Below are positions 1 to 64,000 of a stretch of DNA of 64,000 nucleotides, one piece after another (positions within the stretch are counted from its first letter, which is position 1; each line of letters starts with the position of its first letter). The stretch comes from Glaucostegus cemiculus. Lineage: Eukaryota. The stretch covers positions 28,768,001-28,832,000 of the forward strand of contig CDPCPM010000056.1 of the NCBI GenBank assembly GCA_976551045.1, read 5' to 3'. Both the position numbers and the translations under genes were made by a program. The notes under the pieces were generated by a model. The model was given only the letters and a program-made list of their open reading frames with translations, did not search any database and had not been told where the DNA came from.

Positions 1-109
1 TGAGAGAGGTATGGGGATAGCAAAGGTTAAAGTGTGACAGTCTTTTGGACAGTTAGCTTTCTCTTATGGCTCAGTGTGCAAGAGAGATGTTAGAAATGGA
101 TCTGTGCTA

Positions 110-295
110 AACCATAGAACCATAAAAAACTACAGCACAGAAAACAGGCCATTCAGCCCTTCTAGTCTGTGCTAGTCCCATTTACCTGCACCCAGCCCAT
201 ACCCCTCCAGACCTCTCTCGTCCATGTATCTATCCAATTTGCTCTTAAAAGTTAAGATTGAGCCAGCATTTACTACATCAGATGGCAGCCCATTC
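110..295 (-). mobile_element. CR1/HER1 3' tail fragment
   Basis: AACCATAG repeat followed by TACAGCACAGAAAACAGGCCATTCAGCCC, the reverse complement of the CR1 tail. Confidence 0.8.
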
Positions 296-1104
296 CATTT
301 GAAAGTTAAAATTCCCCAAAATGATGATGGTCTGGACCTTGTCACAGAACTGAGAGCAAAAAAATCTCAGTTTTGCTGACCTTATACTGTGAAATTGATA
401 ACAATTTCTAGCGGGCTTACATGTCTAGTTATATGTGGAAGTCCAAACATTGTTATCAATGATTCTATTCTTCTCATCACTTAGTGCTGTTTTAAAGCCT
501 TCTCATATGCCATCTCCAGAAATCAGTAACTGGTGAGTTCAGATACTAATGAACTACTCTCAGTGTGAAATGCCTGAAAATGCCACTATTTATTGCTTGA
601 GGTGTGAGTTTTTAATGCAGACTAAGCCATATTTGCTTGAGTACCATTGTGGCTGCAGAAATATTCATATGTATGGATTATATCTCTGTTGGGCAAATAT
701 TTCAAAATATAATGGATTTTAAAATAAAAGACAATTAAAAAGTTTCTTTTTGGTACCTTAGCATTCTGAAAAAATTATGAATTAATTAAAAATGGTACCG
801 TTTTACTTTTTGTCATGCTTTCAGTGAGACTTCTTCAATATTATTAAACTGTTCAGACAGGCTGATGACATGGCTATTGTCGAACATGAGGGGTCCTCTT
901 AATCTACTATTGGAATGGAGAGTTCGTTTGAGTGAGATCACCTGGTCTTTGTGACTAGCATTCTCCATGATCAGAGGTGGGCACCAATGAATTGCTGTTG
1001 ATCACAAACTGCTATGTTGATGGAATGGCAGAACATCTGGCATTGTCATTGTACCATTCTTGCATCTTTTAATGTAACAATTAACAGATAAAATAAGAAG
1101 GTGA

Positions 1105-1305
1105 ACTAGAAAATGCTGGAAACACTCAACAAGCCAGGCGTCATGCATGGAAAGAGAAACAGAGTCAGCATTTCAGATCAGGATTCTGACAATGGGTTTT
1201 TGACCCAAAGAATTGATTCTGTTTCCCTTCCACAAAGGCTGCCTGACCTGCTGGGTGTTTCCAGCATTTCATTGTTTTGCTTCAGATTGGCAGCATCTAC
1301 AGGTA
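1105..1305. mobile_element. Short palindromic Penelope-derived element
   Basis: Arm AAAATGCTGGAAACACTC...GGAAAGAGAAACAGAGTC and inverted arm GATTCTGTTTCCCTTCC...GTGTTTCCAGCATTT, around a hammerhead-like centre. Confidence 0.8.
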
Positions 1306-4300
1306 TTTTTTAACTTTCATAAGAAGCTAGAATAAAATAATGATCAATATTTTTCTATTTTTTTCAGAATTACATATATATCCTTTAGAATTCTTAGGAA
1401 GACGGGTGATATATGGAGATGTAAATGTGACATGACTAAAAGATCAGACTAGAGGCGTCACGTAGTTTCATTTCATTTTTTAATTAGTATTTGTTTACTT
1501 TGGTGCAATCAACCACACTATAATCTTATATTATATAATTGCAAACATTTCAATAAGCTTTCCATATTCACATTTGTATGTAGACATTGTGCCAGAGCCT
1601 TCATTCCACTGCATATTTACCCTGATGTTTATGCCAACGCCTGTTAAATGCTTATTGTTACTGCTTCTGTATTTAAAGAACACAAAAGAATGTATTAAGG
1701 AAACAAGATTTAATTATTTTCAATTTCTTATAAGTCATCTGATTTATAAGTTTGTCTTTTGTTATCTGACTGGTTGCATACCAACAATATTTGCTCTAAC
1801 CCATCAAAACTGTTATGGCTCAATGAATCTCAGGAGCAATATATGTATGTTAGCTGATGACAAATCCATGTTAGCAGGGGACAAGCCACTTGTCTGTGAC
1901 AATATTTTCCCATGGCATTATGACAGTATTTCCTCAAAGAGGGCAGAGGTCTAACACTTCTCAAACTAGCTGAGGGGATCAGACTATGGCTTAACATGAC
2001 TGATTGGGGTTCAGCTGGTTACTGCAGGGAGAAGGGAAGAATTAAGCAGTGCCCTTGCACTCTAATTGGCTTTTTTGTTTGTTCACATTTGCTTCTAATG
2101 TGGACAAATCTCCATGAGAAAACAAAAATTAGCACCTGTTAGGACAACTTAACCTTCAGGAAAGGGCAAATACACTTACGGTACTGGGCTGTGAGCAAGG
2201 ATAAGTTCTTATGTCGATTTTTGCATGCAGTGCATTTTACTGGAGGCCTGCAGTCACAGGACTCAGTATACACTGAATCTCTCATTAAGAAATGTGAGGA
2301 ATGAATAGTACACATTGTCCCACAGCTTTGATACATCATTCAGTTCCCTCACTGACAGACTTGTTAATCTTTCAGCGTTGCCTTTCGAAAAGACAAACAC
2401 AGCAGATAAATTTAGAGACTAGCCACATCCCCTCCCATAGGAAGTCTCACCACATGGGCAATTCTTTTGGTCAAAGAAAACAGCAAGCTAATTTATAGGG
2501 TAAATCATTTTGACTTATTTTAAAGGGTAGCCTGATGTCTATTGACAGTTTCACTAAAGCACAATAAAAATGATTTAAAATGTTTTCTTTCTCACTTTGT
2601 AGAAACAACTAATCAGAAGGACATGTGCGGCTGAATTTTAATTTTGTGAGTTCATTTTAATGATCTCACAGCTGACAGTTTATGCTGGTGTTGAAATGCC
2701 TGAAGTGCAGCCTTAAGCAACTGCAGTAGGAATTGTAGTCTATCTACGGATTTGTTAATCACGCTTACTCTGAAACACGTCAACGGTGTGTAATGCGTGT
2801 TAACCCTCTTGGCGTTAAATGTTTCAAATGATCTGAGGTAGAGAGTTTGCCAGACTATTGAAGAGATTTGAGAGGAGAGAGGATGAAAACTAACATGGAT
2901 GAGCATAGTACTGGAAGAAGATAGAGAACAGTGAAGGAGAGAAAAGGAAAGAGGGAGGTACAGACTAACAAACAGAGTGAAATGCAGTAAGTACAAGATA
3001 GTAAACATTTAAAAGAAAAAAAAGTAATTTTTATCTCTGAAATAAGAACAATAGGAAATATGAAACAAAAATGTAATCAAAACTGCCAATCAATGATGGC
3101 TTGACAAAACTGAGGGCATCCTCTGACTTTGACAGTTGCAAAAACATTTAAATAAATAAATGTATTAATATATTAAAATGAATAAATCCCCTAAGGTATC
3201 AAATGCAGGAAATTTTCATATGTGTTTTTATGTTAAATGAATGAAGGGTACAAGTTAAGAATTCAGTGGAAATAGCACTGCTTACAAGTTATTGTGTTTA
3301 TTCATCAGTTATTTTTGCAGTTCATTCTAACAGGGCAACATGAGAGTGTTTTTCATGTTTAAAGAACTTTGCTATAGTGACTTCCTCTTGGGTCCCATCT
3401 CCAAATATTATCAGGAAAGAAAAAAAATAGAGAATGGCAAAGGAAAATTAATATGAGAAGATGATTCAGTAAAGGGTTCTTTTAAGTTGTGTAAAAGGAT
3501 GAAAAAATATGGGAATAGTTAAAAAAAAGGGAGTAGAACAGGGGCTGTGAGCTTATCAATCAAACTCCAATTCTAGTAAATAGATCATGCAAGCTTGATA
3601 GGGAGAAGGGGTTAGTAGAGTGTCAGGGAAAAAGTGAAGATAATAAAATCACTCAGATTTATTTGTCTAAATTGGAAACTTCATGCTTACACCTGACTAA
3701 ATCATCAAACTGAAACTTTAGATTGCCTCCCACAGCAAATGTATGAAATCTAATCCCATCTTTGTTTAACAGGGGCCAATCAAACAACTAATGCATTTTG
3801 CAGATGTTGTCAGGATCACTAATTTCTACACTGAAAATCCTTACATTTATGTTTTTACAGCCCTGCCTCTCATTTAATCATTCTGCTGTCTAGTTCTTTA
3901 ATGACTCTTCTCAGAATTTAAGAATTTGTTGAGAAATTGAAAGGATTAGGTCTGACTCTAAGTGACCATATCAGAAATGGCCTCGAGCCAGAGTCGTTTA
4001 ATCTGGAACACACATGTTATTATTCCACATTAGCTATGGTCTTCATAAATTTGACAAATATTAAACAAACATTGCAGGTGGTCAACAACTGGACTCAGCA
4101 GTTGGTTAAAATGTTCCTAAGCCTGTGTGGTCACAGTGAGCTCCACTTTCCCTTGGTTATGCTTGTAAGGGAATGCTGTCATCTTACTATGTACACGCAC
4201 ATACTCACATCAAAATGCAAGTGCAGTGGGGGGTTTCTATCTTAGTCTGCCATAAGAATCTGATTAAAAGTTAATAAATCCTCTGTGAAATATTGTTAAC

Positions 4301-5260
4301 AACATTATCTGTAAAATCAAATATGAGCTGTGTCTTTTAGGAAACCCTATGACAAGCCAGCAGAGGCCTAACTGCTAAATCCAGGTTTTACAGACCTCAG
4401 CAGTTACTCTCTGGTGTCAGCTTAAAGCTGTTGAGGAGGAGAATCAATACAACCATTTTTTTCCCCTTGTGCTGTGACCTGGAGATGACATCAAACATTG
4501 GTCACAAACATCCTCAATTCAATATGTGCAAAAAATTGGTTTGGAACAATAGTCCCTGACAGGTAAAATCAAATCAGAAGATGAATAGCTCAAGAAGCAT
4601 GTGGAGACTGGGGGAGTTGGGGTTACCAGGGGTATTGCACGCCAGCAGGAAATGCCTGAAGAGAAACCATCTGGTGCATGAGGTGCTATGGATTAATTTA
4701 TTAAATCACACTTTCTTTCATTATAATTTTTTTTTAAAAAGGTAGTTCCAGTTTTTTTTCTCTTTTGCATTTGCAATTCATTTTTTATCATTTAGTCAGT
4801 TCACACTCAACGAGATGCAACAGGTCACCTCTGGTCTTTGCCATGCAATTTTTAAATTAGGTGATTAAAATTTAGGAATGCCTCCAGACCCCTCAGGACT
4901 GTATTTAACATCTGTAAATCTGCCACTTCTCCTTGCCAAGGTAAACAGCTTCGCATAAAGTTCAGAGGTGAGAAGGCCTGCCTGCTTCCCCCCAGGTTGG
5001 AAGGAATCTGTCTGGGGACCCGACAGTTCAGGCTAAGGAGAGGCACTGAGTGCTTCAGTACCCAGCATGGTGGCCCATGCTGCATCTGTGTACACAATGT
5101 TCACATCTCCCACACAAATACAAAAAAAATTCTCATTAGAAATTATTGCTATGTCAATATGTGGAGCTGCTGGCCCTGATCTGGAAAAAGTAATACTTCT
5201 AAGGGTGTTACCGAAAGGGAAAGGGATGCTCGACTGGAGTTATTTATTGTGAGATTCTGA

Positions 5261-5282
5261 TATCTATCTATCTATCTATCTA

Positions 5283-5328
<46 letters not shown>
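5261..5328. repeat. Compound microsatellite (TATC)n(TC)n
   Basis: Direct reading. Confidence 0.98.
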
Positions 5329-5330
<2 letters not shown>

Positions 5331-7125
5331 GTTACTCAGGGTCAGGTAGCTGATCTCTACACTGTCTGGTTCCTTCTATCCTCATCACTCACATTACCCA
5401 TTCATTCATTTTCTCTGTTGCACAGTGCTAGTCAGCACATACATTGAAAGCTGGGAAGATATAACCCAGCGGATTGTTTGGATTTCTGCCACAGAAAAAA
5501 ATCTTAAGCACTTGTCATTGCCTGATAAATGTTACCTAACTCCTTCTAAGTAAATTTCAATGTTTTGCATGATGAAAAGTAGAATGAAAGTAGAAATTAT
5601 TGGTGACATCAGATTTACAGCTGCAGCAATACTGAGTGGCATAAAGAATAAATAATAACTAGTTAAGAGCATAATTTCAGTAAAAATATTGAATTATCAG
5701 CTGTTATTTTCCATCAGATTATAAATATTCAGCACTTGCACAGTTATATGACTTAAGCCTTTGGTTTCATTACTAAATCATGTTACTTCCACTTTGAATG
5801 TATAATTAACTGTTTAATATCTAAAGCTCAAACAATTTCATTCTGTAATTTTAAATATTTTCTTCACACCTTTGTTGCAATAGCATACAATTTAGGAGAT
5901 AAGTTTGAAGTGTACAGTATGAGCTGCTGGATTCAGCCCGTGTCATCAGCGTGGAAAATAGGAGCTTGAAGCACTTCAGGACAGTTTTCTAATGGTTAGT
6001 GTGCTAATGGTAATAGAAATTGTGATATAGAGAATGCATATCTGGCGGACACAAGCTTTAATCCCTGCTGTGTACTAATTTAACATTAGTAAGTGTGATA
6101 ATGTGGCTTTCAGTCTTATTCTAAGAGCTGTTTTACAGCTACTGGTGACATTTTGCGGATTCCAACTGTACTCCATACACAGGAGTAGATGTGGTTATTG
6201 TTCACAATGTGATGAGTTGTCTGAATTTCTTTTCTGTGTCTGCCAGTTCTGTTTATGCATCATCCTAATACATCTGATGGCAACCCACCACCTTTGCTGG
6301 AGAAAGAAGCCCATGAGCTCAATCATTGGAACAGTTGTTCCAATGTTTTTTTGAGGTAAGACTCTAAAACTACCTCCTCTGCCTCTGTCAGGCTAAGGTT
6401 TTCAACTAACAGCTTTTGATTTGATTTCAAATATGGGTTGGTGAGAGTAGAAATGTGTTCTCTTGCCTGTTTTATTTCAATATTCTAAAGTAGGGATAAG
6501 TTATGTTTCCTAGGAATTGTACCTTCCTGTAATGATTGCAGCAGGATAAAGACAGAATCAAGCTGTTGATGGTTATTGCTCTGTGTCCTAATTCTTTTAC
6601 AATGTAATAGGCTAATTCTGTTATAAATGATAATGAATTAAGTTCAAGTCAACACTCCCTTTATATAACTGCTATATTTCTGTGTTTCTCACTAAAACTT
6701 TCTTCCACATCCTAGCTGAAAATGAGGTAATTGATTTCATTTCCGCTACATCAGTCAAAACTTTGAGCATAAAGATTCATGTGCCTTAGGACAAAAGAGT
6801 TAACATTATTTTTTACATTGTTATTTGCTATTTTGCTTAATGAACAAATCTTGTCAAAACTTCTAAAATCTAAATGTTTGCAATTTTAACTTCTATTTGA
6901 GTTTGCATTCTCTCTTTTTTGACATACATTTTAATGTGTTTGTCTCCTTATGACAATTGATTAACTGACCAATGATGACTGTATCAAACCTGTTACCTTC
7001 TGAGTTAACTGGAGGAGCATGAAGGCCTCATGAGTTCTCATGGTATCCACAGTCAGCTGAAGCAAAGAAATAAAGCACTGAAATTCAATCATAATTCTTT
7101 CTTCAGGAAGAGGAAGAGGAAGGGC

Positions 7126-7365
7126 ACAGGTTCAAATCCGGCCACTGTCTGTAAGGAGTTTGTATGTTCTCCCTGTGTCTGTGTGGGTTTCCTCCGGTTT
7201 CCTCCCACTTTCCAAAGACGTACAGGTTAGGAAGTTATGGACATGCTATGTTGGAGCCAGAAGCATGGCGACACTTGCAGGCTGCCCCCCAAAAATCAAT
7301 ACACAAAAAGATGTCTTTCACTGTGTGTTTCGATGTACATGTGACTAATAAAGATCTTATCTTAT
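7126..7365 (+). mobile_element. tRNA-derived V-SINE with (TCTTA)n tail, 5'-truncated
   Basis: B-box GGTTCAAATCC, V-domain (GGAGTTTGTATGTTCTCCC...GGGTTTCCTCCGGTTTCCTCCCAC), tail ...GTACATGTGACTAATAAAGATCTTATCTTA. Two more copies in the window. Confidence 0.9.
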
Positions 7366-8078
7366 TTTTCTAAATGTTTGTTCCCCTTCCATATTTTAGT
7401 CTTCCATAAATGTTTGAGTCTCTGGTTTAAGTCACATTAAAAACTTTAGAAATGGCATTAGTCAGTGATAATATATGAATAGCTCTCAAATTTCCTATAT
7501 TGGACATTTTATATAATTAATTGCTATTCCAGGTCAAAAGAACTTTATGAACAATGCCAGTGTGGGGGAGGCTATGGCATATGTAACAAAATTGACATAA
7601 TAGATTTTAAAGGATTAGGAACAATCAAAGGTGGGTTTTACAATGGGGAGATAATACAGTGAAAACCCATTAAGAGATTCAAAAGAAGCTACAAACCAAG
7701 GATGAGATAAATTGCCTTAATCAGCTTAGGTGTTTTTCTGAGACCATGTGTTAGAGATTTAAAGAGGACTGCATCTTGGGTAGACAGCAATCTATCATAC
7801 CCACTGTGGGTAATATGCAATCCTTGTTGACGAGCTCTCTTGAACGGCATATTTTATGAGGTGTTCACTGTTTGAAGAATCATAGCTTTACTTTCAACCT
7901 TGCTGCAGTGAAACACTTAATGATCTCAACAGTTAAGAATGTTTGAAAAAAAGAGCTAAAAACATATTTTCTTTATTAAAAGGTTCATGATATGGCTATG
8001 TCCCCATCATTATTAGTAACTGGAACATTAATACACTTGGAATTTAATTGTAAATGCAAAAATTATAAATGATTCAAC

Positions 8079-8456
8079 TGGTATTGGTATTGGTTTATTA
8101 TTGTCACTTGTACCGAGGCATAGTGAAAAACTTGTCTTGCATACCATTCATATAGATCAATTCATTACACAGTGCATTGAGGTAGTACAGGGTAAAAACA
8201 ATAACAGAATACAGAGTAAACTGTCACAGTTACAGGGAAGTGCATTGCAGGTAGACAATAAGGTGCAAGGTCATAACAAAGTAGATTGTGAGGTCAAGAG
8301 TCCATCTCATCACATAAGGAAACTATTCAATAGTCTTGTCACAATGGGATAGAAGCTGTCCTTGAGCCTGGTGGTATGTGTCCTCAGGCTCCTGTATCTT
8401 CAGCCTGATGGGAGAAGGGAGAAGAGAGAATGGCCCAAGTGGGTGGAGTCTTTGAT
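8079..8456 (-). mobile_element. Rex1/Babar-type LINE 3' end (CpG-decayed copy)
   Basis: Reverse complement of the 47527-47923 element, with (CCAATA)n tail and the same C-terminal RT peptide. Confidence 0.85.
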
Positions 8457-8599
8457 TACAATTTGTATTTACTTTGGTATGGATATCAATATATGGTATA
8501 AATTTAATAAGCATGGCAAAAACTTATTTATTTGGCACCATTATGCATAGGATCTCATGACAGAATTAACATTAGTGAAACAATAATAACACGTTTCTG

Positions 8600-9710
8600 C
8601 TCTAATCTTGAACTTTTAGTTGTCTGTCACTTTAATTCTACATTCCACACCCACGCTGATCATTGCATCTTTGATCTCCTATGCTGTTCCAACAATGCCC
8701 AATATAGGCTCCAGGAACAGCAACTCCACCCTCTGTTTTGGCACATTACAGCCCTTGCAACTCAATAATGAATTCAAGAATTGCAAATAACCAGCCTTTC
8801 CTGTCTGTGTCAGAACAGGCCACTTCTGTCATGTCATTCATCTGTAACATAAACTCAATTTTTCTCTCTCTAAATTTTTTCTCAGCAGTTAGTGCCACTG
8901 CTGCACAGCTCCCAGGTTCAATCCTGACCTCAGGTGTTGTCTGTATAGAGTTTGTACATTCTTCCAAAGAATATGTGGATTAACCTGTGTACTTCAGTTT
9001 CTTCCACTTTCCAAAGACATGCTGTTTGCTAGGTTAATTTGTTACTGTAAGTTACCCCGGGTGTAAGTTGTTACTGTAGTTGAGAGAGAATAGGACATAG
9101 GAAAATAACTGAGGAAATGGGACTGCTCTGACAGCTGGGATAGACATAAGGGAGGCTTGCTATATCACAAGAAAAATATGAGAATAAAATGTGACATTGC
9201 AAGTGTTCCTAGTTTTCAATTAGGGAATAAGACCAGGTACCTGCTCCCGATCATTATCTCTTGATCCCAGGTTTGTATATGAGGCAACAGCCCTGTCCTT
9301 GATCTTTTGTGTATGCCCAAAATTCTCTTTCAGATCTCCTGCAGCAGCAATGCTTTGCAGCCCACAGTTCCAGCATGTCGTTTCTTTCTCTCTATATATA
9401 TTAATATTAATCTCATTCATCTCCCTCTATTTGCACTCCTCAATTCAGATCAGCAATGAGTAATAAGTATTTGATGGCATCATAAGCAAATGTATCACCT
9501 GAACAATCTTAGTCTTTGCCCTATCACAGATAATTCCCTTTGATGAATCCATCCTTTCTACTCTCTGGAACTTAAAATACCTGTGTTTTTTCACTTTTTC
9601 AGTTCTGATGAAGGGAATTAACCTGAACATTGACTCCTTATCTCTCTGCATAGGATCTGTCTGACATGAGTATCCCAAGGATTTTTTTCTTTTATTACGA
9701 TTTTCCAAGT
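8600..9710 (+). mobile_element. Penelope-like element 3' part, interrupted by a SINE
   Basis: LELLVVCHFNSTFHTHADH...AQYRLQEQQL (ORF 8532-8768) is a GIY-YIG C-terminus. Tail at 9601 reads AGTTCTGATGAAGGG...ACCTGAAC. Confidence 0.75.
8880..9170 (+). mobile_element. Old HE1-type V-SINE inserted in a Penelope-like element
   Basis: GGTTCAATCCTGACCTC...GAGTTTGTACATTCT...CCAAAGACATG...TAGGTTAATT. Confidence 0.75.
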
Positions 9711-10300
9711 GTTTTTCCTGGTATCTTTTAACTGTGGTGAAGACTCTCACATCCTTTTCACATGAAAACATCGTTCCTCAATTCTCTTCCAATCTTTCTC
9801 TTAATGTAAATACAAGTCCTCTTGTCATCAACGTCTCTGCCAATGGAAATATGTTTTGCCAGTTGAACCTGGCTAGGCCTCTTATCATTTTGTAAACCTT
9901 AATTACATATTCTCTCAGGTCTCCAGTGACCCAGCAAAACCAGTCCCAATTTTTACAGTTTCTCCTCGTGTCTATAATTCTCCAGATACGACAACTTCCT
10001 CCTAAACCTCTGCACCCTCTCTAATGCCATCTACTAAAAATAACCTGGTGGGGAAGCTCAAAACTAAAGGCTATCAATACAATAGAGTCACCAAGAAATT
10101 AAATAGGGAGTGGATAAGAGACATCTCAACCCATGAAAATAGTGTTAGAGATGAATAGACATGTGTTTATAGGTAACTGAATGAAGGAGAATGGAATAGA
10201 TGCTTACGCTGAGGGGAACTGGTGAGAAGAGAGCCATCAAAGATAAATGCTGGATTCGACTTTTAGGGCTGAATGGACAATTTCTGTGCTGTATACGTTA
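9710..10300. mobile_element. Two degenerate CR1 fragments in opposite orientation (minus 9710-10030, plus 10060-10300)
   Basis: Minus: AAACCTCTGCACCCTCTCTAA-type signature. Plus: tail GGGCTGAATGGACAATTTCTGTGCTGTA. Confidence 0.65.
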
Positions 10301-13300
10301 TATTGTTGTGGGCCTCCCTCTCCCCTCTCAAAATTTTGCACGGAAATAATTCCTTGGGAGTCAAAGAGTTGTGCAGTTCTTTTTAGCCCTTCCTGGGCCT
10401 TCTCTGTCATATTAGAACAGTGTGGAGCCATTCAAGTTTCCCAAATCCCATCTGTCTGGTGACAGATATATTGATAAGCACTTTCTTCCAATTTGGGATG
10501 ATATCAGCATTCCTAGCGACAGGTGACTATTCTGTAGGTGGAGCAAGGAGCTCATAGTTTTCTCCCATAGTACTAATTTCTCTTCAGCACAAAGGCAATG
10601 GAATTACAAATAATTTTGAGGCATAAATCTTTTTTCTTCTTATCCAGTAGGGCTATTTGTTCCGCAGTTAGATTCAAGTGTTGCTCTAAGATATTCCATT
10701 TAGAGAACAGTAGAATGCCATCATTTCAGGTGATAATTGGGCATTCTTGATATCAGGGATAGCAAGGAAAACATCAGGAACTATTATCTCCAAATGTCTA
10801 CACGTGATTTTCTGTTGTGATTTGCAGTACTACTGCTCAACATTGTGAGATGAATATTGTTTGAAATTCTAAGGGATTTTACAGTAAAACATTGGGTATT
10901 GGTCTTGCCTTCGCTTCAGATTAAGAATGTTGCTAAACTGCAGGAAGCTTTGCACTTGGTATAGTTTAACAGTAGCATGATCCAACAGTATAGCACTTAC
11001 ACTTTAATGGACTGAGCTGCATTTAATTATGCTACTATGACCAAAGTGGAAGACCTTTTCCCACTACATTGTTCTCCTTCACTCAGGACTAAAATATTTT
11101 AACAACTTAATTATTTTTGACATCATTGTAGTTGCAGTGAGAAAAATTCATATTATTAATCACTTTCTAACCAGTAAGAATAATCTGGACTTTACCCAAA
11201 TGCTTCTTGTTCAACAATACATGCTGATGCATTATTTTTTTTTACATATTGTACATATCAATAAACATATTCCAAAAAAGAGTCATTTTAAAATTGTCAA
11301 CTGATAGTCTAATAATAATAGTGAAATGTTGAAATGTTGGCTGCTTCAACATTCTTTTGAGGATTCATTAAATCATTGGAGCTTCTGTGACTTCCAACAA
11401 GTGATTTCAGTGGCATCTATTGTTTGCTACAAGACTTGCTTTCTAGATGTAAGCTGCCATGATTTTTCAATAGCGTGCAACTTTTTCTGTGACTAATGTC
11501 AACATCAGACCATGATTGGCTGCAAGGAGGTAGACTTATGTGACTTGGGACCCTGCAACACCATACCCCCACATTACATCCCATACAAAAACAAGGAATG
11601 CATTCAGTGGAAGTTACTGAATGACGATCCTCAAGATGGAAATGCAGTGATCCACTACATTGAATCTTTTGGGTTTTTTTTTCACTTTCCTTGTTACGTG
11701 GTACTTCCACTCCACTTCTACTACCACTGCCTCTAACAAATCCCCACATGCCCTCCACACACTTCCAATCCCTCCCTGGCATCATTTTCTTTCAAACAAA
11801 TAACAATAGTTTTGTTGAGAATGTGCCTTTTGTGTAACAGTATTGGTCTTTTTACTTTTTCTCTTCTTGTTCAAGGGAACACCCATGTGTTGATCTGTGC
11901 TTCAGTAATCTGCTGATGCTATGTTGAACAATTCAGTCTCGTACAACCTTGGCATTTGTTCTAAAATAAATGACTAAGGTGACTTTGCCAAAACAGCTTT
12001 TATTATTTCCCATAAAAAAACTAATAATTTCATCACACAGTAACTTACAATTCAATACAAATGCTCATTCTCACAGTTTAAAATAAAACAATGATCTGGA
12101 TTTCACAGTTAGTGGTAATGTGACTGTACTTACATAAATTCAGCAATATTTGTGCCAAGGACTTTCCCTTTTCCAGTGTCTTTTGCTTCCGACAATCAGT
12201 TCAAGGGGACCCTTGATGACCACAAGCCACGATGTCATAAAGCCGGCTGACCAAACAATTATTTTGAAGAATTCTCACAGATGCAGAAGGGAAAATGCAG
12301 AAATTATAGCTAATCTTCTAAGTGATTTAAAGAGCATGAGATAAATATTGAAACAGTAACATATTGTCAAGGTAGAAGCTGAAAGATCCTAAATAAACTT
12401 TCCTAAAAAAATGCCAAAAGTATACATTATAATGCAGTAAATGTTAGGGATTTTTCTAAGTGAATTACAGTACACTTAGACTGGTGTCTTCAGGCCAAGG
12501 AATAATAATAGCATTGTGCACCATTAAATTATCTTTCATCTCATGCAAGTCATACTTCTAAGGTACTTAACAGTGAGATTAATTCTTAAATACTTGTGCC
12601 TAAAAATTATTTTGCATAATACTGCTTTTTTAAATCCTTCACTTTTGAAAATTATTTTTTTCTGTATTGAATTCTGATAGTGCAAGTTACATTTTTGAAC
12701 TATGTTAGCCAGGAAATTAGACCAGGCATTTCCTGTCACAATGCATATTCATGAAACATCACCCATTTGCCACTTTGGGCATTTACAGAGTGAAGATAAT
12801 CTTTGTACAAAGCTTGCTTAGAGCATTGCTGGGAGAAATTGGGTACCGTTACTTCAAGTCAGACCACCAGATAAGTATTGGAACATTGATGTACGATTTA
12901 CATAGAAGCTGAAATACCCCAAAATAAACTTGTTTTCACAGCTGTACCTTCTGTACAGAGTGGAAATGATGTGCTTCTGATTCAGCACAACCTCCTGCAT
13001 GAAGCTAGAGACAAACTCTTTCTTGTACCTTGTATAACTCTTGCAGTCTAACAAGCAGATCAGACAGTGCCTAGACTCATGCAGCTTGGTTTATATGGTT
13101 GCATTAGCCAGCTGGAACTTTGTTGGTTTTGCATGAAGCTTGCAATGTAAATCTGTATCCCTGCTGCATTGGCCTGATTTGGCACCTGTAGCATTCGATT
13201 AGTGCAACAGTACAGGAATAGAAAAAGCTTCTAAGCACTGAAATTTTCAGGAATTCATTAATTTCCCTCAATTGCAGTGGAGAAAGCCACAATCAGTAGA

Positions 13301-13439
13301 CCTGTGGTAAAGGGCTAAGTTGCAGACAGCAACTGGAAGGAATATTGGTATTAAGCTATGTTTGCAGTGAATGTTACTATCAATGTCATAATGCAGTGAT
13401 GCTGAACACCAACAACATCTTCAATATTATAGATGCCGT

Positions 13440-13610
13440 TTCATAGGATCGTAGAATTGTACAGCACAGAGCAGGCCCTTTCTGCCCACCTTGTCCATTC
13501 CAACCATAATGCCTGTCTACGCTAATCCCGTTTGCCTGCATTAGGTCTGTATGCCTGTAGTCCTTTCGTAACCAAGTAACTGTCCAAACACCTTTTAAAC
13601 ATTGTAATTC
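13440..13610 (-). mobile_element. CR1/HER1 3' tail fragment
   Basis: TACAGCACAGAGCAGGCCCTTTCTGCCC...TCCAAACACCTTTTAAAC; minus frame ITMFKRCLDSYL. Confidence 0.8.
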
Positions 13611-14719
13611 TATCTGCAAACATATCTGAAATAGAATTTTCAGAATGGCAAGCACACATTTGAAAATCTGCCAGGTATAGAAGGCTGACAAAAGAATACA
13701 GGAGATTATCCTTCATTATAAATTTTTTAGTTCTCCTTGAGAGAAAACCTTAAAATAAAACCTCTTGTCAACTGTTTTCTCACTTGCTTTAATGCAAAGT
13801 TAAGATAATAAATCAAACAATTATTCGTTAACTGCTTTGTTATGGTGTGATTCTTCCTTGCTTGTATTAATTTATTTTAAGAAATGGAGTTGAATGTAGA
13901 TTCAGTTACACCTGGTCTATATGATGTCACTTGAATAATGTTACACAGATGCATAATTTTAGAGAATTCATATTAAACATGGATCAATATAACAGAGCGT
14001 TGAAAACACACTTTAACTTCCCAACAACTTCCCAATGCAATTTAGAACAGTGGATTCTCACAGTTCCTAAGGGAACAAAGGAATACAGATTATGTTCTAC
14101 TACTTAAATTTTCTCAGAAGGTTGGTATTCTACTGCAAGAATTAGCAGGTGGTTATTTAAAATTTCAAGAAGGCATCATAAAAACAGTACAATTTTAATA
14201 CATAAGAAACAAATAACAAAAGTTAGTGGAAACAGGTAACAATGAATCTTCTTAAAGGATGAATTTTCTCTACGCAGATTTTCATATATTTGACTGTCCT
14301 TAATTAATTTGAAGGGTGCCTTTTGCTAAACCTGTGCTTTCTCTCACTTCCAAGTAAAATGAAAGATAAGACATCACATTTGTGGCCCCTCAGCTACAAA
14401 TGATTTGCTTCTCTTTGGATAGAGTTCACCACCCACAACCCCCACCCTCCACCCTCCATGTTCCTTCACACAGCAAATAATCCATTTGCAGCAAGACTGC
14501 AGAGAGGAATATGGCAGATAAAAACTTAACGTGTCTTGGTGTCCTCTATTTACCATTTTTTGGGAAAGCACAAAACTAAGAATAAATTTTATTTTATTAC
14601 ATACAGTGGCTAGTTTCAGTACTCTTTCAAAACAAAAGTTAATTATAACTGGGCTGAAGCCAGGAAGGAGAACAGAAATTAAGCTTTAAACTAAAATGAT
14701 AGGTGAACTGTGGTTTTGT

Positions 14720-15020
14720 TGAGACTAGCAAGAGTCTAATGGATGTTGAGAGACTGTTTTCTCATAATAGTGAACCTGGAATGGGCTAACTGGATCCTGG
14801 ATAAAGGGTCAGCTTTTGAGGACTGAAATGCAGTGAAATTTCTTTATGCACAGGGTAATAAATGTTTGAAATTTTTTACACTAGAGGGCCGCAAATGCTC
14901 AGTCATTCAGTGCATTCCAGAGTGAGATCAATAGATCTTTTGGACCAAGAGATTATTGGGAAATTGGATTTGAAGTGTTGGATCAGCCATGATTTTACCT
15001 CTGATTCTCCTCTGTACAGT
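14720..15020 (+). mobile_element. Old CR1 3' fragment
   Basis: AGGACTGAAATG...AAATTTCTTT..CACAGGGT, GAGATCAATAGAT, GATCAGCCATGAT. Confidence 0.7.
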
Positions 15021-15369
15021 TCTAAATAGATAGCAATATTTATATCCATTGCTACTTTCATTTTAGATCTCACCAAAGGTCAGTAACAAATCAAGCACAT
15101 TAAATCTCTTTACATGTAGAATTTAAGGAGACACATCAAAACTCAATAGGTGTGGTTGCATAGTCAACTTCAGTCATGACTTTCATGTATCAATGGATTC
15201 AGGTGTACCTATTCTGGTATTCTTGAATTCCTTCGGATACTGAACTTAGGATGTGGTTATTAGTGATTGGTGAAGTTGCTATTTTGGAAGTTCAACTGTA
15301 GATATAAGATCTAGAACAGCATGCTGTCCCTTCCTGCTCATGAATCCACACTGCTTTTGAATTCCTTGT

Positions 15370-15970
15370 GAAATCTCATATGTCTGAAGCTGTAGCACAG
15401 TCTTTGGTTGCCATACTTAGAAATGAAGCAAAGAAGATGGGCCAATGGGTAATTATAAAGGGAAATCGAATAAAACAAAAAAATGCATTCAATATTGTTA
15501 ATCAAGTTTATCAAGCTCATTCCTCCTTAAAGAATGGTTTCATTCTTCAGTCTTCAAGAACATTGATTTTTCTTATTCTGGACTCTGAGTTTACCTGCCA
15601 ATATTATCATGACTGCTCATACCTGGTGAAAAGAAGGCGGGATCTGAATCTTCCTCATTGCTTCTGCATTGTGCTCCACCTAGTGGTCCGGCCTAGATGA
15701 TTGTCCTCCCAAATTATTCTTGCACAAATCACCTGCAATTTTTAATTTGTATTTGTGTTGTGCAGGAATTGACATCATCGTCTTCTCAATCAGCAAGAAC
15801 AGATTCCGTCTACTAGTTGTAGCAAACTCTGATCTACACACCACCAGTAAACTCCAGCATAAGATTTGTAATCCAAATGCGATACAACTCGAAGAGAACA
15901 TCATGTCTGTTTCTAATAGAGCTATTACAGTTGGAGACATTTGTATATATTTTGGTTCACACAATTAATT
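15370..15970 (+). mobile_element. Highly degraded non-LTR (RTE-like) RT relic
   Basis: Collinear echoes of RT motifs: KNAFNIV (KAFD.V), VKRRRDLNLPHCFCIV (GVRQG..SP.LF), AGIDIIVFS (YADD.V), TVGDICIYFGS (V..F.YLGS). Confidence 0.5.
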
Positions 15971-17965
15971 CAATAAAATCTAAATTCTATAAACATATTC
16001 TTCCTACTTATAGCTGTTCCTTTCTATTGAAATGAAGGGAGTCACTGAGCTGCAGCAGGCTTGACCTGATGCAAGCTCAGCAGGCAGATTTCCCAGCATA
16101 ACTGCTGGGGAGCTTGCTGGAAGTTGGAAATTTTCCCAGGAAAATTTGAACCATTGTAGAATTAGTCTCGTTTTCAACATAATGAGCTAAATCATATAAG
16201 ACAGTATAATAGGGAATCCTAAAAAAAAGGAAAGTTATAGCATCAACAAAAATAATAATAATTGATAAAATAATGAATCAAAAGTAAGTAAGAGGGAGAA
16301 AAAAGAGCAGCGAAGAGGAGCTAAATGTAAGATGGCGTTTACTTTTCAGAACAAATGCTGCTTTATATTAGGGTTAATGTTAACCTTTTCTGGAATGTAC
16401 AATATAGTCACTGAGAAAGGGTTATAAGAATGACTTTTACTTTCTAAGCAGAAACTAAACATGGATTCAAAGTAAATATTGTAACTGGCCAAGAAATTTC
16501 CTTCAGCACAATTTAAAGAAAATTAAAGGAAAGAAGAAAACATACACACTTCTTGAAAATGTTTACAATTAAGAGCAACAACAAACCAGTAGAAATTGGC
16601 TTCTGTAAGATGGTTGGAACCAGAAACTGAGCAACCCTTTCCTTACTGAGGCAATGCAGATGTACAAACCACCATTCCCATAGTTGGAAGGAAGGCATTT
16701 CTACCATCATTAGCAAAAAGGCTGTGGTAGGAAGAGGCTGAGACAGTGGTTACTGCAGCCAAGTCCAGTGTCCAGTAACAACAAATGTTCTGTTAAAAAT
16801 CAGCTCCTTCCTCTCATAGTCCATTAGGTAAAATGAATCTGCCCTGCAGCATTCTCTCTGTTGGTAATACAGTTTTATATTAAAAATAATACATGTGTTT
16901 GGGTTGCAGCATTGGGTCCATCAAAGGGCTGAGAAGAATTACCAGAGACAGTTGTGGCTTAGAAGCAAATGGCACTCGAGTGAAGCAGGCCCAGGCAGAT
17001 TGTACATACCATAGGGGATTGAATATTTGGAGACCAGAGGTCACATTTACAAAAGACTAAATTGTAATTTAGTCTTTTAATGTATTTTTTAAATTAAAAA
17101 AAAATATTTTAAAGACCAAAAATAATTTGTAAGACTAAATTGTTCATTGCACAAATGTTTTAACTCAAGTGTTGGAGATGGGATTTGACAAGCTGACTTT
17201 TAACATCTTCCTACAGTCTACTGGGGTGGGAGTATTACTGGAAAGAATTTGAAAAGTTGCTATTACAGTGCACTGTAGATTTATTCTGGATTCACTGGGT
17301 CAATGTTTTTATATATTCCACAAATAAATTTCCAGGTAGTTGGACAATTTGGACAGGGATAATTTTTTTTTAATTGATTGGCATAAGATTTGTATGTAAT
17401 GCTATTTTAAAAGCTTGACATATTTATTTCTCTTGATGTCTGATTTAAGTAGTGATGGAATATACTTAGCACAGTTATTTCAATATTTTCACTTTGTAGA
17501 ATTCTACAGACACAACTGTTTTTATTTTTAGTTGTATTATCTCTGCACTCTGCATGTAGTCATAAGTCTAATATATGACATGGCAGCAATGCATTCTTTC
17601 ATCTCAGCTGCTACATTTTGATTTGGATGCATGTTGATTATTTAGCCTTTTGCCTTTTTCATGCACTAACAAGATGGCCTATATCTGCTGCACTTCCCAG
17701 CTTCCAAGGAAACTATCTAAAGATATGATTCACTTATCAGAAAACAAATCCAGTGATGATTCCACCAGCTGCCACTGGTACATTCTGTGCTCATGTTATT
17801 TTGGGATATGCAGTGTCTATTTGCTTTGTAGAGCTCTTCAAAAATGGGCCACTTCATCAGGCTTTTTATGCTTTCAGGAAAAGGAGCCACCTTATCATGC
17901 TGAAGGTTTTTCTTCCCTATTCTTGATGCTGATAATTTCTGGAGCATTGGAATTGATTTCAGAAT

Positions 17966-17992
17966 TGTGTGTGTGTGTGTGTGTGTGTGTGT
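17966..17992. repeat. (TG)n microsatellite
   Basis: Direct reading. Confidence 0.98.
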
Positions 17993-18954
17993 CTTTTGGG
18001 GGGTGGGGGAGAATGTACAGTGTAAGCAATACAGGCAGTGTAAAGGGAAGCAGGATCACAGTGGGCACCTTAGAAGGGAAAGTAAGTACTAACTGTAATA
18101 AAAATGTAAAAAGTTTGAAAGAGGTCAAAAAGGATAAGACATTAAAGGAAATCAGGATGTGAAATAGAAAAAAACAAAAAAATGCCAAGACAATGTCAAA
18201 ATAATACAATATAATTACTGCTACTTCACTGACCAACCCTCATTACTCATTAAAATCATTGCTAATTTGTTATACAATACTGTACTTTTAAGCTGGTTAC
18301 AGTCCAGTAAGAAAGGAAATCCCCCAGGCTCTTCCAATATGCACATCCTGTTTCTGTCAGTGTGGTTTGGCAACATTGTGAGACTATTGCAGGCTGTCAT
18401 CTGCAGCTTGCTAGTCACATAGGCCTCAGCAAAATGAAAGGTGCCCCAGTGTGTGAAATCATGTCTGATCCAGCTGCTTTGCTAATAACTGTATTCTGTC
18501 ATTTCAAGCCTATTTCGCTCTGTCAAGATACAGGCCCAGAAATGCCTATTCTGCTCAGCTTAGTGGGTGTTTTATTTTACAAGTAACTTTGCACAGCAAG
18601 TATTTTTTGGCATTTCAGCTAGTTTAAAATACAAAAAAGATAGATTGAAGTACTGAGGAGCTACAATTACTTTTCACAAAATATTTTTCCTACACTGTAT
18701 TAAATTAAAATAAGCTTTCAAAAATAAACTGCGTAATAGAAAGCTTCTAGTTACCTCTAGTGCTTGACTAATACTTGTTAGTTTTTTCTCTATTGCTAGT
18801 TGGCTGCTTAGAATTACATAGTTTTAAGAGTATTAGCGTTAATTCAAAATTAGTTATATTAAGAGCTAATATTCTTCATCTATTTATTTATAATTCCATA
18901 CTTGGTCTTCCGAAGATACTAATTTTGCTGGAATTTGCTTGCAAGGATATCCTT

Positions 18955-19230
18955 TTTTCACTCATGTGTGTCTAGACTCTAAGTGTTAATATGCAACTAA
19001 ATAAAGGAAAGCATCAAATAGAGTTCAATTCTGACCCAAAGTCCATGTAATTCTATATAAGTACAGGAGTCATTGCATAACAATCACAGCCAGGAACCCT
19101 ACCTGACTACTTCCTGCCTAGCCCCTGGGCGCTGAGGCTAACTGTGGAGCTTTAATCAAAATCAGCTAACTCAACATAGGCCAAGAACTGAACTCAGGAT
19201 CTTTTGATCTGCTTGTGCCACCTCTGTTTA
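18955..19230 (-). mobile_element. Ancient SINE, AmnSINE2-like
   Basis: Minus strand reads GTTGAGTTAGCTGAT...CCTCAGCGCCCAGGGGCTAGGCAGG...GGGTTCCTGG...GTCTAGACACACATGA. Family name is from memory. Confidence 0.55.
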
Positions 19231-21447
19231 TGCTTTTAATACAAAATCTTAAGGAGAGTCCTATTTAAACGCAATGTTAACATGAGCTAATGGGTATGAA
19301 ATCTAATTTTCAAGCTTTAATTTTTCTGCCTGCTTTCAGTGAGAACTCTATTCCCAGCCAGACATGACTGGTGTTTCACAATATCAATCTAGACAGTGAT
19401 TGTATTGTAAGTGCCTGAGATTGATTTTACACACATAATTTGTAAGTACCCATCTTCCACTCATTGCATTTTGAAATAACCCTACCTTTATTGTTGCTGT
19501 AGTTTCTATCATGATTTCTGTGTCTGTTCTTTAAATAGACTGTTTTCTAAGTAAATTAACTCTGTTTGCTGCATAAATGTTTGCAATGAACCCAGATCTG
19601 CCCTGCCTTCGACTCATTGGCTGACACTCACTTGGAGGAAATGTCATTGCTCTTCCTTTAATCCCCTGCAGTCAATTCTTTGTAAGATTAAGAACTCTAG
19701 AAAGATGCAGAACAAAGTGTAACAATGAAATATGTAATTCTATGGAATGTTATGAAGGAAAGATTTTCGCCACATTTTAATATGTTTGGTAAGATGATAA
19801 GAGTATCTGAAGGCAGAAATCTCACATACCTAACCTCAATGATTGCTGAGAGTAAGGAGAGAGCTGGAAAAATTCTCTTAGAATGCCAGGTCACAGATTT
19901 CCCATAGACGAAGAGATACTCAGTAACCGATGATTAGCTCCAGCTGCTTTTACACTGATGCAGTCTGAATCTGGTGATCAGCTCCTGGGGTTTGTATTGC
20001 TAAATCTAGCTCCTTTATTTCATCAGCAGTACTTTAGACTCACTACAAAGTGGAAGTTTTACCACTGATATTCTGCCCATAATTTTGTTAACTGGTATAT
20101 AACTACAATAGACATTGACATGAAACTGTCATGTACTTGCCAGGATCTAACTGCACTGTACTTGCAACCCCGGCAAAGAAATTAGGAATAGCCCTGAACA
20201 ACGCTTATGGTGAGGTTCTTGTTATAATCTTAAAGGTGCAAGCCCAGCTGTACCTTTTAGAAATTATATCATGGCATGCATAAACCATACAATCTTATCA
20301 CAATAGCCTAACCTCAGACTGAGCAAATTTCAAAAATAAAATAATTATTTTGTTAATAGCTCATCAAACCAGGCCGTGTTATTCCATTTTTATCTGCATT
20401 GTCAAATAAGGAGAGTGCTGGTGGTGACAGGCAGTGTAGATAACTAACTGAATAAGCTAAGAGCAGATTCTGACATCGATGAAACAGTCACCAGAAGGGG
20501 TCCTAATAATGGTCATATTTATGTTATAAAAATTAGTGAAGAAACAATGGGGATTGCAATGGACAGGCAACACCGAGGTGAGCTCAACTTTTACCTTCTC
20601 CTTGGTGCATTGCAAAGCCATTATGTGTTCTGTCTTGTGGGGTTAGAGCATTCCTTCCAGCATCATGTCCACCCACATTTGATTGTACCACTGGAATTTG
20701 ACTCTCCCAATTTCAGCTGCTTCCAGCAGTTATTTTGAAATCATTTTGCTTCATGCAGGATTCAGCACCGGTACGTTTCTCCACACTCAGTAGTAGCACT
20801 GCTAATACTCACATTGTTAAAATGGAGCACCCTTTACCTTCCTCCCTGGCAGTATCCATCCAATTATGCCAGAGAAGCAGAATATAATTGTTAGTTAATA
20901 CAAGAAAGGGATTTTAAACTTAGCATATGAATAGCAACAATAGTATAACCTTTCAAACTGCAAAGTGACTTAATTACTGTCTTGAAAGAAACTCAAGATT
21001 ATTAAACAGCAATGTCTATTTATACAGTGTCCTCAACATACAGAGAGGCATACCAAGACACTTTACAAAGGTGTCAACAAATAAATATCAACCTCTTTGG
21101 ATTTTAAATGTGGTTAATTAAAATTTTTAAATTAACTAATTTCAGTAATGGTGCCCATGAACCAACAAAATTATTCTAGACTTCTATCTAGTTCAGGAAA
21201 GGAAATCTGAGTATTGAGTATCTTGTCTTTGTGACTCCAGACCTACTACAATATAGCTGACTCCTAATTGATTTCTCTGTTACTATTTAGCAAGCCATTC
21301 AGTTGTATTAATAGCACTGCACTGAAACGCAATATAAAATCAGATGGACTATCCAGAATTAATCTTGACACCAAACTCAAACATAGCAGAATTGCACCCA
21401 GCCCAGTCAAACCAAAGTCCAACTCACAAATATTTAGAAATCAATAA

Positions 21448-22175
21448 TCTGCAGATGCTGGAAACCTGAAATAAAATCAGAAAATGTTGGAAGCACTCAG
21501 AAGGTCAGGCAGCATCAGTGGAAAGAGAAACAGCGTTAACATTTCATAGCAACCCTGAGCTTCCTGTCACCTGCCACTTTAATTCTCCATCTCACTCCCA
21601 CTCTGAACAATCTATCTGTGGTTTCCAACACTGCTATAATGAGGCCCAAAGTAAGCTTCAGGAACAACACCTCGTCTTCCACTTGGGCACATTGTAGCCT
21701 TGCACACCAATATTGAGTTCTACAACATCAGGTAATTAGTTGTCTCTGTCTGTAACAGAATAGGCCATATCATCCATCTGCGATACAGGCTCTGCCTTTC
21801 TCTATCCATTAACACAGCCTGACCTGAAGGACATGTCCTGTAATCCTGCATTTCACAACTCTTACATTCCTTTGTCTGTGTTCTCACTCTCCAGCTGCCC
21901 TCAGTTCATAGCTTTTATGAACAATGAACCATGTTCTTTCTTGCTAACTGACCCCATGACTTTGTTTACAGTTTAATCCCAGGGCAACATTGATCTCACC
22001 CTGTTAAAGATATTGGCCTTGTCCTGTATGTCTCTACCCCACCCTTCCCTCAGCTTGACACCGACTTGTTTTCTCTCCCCAGTTCTGACAAAGGGGCTTG
22101 ACCTGAAACTTTAACTCTGTTTCTCTTTCCAGATATACTACCTGACCTGCTGAGTTTTTCCAGCATTTACTGTTT
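21448..22175 (+). mobile_element. Penelope-like element: inverted terminal segment, GIY-YIG C-terminus, 3' pLTR with hammerhead core
   Basis: 21555-21735 translates PELPVTCHFNSPSHSHSEQSICGFQHCYNEAQSKLQEQHLVFHLGTL. Bases 21448-21545 are the reverse complement of 22105-22175. A hammerhead-like core lies at 22081-22118. Confidence 0.85.
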
Positions 22176-22184
22176 TTACTTCAT

Positions 22185-22600
22185 AAACATTTTGGAACTG
22201 GTATCCATATTGGGAGAGCAGTCACACTGGCTTATCAAGCAACATCCTGATTTAGTCATCCTCACAGAATTACATCTTACAGAAGTGCCAAACATGTCCA
22301 GCAATATCCTCACAATTGTCCTGCCCCACCAGCAGAACAGACTCACCAGATGCAGACACTCAGTGGTATAAAGTCAGGAAGGAATGGCCCTGGGACTTTG
22401 CAACATTCATTCCAGACTCCTTGAAGTTTCATGGCACCAGACCAACTGCAGGCTAACAAAACTCCTGATGATTACCACCTACCATCCTTTCTCAACTGAT
22501 GAATCAGTACTCCTCGTATTGAACAACACTTGGAAAAATCATTAGGAGTAGCAAGGGATCAGAATGTACTCTGAGTGGGGGACTTCAATGCCTATCATTA
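22185..22600 (+). mobile_element. Old CR1-group LINE, AP-endonuclease fragment
   Basis: KQHPDLVILTE...LLMITTYHPFSTDESVLL...QNVL*VGDFN. Confidence 0.8.
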
Positions 22601-22614
22601 GGTTGACTCCTGGA

Positions 22615-23065
22615 GGGTTGAAAGGGTGTCTTATAAGAAAAGGTTGAGCAAGTTGAGCATATTCTCACCGGAGTTTAGAAGAAGGAGGGGTAAACTTATT
22701 GAATCATATAAGATTCCAAGGAGACTTGACAAGGTAGAGATTGGAAGGACGTTGGAAAGAAAATCTAAAACCCACAATTTCTGAATAAGGGGTAACCCAT
22801 TTAAGGTGAAGATGAGAAGGAACTTCTTTCCTCGGAAAGTTTTGAGTCGTTGGATTACACTGCTCACAGAGACCTGTGGAGGCTGAGTCATTAGGTATAT
22901 TCAAAGATGAAATAAATATATTTTTAGTCGGTATAGGAGCCGAGGATTACGGCAATCAGGCAGGAAAGTGGAACTGAGGCCAAAATCTGATCAGTCGTGA
23001 TCTTAATGAATAGCAGAGCAGTCTCAAAGAGTGATATCATGTATCTTGCTCCTATTTCTCATGTT
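22615..23065 (+). mobile_element. Degenerate CR1 LINE 3' fragment
   Basis: YKKRLSKLSIFSPEFRRRRGKLIE-like coding, AAGATGAGAAGGAACTTCTT, and tail ending CTTGCTCCTATTTCTCATGTT. Confidence 0.85.
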
Positions 23066-23439
23066 GTTAAATATTGCACTTTGCTGCAAGACGTGTACAT
23101 GAAATTTTAATGGCATACCAAGTCAGAATTACTCCTTTACCAAAATCTCTGGACCTAAAAAGGTTATTACACATTTGTCTGTCAGAAATCATCGAAATCC
23201 TCCTAATCTGAACTTAACCCACTCATTCAATAAACCCAAGATTGCAGCAGTTTGTTTATTCTACCATGTTAGCTGTAAACTTGTCTTCTCATCAGTCATC
23301 CTTGCAGATGCAACTTTGATGTCAATTGTTACCAAATTATGTGCAGTTTGGTACTTCAGTTCCGTATCCTAGCTTTGACTATATTTGTGCTGTAAAATAC
23401 TTTTAATTTAAGTTTTAGAAGACTGAAAAATTTGTATCT

Positions 23440-23700
23440 ATTATATTATAGAGGAATATACAGAATAAGAAGAGTAGGGTGTCCCTTTGAGCCCAAGAAG
23501 AACATGTCTGATCCATCTCTGCACTATCCCCATATCTCTGGATTCCCTTCCATAGATTTTCATATTTTAAGTGAATCAAGAACCCAGGACCAGGCAATAG
23601 AGTGGAGTTGGCATCAAGACAGGATCAACAAATTCTTGTTGAATGATGGAGCAGGCTCAAAGTGTCTATTCCTGCTTGTCTTTTTTTTATGTTCTTATAA
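23440..23700 (+). mobile_element. CR1 tail fragments, partly inverted (head-to-head tails)
   Basis: Reverse tail AGAATAAGAAGAGTAGG followed by forward tail GAATGATGGAGCAGGCTCAAAG...CCTGCTTGTC...TATGTTCTTA. Confidence 0.6.
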
Positions 23701-26700
23701 GATACCAAAAAAAATTTACATTTACATAGCACCTTTAATGTAGGAGTACTTTACAGATTGAGAACTAGGAAAGTTAAACCTAAAGGAAGGACATTAACCG
23801 CAGTGAACTTCATCTGAACTAGATTTTAAAGAAGATTTTGGAAGTGGTGAACACACACAGGACTTTAAGGTGGAATTTCAGGAAAGGGAACAAATATGAA
23901 CGTGCTGTTACAGTTCACAGAACAGAATCTTGAGCCCAAACAAGGCTAGGTTCAAATGAAAGGTCCAGAGGTGAGGAGATAAGCAAAATGACTGGGTCAA
24001 TCAGTCCCTTTGCTTTACCGAGCCACCATTTTTTGGATCAGACTTAGATTTTCCTACCAACTTCAAAAATATTTAACAGAGGTTCTTCTTTAGGACTTCC
24101 TATGCTCTCTTATGTGAGAAAATATTTTATTTGTTTGATTCTGAGCTCCTTTCCCCTCTTTCTCAACCAGCATTTCCTGCCTTGTTTCCAACGGTTTCAT
24201 TTATCACATTTACTTACAATACTCAGTGACAGAACAGTACTAACTTCTGAAGGGAAAAAAAATCACCTCCAATATAAATGTTTTCTTTCCTTAGAACAAT
24301 TCTAGTTAAAGCTGTTCCTTAACAAACACTGTTGTAATTGTAAAGCTAAATTTCCATTACTTAAACAAATGCCCCCATGAGGAAATCTTCCTAATCTTAC
24401 ATGAGGCCAGCTTTTAGTTAGGAGCCGGCGAGTAAATGTTTTTCTTCTTTGGGAAGTGACTTTTCAATTTTAAGGGAACACGAGTCTACACTATTTTGTT
24501 AGTGTTCTATCAAAATAAATAAAGCAATTAAAATATTTATTCTTCAAAGGGAAAAATAGAGTATGGGTATTATAGTTAAGAAATAAATCTTTATTCAGAT
24601 ATGTACAGAAAGAGACTAACTCAGCATGTTTTGGGCAAAAAATACTCTTTATCTTGTATTTATTTATATCAAGGCATTTAAGCAAAATATTCAGCTTGTT
24701 GAAATATACAACAGAGTATTGATGTCATATTATCACAAGTACCACATATGTGCAACAGAAATGACTTGGGGAGAAGGCTCAGTCCTAATTAAAATGCAAC
24801 TTTATTTGTGTGGGGCTGTTTAATGATATTGGCACCAGAAACTGCATGGGGACCACCAGGGATTTGGAAAGCTGTGGTGTAGCCACATTGGCTTCTTCAT
24901 GTGTGGTAAAGTAATTATTGTGGACAGGAATTTCCTGCTGGAAACACGTCCTCTGTTGTTCATACACTATGCGTGTGCCATAAATAATTGTAGGTGTGTT
25001 GAAAGAGACCCAATGTACATCAGATGTGATATGATCAAAATTTTCAGACCTCTTCTCAAACAAATTCACTTATTTCAATTTTTGATAAGTTGCGCTTTCA
25101 AGAGAATTTTCAGTGAATTTATCATCTCCAGAAGCCAATAAAGGAAAACATGGTGAGTTTTATGGTAATAGACCTGCACAGAAAATGTGGTGCATATAAG
25201 CAAATGATAAAGTGTAACAGTATGATATGAACTGCGTTAACAATATAAAGGGGGCAGATTATGAATTGCTTAAGTTGAATCAAGACTCCTTGATGGCGTG
25301 CAACAGAATAAGAAAAACATGACTCTTGGTCTGATGAAAGAGCAATATTTGTGCCACTTATGTTTCAGGCAATGATCATCATACACCATGCACTAGAAAA
25401 ACACCAACTACCATTCTCTATCAAGTGCACCATCCATTCATTTGAGGACATCGCTGATGAGAATCAACTTGGAGATGAAAACAGAGGATCTGAGGTGGAG
25501 TTTTCATCACTTCCCCTCAAAGCTCTCTAACTCCCCACAAAGCTTTTCCATCTTTCCTCAAAACCCCCCTCAAAGATTTTCCAACCCTCCTAAAATCTCC
25601 TCTACCACATCCCCCCTCAAAACCATTTTATCTCCTCTCAAACCCAGACACCAGGAACCCATAGGAGCATACACATTAGGCTTTTGTACTATTTGCAGGA
25701 TATGCTGCAGCAATTCATACTTTGACAGCATCTTGCAACCATTAAATGATTATCACTGCGGAGGACATGAGCAACAACATAAAGGGAACAACATGGCTTC
25801 CCCATCTCCCACAAATCACAAACTATCGCTATTTAAATGTTTATATCCATTCTTTCATTATTCTTTGGACAAAGTCCCAGGTTTCTCTATCTAGTTTTAT
25901 TGTGTCACCACAAAAGGAACAGTGGCAGAAGAAAAGCCCAACTAGTAATTCATCAGGGCAATTAGAGATGGTTAATGAATTTGCTCATGATAGCATTGTT
26001 AGACCAATGATGATAAAGAAATGGAATGAATGCACAATACATCATCAGTATATGAAGTGAATAAACAGAATGTATAGAACATAGAATTGTGATATGTGAT
26101 TGTGAATCTGGAATTTGGCAGGTTACTCTTCTTTACAGTCTGTTTCCATAGATCAGAACTTTCTGAAAATGCTTTCATTTCCTTTGACATCAACATAAGT
26201 TTACCATTGGTTTTGTCACTTCTCTCCATTTTTTTTATTTCCAATGGCAGCGATAAAATCATCACTTGAATGGATAATAACTTAAGATGAAATTTATTCA
26301 AGCCAATCCCATTGAGATATTACATTTGATTTTTCATGATTCTCCCTTCCTCAATCAAACACTTAGTTCAGGCATCAACTAGTTGCAAATACTGAATCAA
26401 AATGCTATGTTGATTAAGATGGCTTATCATTCCATGTACAGAATTAAATCAAGAAATGCCATGCCATACTTTAGTCCAAAATTATTCATTATTATTACTT
26501 CACTCCTGTATGGGAATCTCAGTTTCATGCCTCAGGCAATGATTGTTTTATATTTCAAAATATGAGTTAAATTTCAAGCATGCCCAAAGGTAGAGCAGAG
26601 TAAATCTTTCTGCTTTATTATTTGTCATGATATATTTCAATTTAGAGGATGGCAGTATAAAATTTTTAACTAAATTTTGATGAACTGAACAATGCTTTAA

Positions 26701-26819
26701 CCCCAAAATGCCAGCAATTTTGATTTTACAGTTCTGAAGAACAATGATTAATCTGTTTCTCTTTCAGCAGGCACTGCCTGACCTGTTGAGTGTCCCTCAC
26801 AGTCACAATATACGTGGAC

Positions 26820-27070
26820 AGCCATTAATGTCAGAGATGTGAAGAAGTTTCTTCACCCAAGTCATCACTGGAATTCATCACCCAAGGGGCTGTGGAAACT
26901 CAGTTACTAGATGCATTCAAGACAAAGATTGATAGAACTTTGGATATTAAGGGAATCAAGGGATAGGTGCGGGAAAATGGTGTCAAGGTACAGGATCTTA
27001 TTGAATGATAGAGTTGGAATGTGAGGCCGAATGCCTACACTTGCTCCTGTTTTGTTATTTTCTTATGTTC
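26820..27070 (+). mobile_element. CR1 3' fragment inserted within a Penelope-like tail
   Basis: TTCTTCACCCA...TTCAAGACAAAGATTGATAGA...GAGGCCGAATGCCTACACTTGCTCCTG. Penelope-like tail halves flank it (CTGCCTGACCTGTTGAGTG and TCCAGCATTTTC). Confidence 0.75.
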
Positions 27071-28139
27071 TCCAGCATTTTCTTTTTTATGTCAGATTTC
27101 CAGCATCTCCTGCATTTTGCTTCTGAACTTTTCAGCAGTTGGTTTTGCTTCTCTATCTGAAAATAAGAAAATAACACATAATGAAGGCTGATGCATTGAA
27201 CTATATTGAACATAACATTCTTGTATGTAACTTTTTTTCCCACTATCCACATAAAATCTTTGGCCTGACATTCTCTCTAAAGGCTTCAGAGGGACTCCCT
27301 AATTTGAACCAGATAAGATAAGAACTACTTTTCAAACAAAATGACTTGGCCAAGCAGCTTTGTTACTATCTTTTAAGTTCTCCAAATCATAGCCAATTTA
27401 ATAAATATTCTAAACCAGCCCATAAAATGAATTGAGTGGATTTGGCTTCTCTCTCAAAAGCTTGGCTCAGGGCAGGGTTGATTGTAATTATAGTAAGGAA
27501 AATCCAGGAAAAGGTCCGTAACTGTGAGTGAGGCTGGCACATACCCCCTTACATATTAAGACAGAGATAAAACAATCCAACATCATGCTATACCTTAAGC
27601 AATAATGTTTTATTTTGTCATTATATTCTCCTCTTTTTGACTCATTTCTTGTGAGTGCAACACACATTCATACTTATGTGTAAAACCTGTCATCATTTTC
27701 TTTAGGGAAACATGACCTAGTTGTTCTAACACAATTCAAATGTAACCAGACTAATTGTGGTCAGAATACACACTAAATGTAGTCCCAGACAAACATGATT
27801 GTAAATCAGGCAGCATCCAGATGACACTTAAACATCACTTTTCATTTGCTGAATAATCATGGCAATAGTTTTCAACCCAGCAAAAGCCTACAGGGATTTT
27901 CAATAACTTTCCACTTAACAAAAACATTTTCAAAATAAATGGACCAGGGCACTTGGCTGGGATTTGGCAACTGCATCAGTTAATGGCATAGCTATAGTAC
28001 TATAGTTACCAATAATCATACCAGCTCAAGGGCAGTCTATGTCTGTTTCTTGGTCATGAGGTGGATCCTGAGTGTGACTGCTTCCATCATTGCTTTATCA
28101 AGGCTCAGGTGATCTAAATATTGGCTATTAATACCAGGG

Positions 28140-28520
28140 CAAAATAATTGCAGGTTAGAAATATGAAAGTCATGTAGGCCAGGCATTATCTGTGGAAAGT
28201 GAAGCAGAATTAATGTTTCAGATCATTTAATCAGAACTGGAAATGAAACAAGTTCTATGGTGCAGAGAAAGGGTGAGGTGGGAGAAGAGAACAAATGGGA
28301 AAAGCTGTGAGAGGGTGAAAGCCAGGAGAAATTAAAGGACAAAAGGGCTGAAAGTGCAAGGATGTAGCAACAAGTTAAATAGCATACAGCTGTGAATGCC
28401 AAATAATTAACTGAAATTACTAAAAGTATGTAGATGTTGGAAGCGGAAATAAAAATGTCAGAAATGTTGATTACCTTAAATTGCTGAATTCAAAGTTGAC
28501 TACTAAAGCCTGTAATGAAT
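28140..28520 (-). mobile_element. Penelope-like element 3' part
   Basis: Reverse tail CAGGCATTATCTGTGGAAAGTGAAGCAGAATTAATGTTTCAG; the minus frame ends LQALVVNFEFSNLR*. Confidence 0.65.
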
Positions 28521-28794
28521 TCTGTCAGAAAGTTAGATTTTAAGCAATTTATAAATGAAAACAATTGTTTAAATGATTGGAGATAAAATCAAGCTTTATG
28601 TCTAGTTTAACCCGCCTACCATCAAAGGATTTCAAAAACTTTCCATGTGAAATAATGACTTATCTATACTTCCTTCAGATAGAGATCTGTATTTGCTGCT
28701 CACATTGTGTTCTCCTTGACTTTAGAGATGATGCTTTGTGGAATACTTCCATTCAGTCTGCAATTGAGGCCACAAGTTTATAAGCACTTAAAAA

Positions 28795-28906
28795 AAGAAA
28801 ACAGGAGTAGGAGTGGGCCATTTGGCCATTTGACCCTGCTGCACAATACAATCATGGCTGATCATCCATCTCAATAGTATATTCCTGCTCTCTCTCTCTC
28901 TCTCTC

Positions 28907-28941
<35 letters not shown>

Positions 28942-29270
28942 CTCTCTCCCCTCAGTTCCTAATTCCTCTGAATTCTAGAAAGTTATCTTTCTCTGTCTTA
29001 AATATATTAATTGACTTGGCTTCTACAGCCCCCTTAGATACTCATTTCTAATTGTTCACTCTTCTCTGGGTGAAGAGGTTTCTCCTCATTTCAGTCCTAA
29101 ATCTCTTACCCTGCACATTTGACAACTGTGACCCATCATTCTAGATACTAGAGCTAAGGAAACAACCTCCCCATAAACAGTCTGACTAGTCCTGACAGAA
29201 TTTGTAAGTTAGATCTCTTCTTATTCTTCTAAACTCTGGTGAGTATAAACCAATTTGCAATACTATTTGC
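28795..29270 (-). mobile_element. Degenerate CR1 LINE 3' fragment containing a (CT)n expansion
   Basis: Minus-strand GLYSPEFRRIRRDL (ORF 29186-29383); reverse-complement tail ACAGGAGTAG...GGCCATTTGGCC. Confidence 0.85.
28888..28948. repeat. Imperfect (CT)n microsatellite
   Basis: Direct reading. Confidence 0.98.
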
Positions 29271-29869
29271 ATCCTCTTCGTGGTAGGCAGAATCAATTTA
29301 AGTATCTGTGTCATTGCCCTGCCATTTCCCTGTTCCCCATTATGAATACTTCCATTCCTGACTGTAGTGGACCTGCACTTCACTAATCATTTTCTTTTTT
29401 CATAGTCTGTAGAAATTTTTACCATCCATTTCGATATTACTTTTGCACTCTGCTTTGGCTTGCTAATCAATAGTTTGTTCTTCTTTGCTGAAATCTGAGC
29501 TGCTCACAGTCCTTCAGTTTACCATTCTATGTAACTCCTCCATGGATCTAACAGTATCCTTAACTTCTTTTATTGAACATGGTGATGACACTTATCCTTT
29601 TCTTTTTGACATCAGATAGGAGTGTATAACTGTTGCAGTTCCTGCATTTGTTCTTTAAATGTGAGCCAATTGTCACTATATTTCTGCAACTCACTCCCTT
29701 TTGAACTCTTATGAGTAACAAACTGCAATATGTATTATTATTGATAGTTTACTTCTTATCTTCTTCAATGTATGGCATTGTACGGTACAGTATCACACAA
29801 GTAAGTTATTGAACTAGTCTCATGAAGTCTGCACTATAAGTGCAGTAGAATGAGACCGAATCCTATTAT

Positions 29870-30165
29870 GGCACTCACCAAGTTTAAATTCAAGTAATTA
29901 AACAAAATCAGGACTAGAAAGCTAGTATCAGTGACAGTGATGATGAAACTGTGGGGTTGTTATAAGAACCCATCTGGTTCACAAATGTCCATCAGGCAAA
30001 GAAATATGTCATCCCTAAACTGTTTGACCTGTCAGTACCTCCAGAACCATCAATGTGCTTGGCTGTTAACTGACCTTAAAAATGGCCTCAAGGCTGATTA
30101 GTGATTGAGAATAGATGCTGGTCTTTCTGAGGATACACACATCCTGTTACTGAATAAATAAATAA
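29870..30165 (+). mobile_element. Elasmobranch SINE-like repeat with a CR1-group tail (family not named)
   Basis: AACCCATCTGGTTCACAAATGTCC...CTCCAGAACC...AAATGGCCT...CACATCC...GAATAAATAAA. Related fragments at about 21110-21310 (+) and 63240-63360 (-). Confidence 0.6.
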
Positions 30166-30359
30166 GAATAACTGTATGGTCACTATAATAATCTTTTTTA
30201 TGATAATCTTTATAAGAATCACTATAATAATTTTTTACAATTGATGTTATGGTAATTAACTACAGCTGATTTTTTAAAAATTTCATTTCTACATTCATAT
30301 AATTAGGTTCAGGCTCATAGTACACCACTGCATAGCAAAAATGTGGTGGCAGGATTTCT

Positions 30360-30700
30360 ATTAAATTTAGTCCAGTGCTTCAGTGCGGTCCTGAAGATGT
30401 GCTATACAGTGAGAGGTACCGTCTGTCAAATTAGTCATAAATTTGACTCCACACCTGCCTGCTCAGGTGGATGTACAACATCCTTTAAGGAAGAAGAGTA
30501 GGGCATTTGTATCATAGTCAATATTTAAACTTCAGCTAACATGATTAGACAATATCAATTAGTCATTATCATTTGTTGTTTATAATTTATTGTTAAAGTG
30601 TGAATTTGCTGCCATATTTCCTACATTACATTAGCAACACTTTGTCTACGTTAGGTATAATCCTCTATGGGATGTCCTAGATTATGAAAGGTGCTTTCTT
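30360..30700 (+). mobile_element. Deu-domain SINE (SacSINE1/AmnSINE1-like)
   Basis: GAGGTACCGTCT...CTCAGGTGGATGTA...GAAGAAGAG...GTCATTATCA...GCTGCCATATTTCCTACATTACA...GGGATGTCCT...GAAAGGTGCT, matching my recollection of the Deu domain and its tail. Confidence 0.75.
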
Positions 30701-32129
30701 TTGTTTATTAATTTATGAAATGTGGGCATCAGTCCAAGCCACCATTTATTGCGTATCCCTGTTTGCCCTTCTTGAACCACAGCAGTCATTCTGGTGAAGC
30801 CGTTCCCATGATGCATTTGGGTAAGGAGTTCCAGGGAATGCAGTCCCAGCAATAATGGAGGAACTGCAATATATTTTCAAGTCAGGATGGGAGGTAAATC
30901 TAAGTCCTTTTATTTGAAAGATACAGGGTATACAATAATTTCTAATTGTTGCAAAGTATATCAACTGCTGTGTTAATTAGATATTTGTACAGACGGCAAT
31001 AATCAGATTTTTCTGGGCATGGGCTGTAAAAAGCCATAACATCAGTGAAGAGGGCTTGCCTTATGCGCAAAAGGAAACACTGGAAAAGCACAGCAGGTAA
31101 TGATTTTTTTTAATTACACTTTTCATGTTTTGTGAGAAATCAAACCACCCAGCTCCTCAGCTGTCAATGAACTATGTCAGTGTTGGAGCATTATTCATTT
31201 CAGTGGACATGTTCTTGTGTGGTCTGTTTCTGAGCAAGCTTCTGCAGTCAAATAGTACTAAGATTATTACTAACCATCATCTTTTTTTGATCTTCTCTCA
31301 AATTCTAACATTTTCTTGCATGTAAACTGGATGCAGTTTCAGTAACAATTCAGTGTTATTAGTTAGCAGCAATTACTGGTGCAATTTTCCCAATACAAAT
31401 AGAATTCATGCAATTTATCCCAATATTCTAATCCTTATCCCTCAAGAGTCAAAGGTCAGTTATCATATGGTTACTTATGTTACATAGCTTCTTTTTCCAA
31501 AGTTCAAAGTTTGTTCACCTTTTACAGAATGTAAACTTTCTCCCCGCTCTGGGAGAACAGATCATGTAGAGCATACTGAAGCCTCTATCCGTAAATATAT
31601 TTCATGCTTTGCAAGTTAGTGGAGACCCAAATGGTACTGGTCTGAGCTAAATTAATGTTGCTTTTATCGATGCTATAGGGTTCCTGAATAGAAGCCTCTC
31701 TTGAATGGTACAGAAAGCTGGCCCCTTACTATTGGGTTAACTGCTCTATATTAATTTCCTCTATAGGAACCCCGGTCTTCATCTGCCCAATCCTCATTTT
31801 CTGTTGAAGTCAACAGAAATGAAAACTCAGCTTTTTAGAATGGGCAAATGATCCACAGCACTAGATTTCTACCAAATGGCAAGTTGAAAATCTACTCCTT
31901 TAGCAAGGTGGAATTATTATGGTTGCTTCCTCGACCATTAATTTAACTGCTATGTTAGATCAAAAGATTAACAGGGTTGAATTGATTCTGGGAATTCATT
32001 GGTAACTGCAATATTTGTATTCCTTTTACAAAAGGAAATTACAACCAAACCTGCTAAAAAGAACACCAAATGCATGTCAACTATTTTAGAAGGGAAAGTG
32101 ATGGAAATTCAACAATAACATATGTGGAT

Positions 32130-33010
32130 GTCACAAATGTTGGTCTTGTGGACAGTAAGGATGGTTGTCTAAGGCTACAACAGGATATAGATCAGATGGA
32201 AAGTTGGGCAGAACATTGGCAGATGGAATCCTGACAAGTGTAAGGTGATATATTCTAGGAAGTCAAATAAGCAAAGGACTTAAGCCATAATTGGTAGAAT
32301 GCTAAGAAACGTTGAACAGAAGGACATTGGAGTTTAGGTCCATAGTTCACTGAAACTGGTAACACAAGCAGATAGACTGATTAAAAAAATAAGGCCTAGG
32401 GCATGCTTGTGTTCATAGTTTGGGGCACAGAATATAAAAGTTGGAACATTATGTTGCACTTTACAAAATATGGTTTGACCATACTTGGAGTATTGCGTGC
32501 AGTTTGGATCACTACACTATAGGAAGGATGTGGGTTGTGATGGAGACTGTGCAGAGGAGATTCTCTAGGAAGTTGCCTGGATTGGAAGACACCATTTCTA
32601 GGGAGAGATTGAATAGGCTGAGCTTGTTTTCCCCAGAAGCAAAGGAGGCTGTGGGGTGACCTGATAGACGTACATAAGATTATAAGAGGCATACACAGGG
32701 TAGGTAACCAGAATTTATTTCCCATGGTAGGGGTATCAAAAACAAGAAAGCATAGCATTGAGGCGAGAGGAAGGAGGTTTAAAGGGAATTTGAAGGAAAC
32801 ATTTTTCACAAGAGAGTGGTTGATACCTGGAGCTCACTGCCAGAGGAAATGGTGGACTCAGACACAATTACAGGTTTTAGGAGACATTTAGGCAGAAACT
32901 TTAATAGGCAAGACAAATGTAACTGATGTGGGCAAATGGGAATAGTGTAGAAGGTCAGCATGGATGCAGTGGGCTGAAGGGCCCATATCTGCTCTGTATA
33001 ACTCTATGAC
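32130..33010 (+). mobile_element. Degenerate CR1/HER1 LINE 3' fragment
   Basis: Frameshifted RT C-terminus (LEYCVQF, QRRFSRKLPGLE, ERLNRLSLFS) and tail GGGCTGAAGGGCCC...ACTCTATGACTC. Confidence 0.9.
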
Positions 33011-33439
33011 TCCAATATGAATAGCTTTAAAAATCATATTCACTCACATTACAACCAGGAATATTCTTATTCATAGTTATAATTATCCAATAACATTATC
33101 CACTTTACCACTACGAATTGTTAAACCTTTCATGTTCAATTTGTCATTGACAAAAGGTGTAAAAATTAACTGAAAGCAATTTTGCCTTTAACACAGAAAG
33201 AGATTTTAGATAAACCACAGTAAAGCTATTGATCTGAGATGACAATGTCAATTAACATAACTGAAATAATAAAATTTCAATGCAAGACAGCCATCCAAGC
33301 ATTGAAAGTGGTGCAGAAAAACCCCATTTCTCGCAGTAGGGAGAAACATGTCTAAGGTAAGCATTTTGTTAGGTCTTATCAAGGGATTATTAGCATAAAG
33401 CATGGAATTGCGGGCAACTCTATGCATGGATTAATAATT

Positions 33440-34490
33440 AGTTGAAAGGTAGGAGACACCAGGACAATAATAATCTCCATTTATATAGTTGCAGCAATTC
33501 TCCCAGGAACCTTGATAAAACTTAGCAGAAGGCATTGAGGAAAACTCTCCAGCTGTTAGAGTCATATCACACATAAATAAAGATGCTTGCTTTTGTTAGA
33601 GGTCAATCAACCAGCCACAGAACATCAATGCAAGAATTCCTTAAGGCAATATCCTTGGCCCATCCATCTTCAGCTGCTACACCAATGACCTTCCTTCCTT
33701 CATAAGATCATAGATGAGTTATTCAATATGATTCCAGAATGCTTAATTTAATTCACAGCTCCTTGTAAAATTGAGCAACCCATGCTTACATGCCAAAGAT
33801 CTTAACAGTGTACAGGCAATCGCTGATATGAGGCAAGGTAACATTAAGCAAAGTTCATTTCTAACAAGAGAGAGTCTAACAATGCACATCTGACATTCAA
33901 TGACATTACCATCACCAAGGCCCCCACACCAACTTGAGGGACACATTGACCAGAAACTTAGCTATATTAGCTCATATATTTTGTGGCTACATGAGTTCCC
34001 TGGTATCCTCTGACATATCACTCATTTCCTGAGATGCCAAAGTATTTCTACCACATCTAACACACAAAACTGGAGTGTAATGGAATGCTCTCCAACTTCT
34101 TGGATTAGTGCAGCTCCAGCAATACTCAAGAACCATATTATCATCCATAACAAAGCAGGTCAGCTGAACTGGCATCCTATCCACAGCCCAAAATGGTCAA
34201 TCTATCCACTGGGTGCAATGTGCATCATCTACAACCTTTAGTGCAGTTACACATCAAGTTATTCTGACAACCCCTTCCAGACCTGTGACCTCTACCACCA
34301 GGAAGGACAAGAGAAGCAAGCACATGGGAACACCACTAGCTGCAGTTTCCCCTCCAAATGATACACCATCCTGATTCAGAATGAAATCACAATTCCTGCA
34401 TTACAATGTTGTTAGGTGGGGAGTTCCAGGATTTAGACCCAACAACATTATGGGAGTATCTTCACTTCTGTGGTTCAAAAGGGGGCTCAC
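33440..34490 (+). mobile_element. Old CR1-group LINE, RT and 3' tail fragment
   Basis: IEGKLSSC.ES...VRGQSTS...P.GNILGPSIFSCYTNDLP...IDQKL...GVMECSPTSWISAAPAIL. Related relics at about 860-1060, 25340-26000, 30700-30900 and 61230-63010. Confidence 0.75.
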
Positions 34491-34829
34491 CCAAGGCGGC
34501 CTCTTGGGTGAGCCACCTTTGTGAACAGGTGCAGTTCAATGTAGTTGGGCAGGGAGTTGCAGGATTTTGACACAGCGATGTTGAAGGGGTGCTAATTTAG
34601 TTCCAAAGGCCACACCCTGAGAAAATGAATTTAACAGAAGGCAGTATGTTGTTGGTGGCTGAATTCACACCTATTAAATTTGCTGTACTCAAGAAAACAG
34701 AAGTAGAGGACTATGAGTTAGCCAGTCATAGGGCTAGAGAAGGACACAGAGATAAGGATAAGTAAAGCCATGGAAAGACTTACGAACAACAAAAATACAG
34801 ATTATGGATTTGTTCTCTGAATGCTGAGG

Positions 34830-35330
34830 TGTAATGTGAAGACCCCTGGATATCTGTACTGAGTCCTTAACTTTTCACATGTATACTAATTACAAATGTA
34901 AGAATATAGAGTTGAATATCCAAATTTTCAAAAAATACTAAGTTAGAAACATGATTAGTTGTTTGGATGGGAACAGGAAGTTGCACAAGGACAGCTAGAG
35001 ACCAAATATGTTACACAAACTTTAGCAGATGAATTTCAATGTGGACATTTGTGATGTTGATCACTATGGATGTGAGAAAAATAAATAAGACTTAGAAAAT
35101 AGACCATAAAGGAGCAAAACTGTTTAACTTTCTATTAACACAAATTGTCAAAGGCCAGCGCACAGCTACAAAAATTAAAAGTGAGGAACTGATGGTTTAG
35201 TTGTTTAAGGTCTTGGTTAAGCATTATTTACTCTTTTATGTTTAGTTGTAGGCATGAAACTACACAAAAGATATACTGCCCTTGGAAGGATACAAGTTAG
35301 AATGATTCCAGGGGTAAAGGGTAGGGAAGA
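34830..35330 (+). mobile_element. Very old CR1 RT relic
   Basis: GGATATCTGTACTGAGTCC..ACTTTTCAC (QGSVLGP-like), ATATCCAAATTT (ISKF), CAGATGAATTTCAATGTGGAC (QMNFNVD). Confidence 0.55.
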
Positions 35331-35594
35331 CAGAAATTTCTTCTTGTGAGTGAATCATATTAAGAGTCCACAACCTTAATTTTAGAGTTAATTTATTAAG
35401 GGGTGAAATTCGGGAACACTTCTTCATACCTGTGAAATTGTGATTATGAAGCACTTAATGAAAATACAGCAAGTGTTCAGCGATTAGTCAAACAAAAGCT
35501 GTTTACAAAGGGAAAATTCAGAGATTTTTTTTTTGGATCAATTAATGTCCATATCGCAAAGCACAGCCAGTTCAAAAACTGAAGATTGACAAAG

Positions 35595-35781
35595 CAACAG
35601 ATGCTGGAAATCTGAAAGAGAAACAGCAAATGTTGGAAACACTCAACAGGTCAGGCTGCATCTTTGGAAAGAGAAACAAAGTTAATGTTTCAGATCCAGA
35701 ACCTTTCATCAAAAGTCCTGAAACATTTACTGTTTCTCTTTCCACATATTATGCCTGAACTACTGAGTGTTTCCAGCATCT
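35595..35781. mobile_element. Short palindromic Penelope-derived element, right arm split by the CR1 insertion
   Basis: CAGATGCTGGAAATCTGAAA...GAGAAACAAAGTTAATGTTTCAG and CTGAAACATTTACTGTTTCTC...GAGTGTTTCCAGCATC. The arm resumes at 36692. Confidence 0.85.
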
Positions 35782-36691
35782 GTAAGTTTGCAGATGACAC
35801 CAAGATCGGTGGTGTGGTAGATAGTGTGGAGGACTGTAGGAGCTTACAGGGGGATATTGATAGGATGCAGAACTGGGCTGACAGGTGGCAGATGGAGTTT
35901 AATCCAGAGAAGTGTGAGGTGGTGCACTTTGGGAGGACAAACTCCAGGACAGAGTATAAGGTAAATGGCAAGGTTCTTGGCAGTGTAGAGGAGCAGAGGG
36001 ATCTGGGGGTTCATATCCACAGTTCACTCAAAGTTGCCTCGCAGGTGGATAGGGCTGTTAAGAAGGCTTATGGGATGTTGCCTTTTATAAATAAAGGGAT
36101 TGAGTTCAAGAGCAGAGAGGTGATGATGCTGCTTTACAAAACTCTAGTTAGGCCTCACTTGGAATATTGTGTTCAGTTCTGGTCGCCGCATTATAGGAAG
36201 GATGTTGAGGCGTTGGAGAGGGTGCAGAGGCGATTTACCAGGATGATGCCTGGATTGGAGGGTATGGAATATAGAGAGAGGCTGAAGGTGCTAGGGCTCT
36301 ACTCATTAGAGAGGAGGAGGATGAGAGGGGACTTGATAGAGGTGTTTAAGATATTGAGAGGAATAGATAGAGTTAATAGTCAGCGCCTCTTTCCCAGAGC
36401 GCAGATGCTCAAGACAAGAGGGCATGCCTTTAAGATAATTGGTGGAAAGTATAGGGGAGATGTCAGAGGGAAGTTTTTCACCCAGAGAGTGGTTGGTGCA
36501 TGGAATACACTGCCTGGGGTGGTAGTGGAGGCAGATACATTGGACAGGTTTAAGAGATTGTTAGATAAGCACATGGAAGAATGTGGAATAGTAGGATCTG
36601 AGGGTGGAAAGAGTTAGTTTGGGAGATGTTTGTAGGATGGCACAGCTTGATGGGCTGAAGGGCCTGTTCTGTGCTGTATTGTTCTATTGTT
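35782..36691 (+). mobile_element. Young 5'-truncated CR1 (HER1-like) LINE: RT C-terminus plus 3' tail
   Basis: Uninterrupted frame CKFADDTKIGG...WQMEFNPEKCEVVHFG...ERDLGV...LVRPHLEYCVQFWSP...FFTQRVVGAWNTLP. Tail TGGGCTGAAGGGCCTGTTCTGTGCTG followed by a (TATTGTTC) repeat. Candidate target-site duplication CATCT at 35777-35781 and 36692-36696. Confidence 0.95.
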
Positions 36692-37749
36692 CATCTTCTG
36701 TTTCTATTTCATGTTCAAAACTGTTAGAGAAAATATAAGTCAAAGGATTCCTTTGCAATAAGAATATTTTGTTAATTCAGTATTGGTTACTTAAATAACA
36801 GTAATACTGTGACTTCATTATTGCTGCTTAGTGCTTTAGGTGTCATATTATATTTCTATAACCAAGATCCATGAGTACTTGTAAGTAGTTAAGTCACTTC
36901 TCTGAGAGTAGCATAGCATGAGTCATTTCTGGGAGAAGAAACAAATGCAATAACACTCAAACAGTCCATTAGTTCCTCAGGTTGCTTTGCATATGCATTC
37001 AGGTGGGTCTTATCAATAATTTTCAAAAACAGACTCTCTAAATTAATCTCTGCCTCAGATTAAAATGTGTCACTGAGGCAACAGAATACTTCACATCTTT
37101 CTTGCCAAACCCAGCCCGCGATACAGTATAATGCAGATTTTGCCAACCATGCTTTGCACTCCACAGCTACTAATCTTGTAATTACAAAATATTTCAGGTG
37201 TTGGAAATATGAAATTTTGATGATAGAAATTCCCAGCAGTCAGGCAGCATTTGTGAAGAGAGAAACAGAGTTAATGATCCAGGCCAATGATCTTTCATCA
37301 CAACTTTTAACGTAATAGAGAGCAACCACTTCCACACTCTGCAATAGATTTCTGTATTATCTCAGACTTGCAAAAGATAATACCATCTTGAAAACAATTT
37401 TATATCCTTTTTAATACAGTGAACTTCCAGAAGAACATAACAAGGATTTTTTTAAAATATCAACATAATAAAATTTTGCAGTTATTTTTTGATTATTCAA
37501 CTTGTGTAGCTTGACTCATAGGAGAGATGAACAGGATGTGACATAGTTTCTATCACAAAACCAGAGGTTTGAATCCTTTTGAAATACAATTTTAGGCTAA
37601 AATGGTAAAAGGTAACTGTCTGGTCAGATAGCCAGAGAGGTGCTGAATGAAAATGTTCAGACAAAATTCAACAGATTTGCTGCAGTTTTTTCACTTAAAG
37701 CTTTATTTCAGGGTTTCCCAACAGCAATTTACAAATTAACAGCTGGTCA

Positions 37750-37930
37750 TACAGGCTGGTTTTAAATTGCAGTTTATACTGAAGTAGCTGATCTTAGCTT
37801 GGATGGTGGTAGGATAATATAATTGTATTTGGTGACTGTGTGCTGGGGACTAAAGTTTTGTCTTGAATTATTGCTGACCTATGATCCCTGTTGAAAATAT
37901 TGGCTAATGGATGAAAGGTGAGAATAGGGT
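37750..37930 (+). mobile_element. Second, more degraded AmnSINE2-like copy
   Basis: TACTGAAGTAGCTGATCTTAGC...ATAATTG...GCTGGGG...TGATCCCTG aligns by eye to 18955-19230. Confidence 0.45.
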
Positions 37931-40044
37931 GATAGAGATTAACTACAATAACATCACACCACTCCCAATCTTCTCCCCCTCCCAGCCCTTCCTATCATGG
38001 CAGAATTTCCTATCTGTCAAAGCAGGCAAGTAATGACCAAACATGAATGATATCACTCAAAAAGCTGGGGGCCAATTGTCAGGTTATCAGCAATGAGTCA
38101 AGGTGAAAGTGAAGAGAAAATTATCAGAAAAGTTTTATGTCCACATATTAGTCATTATTTTTGCACAATATCTATACTAATAATCAAATTGGACTCTAGT
38201 GTCAGGCAAATTGCTTTGGATTGAGGCTTCAACAACATTTTAGGGTTAGTGATTGATTTTTGTATTTTATTACCGTGTATTCCAGTTTCAATAACCTTTC
38301 TAACCTGGGATTTTGCCTCTGTAATTTTTTAAGTACTTCAAAGGTACAAAGGAGAGTGTTTTATATTTACTAGATTGAATGTTTTATTTGACTGATTAGT
38401 CTTTGGTGTGTAATTATACTCTTCTCCAGTTTGAAATCCTGCAGATTTCACACATTTCAGATATAATGTGGAGACTCATATGCTATTAGGCTAATAATGC
38501 ACAGCAGCTCTGTCTAGCATGTGTTGTCCCAATTCAGGTTTTCAATTACTTCACCCTGTTATTAACTACAAAATAAAAGAACTTGTACTTGAATGGTTCC
38601 TATAGGTCCTTAAATATGCCGAATTTCAAGAGGTTGTATCATTGGTGGAGCAAACTAAATTCGAATTGTGCAGCCTGGGTTCTCTCACATTATACTCTTT
38701 AAATGTTCTTAGACAAAAGAAAGCTTAAGCCTTCTCATCAAGTACCATACAATGCACCTTGCCAATCATTGCGGGATAAGCAGATCTTTAGAGTTTCATT
38801 TTATTCAAAGTTCAAACATAGTCTTGTGGAAGAACAACATTTCACTGCCATTACTTGCACGTGGAATATGATCAAGATAAAAAGAAAGGGATTTTCAACT
38901 TTAATTCCTGGGCTTCTATTGATTTGTTTAGGACACTGTTTAAAATTAAACAGAGCATAAGGCAGGATGCGTTGTCCCATGTTTTTATTCTTGGATAAAG
39001 TCTATACCCAAGAGAAGTTTAGGTCACCTCAGCTATAATCAACAACACTTGCTAAAAATATTCATAAGTATCAAATCAGGACAAATATTTCTTCAGAATC
39101 CTGAAGTTATGACTTAATTGCTGTATTCAATGGCTGCAGGTGATATCTACCGTTCTTTTTCTTTAATCAGGGTTAAGGCAATATCCAAATATGAACATTT
39201 TATTTCTATGTTTCACTTTATTTTGAGGAGAATGCACATATTATGTGTATATGGAAATGTGGGAAGTTAACTATTTAATAATGTTACATGCTGACTCTTC
39301 TTGTGCACAAGTGGGAGAGAGTTTCATTTGACAAGAACATCAGCTAAGTCATTTGCACACTTGGACTCTTTGCGATAGACAGGACAGCGTGGGCTGATTC
39401 CTGGTTAATATTCCCAGTACCACTCTTCTGGAGAGCTGATAAATTCATAAGTTACCAATAAAAGACTAAACTAGATACTAAGTGAAATTGTATTTGTAAA
39501 TATGCATTTAGCAGGCAGATGTCTGTGCAAATAATTAGGTTGTATAAACTGCAATATAAGATAAATGTAACTAATACATATTTTACTTACAGTGAAAATC
39601 TGTTTTTGTTAATCTGGTTATGAATTATTGGTGGAAATTTCAACCTTGTTGCATGATAAATGATTATATGAACTCGCTGTCCATTTTGCTTCTCACCCAA
39701 CTTTCCCATTCATTTAATGGAGAGAGAAAATTGGACAAGGTATTTAATGAGCAGTTTTTCAAATGTCACCAATTTTGTACCCCAGCAAAGTCAACACTAC
39801 TGCAGTGTGGAGTCGCTTTTAAATTTTGGTAGACCATCCTACTGAGCATTCCAATAGATCAACCATCCTGGAAGCAAAAAGCTAAGGGTAGCAAATTAAC
39901 ATCCTGATGAAGTTCATTGCCACCTAATACTAAATGGCCTCGAGGAGAGCCTGAGTGTATTTGCACAAAAGTCAAAGGGGACTTACCTGTCCTGAACCTC
40001 TTCAACTCTCCTGACCAGTTTTTGCCTCCTTCTTCTTCTTTTTA

Positions 40045-41430
40045 AAGAAGGGGTTTTTTTCTGCTCAGGGCCGAGGATAACTTATTTCCGCTCCAGTACA
40101 GGGGATTCTGTGAAATCTGATGAGGTACCCACAGATTCTACCACAAGTGGGGCAGAAAGAGCCTGCTGGGGTGGAGGGGTGGGTAGCTTGGTAGGGATGG
40201 CCTCCTTCTATCATACGTGCTGGGCTTCTGTATGCTCCCGAAAATGAGACTGGAGGTCTCACTGCCATCCTGAATGCTCATTCATCATTTCAGTCATGGG
40301 CCAGGGATCCCCATGAATTGGCTGCAATGTTACACTTTTGAAAGAAAGGTTTGAGAAGATCCTTGAAACACTTCCTCTGTTCTCCTTTGACAGGGCTCGG
40401 AGGGCTAGCTGAGTGTAAAGAGTCTCCGTGTTGGGAATGTTGGCCTGGGAGAAGATGTTGATATTTGTTTGCTAATCCTGCCGATGGACTTGGAAGACTA
40501 GGTGTCATCTTTCTGGTATTTCTATGTAGTCCTTCCTCAGAAGCTTATGAAGAGGGTGGTCATCAATGCCATCAGGTAGATTACGAGCTTTGTACCAAGT
40601 TTGAGGTCTTGTTCTCAGATACTCTTTTTGCCAGACAGCCAAAGGCTGTGCTGTTGAACTGAAGGTATGGTCATTTTTGTCACTGATGTCTGCCTTCACT
40701 GAGATGTGGCTCCCAAGGTGTGAGAAAGGGTCCACATTGTCCAGGAAATCATCATGGACCTTTATTCTCAGGGTCAATATGTTACATAGTGGGGAGAGAT
40801 TGAGAGATAAGATAAGATAAGATCTTTATTTGTCACATGTACATCAAAACACACAGTGAAATACATCTTTTGCATTGTGATTTTAGGGGGCAGCCTGCAA
40901 GTGTTGCCACGCTTCCAGTGCCAACATAGCATGCCCATAACTTCCTAACCTGTACATCTTTGGAATGTGGGAGGAAACCGGAGCACCTGGAGGAAACCCA
41001 CACAGACACAAGAAGAATGTACAAATTCCTTACAGACAGTGGCCGGATTTGAACCCAGGTCACTGGCGCTGTAAAGCATTGTGCTAACCACTAAGCTACC
41101 ATGCCATCCATGGATCTCTGCTTTGCAAGTTTGGTATTCCCATAAGTGTTAGTGACTAGGTTAATAATGATTGAAGTTCCACTTCTGAACACGTGCTTAA
41201 TGAAGCTTCATTAGTATACAACAATTCATTTCCTCAGGTTGGAGTCACCTTGATTCTGAGTGGAGCGACATAAATTGAGCAGTTTCTCATTTGTCCCACT
41301 CCATCAGGAACCTCATTGGAGATAAGCTGAAATATTATAATGTAAATGATTAAGTCCTGGGACAATAACACAGCCTTGCTTCTCCACATTGTGATTGGGT
41401 TGGTGCAGGACTTGCTGGTTAACATTATGG
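40045..41430 (-). mobile_element. Degenerate RTE-clade LINE 3' half, interrupted by a V-SINE
   Basis: Minus frames: KQGCVI, LDNVDPFSHLGSHISVKADI, GEQRKCFKDLLK..KCNI...WGSLAHD, CPTCGRICG. Confidence 0.85.
40805..41105 (-). mobile_element. Full-length V-SINE with (TCTTA)n tail, nested in an RTE LINE
   Basis: Minus-strand A-box TAGCTTAGTGG, B-box GGTTCAAATCC, V-domain and the same tail as 7126-7365. Confidence 0.92.
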
Positions 41431-44400
41431 TTTGCAGGCCACCGTTGCAATTTCAGAGGACCTGGTGAATTTAACTAGTTGAAGAGAACACTCCACCATT
41501 ACCATCCTAAACTAAGACTCAACCTCCATTGATCTTTATTTACATATTTAAAGGTTCTTTAGCCTGAAATGCCTTGGTGTTTGGATTACCCAGCAGTTGG
41601 TTCCTCTTAAAGTGGCACCAGGAAGTGTTGCTTTCTTCTGGAGCTTTAACTCCACACCCGATTTTCGGACCGCTACCAGCTCTGTAAATTTTGTTTTCCA
41701 GAGGTTAAGATCGGCTCCCTGACTAGTTACATTTTTATTTAAAATTTCACCTCGGGATTTTTTTGAATAAATTAAAGCTAACGCGTTTAAAGCATTGTGA
41801 AACAGCCCTGTATGCGTTGTGAATGTGATTTTGTCAAAAAGACTGTTTCATGAACGTTTTGACCTTATTTATTTAGGAGAATGTTGCAATGTTATTTCCC
41901 GTGAAAGGAAAACAACCCAAAGCCATCAGACTCATGATGTAATATTTTTGTTAGGAAGAACTACCTCCAGCAAACGTTTAATTAAATGAAAAGCATTTGA
42001 CCCGCAGCAACGCGCTTATTTTTTTCCAGTCTAGTACCGAATGGGGATTTTTATGGTAACATTTAAACTGTGACACAGGCCGGGCATTCGCCAGTGAAGG
42101 AGGGAGGTCGCCAGCAGAGCGTGGACCCGAAAGATTGCAGTCTACCCTCTGGGAGACCCCACAAACATCGGCCTAACATTTATACTTGCAGCGAGTCCTC
42201 ATTCTCGGACCACAAAAGAAAAGAACGAAACCGCAGAAAGGTAATGAGCGGTTTGTTTTGTTTTTGAAAAAAAAGATTGTAAATCGTAGCTGAGTTAAAG
42301 AGAACTGGACACCCCCGACCCTGTGGCCATTTTTTTTAAGAAAAGAAAGATTCCGATGGTTTTTCCAGTTGTACAAACAAAAATAAATGTCTCCACCAGG
42401 AATTATGTAGAAACAAAACATGGAACGAAAATGTACTTGGGCCACTGACGCAGAATGACAGAGGAGAAATGAATCATTGAATCTCCCCAAGCCGGGCAGC
42501 CGTGGTGGGTTGGAAGCACAATTAATGGGGAGAGGGAAGACTACAAACCTCAGGATGGGCATGGAAAAGGCACAGCCGGTTGTCATCTGGGAGAAAAAGC
42601 AAAAGCATTCAGCAACATAGCACCATGATATGGAAAGAATCGCAGAGTATATATGCTTAGTAAGTCGGTGATGCTCCACACAGTATTTGTACGACATGAC
42701 TTATTGGTTTACATTGAACTTTTCGCCTGCCGAAGCACCGGGAGTCCCGTTCACTTAATAAGAAGCGACGTTTTTTTACAGGCGGTAATGGCGATTTATG
42801 TTCTTCTGGTCTTATATTCAATAACATTCGAAGGTTTTGGTTAGAAATAGTTATATTTGTTTTATCTGGCCAGAAAGAATGGATCGGGCCTCTGTACTGC
42901 CCGGCGACACACTGCATGCCTTTTTGTATTCTTGCAAAAGCGTTGATTAATACCTTATAATTTTCAGACAATAATAAATCTCGGCAAAACAAAATCAAAC
43001 AGTAAATGACAGGCATCGGATGTTTTCTTTTTTGAGAAATCACTCAGTTGTTTTCTCCACAAGGAACTTAATCCCAACCGCTGTTTCTCAGGGAGAGGAG
43101 TTATGTGCAGAATGATACATGCGTTTTTGAGTGCTACAACTGGTCAGTGATAGATGTTGATAGGAGTTTACTCTAGCCTTGGCAGGCCAAGCTATTGCAT
43201 TGGCTGTTGTGTGCGCATCTGGAAAAGTTATTAGGATCCAGGCACAGGGGCACAAGTAAAGCGAGGCAGACACCAATCACTCTTCTAAATAAACATTAGT
43301 CTTAAAAAGTTTGCACTTTTGACCTCAACCATTGGATTGCGTTTATTTCTGTAAAACCACGTCGTTTTTTTCCCCCCTGCGCAGCCTAAATATTTTTCCT
43401 TGGCAGTGCATTTCATTTTTCTGAATATTTATTTAACTCTTCTGGTTCTGCTCCCCACCTCACCCCTCACTGCCCCGCTTCGGGGTCTTTGCAACAGAAA
43501 AATGTTAATTTTATACATGCAATAACCGCAGTCCCTCCACCCTTCCCAGCTACCCATTCACTACATTTTATATTTTAAATACGGCGGAAGTGTGTATATG
43601 TGCTAGTCCATTTAGAAGTGAAGGGGAATAGCAATAAATCAAAATACAGGGGTCGGGTCTGCAGTAGGTTCGAGCGGTGTTCAGTTGCCTGAAACGTGTT
43701 GTGAATTACAACCCGGGCCGGTTGGAAAAAAAAGCCTCATTAAGGGTTTTAGGTTCACGGAGCGGGATGGCAACTACACTCCTCAACGAAAAACACGAGG
43801 TGACATTTGGCGTTTGTCAGATGTTGAACCTCGCCCTAATGAGAACACATGAAGGTGGCTGTTCAGGGATTTGAGTTGTTAGGTACTATTAGCTTTTGTA
43901 ACCTGGGTAAGCATTTCATTTAAGTGATATTGACGCCATTAAAAGTAACCGCACCGGTATATTCCCCGACAGAACGATTAATATTGGTGAAGAAGTAAAC
44001 ATGGGTCGTTTTGAAGTGATGATATAATTTCGTAATGTAAGTAGTTATAAAATTACAGGCCAGGAGTGACGGTTAAAACAATAAGATTCGCTGGTTAAGT
44101 AAAGGCAAGGTTTGTTTCACTGTATCGTGCTTATAAAAATTAATCTGCTGAACTGTGGACTGGGATCCGAAGATTATTAATTTGGGAAGGGAAGATGCGC
44201 CGTGTGCCGATAATTAACAAATAAAAATATGGTATAATCTCCGTTGCTGTGTACTATGTTTATAGCAACGTAAAACTGATCTCACTATCTCTGGCAAAGC
44301 AACACTCGATCGCCAGAGTTTTGAATGTGGCATCAGTTCCGCAAAAAAAATCACAACTAGGCCACGTGTTATTTCTTGCAGTCTGGAATGTGTTCGGCGA

Positions 44401-46214
44401 TATTTGATTTGCTGGTACTGTAGTAACTTGCTGTTAACGCTGTACTAGTACTTCAGGCGAGAAAGCCAAATACCACATATGTAGCAGTTTCCGTACTGTT
44501 TAAAGAGTATGTTGCGCTTATCTTATTATCAGTCTTACTTATAAATAGATAATATCTGGACATTGTCCAAATGGTCTTCTCGAGTGCTCTTGTGAATTTC
44601 TGATCAGTGTCTTCTGAATTCCAAAAACGATCATTTTGTTCGAACGAATGATATTTTAGAAACCTGACAGCTGACAACTAAAAAAATCCAGATTAAATAA
44701 TTTGCAGAGGGGCTTCAGGAAATATTCGGATTTAAATCGTTTCTCCTTTTACAGAAGCTTAAATAATGCAGCGTGATTGCTAAAAAGCGAGATCCGTTCT
44801 GCACCGCAACAGATCTGCTTGACCGGTGGGAGCCTTGAAAACTAACAGCCACAACACTAGTTTTGTGAAGGAAAGTGCTGAACTACAGATTGTCATTTAA
44901 GAACATACCTCTTCATACTTTGATCGCTAAATATTATTTCCCCCAAGCATCGGTGAATCAGACAAGAGACAAAATGCAAAATATGAAGGTTAATAAAATC
45001 GAAATTTTCTCACTGAAAGTAAAATCGGAGCACTGTGTATCCGAAGTTTATTGCAACGCTCAGTGGTTGGTCGGTTCGTTTCAGTTAATGGCCTGGCTGA
45101 CTTAAAACTGTCGAGCAGATTGTTAAAGCGCGATAGTGCCGCTTTAATACGTGAAACGTATCTAATTTATTTGAGAAAGATTTTGTCTTAAGATCACTAC
45201 AGTTACTCAAAGAGACGGCCGCAGCTGCGATCAGGTTGAATTACCGTTAATTGCGAAGGTCACATGTTAAACCCTTTCAGTCATTAGTTAATATCTCTGC
45301 CCTTACACTGCACATTTGGTGACTTTTTTTTTCAAGCACGAACCACACACAGTCAACCGCTTCCAAGAATGGATTAGACCAAGTATTGTCTAATCCATTC
45401 CTTCGGTTGCTGGCACTGATGCTGAAATACAACTGTCTAACCTCCCGACGCGGGTCCAGATCGGGATCAATTTGTTCTTTCGCATCGGTGGGAAACCGAT
45501 TGCTGGAACTGTGGAAGTGTAAGAGTTACCGTCTGATTCACAGAAGACAGCTCTTTTAAATAATCGTTCACGAAAAAGCTTCAAAATGGTATAAACAAAG
45601 AGGATAGAAAAGCAGTAGAGCCACTCCAGAGACACTCTGGTGCAGACATTTACACACACTGATAGGCACGCTCTACACTCAATTACACATACGGATACGC
45701 GCCAATACGCAACTTTATAAACGGCGAGCAGGTACAGATATTTCACATATTTGGTCCACTTTTACGGGGGGGAGGGGGGGAGGTGAGTGCTGGAAACATT
45801 CAGCCGCCCGACAGCCACTGCGAAGGCATCAAGTCGATGATATTCCGGTTCTAACACAATGCCATGGGTCTTAAACATCTTTCCTCTCTCCGCAGATGCT
45901 GCCTGACCAGTTGTGGTTACTCCCTGGTTGTATTTCAGATCTCCAGCACCTTTGTCCACAACTTTTTCGGCACAGAAATTGATATTGACATTTGGCACAT
46001 AGATGCAAAAAATTAACACACGTACGGATAAGAATAGAAATACATTTTTACGCTGGTATACACACTGGTACGGACACTTAAAGACTTCCATGGATACCTG
46101 GTCGTTATTAGCGTTCACAATGCACGTCGCATACTACCATTTTAACTCACCACCATTACAGAAGGTTGCGTGGCCTGGTCAGGGGTTTATTTTAAATGGA
46201 TTCAGAAACTAAAA

Positions 46215-46400
46215 AGGGAAATGCTGGAAATCTGGGATAACACAAAAGGGAAAATACCGGAAATGTCCAGCAAATCAGGCAGTATTTGCGGAGAAAGAAA
46301 GTGGATTATCATTTCAATTCTGACCCGAAATCTCTCTCTTCTCCAGAGGCACTGGGTGACTTGCTGAGCACTTCCAGTATTTTCTCATTTTATGTTAAAT
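46215..46400. mobile_element. Short palindromic Penelope-derived element
   Basis: ATGCTGGAAATCTG...CAGGCAGTATTTGCGGAGAAAGAAA and ACCCGAAA...GACTTGCTGAGCACTTCCAGTATTT. Further single arms at about 37190, 45880, 46410, 47390, 48000 and 53225. Confidence 0.7.
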
Positions 46401-46859
46401 AAAAACAAGACTCACTGGAATCTTTCAGCAGATTAGGCGACCTTTGGGGACACGGAGTATTTAAGGTTTCAAGGTGATGATAGTTTATCTGTCGTTTCAA
46501 TGTTGCTGGAGGGCTTAATATTAGTTAAAATATTTATTGAAGCCGTAGAAACTGGCGTATACGTTTATCAACTGATCCCTGATGTCTAATTGTTGTAAAT
46601 TTTAAAAAAGTACTATATCCGTCTTGTGAATGCCAACAATTGATTTAGTCCTTTGGTTGGATAGGGTAGATTTTCAGTTATACATCATGAGGTATAATGT
46701 GTAGATTATTATGTAGTTTCATCATTTTCCGTGGTACTTTGTTGACCAAGATACTGGTGTGAGAAAACTTGCATTCTGACTTGATGTTATATATGTGTAT
46801 TTTTGAAGTCTTTTCGTTCTATTATCCTGTAAGCAAAAGAGTGTATTAGAAGCCCATCA

Positions 46860-47170
46860 TCTGGTGACTTTGGGACATTCTGGACCATACAGCCAACAAA
46901 ATACCCTTGACGTGAAATCGAAGTGAACCATTTGATTTGCGACAACCAGTTTGCACGCAGCAAGCTTCGACAAACAGTTTTGTCATAATAACCAGATAAT
47001 CCTTTTTAGCGACGTTGATTGAATGATATGTATAATTCCCTTGCCCATCTTCCAAATAGTGCTTTTCTTACTTCCACGTGGGAAGCTAGATCGACCTTGG
47101 TTTGTCATCACATCCGAAAGTTGACACTTTTGTCAGTGCAGCACTCGCGGAATACTGCACTGGAGCGACC
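46860..47170 (-). mobile_element. Deu-domain SINE (SacSINE1/AmnSINE1-like), CpG-retaining copy
   Basis: Reverse-complement landmarks CATCCGAAAG, CAGTGCAGCACTC...TACTGCACTGGAG, ACCAGATAATC and TTGCACGCAGCAAGCT. Confidence 0.75.
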
Positions 47171-47526
47171 ATTTCGATTTTAAGCGATTTAAGACCATAA
47201 CTAGATGGATATTTATATAATAAAATAATTATGTCCATAAAGCCCACAGAATCGATGAATATATTTAACTGCTTCAGAATCCCCTGGTGTTTTTGTATTT
47301 ATATACAGCCTGATATCTTTGTAATTATATTCAATTAAAACGCATGGAAGTGTGAAATAAGAAATGAGAGTCGAATTACAGGAACTGTATAGCAGGTAAC
47401 TCAACATCTGTCAGGGGAGAAAGGCAGCGATGGAAAAGCTAACATTCCACGCGAGACCCTTCATCAGAAGCGATAAGCATGTGTATATTTCCATTGGTCA
47501 GATATATTAACGATTAATGCTATGTC

Positions 47527-47923
47527 ATCAAAGACCCCACCCAGTCGGGACATTCTCTCTTCTCTCCTCTTCCATCGGGTAGAAGATACAGGAGCCTGAG
47601 GGCACGTACCACCAGACTTAAAGACAGTTTCTACCCTACTGTGATAAGACTACTGAACGGTTCCTTTATACAATGAGATGGACTATGACCTCACGACCTG
47701 CCTTGTTGTGACCTTGCACCTTATTGCATTGCACTTTCTCTGTAGCTGTGACACTTTACTCTGTACTGTTACTTTTTTTTTACCTGCACTATATTAATGC
47801 ACTTTGTACTAACACAATTTAACTGCACTGTGTAATGAATTGACCTGTACGACCGGTTTGTAAGACAAGCTTTTCGCTGTACCTCGGTACAAGTGACAAT
47901 AATAAATCAATACCAATACCAAT
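47527..47923 (+). mobile_element. Rex1/Babar-type LINE 3' end (CpG-intact copy)
   Basis: Translates IKDPTQSGHSLFSPLPSGRRYRSLRARTTRLKDSFYPTVIRLLNGSL, typical of the Rex1 ORF C-terminus. 3'UTR stem-loop, AATAAA and (CCAATA)n tail. Confidence 0.85.
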
Positions 47924-49498
47924 ATGTGCTTGTGGGGGAAAAAACTCAGAAAATTCCGGGGTAGGGGTGGACTGGGCGTGGAGGAGAACACTATGGATCA
48001 GTAAACTCTCTGGAGAGAAAGAGAAACAGAGTTAACCTGTCTTCAGAAGCTGTTATTTTTCTGTGACCGTGTCTATACTTTGTATCCACATCACTAAGAG
48101 AGAGACGGAAAAAGTACAAGATAAAGGTAAAGCTCGCTCACTTCCCGATTCCCTGAACACCTTTCAGAAAAGAATACCATACGCGGATGCAAAAATAGTA
48201 CATCTCCGTGCAATTCATATTAAAGACTCTACAATCTGAACATAGAGACCTGTTTGAAACGAGGCCGTTAAATCCCTTTTCTACAAACGCTGAAAACTTT
48301 CTGAAGGAAACATAAATTCTCAGTTTATGATCCTCGTTGGCAAGATAGAAGGTTTTAATCGTGTCTTTTGGTGGTTACTGGGGGACGGTCGGATATGAAA
48401 AAGGTTAGAAAGTAAACATTTCTTCCAAACACTGTAAATGTAGCGAAGCTCTTCGAATTGTATGGCATCTAATGTTTATTAAAGTATATATAACACGTTA
48501 AATTGGCGATGGAATAGAAGTACACTGTTGAGAAAATATTTCGCATATTCCATATGCGAAATAAAGTGTCCTAAAAAGGAGACGCATAAGGGCTGGTGAT
48601 TTGTCAATGTGAATCTATGTAAGTATATATGTAAGAATGAGTACTTGAGTTTAAACATATGATTGTGTGCTTGCGTGATCATATTATTGGTTATGAGATT
48701 TGTATAAAATCCCAATCTCCGTTATACTGAGTATTTTCTGTGAAAACATTAATAGCTGCTTGAACTTATTCCAGAATTAGATCCAGAAGATGAGAAATCC
48801 AAGCGTTCGATGACGTGATGCAGGCGGGTGCACTTCATTTGCGCGAAGAATTAAGATGAAACCTGCAATAGTTTCGGAATCGTCTTTCTTTTGGAAGTAA
48901 TTTTCTTAATAAAGCCAGCAAATATCACTTGTATGTGTAGTAGCTGCACTTTCGAAGTCCTAGGATTTTGGCGGTAGGATCCTTTTTTTTCCCTCTCTTA
49001 ACTGCAAAAGATTTTTTTTTACTTAAACTATATATTTAAGTGATGCTGCTGTATAGACAGCATCTTCACATTTAAAAGGTTCTGCAAAAATTATTTGGCC
49101 CATTTGGCGGAAAATGTAACAACGTTGCTTTTATTCTTACCAGGTTTGAAGAACTCCAACACATATGATGGCATTTGATTTTTATTTTAAAGTACACTTG
49201 CTCTAAAATACGATGCGTTGTTGTGTCCTCGTTTTGCACATGGGGGAAACTCTTGGAAAGATCATTGCCCTTTGGAAGAAGGGGGTAGGAACGTGGATCC
49301 ATACAATTCTGCGAGTAATGCGCTTGTACTTATTTTGCAGGTGAAGTCATTTTATCGGACCAGACAATACCAGAGTGAAGTATTACTTTCCAAAGGACTG
49401 GAAAGAACTACAGTTAGAAGAATCTCTTTGGGGGTCGTAAGGTTAAGCCAATCTCAGACAAATGAACGATCAGGGGGGTTCTAAATGTGCCAAAACAA

Positions 49499-49793
49499 GG
49501 CAGCGCAAGTGGCGTATCTAGTAGAACTGCAGCCTTACAGTTCCGGCGACCCGCGTTCAATCCTGACCTCCCGCGCTGCCTGTGACTGCATTGGTTTCCC
49601 CTGGGTGCTCTGGTAAAAGACCTGTGGGTTGGTCATTGCAAGTTGCCCTTAGTGTGGGTAGGTGGGTGGTAGAATCTGGAGGAAGTTGACTGGAATGTAG
49701 GGAAAGTAAAAGAGGATTAATGTAAATGGATGCTTGATAATCAGCGCAGACTCGATGGGCCGCATGGCCTGTTCCCGTGCTGTGTGGTTCTAT
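49499..49793 (+). mobile_element. HE1-type V-SINE with CR1/HER1 tail
   Basis: tRNA-like head (GTGGCGTATCTAGTAG..., GTTCAATCC), partial V-domain, tail GACTCGATGGGCCGCATGGCCTGTTCCCGTGCTGT shared with CR1. Confidence 0.8.
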
Positions 49794-52700
49794 CTCCCAA
49801 CAGAACCAGAGCTGAAGACAAGTTAGAAAACTCAGAACTTCTTTATGTTTAACTAGTTATGGAAAACTATTTTGCAATGTTCTGCACATTTTAGGGGAAA
49901 AACTATTCATAGTTTCTTTACCAAAACACCAACATGGGTAATAAATTAGTGCACAATTTGTCTTCTATCGAATAGGTTTTCATTCCGATTATTAAACCCA
50001 TTGAGGGTATTGGTTCTTGAATTATGGTAAACGATAGTTATTCGCATACTTCGCAGTTTTATATTTAATGCGATTATCAAACGTTGCCAGAACCCCCGGA
50101 TTCTTTTTCGTGCAATTTACAGATAATTGGATTCCATTCAAATTTTGTAATCCCGGTACATAAGATGAACACAAGGTATCAGTACACTGCGACCCTCTGA
50201 AATTATTTGACACATCTTCAACAAGAACAAATCATTCATTCGTCGTTTCAAAATGAATGACATTCTATAAAAATGAGTGCGAAACTTAATCGCATGGAAG
50301 GTTTTTGAAACCATAAGTCGCACAGGTCGTGCATTCTTTAAGCATCAATTTTCGTCCAACTCAAACCAGAAGTAAAAACAGCCGTTGAGTTTATCAGTGA
50401 ACACATTTAAAAACACAAATACTTTTGTGAGATCATTTGGTCATAGAATAAGTGTACCGGAAGCAAGTGAGTTTTACGAGATCAGATCTGCCGTGTAAAC
50501 CTGCAACACATTTCTCAGTTATACCAGGGCAATACCCATTCTACATGGTTAGATAACTCTCGCAGGTGTCTGCCAATTTGTCTCGGCAAGTTGAAAACAT
50601 ATTAAAAAGCAGCCTCAAGTTGAAATCTTCTTTGTCGCACGCTGTCAATATATTTAAGAAAAGTTAAAACATTAGAATGTAACAGTGTGAACTGGAATTC
50701 TGAACCCCTTGAATATTAGCATATTTGTGAGATGAACAACCACTTTCTAAAATAAATACTTGGTGGTATTAAGGCTGAACGAAAGTCACCAATTTGATAT
50801 GTAAATATAAGGACTTTAATAAATTGTTTTGAGAAGGAGGCGCATTGATTCCTTTTGCAAAAAAAAATCTCGTTTTATTTGCATGAAAGTTAACAACTCA
50901 AATGCTGACATCGGTTTCAGTTTCCGATTGCAGGTCATACTTGGAAAGAATCATCAGAGAAAACATGACAATGATCTTTGTCATGGTATTAAAATGAATT
51001 ATTCATCCAAAGAATGTTTCTATAAATGTAGCAGGCCGCACTAATCAACAATCAGGCTGTAAAATTTAAGACACTAAAATAAAAGAACAAACAATGAACA
51101 ATATATAGAAGATTAAAACATTTCTTATCTGACTGACCCTCCGCTCCTTTTCATCAGAGTAACTTTCTCCGAGGTACACTTTCTCCGTTCCTTTTACCAC
51201 CCTACTCTTTTGCTGACAATCATTGCGAGAATCCAATGACATGTCGTGTCACTGCGTTTACGCACCACAAGCTCCAACCCCACAATAATCGGTGTACTTG
51301 GACCACTCTCTTCACCATCTGAGCAGGAATCGAACCCATGCGATTTGCATCTGTTTTGAATTCACATAGATGACAATAATAATCTCAGGATCAAAGAAAA
51401 ACCTCTCGTTAGGAGTAAACCCAACAGCTGTTGTAGAAATTATTTGTTCTGAAATTTTATCGGGTTATTGAAAGCACAATGTCACCTAAATGCAACACAA
51501 CTTTGGCGGTGTGGGATTTGCTTGCCAGATGTTTTCCAACGAAGAACAAATATTGCGGAGTTGTCCTGTTTTGCAACAGTGCGCGTCGTTTTCATCCCGC
51601 TCATTTATCTGTACTCTCTTACTTATCAATTAACATGATTTGTCTTCATTAATAATTTTGGCCAGTTTACAGATGAACAAGATCCAAATCATTGTTTGGC
51701 AAGCAACGGCTCTCGGAAGGAACCTCCGAACCCACCCCCCACCCCGATTTATTGTACAACCTCATTGACCATATTCTTGAAATGGAAAACAAGTCTCATA
51801 TTCAGTTAAAATAGACCATATATTTCAGAAAACAAAAAGCGTTTTCATGACGCAACTTTAAAGCTATTCCTGGATACGTGGATACAACACCTTATCCTTA
51901 TATTCTAAACCGATAGATGTTAAGTTAGATGTTCTAAATGAATTATTTAGTTAGATATTAGACGTTCTAAATTAATTATCCTTATATTCTAAATCGTTAG
52001 ATGTTAAGACTTGGTGACAGTAATAATGATATAACATTACACATAGTAACACTATAGTAATGCTAGTTCATACAAGCCATTTATTAGTTGGTTGGTGTTA
52101 ACTAATCCTGATGGTACATTTGATATCTCCTTTCACGCTGTAAGTAGTTTAACGATTTAAGATATTTTTGAACGTGGGACACACATTTCTAGTTTTAAAT
52201 CCAATAATATAACAACTCACGAAATTGTTATTGATTGTAAATTTAAAAAAATATGCTTAACGTCTTCAAACACATTTACCAAAAAAACCCAGAAAATATC
52301 GATCAGAATTGGAAAGAACGCAAATGACATTTCCCCAGTTTTCTACCAAAAATATTTGCATTTCATTTAAATATAAATTACACCCGCTTTATACTATTCT
52401 TTAAACTTAATCATTAATCTCAACCGTATTCAAAACTTAACGGAGCAATGAAGAAACTGACACGTATATGTTATAGATCTCACTAAAACGTAGGTTAATA
52501 TGTTTGTTCTCTGATCATTGTCCCGACGTGGGCAGTGAGGCTCACAAAATGCCAACTAATTGAACACAATGTTCAATTCGAATATACTTCTACTGTTTTA
52601 CGCATCAGTATAAAACCGGGAGTTTTTAACTAAAGTAAAACACACACGCCTAATCAACACCGAATTCATTTTTTAAAATCCCGTGAATTAAGTAAAAGGC

Positions 52701-55037
52701 AAAGCGATCGAAATGGAAATGGCAAGGGTAGGAAACTCCTAATTCTGTAAACAGATGATAAGCTGTACGTTTGCCCGTATTTACTTGGGTTAAAACAGTT
52801 CAACATTCAGAGCCCGCGACGACCCATTGAACAATAACTTGAGATTTATACAGCCTATTACAAACAGGTACTGGTTCTAGACGGGTTTATTGCCGTAGCT
52901 GCAAATAATCCCATATTAACGTGGCCTTTAAAAGATTTATGTTGAAGATGAAAGCTACCATTTCGAGTGTGAGGCTTCTTGCTGTGCAAACCGCAAATGT
53001 CCTGTATGTCCGCACTATTCCAGTTGTTATGCAAATGGTGTAAGGACAGCTCTTGATGTAGATTATTTGTAGACTATATTCAAAGATAAACAAAAGAAGC
53101 TAGGCCGCGACACTTTACCTGTGAGGACCCACAGAGTTTCATAATGGTCGGTGTACATTTTAAGTAACCGCCCTCGAATGACACAAACCAGCTATCATGT
53201 TAACTCCTATTATAAAACCAAAATAGTGTAGATGCTGGAAATCTGAAATAAAACAGAAAATTGTTTCCATGCCACATTAAATTATCGTTTTTACTGTATT
53301 TTCACTCTGCAGAATGTTACGTCGGTCAGTTTCACTGTCCAGAAAAAAACACAATCGATCAATTTTTTGATAAAGAAATCTGCACTACCGGAACACTTCC
53401 TTTAAAGGGAAGCTTGAAATAAAATCCAGAAGTTTTCTTGAAAAAAACTGACTTGGTTATTTTGTTATGTGTTTTTATCCCGGTTTAGCTCTTTACAAAC
53501 AATAGGATGGCCATGACAGCGGGAAAACTAAGAAAAAATTAAAATACTGATAGATTTGATTTTGATGTTGAATTCCATTTTAGACAGGCCCAGCAGATGG
53601 ATAGCGCATTTTCATTAGAAGTGTTCCTTTTATCCTGTGGTTGAGCCGCGAAGATTGTCTTCATTCCTTTGCCAATTAGTCCAAATTATGCGGCCTCAAT
53701 GTACAGGCTAATGCCAATAATTAAAGACAGTCCCACTGACATCTAGAAAACTGAACCACATTTTATCGTCATCAAATGTTTCAAAAAGGGATACCTTCGG
53801 GTAATGAGCGTGTCAGAAAACCCCTATGTAGCAAAATTGCAACTTGTACACAATCCCGGCAAATGAAAGAGCCTTGCCACGCTAAGTAAAACATGGTAGT
53901 TGGCAAACCTTTAAAATAGATAGATTGTCCGTCTATTTTATCCTGTGGAGCGGATCTTCGAGTCTTAAACAACCTTTGTACAGGCAAAGAAACACAAAGA
54001 TAAAAGACAACCAACTGTCTGAGGGAAGATCGCTTTTCAAAAGCGAATGTGTGAGCTGGGCCTGAGACCGCTCGCTGGGAGTCATTTATTCAGGACGAGG
54101 CATTATCAGCAACATAAACAAACTAGACGGCCTTTATGTGGATTACAGCAGATACAACGCTTCTGCAAATTAGCGGTGTCCAGAAAATTGTATCCAAAGC
54201 GAGAGCTACCAACAAGACCGTTTATGAGGAGCTGGAAAGAAGCTGTTCCAAACAATGCCATCGGATTAACAAGTACCAGCAAGACTTCAAAACTATCTCC
54301 AGCTTCTAAAGAACATAGTAATCAAACGCACAGGTGAATTGAAAAAAAACTAATTCCAGTTAGTCTTTATGTTTGGAGCGAATGAAGTGTTTTGCAAAAT
54401 GTATGAAACTTTCCTCTGACGCTCTATTGCTAACCCACTTAAAAATAAACAAAAACCTTCAATCATTTGCTGCACTGTGCATGGATATCTTCTGAAACGT
54501 GTTCAGCACATCTGATAAAATAAACAGACAAGAAGAAAATAAAATTACCAACTCTTAACACCTCCTTATTTATGGGCACCCTGTTTGTTCTTTTAGTTTC
54601 ACTTCTAAATTGGAATATAGAATTTAAAAATGGTCCAAATGCCGCTGTAAACAACTGCAATGTCTATATCTTTTAAGTATATTTATAATTGTACAATTCA
54701 CTCCTTAATTTTATCAACACCTATCTCTTCGTAGAATTGAAATGAGGCCTGAGTCTTCACTAGACGCTGTTGATTACAACAGTGTTACTTACATAATAAA
54801 AATTATGAACTATTCGAGTAAACCATGACACGTTAACTTTGTTAGAAAAATATATTATCCGAATGTGATCGCATATATAAAAAAACAAGAGGGCGTTGTA
54901 TTATCGCCATTATTTTATCCTGTAAAAATGTTATGAACCATAGGCCCCAAATAGTTACTTGAAACTATGTTTTAAGTTTTATGAGCAAATATTATGTACA
55001 AATACATGGGAAGGCATATTTTTCAGAGTTAAAAACA

Positions 55038-55043
55038 TTTATT
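55038..55043 (-). terminator. Candidate distal polyadenylation signal of FOXD2 (AATAAA)
   Basis: tttatt on plus, about 540 nt downstream of the stop codon. Confidence 0.45.
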
Positions 55044-55263
55044 AATTTACACCAAACGACCTGATGGACATTTTAAACATATAGCACTGCATTGTTCACA
55101 GACTTTCCTCGTAAAATAGATCGATGTACAACCAACGAGACAGCAGGCAGGAGGTGTGAAAGTTGCACATCTTTCCTATACCTATATACAAATAATTACC
55201 AAAATAAAACCCATAAAACTAGACAGTTAGGGACTAAAGGCAACAGAAATGTTAGAAGATTCG

Positions 55264-55269
55264 TTTATT
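55264..55269 (-). terminator. Candidate proximal polyadenylation signal of FOXD2 (AATAAA)
   Basis: tttatt on plus, about 310 nt downstream of the stop codon. Confidence 0.4.
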
Positions 55270-55579
55270 AATTCTCAGTTCACCATTTTCTTCCTAAATC
55301 GCGTATTTTACATCAAAAATCATTTTAATAATCCTGAGGGTCCCTAACCGTCCTTTAACAGTGCCTAAACAGTATAGTGGATCAAACTGTTGGGAAAAAA
55401 ATAACATTCAGTACAGACAGCACTAGAAAGTATGACATTAAGAATTCAATATTCCTCAGGTATCTTTACATATATACATACGATAAATATATCTTGTCTT
55501 TTCTTCCAGAGCAGAAGCATACTTTTGTGGTTCCAAATATTCAAAAGGTATAATTCCTACCTTACACGGGACGAGAAAT

Positions 55580-56638
55580 TTAATAGTGACAGGTGTTAAG
55601 ATTTGTGAGTTTACTTGAAAAGGTCTGTCCAGTCTGTAGAACATTTTCATGCGTTAAGTTTAGAGGGTTCTGCGACTGCGTGAGTGCCGGAGTTAACATT
55701 GCCAGGACCTGGGCTTGGCTTCCAGGCGGAGCCGAGTAGGGGGACCCGGGGGCATTTGACGGAGCAGCCCCTATGATATTGTCTATAGAGAAGGAAGGCC
55801 TGGACTGGCTCGGGTCTGCTTTCAATCCTTGCAGGTTGGGTAGAGTGGGACTCAGCTGCGGGTAGAAGGATTTCCTGGTTAAGTCGTTGCTGTGTAAAAG
55901 CGAGGGAATGGCTGAAGTTGGGAACATTGACGCTGGAGATGGCACCGTACAGTGTGGAGGCTGGAATGGGAACGTACTCGGTGAGGCATGGTGATGAGGG
56001 TGGTGGAAATTCTGCAGCTGGATGCCATAACCGCAACCATAAGGTCCATATCCAAAACTTGGCATGAAGCTGCCGTGATCTCTCAAGATCTCGGACGGCT
56101 GCTGCCTTTTGAACCGTTTCCTCCTCCGAAGGAAGCTCCCGTTGTCAAACATATCTGCAGAATCGGGGTCGAGGGTCCAGTAGTTGCCCTTGCCAGGATT
56201 CCCGGGCTCCCGAGGTATTTTCACAAAGCAGTCGTTGAGAGACAGATTGTGTCGGATGGAGTTTTGCCAGGCAGGAAACTTTTCCCTGTAGTAGGGGAAA
56301 CGATTACTGATAAACTCGCAGATTTCACTCAGTGTTAGTCTCTTCTTTGGACTCTGGAGAATGGCCATAGTGATCAGAGCGATGTAAGAATAAGGAGGTT
56401 TGACCAGGGTACTTTTGCACGGTTTGTCACTTGCCCTGGTTGTACTTGGGTCAGACACGCCGGACAAGTCCGGCGACTCAACGTTCTCGGAAACGTTTCT
56501 GCTTAAGTTATCGTCTGAATCATTGTCAGAATGAAAATGACCATATTTCCCTTCTTTGCCGTTCATATCACCGACCACATCAATATCTGTATCCTCGGAG
56601 AGCAGTGAATGATCAGACATGTCGGCACCTAGAGTCAT
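55580..56638 (-). CDS. FOXD2: Forkhead box protein D2 (single-exon, 352 aa)
   Basis: Intact ORF with a class D forkhead domain ([30 protein letters not shown]...[35 protein letters not shown]...[10 protein letters not shown]), an N-terminal acidic EDTDIDVVG motif and an eh1 motif FSIDNIIG. The N-terminus ([29 protein letters not shown]...HSDNDSDDN) and C-terminus ([13 protein letters not shown]...[13 protein letters not shown]) match my recollection of amphibian FoxD2 better than FoxD1, D3 or D4/5. Confidence 0.93.
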
Positions 56639-56920
56639 TGTTGAAGTGATCGGCCCAGTGTCTTCAATCTTTCTGTCGGTAGCAACTCTCCAGTCTCTCA
56701 GACCCCCTAGTGGAGTGGCTCAGAATGGCCAAGGGGAGGAGAAGTCGGTATCAGAGAGCCCGCACTCCTTTCCAAAGGATCCTTAGTCTCTCGCTTCCTC
56801 ATCGACCACTTTGCAGCTTCTTGCCCCTTTAGTTTGATACCGCCGCTCCCTGACGCAGACAGTGCACATGGGTTGTATGCGATTGCTCGGCCGCCCGACG
56901 CTTGGAACAAAGTTTGTTTT

Positions 56921-56928
56921 TTTATATA
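56921..56928 (-). promoter_or_regulatory. TATA box of FOXD2 (TATATAAA); predicted TSS near 56895
   Basis: Plus-strand tttatata reads TATATAAA on minus, about 285 bp upstream of the ATG, within otherwise GC/CpG-rich sequence. Confidence 0.65.
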
Positions 56929-56979
56929 GAAAGAAAACTTGGCAGAGCCGAGCCAGGCTGCGGAAGCCTCTTCTGCTCC

Positions 56980-57037
56980 TCAATCTGCTGTCAATAGACA
57001 TTTATCCGACAGGGGGCGTCACGTGGCCGTGACGTAA
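56980..57037. promoter_or_regulatory. FOXD2 proximal promoter motif cluster (TALE site, CTCF-like site, E-box, CRE half-sites)
   Basis: CTGTCA (TGACAG on minus) near 56987. CCGACAGGGGGCGT at 57006-57019. Inverted repeat CGTCACG-tggc-CGTGACG at 57017-57034, overlapping CACGTG and TGACGTAA. Confidence 0.55.
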
Positions 57038-58000
57038 GGGACGAGCTGGGCTCCCTCTCGGAGATCAGCCCCGGGCTCTACTTAAAGGGAGACCTGACAG
57101 GGGTCACCAGGGAACCAGAGAAGGACGTTCAGGCTTCCGTCCTAACAGTGTGCACAGCAGCCAACAACTCAGCCTGAAATCTGTGCTTTTGATTGTCACC
57201 TTAATTTGCATTTTATGATCTACAATTTTCTGTATTTCTTTTTTTAATGTGTGGTTGTGCTAAGATAATGCTTTCCAGAACGCCCGCACCCAGCACTTGT
57301 TCCTTTGTGCTCTGTACATTGACATCCTATGCAGTAACTGGACGGGTGAGAGGTTCAGCAGGCACTTTGTTGAAACGTTCATGAATTACTTTTTTTTAAA
57401 AAGTTTAAAAGCTCTTCCCTCCCCTTCGGAATGAAGGCAATTTAAAAGAAGATGCGTGCGTTTTTTTTAAACTAAAGCCGACAATTCGGCAACACACCTT
57501 TCACTCACTGGAGAATTTATTAAATGATGCTCTTGTCATGTTCTGTCTAAAGTAGCAATTGTAATGTGCATTCAACTAATGTTTTACGCCAGTTTTTTTT
57601 AGGCCAAATTATTCTCTTTTTTTTAACACATAGGTAGTGGTCCTATATTAATAGATAAAGCAGATGGCTCGGTTTGGCAGCAGAGAAAGGGTGAGTGGAA
57701 ATGGGTCGACGCGCACTCAGTGGGCCGAGGACCTATATCCATACTGTACTTCTTTAGAATTCGTTAAGTAAAAGTACAAGATATTTATCACTTCAAACTT
57801 GTCGAGCCTCGCCGCAGCAGCACACAACACAAGAACGCTAGAAAAGAGGAGCAGGATAGCAACGCTAATTGCGAGAGAACACGAAACAAGAAAGGGACCC
57901 AGAGCACTAAAGGGAGCTGACAATCTGTTTACTTTGAGCTTTTCACCACATCTACTCTTAAGAGTGCTCAGAAAATAAATCAACTACAGGTTTATTCTTT

Positions 58001-58062
58001 AGGGGGAGAGGTAGAGAGAGAGAGGGAGGGGGAAAGAAAGAGGGAAAGAGAGAGAGAGAGAG
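58001..58062. repeat. Polypurine (GA)-rich tract upstream of FOXD2
   Basis: About 60 nt almost purely A/G, ending in (AG)n. Confidence 0.9.
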
Positions 58063-60629
58063 ATGACTAAACTATGCTTCGCTTTTCATCTCGAGATCCA
58101 TCTTTTGCAACCGCGCAAACACAGATTTGGTTATGTGGATGATTTTTACACATATATATTTAACCGCATAGCAAATAACCGGAGATAGGAATATGAATTA
58201 TCCTTTTTCATGATTTCCGTCCCAAAACTCTAAAAATGTACTCACACTCAATTCCAAACATTGACAGTCTTTGACAGGTCGCCTCGGGGTGAGACTGACA
58301 GCCATTCACATGTAACTTGCTGTGCGTCTATTGAATTCTTCCCACATCCAAGTCTCAATATCGAATTTTACAATATCACGTAAGCGCTCTTTTTATCTGG
58401 CCAAGTACCAAGAGCACGTTATGCATCAAGGAGAATGCTTCCTTTACCACCACGAACACCGATCCTGCTATTTTTTTTCCTGTTCCCATTCATCAAGATT
58501 TTACTAAAACGAACATCGTTGTAAAAAAAAAACAGGTAATTCCACACTTTATTAGATATTGCACATTGTCACAGCTTATCCGATAGATGTCTGAATTACT
58601 GTATACATTTGTAAGAAGGTAAGTAGCTACTAATGCTTGCTAAGTTTCCTTAGTTGTTTAATAAATCAGCGTGTATCATTCCAAAATATTATATTACCCA
58701 AAATATGTCACAACTAAGGCAATATGCTCAGCATTTAGACGACTTCTTTTTCGAGTAACAAATCAGTTATGAACTTTAGCTGCATACTGACAATATTTAA
58801 GAAACATTTATTACTGGTGCTTTCAGCTGTGTAATGTTTATAATTTCCCATTGAACATATATTTTTCGATGTGTTTATTGTACTTGGGGTTTGTACAGTT
58901 TTGAATGCTTTGTTAAAATGACTGGCCTGATTTCACCGATTAACTTGAAGCAAAAAAATATCGAAATGCACTATTTAAAAAATGTTGCAAGTGAAATAGC
59001 CTGTTCTGCTCTGGATTTAAGAATATGAGGGAGGGGGCCTGAGCACTGAAGGGCAGCTAAGCACATTAATAGTCGTCTTGACGCTCTGCTGCTTCACAGC
59101 AGGTGCCTGGATGACTTTCACTCCCTGATTTTTCTAGTAAGACGGTAGCAAACATAGTCAAACAGCTGTCAGTTCCAAATGCCACACAGTCTTCAAATGC
59201 CCAACAGTTTGTACTTTCTAAATGGTTATCTCCTGTCCAAAGTGCGTTATAAGCACATTGAACTACATCCAAGCTGATTTAAATTCAGCAGAGAGCCGAG
59301 CGCAGGCTCCTAAAGAAACGGGGAGCTCGTAAACCAAGAATAAGGATTATGACAATATCGCTAACAATATTAACTATATAATCTTCTTGGGTCTAATTAC
59401 CCATATGTGGGCCAGCCATTCCTTCAATGCTTGCACGAATGGAAGCGGACACCTCAGCCAATCATCTACAGGCTATCCAATAAAACCCATCTCTTAAAGT
59501 ATGATTTAATTTGGAGGTAAAACGATATTAAGACCATATACTCGACAATTTAAAAAAAATTATTTCCTCTTCTTAATCTGTTAAATTTGGGCCTATTTAT
59601 AAAATCTAATGATTTTAAACCACACCGGAAACCACATTAATCCTGGTGTTTTTATTTAAATAGGCAATGTGGAATAAGAACTGGGTGTGATTCTGTGCAG
59701 AATTTTACGAACTGTTCTGGTATTCGATCACACCAAAGGAGCAAAGGTCATTCCTAAAACTGCGAGCAACAGCTCTCGCTTCAGTCTTAGTTATTTTTTT
59801 TTAGAAAAAAACACATTTAGTTTTCTGCTAAAATAGATTTATTTGCCTCAGTTTTATTAAGGAATCAACCATGTTTTTACCTGGATCTATTTCACCAAGT
59901 TGAGGTGAAACTATCCCAACGACACTGAAATTTCTCTCCACCGTTAACATCCAACAGGGGCTCCCCGTGGTTTGGGAATCCTGGTAACCTTCTGCTTCCC
60001 TTTGTCGCTGCAGATCACGCTCTGTGGATGGAACACGACACGGCTAACCTGCTGCAATCTCGCCCCCAAATTGAAGGTTCTGGTCGTAATTTTCTAATCT
60101 CCGTGTCAGTCCATTTAGCGAACCTGGCTGCATTAATAGATGAGCGTCAAACGCGCCACCTGCTGTCTGTTGTGGAGATGGAAAGCCAACTATCATCTTC
60201 AATATAATGAAAGGATAGTGAGACTGGATCACACTGTAACCTCTCCGTTACCTCATTCACTGTAGGTAGAAGAGGTCGCCAACCGAACATGACTAACTTA
60301 CCCTCTCCCAAATTCTTCTGCAAACTGCGAATAGAACACAAGACGTTTAAGATAAAGTCAAAATCGTCTATTATCCCTAATACATTCAAACACAAATTCT
60401 CAAACTAGTTTAATTTATATTTTTATTGATATACTTCACCAGTTCCGTAAAATAAAGACAGATATGGTCGCTGAGGGCCACTTGTCCAGTTACATTTGAC
60501 CAATCCCAGGGCATTGTTGGATTCTAAATCTGGCCACTTGCCATGATATGATTCACGCCTATATAGTGTAATACGGTGTTTTCCATTTAATATGGACCCT
60601 AAACATACAGAATGAATAACATGGAAACA

Positions 60630-61220
60630 TTGAAAATAGGAGCATAAATTGTCCATTTGACCCTTTTGGCCTCCACCATTTAACATGATCATGGTCGATC
60701 ATCCCCATCAGTATACTAATCCTGCTGCCTCCTCATTTCCCTTGATCCCCTTAGCATTAAAAAACATGTCTACCTCCTTCTTGATACCTACTTCTTGAAG
60801 ATACTTAGTGACTTGGTTTCTACACCTTTCTGATGTAGAGAATTCCACAGGTTAACTGACTTCTGAAATGTCTTCTTCTGCTGACGTGGGTTTTAAATGC
60901 AATATTCCATGTGCTACGGTTGTGACCCATGGTTCTGGAGTCCCCAGCCACTGTGGATATCCTTTCCTCCTTCTAGTTCATCTAATCCTGTTAGAAATTT
61001 ATAGCTTTCTATGAAATACCCTCTCTTCCTCTATACTCCCAAGAATATAGGACCCAGTCTCTCCTTATACATCAGCAGAAATCAGGTCTAGATAACCTTT
61101 GTTGAATTCCTTCCACAGAAAGAACATTCTTCTTCAAATAAGGAGACAGAAACTGCACATGATGTGATCTTACCAAGATCTGTACAGTGCAACAAGACAT
61201 CCTTGCTCCTGTACTTGCTT
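60630..61220 (-). mobile_element. Degenerate CR1 LINE 3' fragment
   Basis: Reverse-complement tail (ATAGGAGCA...ATCATGGTCGATC, CCTTGATCCCC, AGAGAATTCCACAG, AGGAGACAGAAACTGCACA). Confidence 0.8.
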
Positions 61221-63024
61221 CCTTAATAGCTGACATTGATTGAAGTGAGCCTGCACTTCATATAGGGAGGTGCTTTGTAGCAATGACCAGTGGTGGAAAG
61301 TTTTTCACAGGCTCTGGAAGCAATGCTTGGTGAGGGTAGGGGAACCATGAATTTGCAACACACTTCTGAAGGCCTTGGTTCTAAAGGTGAAGAGAAGGAG
61401 AGAAGTTCTCTTTAACAGGAGGGTATGAAGCCATCCAGGCCTATAATCAAGCAACGGTGAGGTAACAGACAAGGTCAATACTTAAGTCACGTACTAAGGG
61501 CATGGCTGCAAAAAGCTAATGATCTCATAGTAGTGACCAAAGTTACCAAGTCCCATTTTCCAGATATTGTATTCCTTGACTCAGTGGAGGGAGATAGGCA
61601 AGTCTGGATAGTGTGTGACCTGGATTCAACTAATACTGGCCCAGGCATTTAGGAGTTAGTTAAATCTTTGGGAGTCAGGAGTTGAGTAACTAGTCACAGA
61701 ATGTCTAGCCTCTGCTCTGCTGTTGTAACCATAATAAAAGGGCTGTGGATCAGTGGGGATGGCCATATCTCATGTTTGCCTCCCATATTGACCACTGACT
61801 TATACTTAGCTCTTACAGCCTTGTGACTCCCAGTAAATTAATGCTGTCACTGCCATAGACTTCCAGCAAAATGTAGCAGGTCCAAGTGGTGACTAGGCCA
61901 GAGCTGGTGGAAATCCTAATAGCCTTAATGGTCCCCTGACAAAGTGTGCTGCCAAAGGCCGTTCCAACTCTTTCTAAATGTCCTTGATGATAAAAAAATG
62001 TTAGAAACAGTGAAAATATCTAAATAATAAAAGTACCAAAAAGTTACTTACATTTTTCTTATCAAATAAAATATGATAAGTTTACCTAAAGTAATAGAAA
62101 TTAACTAATGTATTAATACTGACTAAAATAAAACTTCTTAAAAAAAAAGAAATTGTTTACCTTAACTTACTTTTTTATTGAATGTCAGCCCATATTCAAA
62201 TATGTGGGTCCACACATTGGTTGCACCACCAGCAACTGCGGGCATATAGCTGCAGAGCCAGATACGCAACTCACAACACTCACAGAACACCCACGGGCTC
62301 AAGTCCAGTCCTGGAGCGAGTAGTCAAATCTCCAGCTTGTTTCATACTCCTGTACGACAGTGTGCAGGTCCAGACACCCAAGGGACACTGAAACGCACTG
62401 ACTTGCACTTCCTTATGGAACCTCCAACTAGCTGTCAACATGATCATGCCAGTTATGTGAGGTGTTGGGTTGAGGGGAGGTCCAGTTAAATTTCTGGTCA
62501 ATATTGGATAATCACAATCTGGATACTGCTAAGATTATTCTATTGACTGACAAGTGGAAGCATTTAAACTCTACCTTACTAGAGATGGTTGTTGTCTGGT
62601 ACTAATACAGCTCCCAGTAAGGACTGAATCCATATAATTACCAGGATGCTGCAAGTAATGACAACTCATGAGGCCTACTCTGAAGTAAAATATAAGGCAC
62701 CCCTGATGCAGTCCAGTCTGTGAGGTCATAGTTTAAGTGCACCAATTGTCTGTTTGATGACATTGCACTGGCAGCATGATAGGAAAGTCCTCCCCTTGCA
62801 CACAATTAACTATGGCCACAAATTTCTTAGCTTCTGGATCTTTCCAGGTTGGTGCTGGAGATATTGACACTTGTACACAAGGTCCATAGAGGTGTCGGGA
62901 GTTGGGTGGTAGAGTATGGACCCTGTCTCAAGCAGCAGAGTATAAAAGATAGAGGGCACAGTGGTCTGATGCAAGGTGAAACTCCCAATTACCTGGTATT
63001 AACCATCAAGGCCTTCAATGGTCA

Positions 63025-63175
63025 CACACGAGATTCTGCACATGCTGGAATCTGGAGCAACACAGACAAAATGCTGGAGGAACTCAGCAGGTCAGGCAGC
63101 ATCTGTGGAAGGAAATAAACAGTCAACATTTCAGATTGAGACCCTTCATCCTGAAATCTCGACTGTTTATTTCCT
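63025..63175. mobile_element. Penelope-derived element (arm plus partial inverted arm)
   Basis: ACACGAGATTCTGCACATGCTGGAATCTGGAGCAACA...AATGCTGGAGGAACTCAGCAGGTCAGGCAGCATCTGTGG...GAGACCCTTCATC. Confidence 0.85.
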
Positions 63176-63427
63176 AAGACAGAATGATTTCCTTCTCCAA
63201 AGATATTAATGAATGAAGCAAATGCAAGTTATAACAATCCATTAATGTAGCACTTACCATTACCACAATTAGTTTTTAACTCCAGATTTATTTTAATTAG
63301 CTGCAGTAAAATTTTCCAGCTGCATTGGCAGGACTTAGGGTGCTATATCATTAGTCCAAGACTGAAAAAAGAAAAATGGGGCCATAAGCCCAGCCTTTAC
63401 ATGAACAGCTGTAGACCTGTTACCAAA

Positions 63428-63635
63428 ATCATAGAGTCATCCAGCACAGAAACAGGCCCTTCAGCCCATCATGTCCATGATAACCGTCAAGTACCCATCT
63501 ATACTATCTCCATTTTCCAGCACTTCGTCCATAGCCTTCTTTGCCTTGGTGATTCAGGTTTTTACCTATTACATGTGAGAATCTCTGCCTTCACCACTCC
63601 ATCAAGCAGTGTGTTCCCAATTCTAGCCACCTTCT
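63428..63635 (-). mobile_element. CR1/HER1 3' tail fragment, followed directly by a V-SINE
   Basis: ATCATAGAGTCATCCAGCACAGAAACAGGCCCTTCAGCCCA...GCCTTCACCACTCCATCAAGCAGTGTGTTCC. Confidence 0.8.
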
Positions 63636-63651
63636 GAGAGAACAACAATCT

Positions 63652-63956
63652 TTAGATAAGATAAGATAAAATAAGATAAGATTCCTTTATTAGTCACATG
63701 TACATTGAAACACAGAGTGATTCTTTTGTGTAGAGTGTTCTGGGGGCAGCCCGCAAGTGTCGCCATGCTTCCAGCGCCAATATAGCACGCCCACAACTTC
63801 CTAATCTGTACGCCTTTGGAATGTGCAAGGAATTTGGAGCACCCGGAGCAGACCCACGCAGACACAGGGAGAACGTACAAACTCCTTACAGACAGTGGTC
63901 GCTGAACCCGGGTCGCTGGTGCTCTAATAGCATTACGCTCTCTGCTACACTATCGT
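63652..63956 (-). mobile_element. Full-length V-SINE with (TCTTA)n tail
   Basis: Same family as 40805-41105; (GATAA)n run at the left end. Confidence 0.92.
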
Positions 63957-64000
63957 GGATTACAGGTCTAATAACAGAACCATTTGTGTTACCAATTCTT

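Follow-up and report, generated by a model that had tools for sequence, protein, structure and literature searches.

The FoxD2 gene of the ray Glaucostegus cemiculus lies within an 18.9-kb domain (positions 41,659–60,583) that is AT-rich, repeat-poor, and densely populated with retained CpG dinucleotides. Judging from its composition and from the repeats within it, CpG decay appears to have been suppressed in this block, which is very likely a DNA methylation valley that the germline has left unmethylated for a long evolutionary span. The window analyzed here was a stretch of 64,000 nucleotides (positions 28,768,001–28,832,000 of contig CDPCPM010000056.1), and coordinates in the ray refer to this window.

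Extent and composition of the domain

The observed/expected ratio (o/e) of CpG was 0.15 on the left (1–41,649; 220 CpGs), 0.78 in the domain (41,650–60,700; 587 CpGs), and 0.20 on the right (60,701–64,000), an approximately fivefold difference between the domain and its flanks. A preliminary description of this DNA had noted a jump in CpG at about 41,650, based on hand counts of 0 CpGs in 37,321–37,680 and 16 in 45,361–45,720. Both counts were reproduced, and the left change point fell at 41,659 (95% interval 41,534–41,671; twice the LLR, 588), which fixes this edge to within ~140 bp. The right change point was located at 60,583 (95% interval 60,365–60,725), consistent with the described fade near 60.6–60.9 kb and placing the end of the domain slightly to the left of the 60.7 kb originally given. 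No significant change point was detected within the domain (permutation p = 0.11), and CpG showed no internal dip.

The GC content was 37.4% in the left flank, 39.7% in the domain, and 42.2% in the right flank, in line with the earlier observation that CpG rises at the left edge with no marked rise in GC. Correction for GC did not flatten the excess: in GC-matched 200-bp bins, CpG was 2.6 to 8.5 times as frequent inside as outside in each GC class populated on both sides. The TpG/CpA check proposed in the preliminary description gave a lower TpG+CpA o/e inside the domain (1.12) than in the left and right flanks (1.30 and 1.27, respectively), and the o/e of GpC was the same in the domain and flanks. 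Under the classical CpG island criteria (GC at least 50–55%, o/e at least 0.6–0.65), the domain as a whole reaches the o/e (0.78) and falls short in GC. A Takai-Jones-type scan called 1,036 bp of the 19-kb domain as island and a Gardiner-Garden-type scan called 2,755 bp; as had been anticipated, GC-based callers miss most of it. No tandem array was found within the domain, and repeats covered 3.9% of it, compared with 15.8% of the window's left flank.

The FoxD2 gene and its neighbourhood

The gene is a single ORF of 352 amino acids on the minus strand (55,580–56,638). Its product was 92% identical to catshark FOXD2, 80% to coelacanth FOXD2, and 57% to a shark FOXD1, which agrees with the previous assignment of the gene to FoxD2 and of the DNA to a cartilaginous fish. 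Reading by eye suggested a TATA-like box of the presumed promoter (56,920–56,929, minus strand) and two AATAAA signals as candidate 3′ ends (55,038–55,043 and 55,264–55,269, minus strand). The domain extends 13.9 kb downstream of the ORF and 3.8–3.9 kb upstream, and the asymmetry of about 14 kb and 4 kb reported earlier therefore holds. A FoxE-type gene, presumably FoxE3 judging from synteny, is located 36 kb upstream of FoxD2 on the same strand, within its own 6.1-kb CpG-retaining block.

CpG-retaining blocks at other Fox genes

Twenty of the 28 Fox matches in the genome were examined, and all 20 genes sit in CpG-retaining blocks of 3.1–31.0 kb, with GC contents of 0.38–0.48 and o/e values of 0.72–0.88. 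The FoxD2 block ranked ninth by size. In 13 of the 20 blocks the downstream part was the longer one, in five cases by about three- to fourfold, with ORF ends serving as rough anchors for the skew in intron-bearing genes. The FoxD1 block extended 10.5 kb downstream and 3.6 kb upstream. Among the 40 edges of these blocks, the left edge at FoxD2 had the narrowest interval (143 bp). As a background, four large contigs were sampled at 60 evenly spaced stretches of 10 kb, whose median o/e was 0.20. Of the two highest, one (0.59) was a 189-bp satellite and the other (0.60) a GC-rich island of 4 kb, and none of the 60 contained a non-tandem, AT-rich, CpG-retaining block of at least 5 kb. The FoxD2 domain is ordinary among the Fox genes of this genome.

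CpG retention in repeat copies

Repeat copies inside the blocks were compared with copies of the same family outside that had similar non-CpG divergence, and ancestral CpG sites were defined solely from the outside copies; p-values from this test are rough, since sites were taken as independent. The FoxD2 domain contains four repeat segments, two of which had enough copies to be scored (14 sites). These two kept 10 of their 14 ancestral CpGs, compared with 2.7 expected. One is the 3′ tail of a non-LTR retrotransposon (47,525–47,924, plus strand), which is probably Rex1-like. It kept 7/9 CpGs where matched outside copies keep 28%, and a copy of the same family outside the domain (8,076–8,458) kept 1/9. 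The other is an old fragment, SINE-like by eye (49,628–49,793), which kept 3/5 where matched outside copies keep 3%. About 550 bp beyond the left edge, a SINE-like repeat (40,796–41,112, plus strand) kept 3/23 ancestral CpGs with 42% expected; the contig of a distant relative skips this site. With CpGs kept by the repeats inside and largely lost from the copy just outside, decay of CpGs has probably ceased to act within the domain, as would be expected of DNA that is unmethylated in the germline.

The pattern held when Fox blocks were pooled. Across ten Fox blocks, the 22 scored segments kept 53/87 ancestral CpGs (19.9 expected), and for the 14 segments no closer than 500 bp to an edge the count was 39/58 (12.5 expected). 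In a replicate on ten further blocks, 11 segments kept 37/65 (17.5 expected), two of these segments lying in a clipped neighbouring block and not in a Fox gene's own. Seven replicate segments up to 1.5 kb outside the blocks kept 11/29 (8.3 expected), and two at block edges kept 7/28 (5.7 expected). Flank controls run through the same pipeline kept 579/2,139 CpGs in 313 segments (636 expected), with one of the 164 segments that had at least five sites reaching p ≤ 0.005; the replicate control kept 312/1,126 (343 expected). Gained CpGs were not in excess in the two FoxD2-domain copies (2 vs 2.1 expected); the pooled sets did show an excess (45 vs 16.5 and 40 vs 18.5 expected). The escape of the repeats from CpG decay is consistent with the earlier proposal that the sequence of the domain records hypomethylation of the germline over a long time, which we regard as likely.

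Alternative explanations for CpG retention

The CpGs could instead be methylated in the germline and kept by purifying selection as binding sites for transcription factors or CxxC proteins. The scarcity of repeats in the Fox blocks (2–4% of sequence vs 16–25% outside) does point to selection on the region, but CpGs are kept as well by retroposon copies inside, which are presumably neutral, and divergence inside the domain matches that outside. Contigs of relatives were compared over positions 32,001–52,000, with eight pieces listed per relative. One further set of contigs, X1, was nearly identical to the window sequence and may stem from the same species. Over these pieces, relative X3 differed by 5.0% inside and 5.3% outside, and relative X11 by 7.0% and 7.5%, respectively. 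About 6% of bases lie in CpGs inside the domain and about 1% outside. We estimate that these CpGs, were they hypermutable, would raise divergence inside by one to two points, and the lack of such a rise in the listed pieces speaks for suppressed decay. Strong selection on ~590 CpGs fits poorly with equal divergence, and we consider selection on methylated CpGs very unlikely.

Even less probable, to the point of being negligible, is an artefact or trivial cause such as a rise in GC, a tandem array, young repeats, foreign DNA, or a mis-join. Elsewhere, high CpG does come from young repeats and satellites (one 189-bp satellite, o/e 0.59), whereas the excess at FoxD2 persists in GC-matched bins, in a domain free of detectable tandem arrays and with few repeats. 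A single X3 contig spans the left edge (41,112–46,758), which argues against a mis-join; in addition, the FoxD2–FoxE arrangement is intact and the pattern recurs at 20 Fox genes. The matched bins led us to reject a GC artefact, and the lack of an array, the 3.9% repeat cover, and the contig across the edge did so for a tandem array, young repeats, and a mis-join, respectively.

Deamination of methyl-CpG is the established route of CpG loss, from which we infer a long-term lack of germline methylation in the FoxD2 domain. Outside it, methylated CpGs would deaminate to TpG and CpA; inside, unmethylated CpGs would mutate at roughly the ordinary rate, and o/e would drift up towards 0.8. By analogy with the accounts given for bony vertebrates (PMC5806489, PMC3583005), CxxC proteins, Polycomb, and TET may protect the block from methylation and hold the gene in a poised state.

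Comparison with known methylation valleys

A valley is a region of at least 5 kb with methylation under about 15%, expected to carry H3K27me3 and Polycomb when its gene is silent and to form an insulated, self-interacting chromatin domain. Valleys are also reported to exceed comparison regions in sequence conservation, which is typical of them and not defining, and the FoxD2 domain was no more conserved than its flank in the eight listed pieces of each of the two relatives. The domain covers a developmental transcription-factor gene and reaches well past its promoter, includes non-island DNA, and shows low CpG deamination as read indirectly from its repeats; the orthologue of its gene counts among the valley genes of other vertebrates. 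It has every defining feature of a valley that can be tested in sequence.

The CpG-retaining FoxD2 block is a known kind of domain, now found in a cartilaginous fish. It resembles the valleys or canyons described by Li et al. (2018, PMC5806489), which are large blocks over developmental transcription-factor genes, consist mostly of non-island DNA, and have low CpG deamination. However, those valleys are defined there by measured methylation, while the ray block is a trace left in sequence. In the supplementary tables of that study, Foxd2 is in the valley gene list common to human, mouse, and zebrafish (Table S2) and is listed in 9 of 21 mouse samples, including sperm and oocyte (Table S1). Mouse rows overlapping chr4:114,579,300–114,583,300 occur in exactly these nine samples, and this interval was therefore taken as the Foxd2 valley. 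The ray block is longer (18.9 kb vs up to 13–16 kb for the mouse rows in somatic tissues), uniform, and ~40% GC. In mouse sperm only 5 kb is called a valley, a point against the germline reading. Human FOXD2 is likewise a canyon gene as listed by Su et al. (2018, PMC6085761).

The ray block is also similar to the broad non-methylated islands over developmental genes described by Long et al. (2013, PMC3583005). Their account of zebrafish islands, with high CpG o/e, GC like the surroundings, and failure of island callers, applies equally to the ray block. However, the seven species described there as profiled are bony vertebrates and none is cartilaginous. In the figures given, 45% of broad islands in mouse and 89% in frog are associated with H3K27me3 (PMC3583005). 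Low CpG loss is also read from sequence in hyper-conserved CpG domains, of which 146/190 fall in valleys according to the citation in PMC5806489; unlike the ray block, they were defined from primate alignments. CpG o/e has been presented as a usable record of sperm methylation (PMC5793779).

Pervasive methylation and methylomes are described for elephant shark, skate, zebra shark, and lamprey (PMC5437953, PMC10115646, PMC13047888, PMC10912607), among them methylomes of little skate fin and of zebra shark (PMC10115646, PMC13047888), and the word "valley" does not occur in the main texts of these four papers. A literature search over titles and the openings of abstracts, covering few subscription papers, returned no account of valleys in sharks or rays.

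A candidate anchor at 42–46 kb

From the asymmetry of the domain, the preliminary description had suggested that something non-coding near 42–46 kb may anchor it. In its developed form, this idea combines a valley at the gene and promoter with a separately anchored downstream element near 41.7–46 kb, an enhancer cluster or the promoter of a non-coding RNA, that would set the sharp left edge. Several observations are in its favor. Just inside the left edge, a non-coding patch of somewhat higher conservation (41,780–42,597), a candidate element, differed from X11 by 4.0% compared with 7.1% over the eight listed pieces, on which the nominal p of 4e-5 rests, ignoring overdispersion. Similarly, 41,112–46,758 was the least diverged of the eight listed X3 pieces (4.4% vs 5.1% overall). 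The left edge had the narrowest interval of the 40, and the FoxD1 block is skewed alike. According to the mouse tables of PMC5806489, the block chr4:114,572,300–114,577,300 appears as a separate call in intestine, liver, and skin. If mouse Foxd2 lies on the minus strand near 114.579–114.582 Mb, this block is downstream of the gene. In the same tables, rows at chr4:114.572–114.588 Mb span up to 13–16 kb in somatic tissues, 114,572,300 recurs as the outer edge in eight tissues, sperm has only 114,578,300–114,583,300 (5 kb) called, and oocyte has both parts (PMC5806489).

Against a separate element, CpG is uniform throughout the domain, a patch at 37.9–39.5 kb outside it is conserved equally or more, and most of the Fox genes examined (13/20) share the downstream skew. 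The 42–46 kb region showed no similarity to the FoxD1 block, and non-coding similarity to other Fox blocks was confined to short, repeat-looking matches. An Rfam search of 36–64 kb gave no matches, and no second genomic copy of 41.6–45.7 kb was detected at E 0.001. The low representation of 43–45 kb in the distant relative X19 was a gap in cover and was given no weight. With a CTCF matrix and a cut-off of 11 bits, no CTCF-like motif was found between 15.7 and 57.0 kb, and hence none at the left edge. Such motifs were present at the presumed FoxD2 promoter (57,003–57,021, plus strand, 14.2 bits) and 430 bp inside the upstream (right) edge, oriented into the domain (60,151–60,169, minus strand, 16.8 bits); a convergent pair bracketing the domain was not found. 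The edges of ten domains had four CTCF-like sites in 40 kb, with about two expected from the overall density of 0.053 per kb, a weak enrichment. We consider the separately anchored element unlikely on balance, and a special anchor at 42–46 kb weakly supported. The domain is best explained as part of the FoxD2 regulatory landscape as a whole, for which no single special anchor is needed.

Implications

Our study carries the known Foxd2 valley over to a cartilaginous fish and indicates that such valleys are readable there directly from sequence, with sharp edges. The FoxD2 domain leaves the understanding of mechanism unchanged, while the retention of CpGs in repeats offers fairly direct sequence evidence for protection acting in the germline. 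A bolder reading, which we regard as speculative and probably wrong in its full form, is that the valley layout of FoxD1 and FoxD2 (~4 kb upstream, 10–14 kb downstream) predates the vertebrate genome duplications, that an independent conserved element at 41.7–42.6 kb, corresponding to the separate mouse block, determines the downstream edge, and that CpG o/e would by itself map all germline valleys in sharks and rays, which evolve slowly, with edges resolved to a few hundred bases. If this were true, CpG o/e in sharks and rays would be a sequence-only record of ancestral Polycomb domains. With few methylomes available for sharks and rays, reading valleys from sequence helps to map the regulatory domains of developmental genes in these animals.

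CpG-rich blocks elsewhere in the genome

A third FoxD1/D2-like gene, encoding 314 aa, was found in this genome (G000) at G000:C390:896933-917504 (compared stretches L035-L037). It has two CpG blocks of 9.7 and 7.0 kb, both with higher GC and repeat content than the blocks of other Fox genes; the second lies downstream of the gene, and an ORF scan of that block found no forkhead ORF. Two ORFs that we take to be FoxG1-like, at G000:C120:3130290 and G000:C241:12924693, have blocks of 31.0 and 19.5 kb, and two FoxA-like ORFs each have a block of 21-22 kb.

Stretch L153 (G000:C54:16598001-16607600), which lies about 20 kb from a FoxE-like gene on its downstream side, contains a CpG-rich block of at least 9.6 kb that is cut off by the end of the stretch compared. 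Stretch L119 (G000:C14:2000001-2010000) is filled by a 189-bp satellite (~53 copies, 87% matches) with a CpG o/e of ~0.6 at 36% GC, and this satellite mimics valley composition.

Repeats and candidate elements in the window

Near its right end the window becomes richer in CpG again, but this is due to a SINE-like copy at 63655-63959, in which 10 of 21 CpGs are kept (39% expected), and not to a second CpG domain. A 310-aa ORF at 35685-36617 belongs to a high-copy repeat and is the reverse transcriptase tail of a LINE, presumably of CR1 type.

Minus-strand CTCF-like motifs lie within ~0.4-0.7 kb of the upstream edge in three of the ten blocks scanned (FoxC1-like, FoxD5-like, and FoxD2), a weak enrichment.

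Outside the left edge of the FoxD2 block, the CpG-poor stretch 37928-39328 differs by 9.8% in the distant relative X19, among the pieces listed; two of three neighbouring pieces differ by 17-20%, and the remaining piece (109 bp) by 10%. In relative X11, the difference over 38807-39482 is 4.9%, versus 7.1% over the eight pieces listed. From these comparisons, 37928-39328 is a candidate conserved non-coding element, possibly a FoxD2 enhancer.
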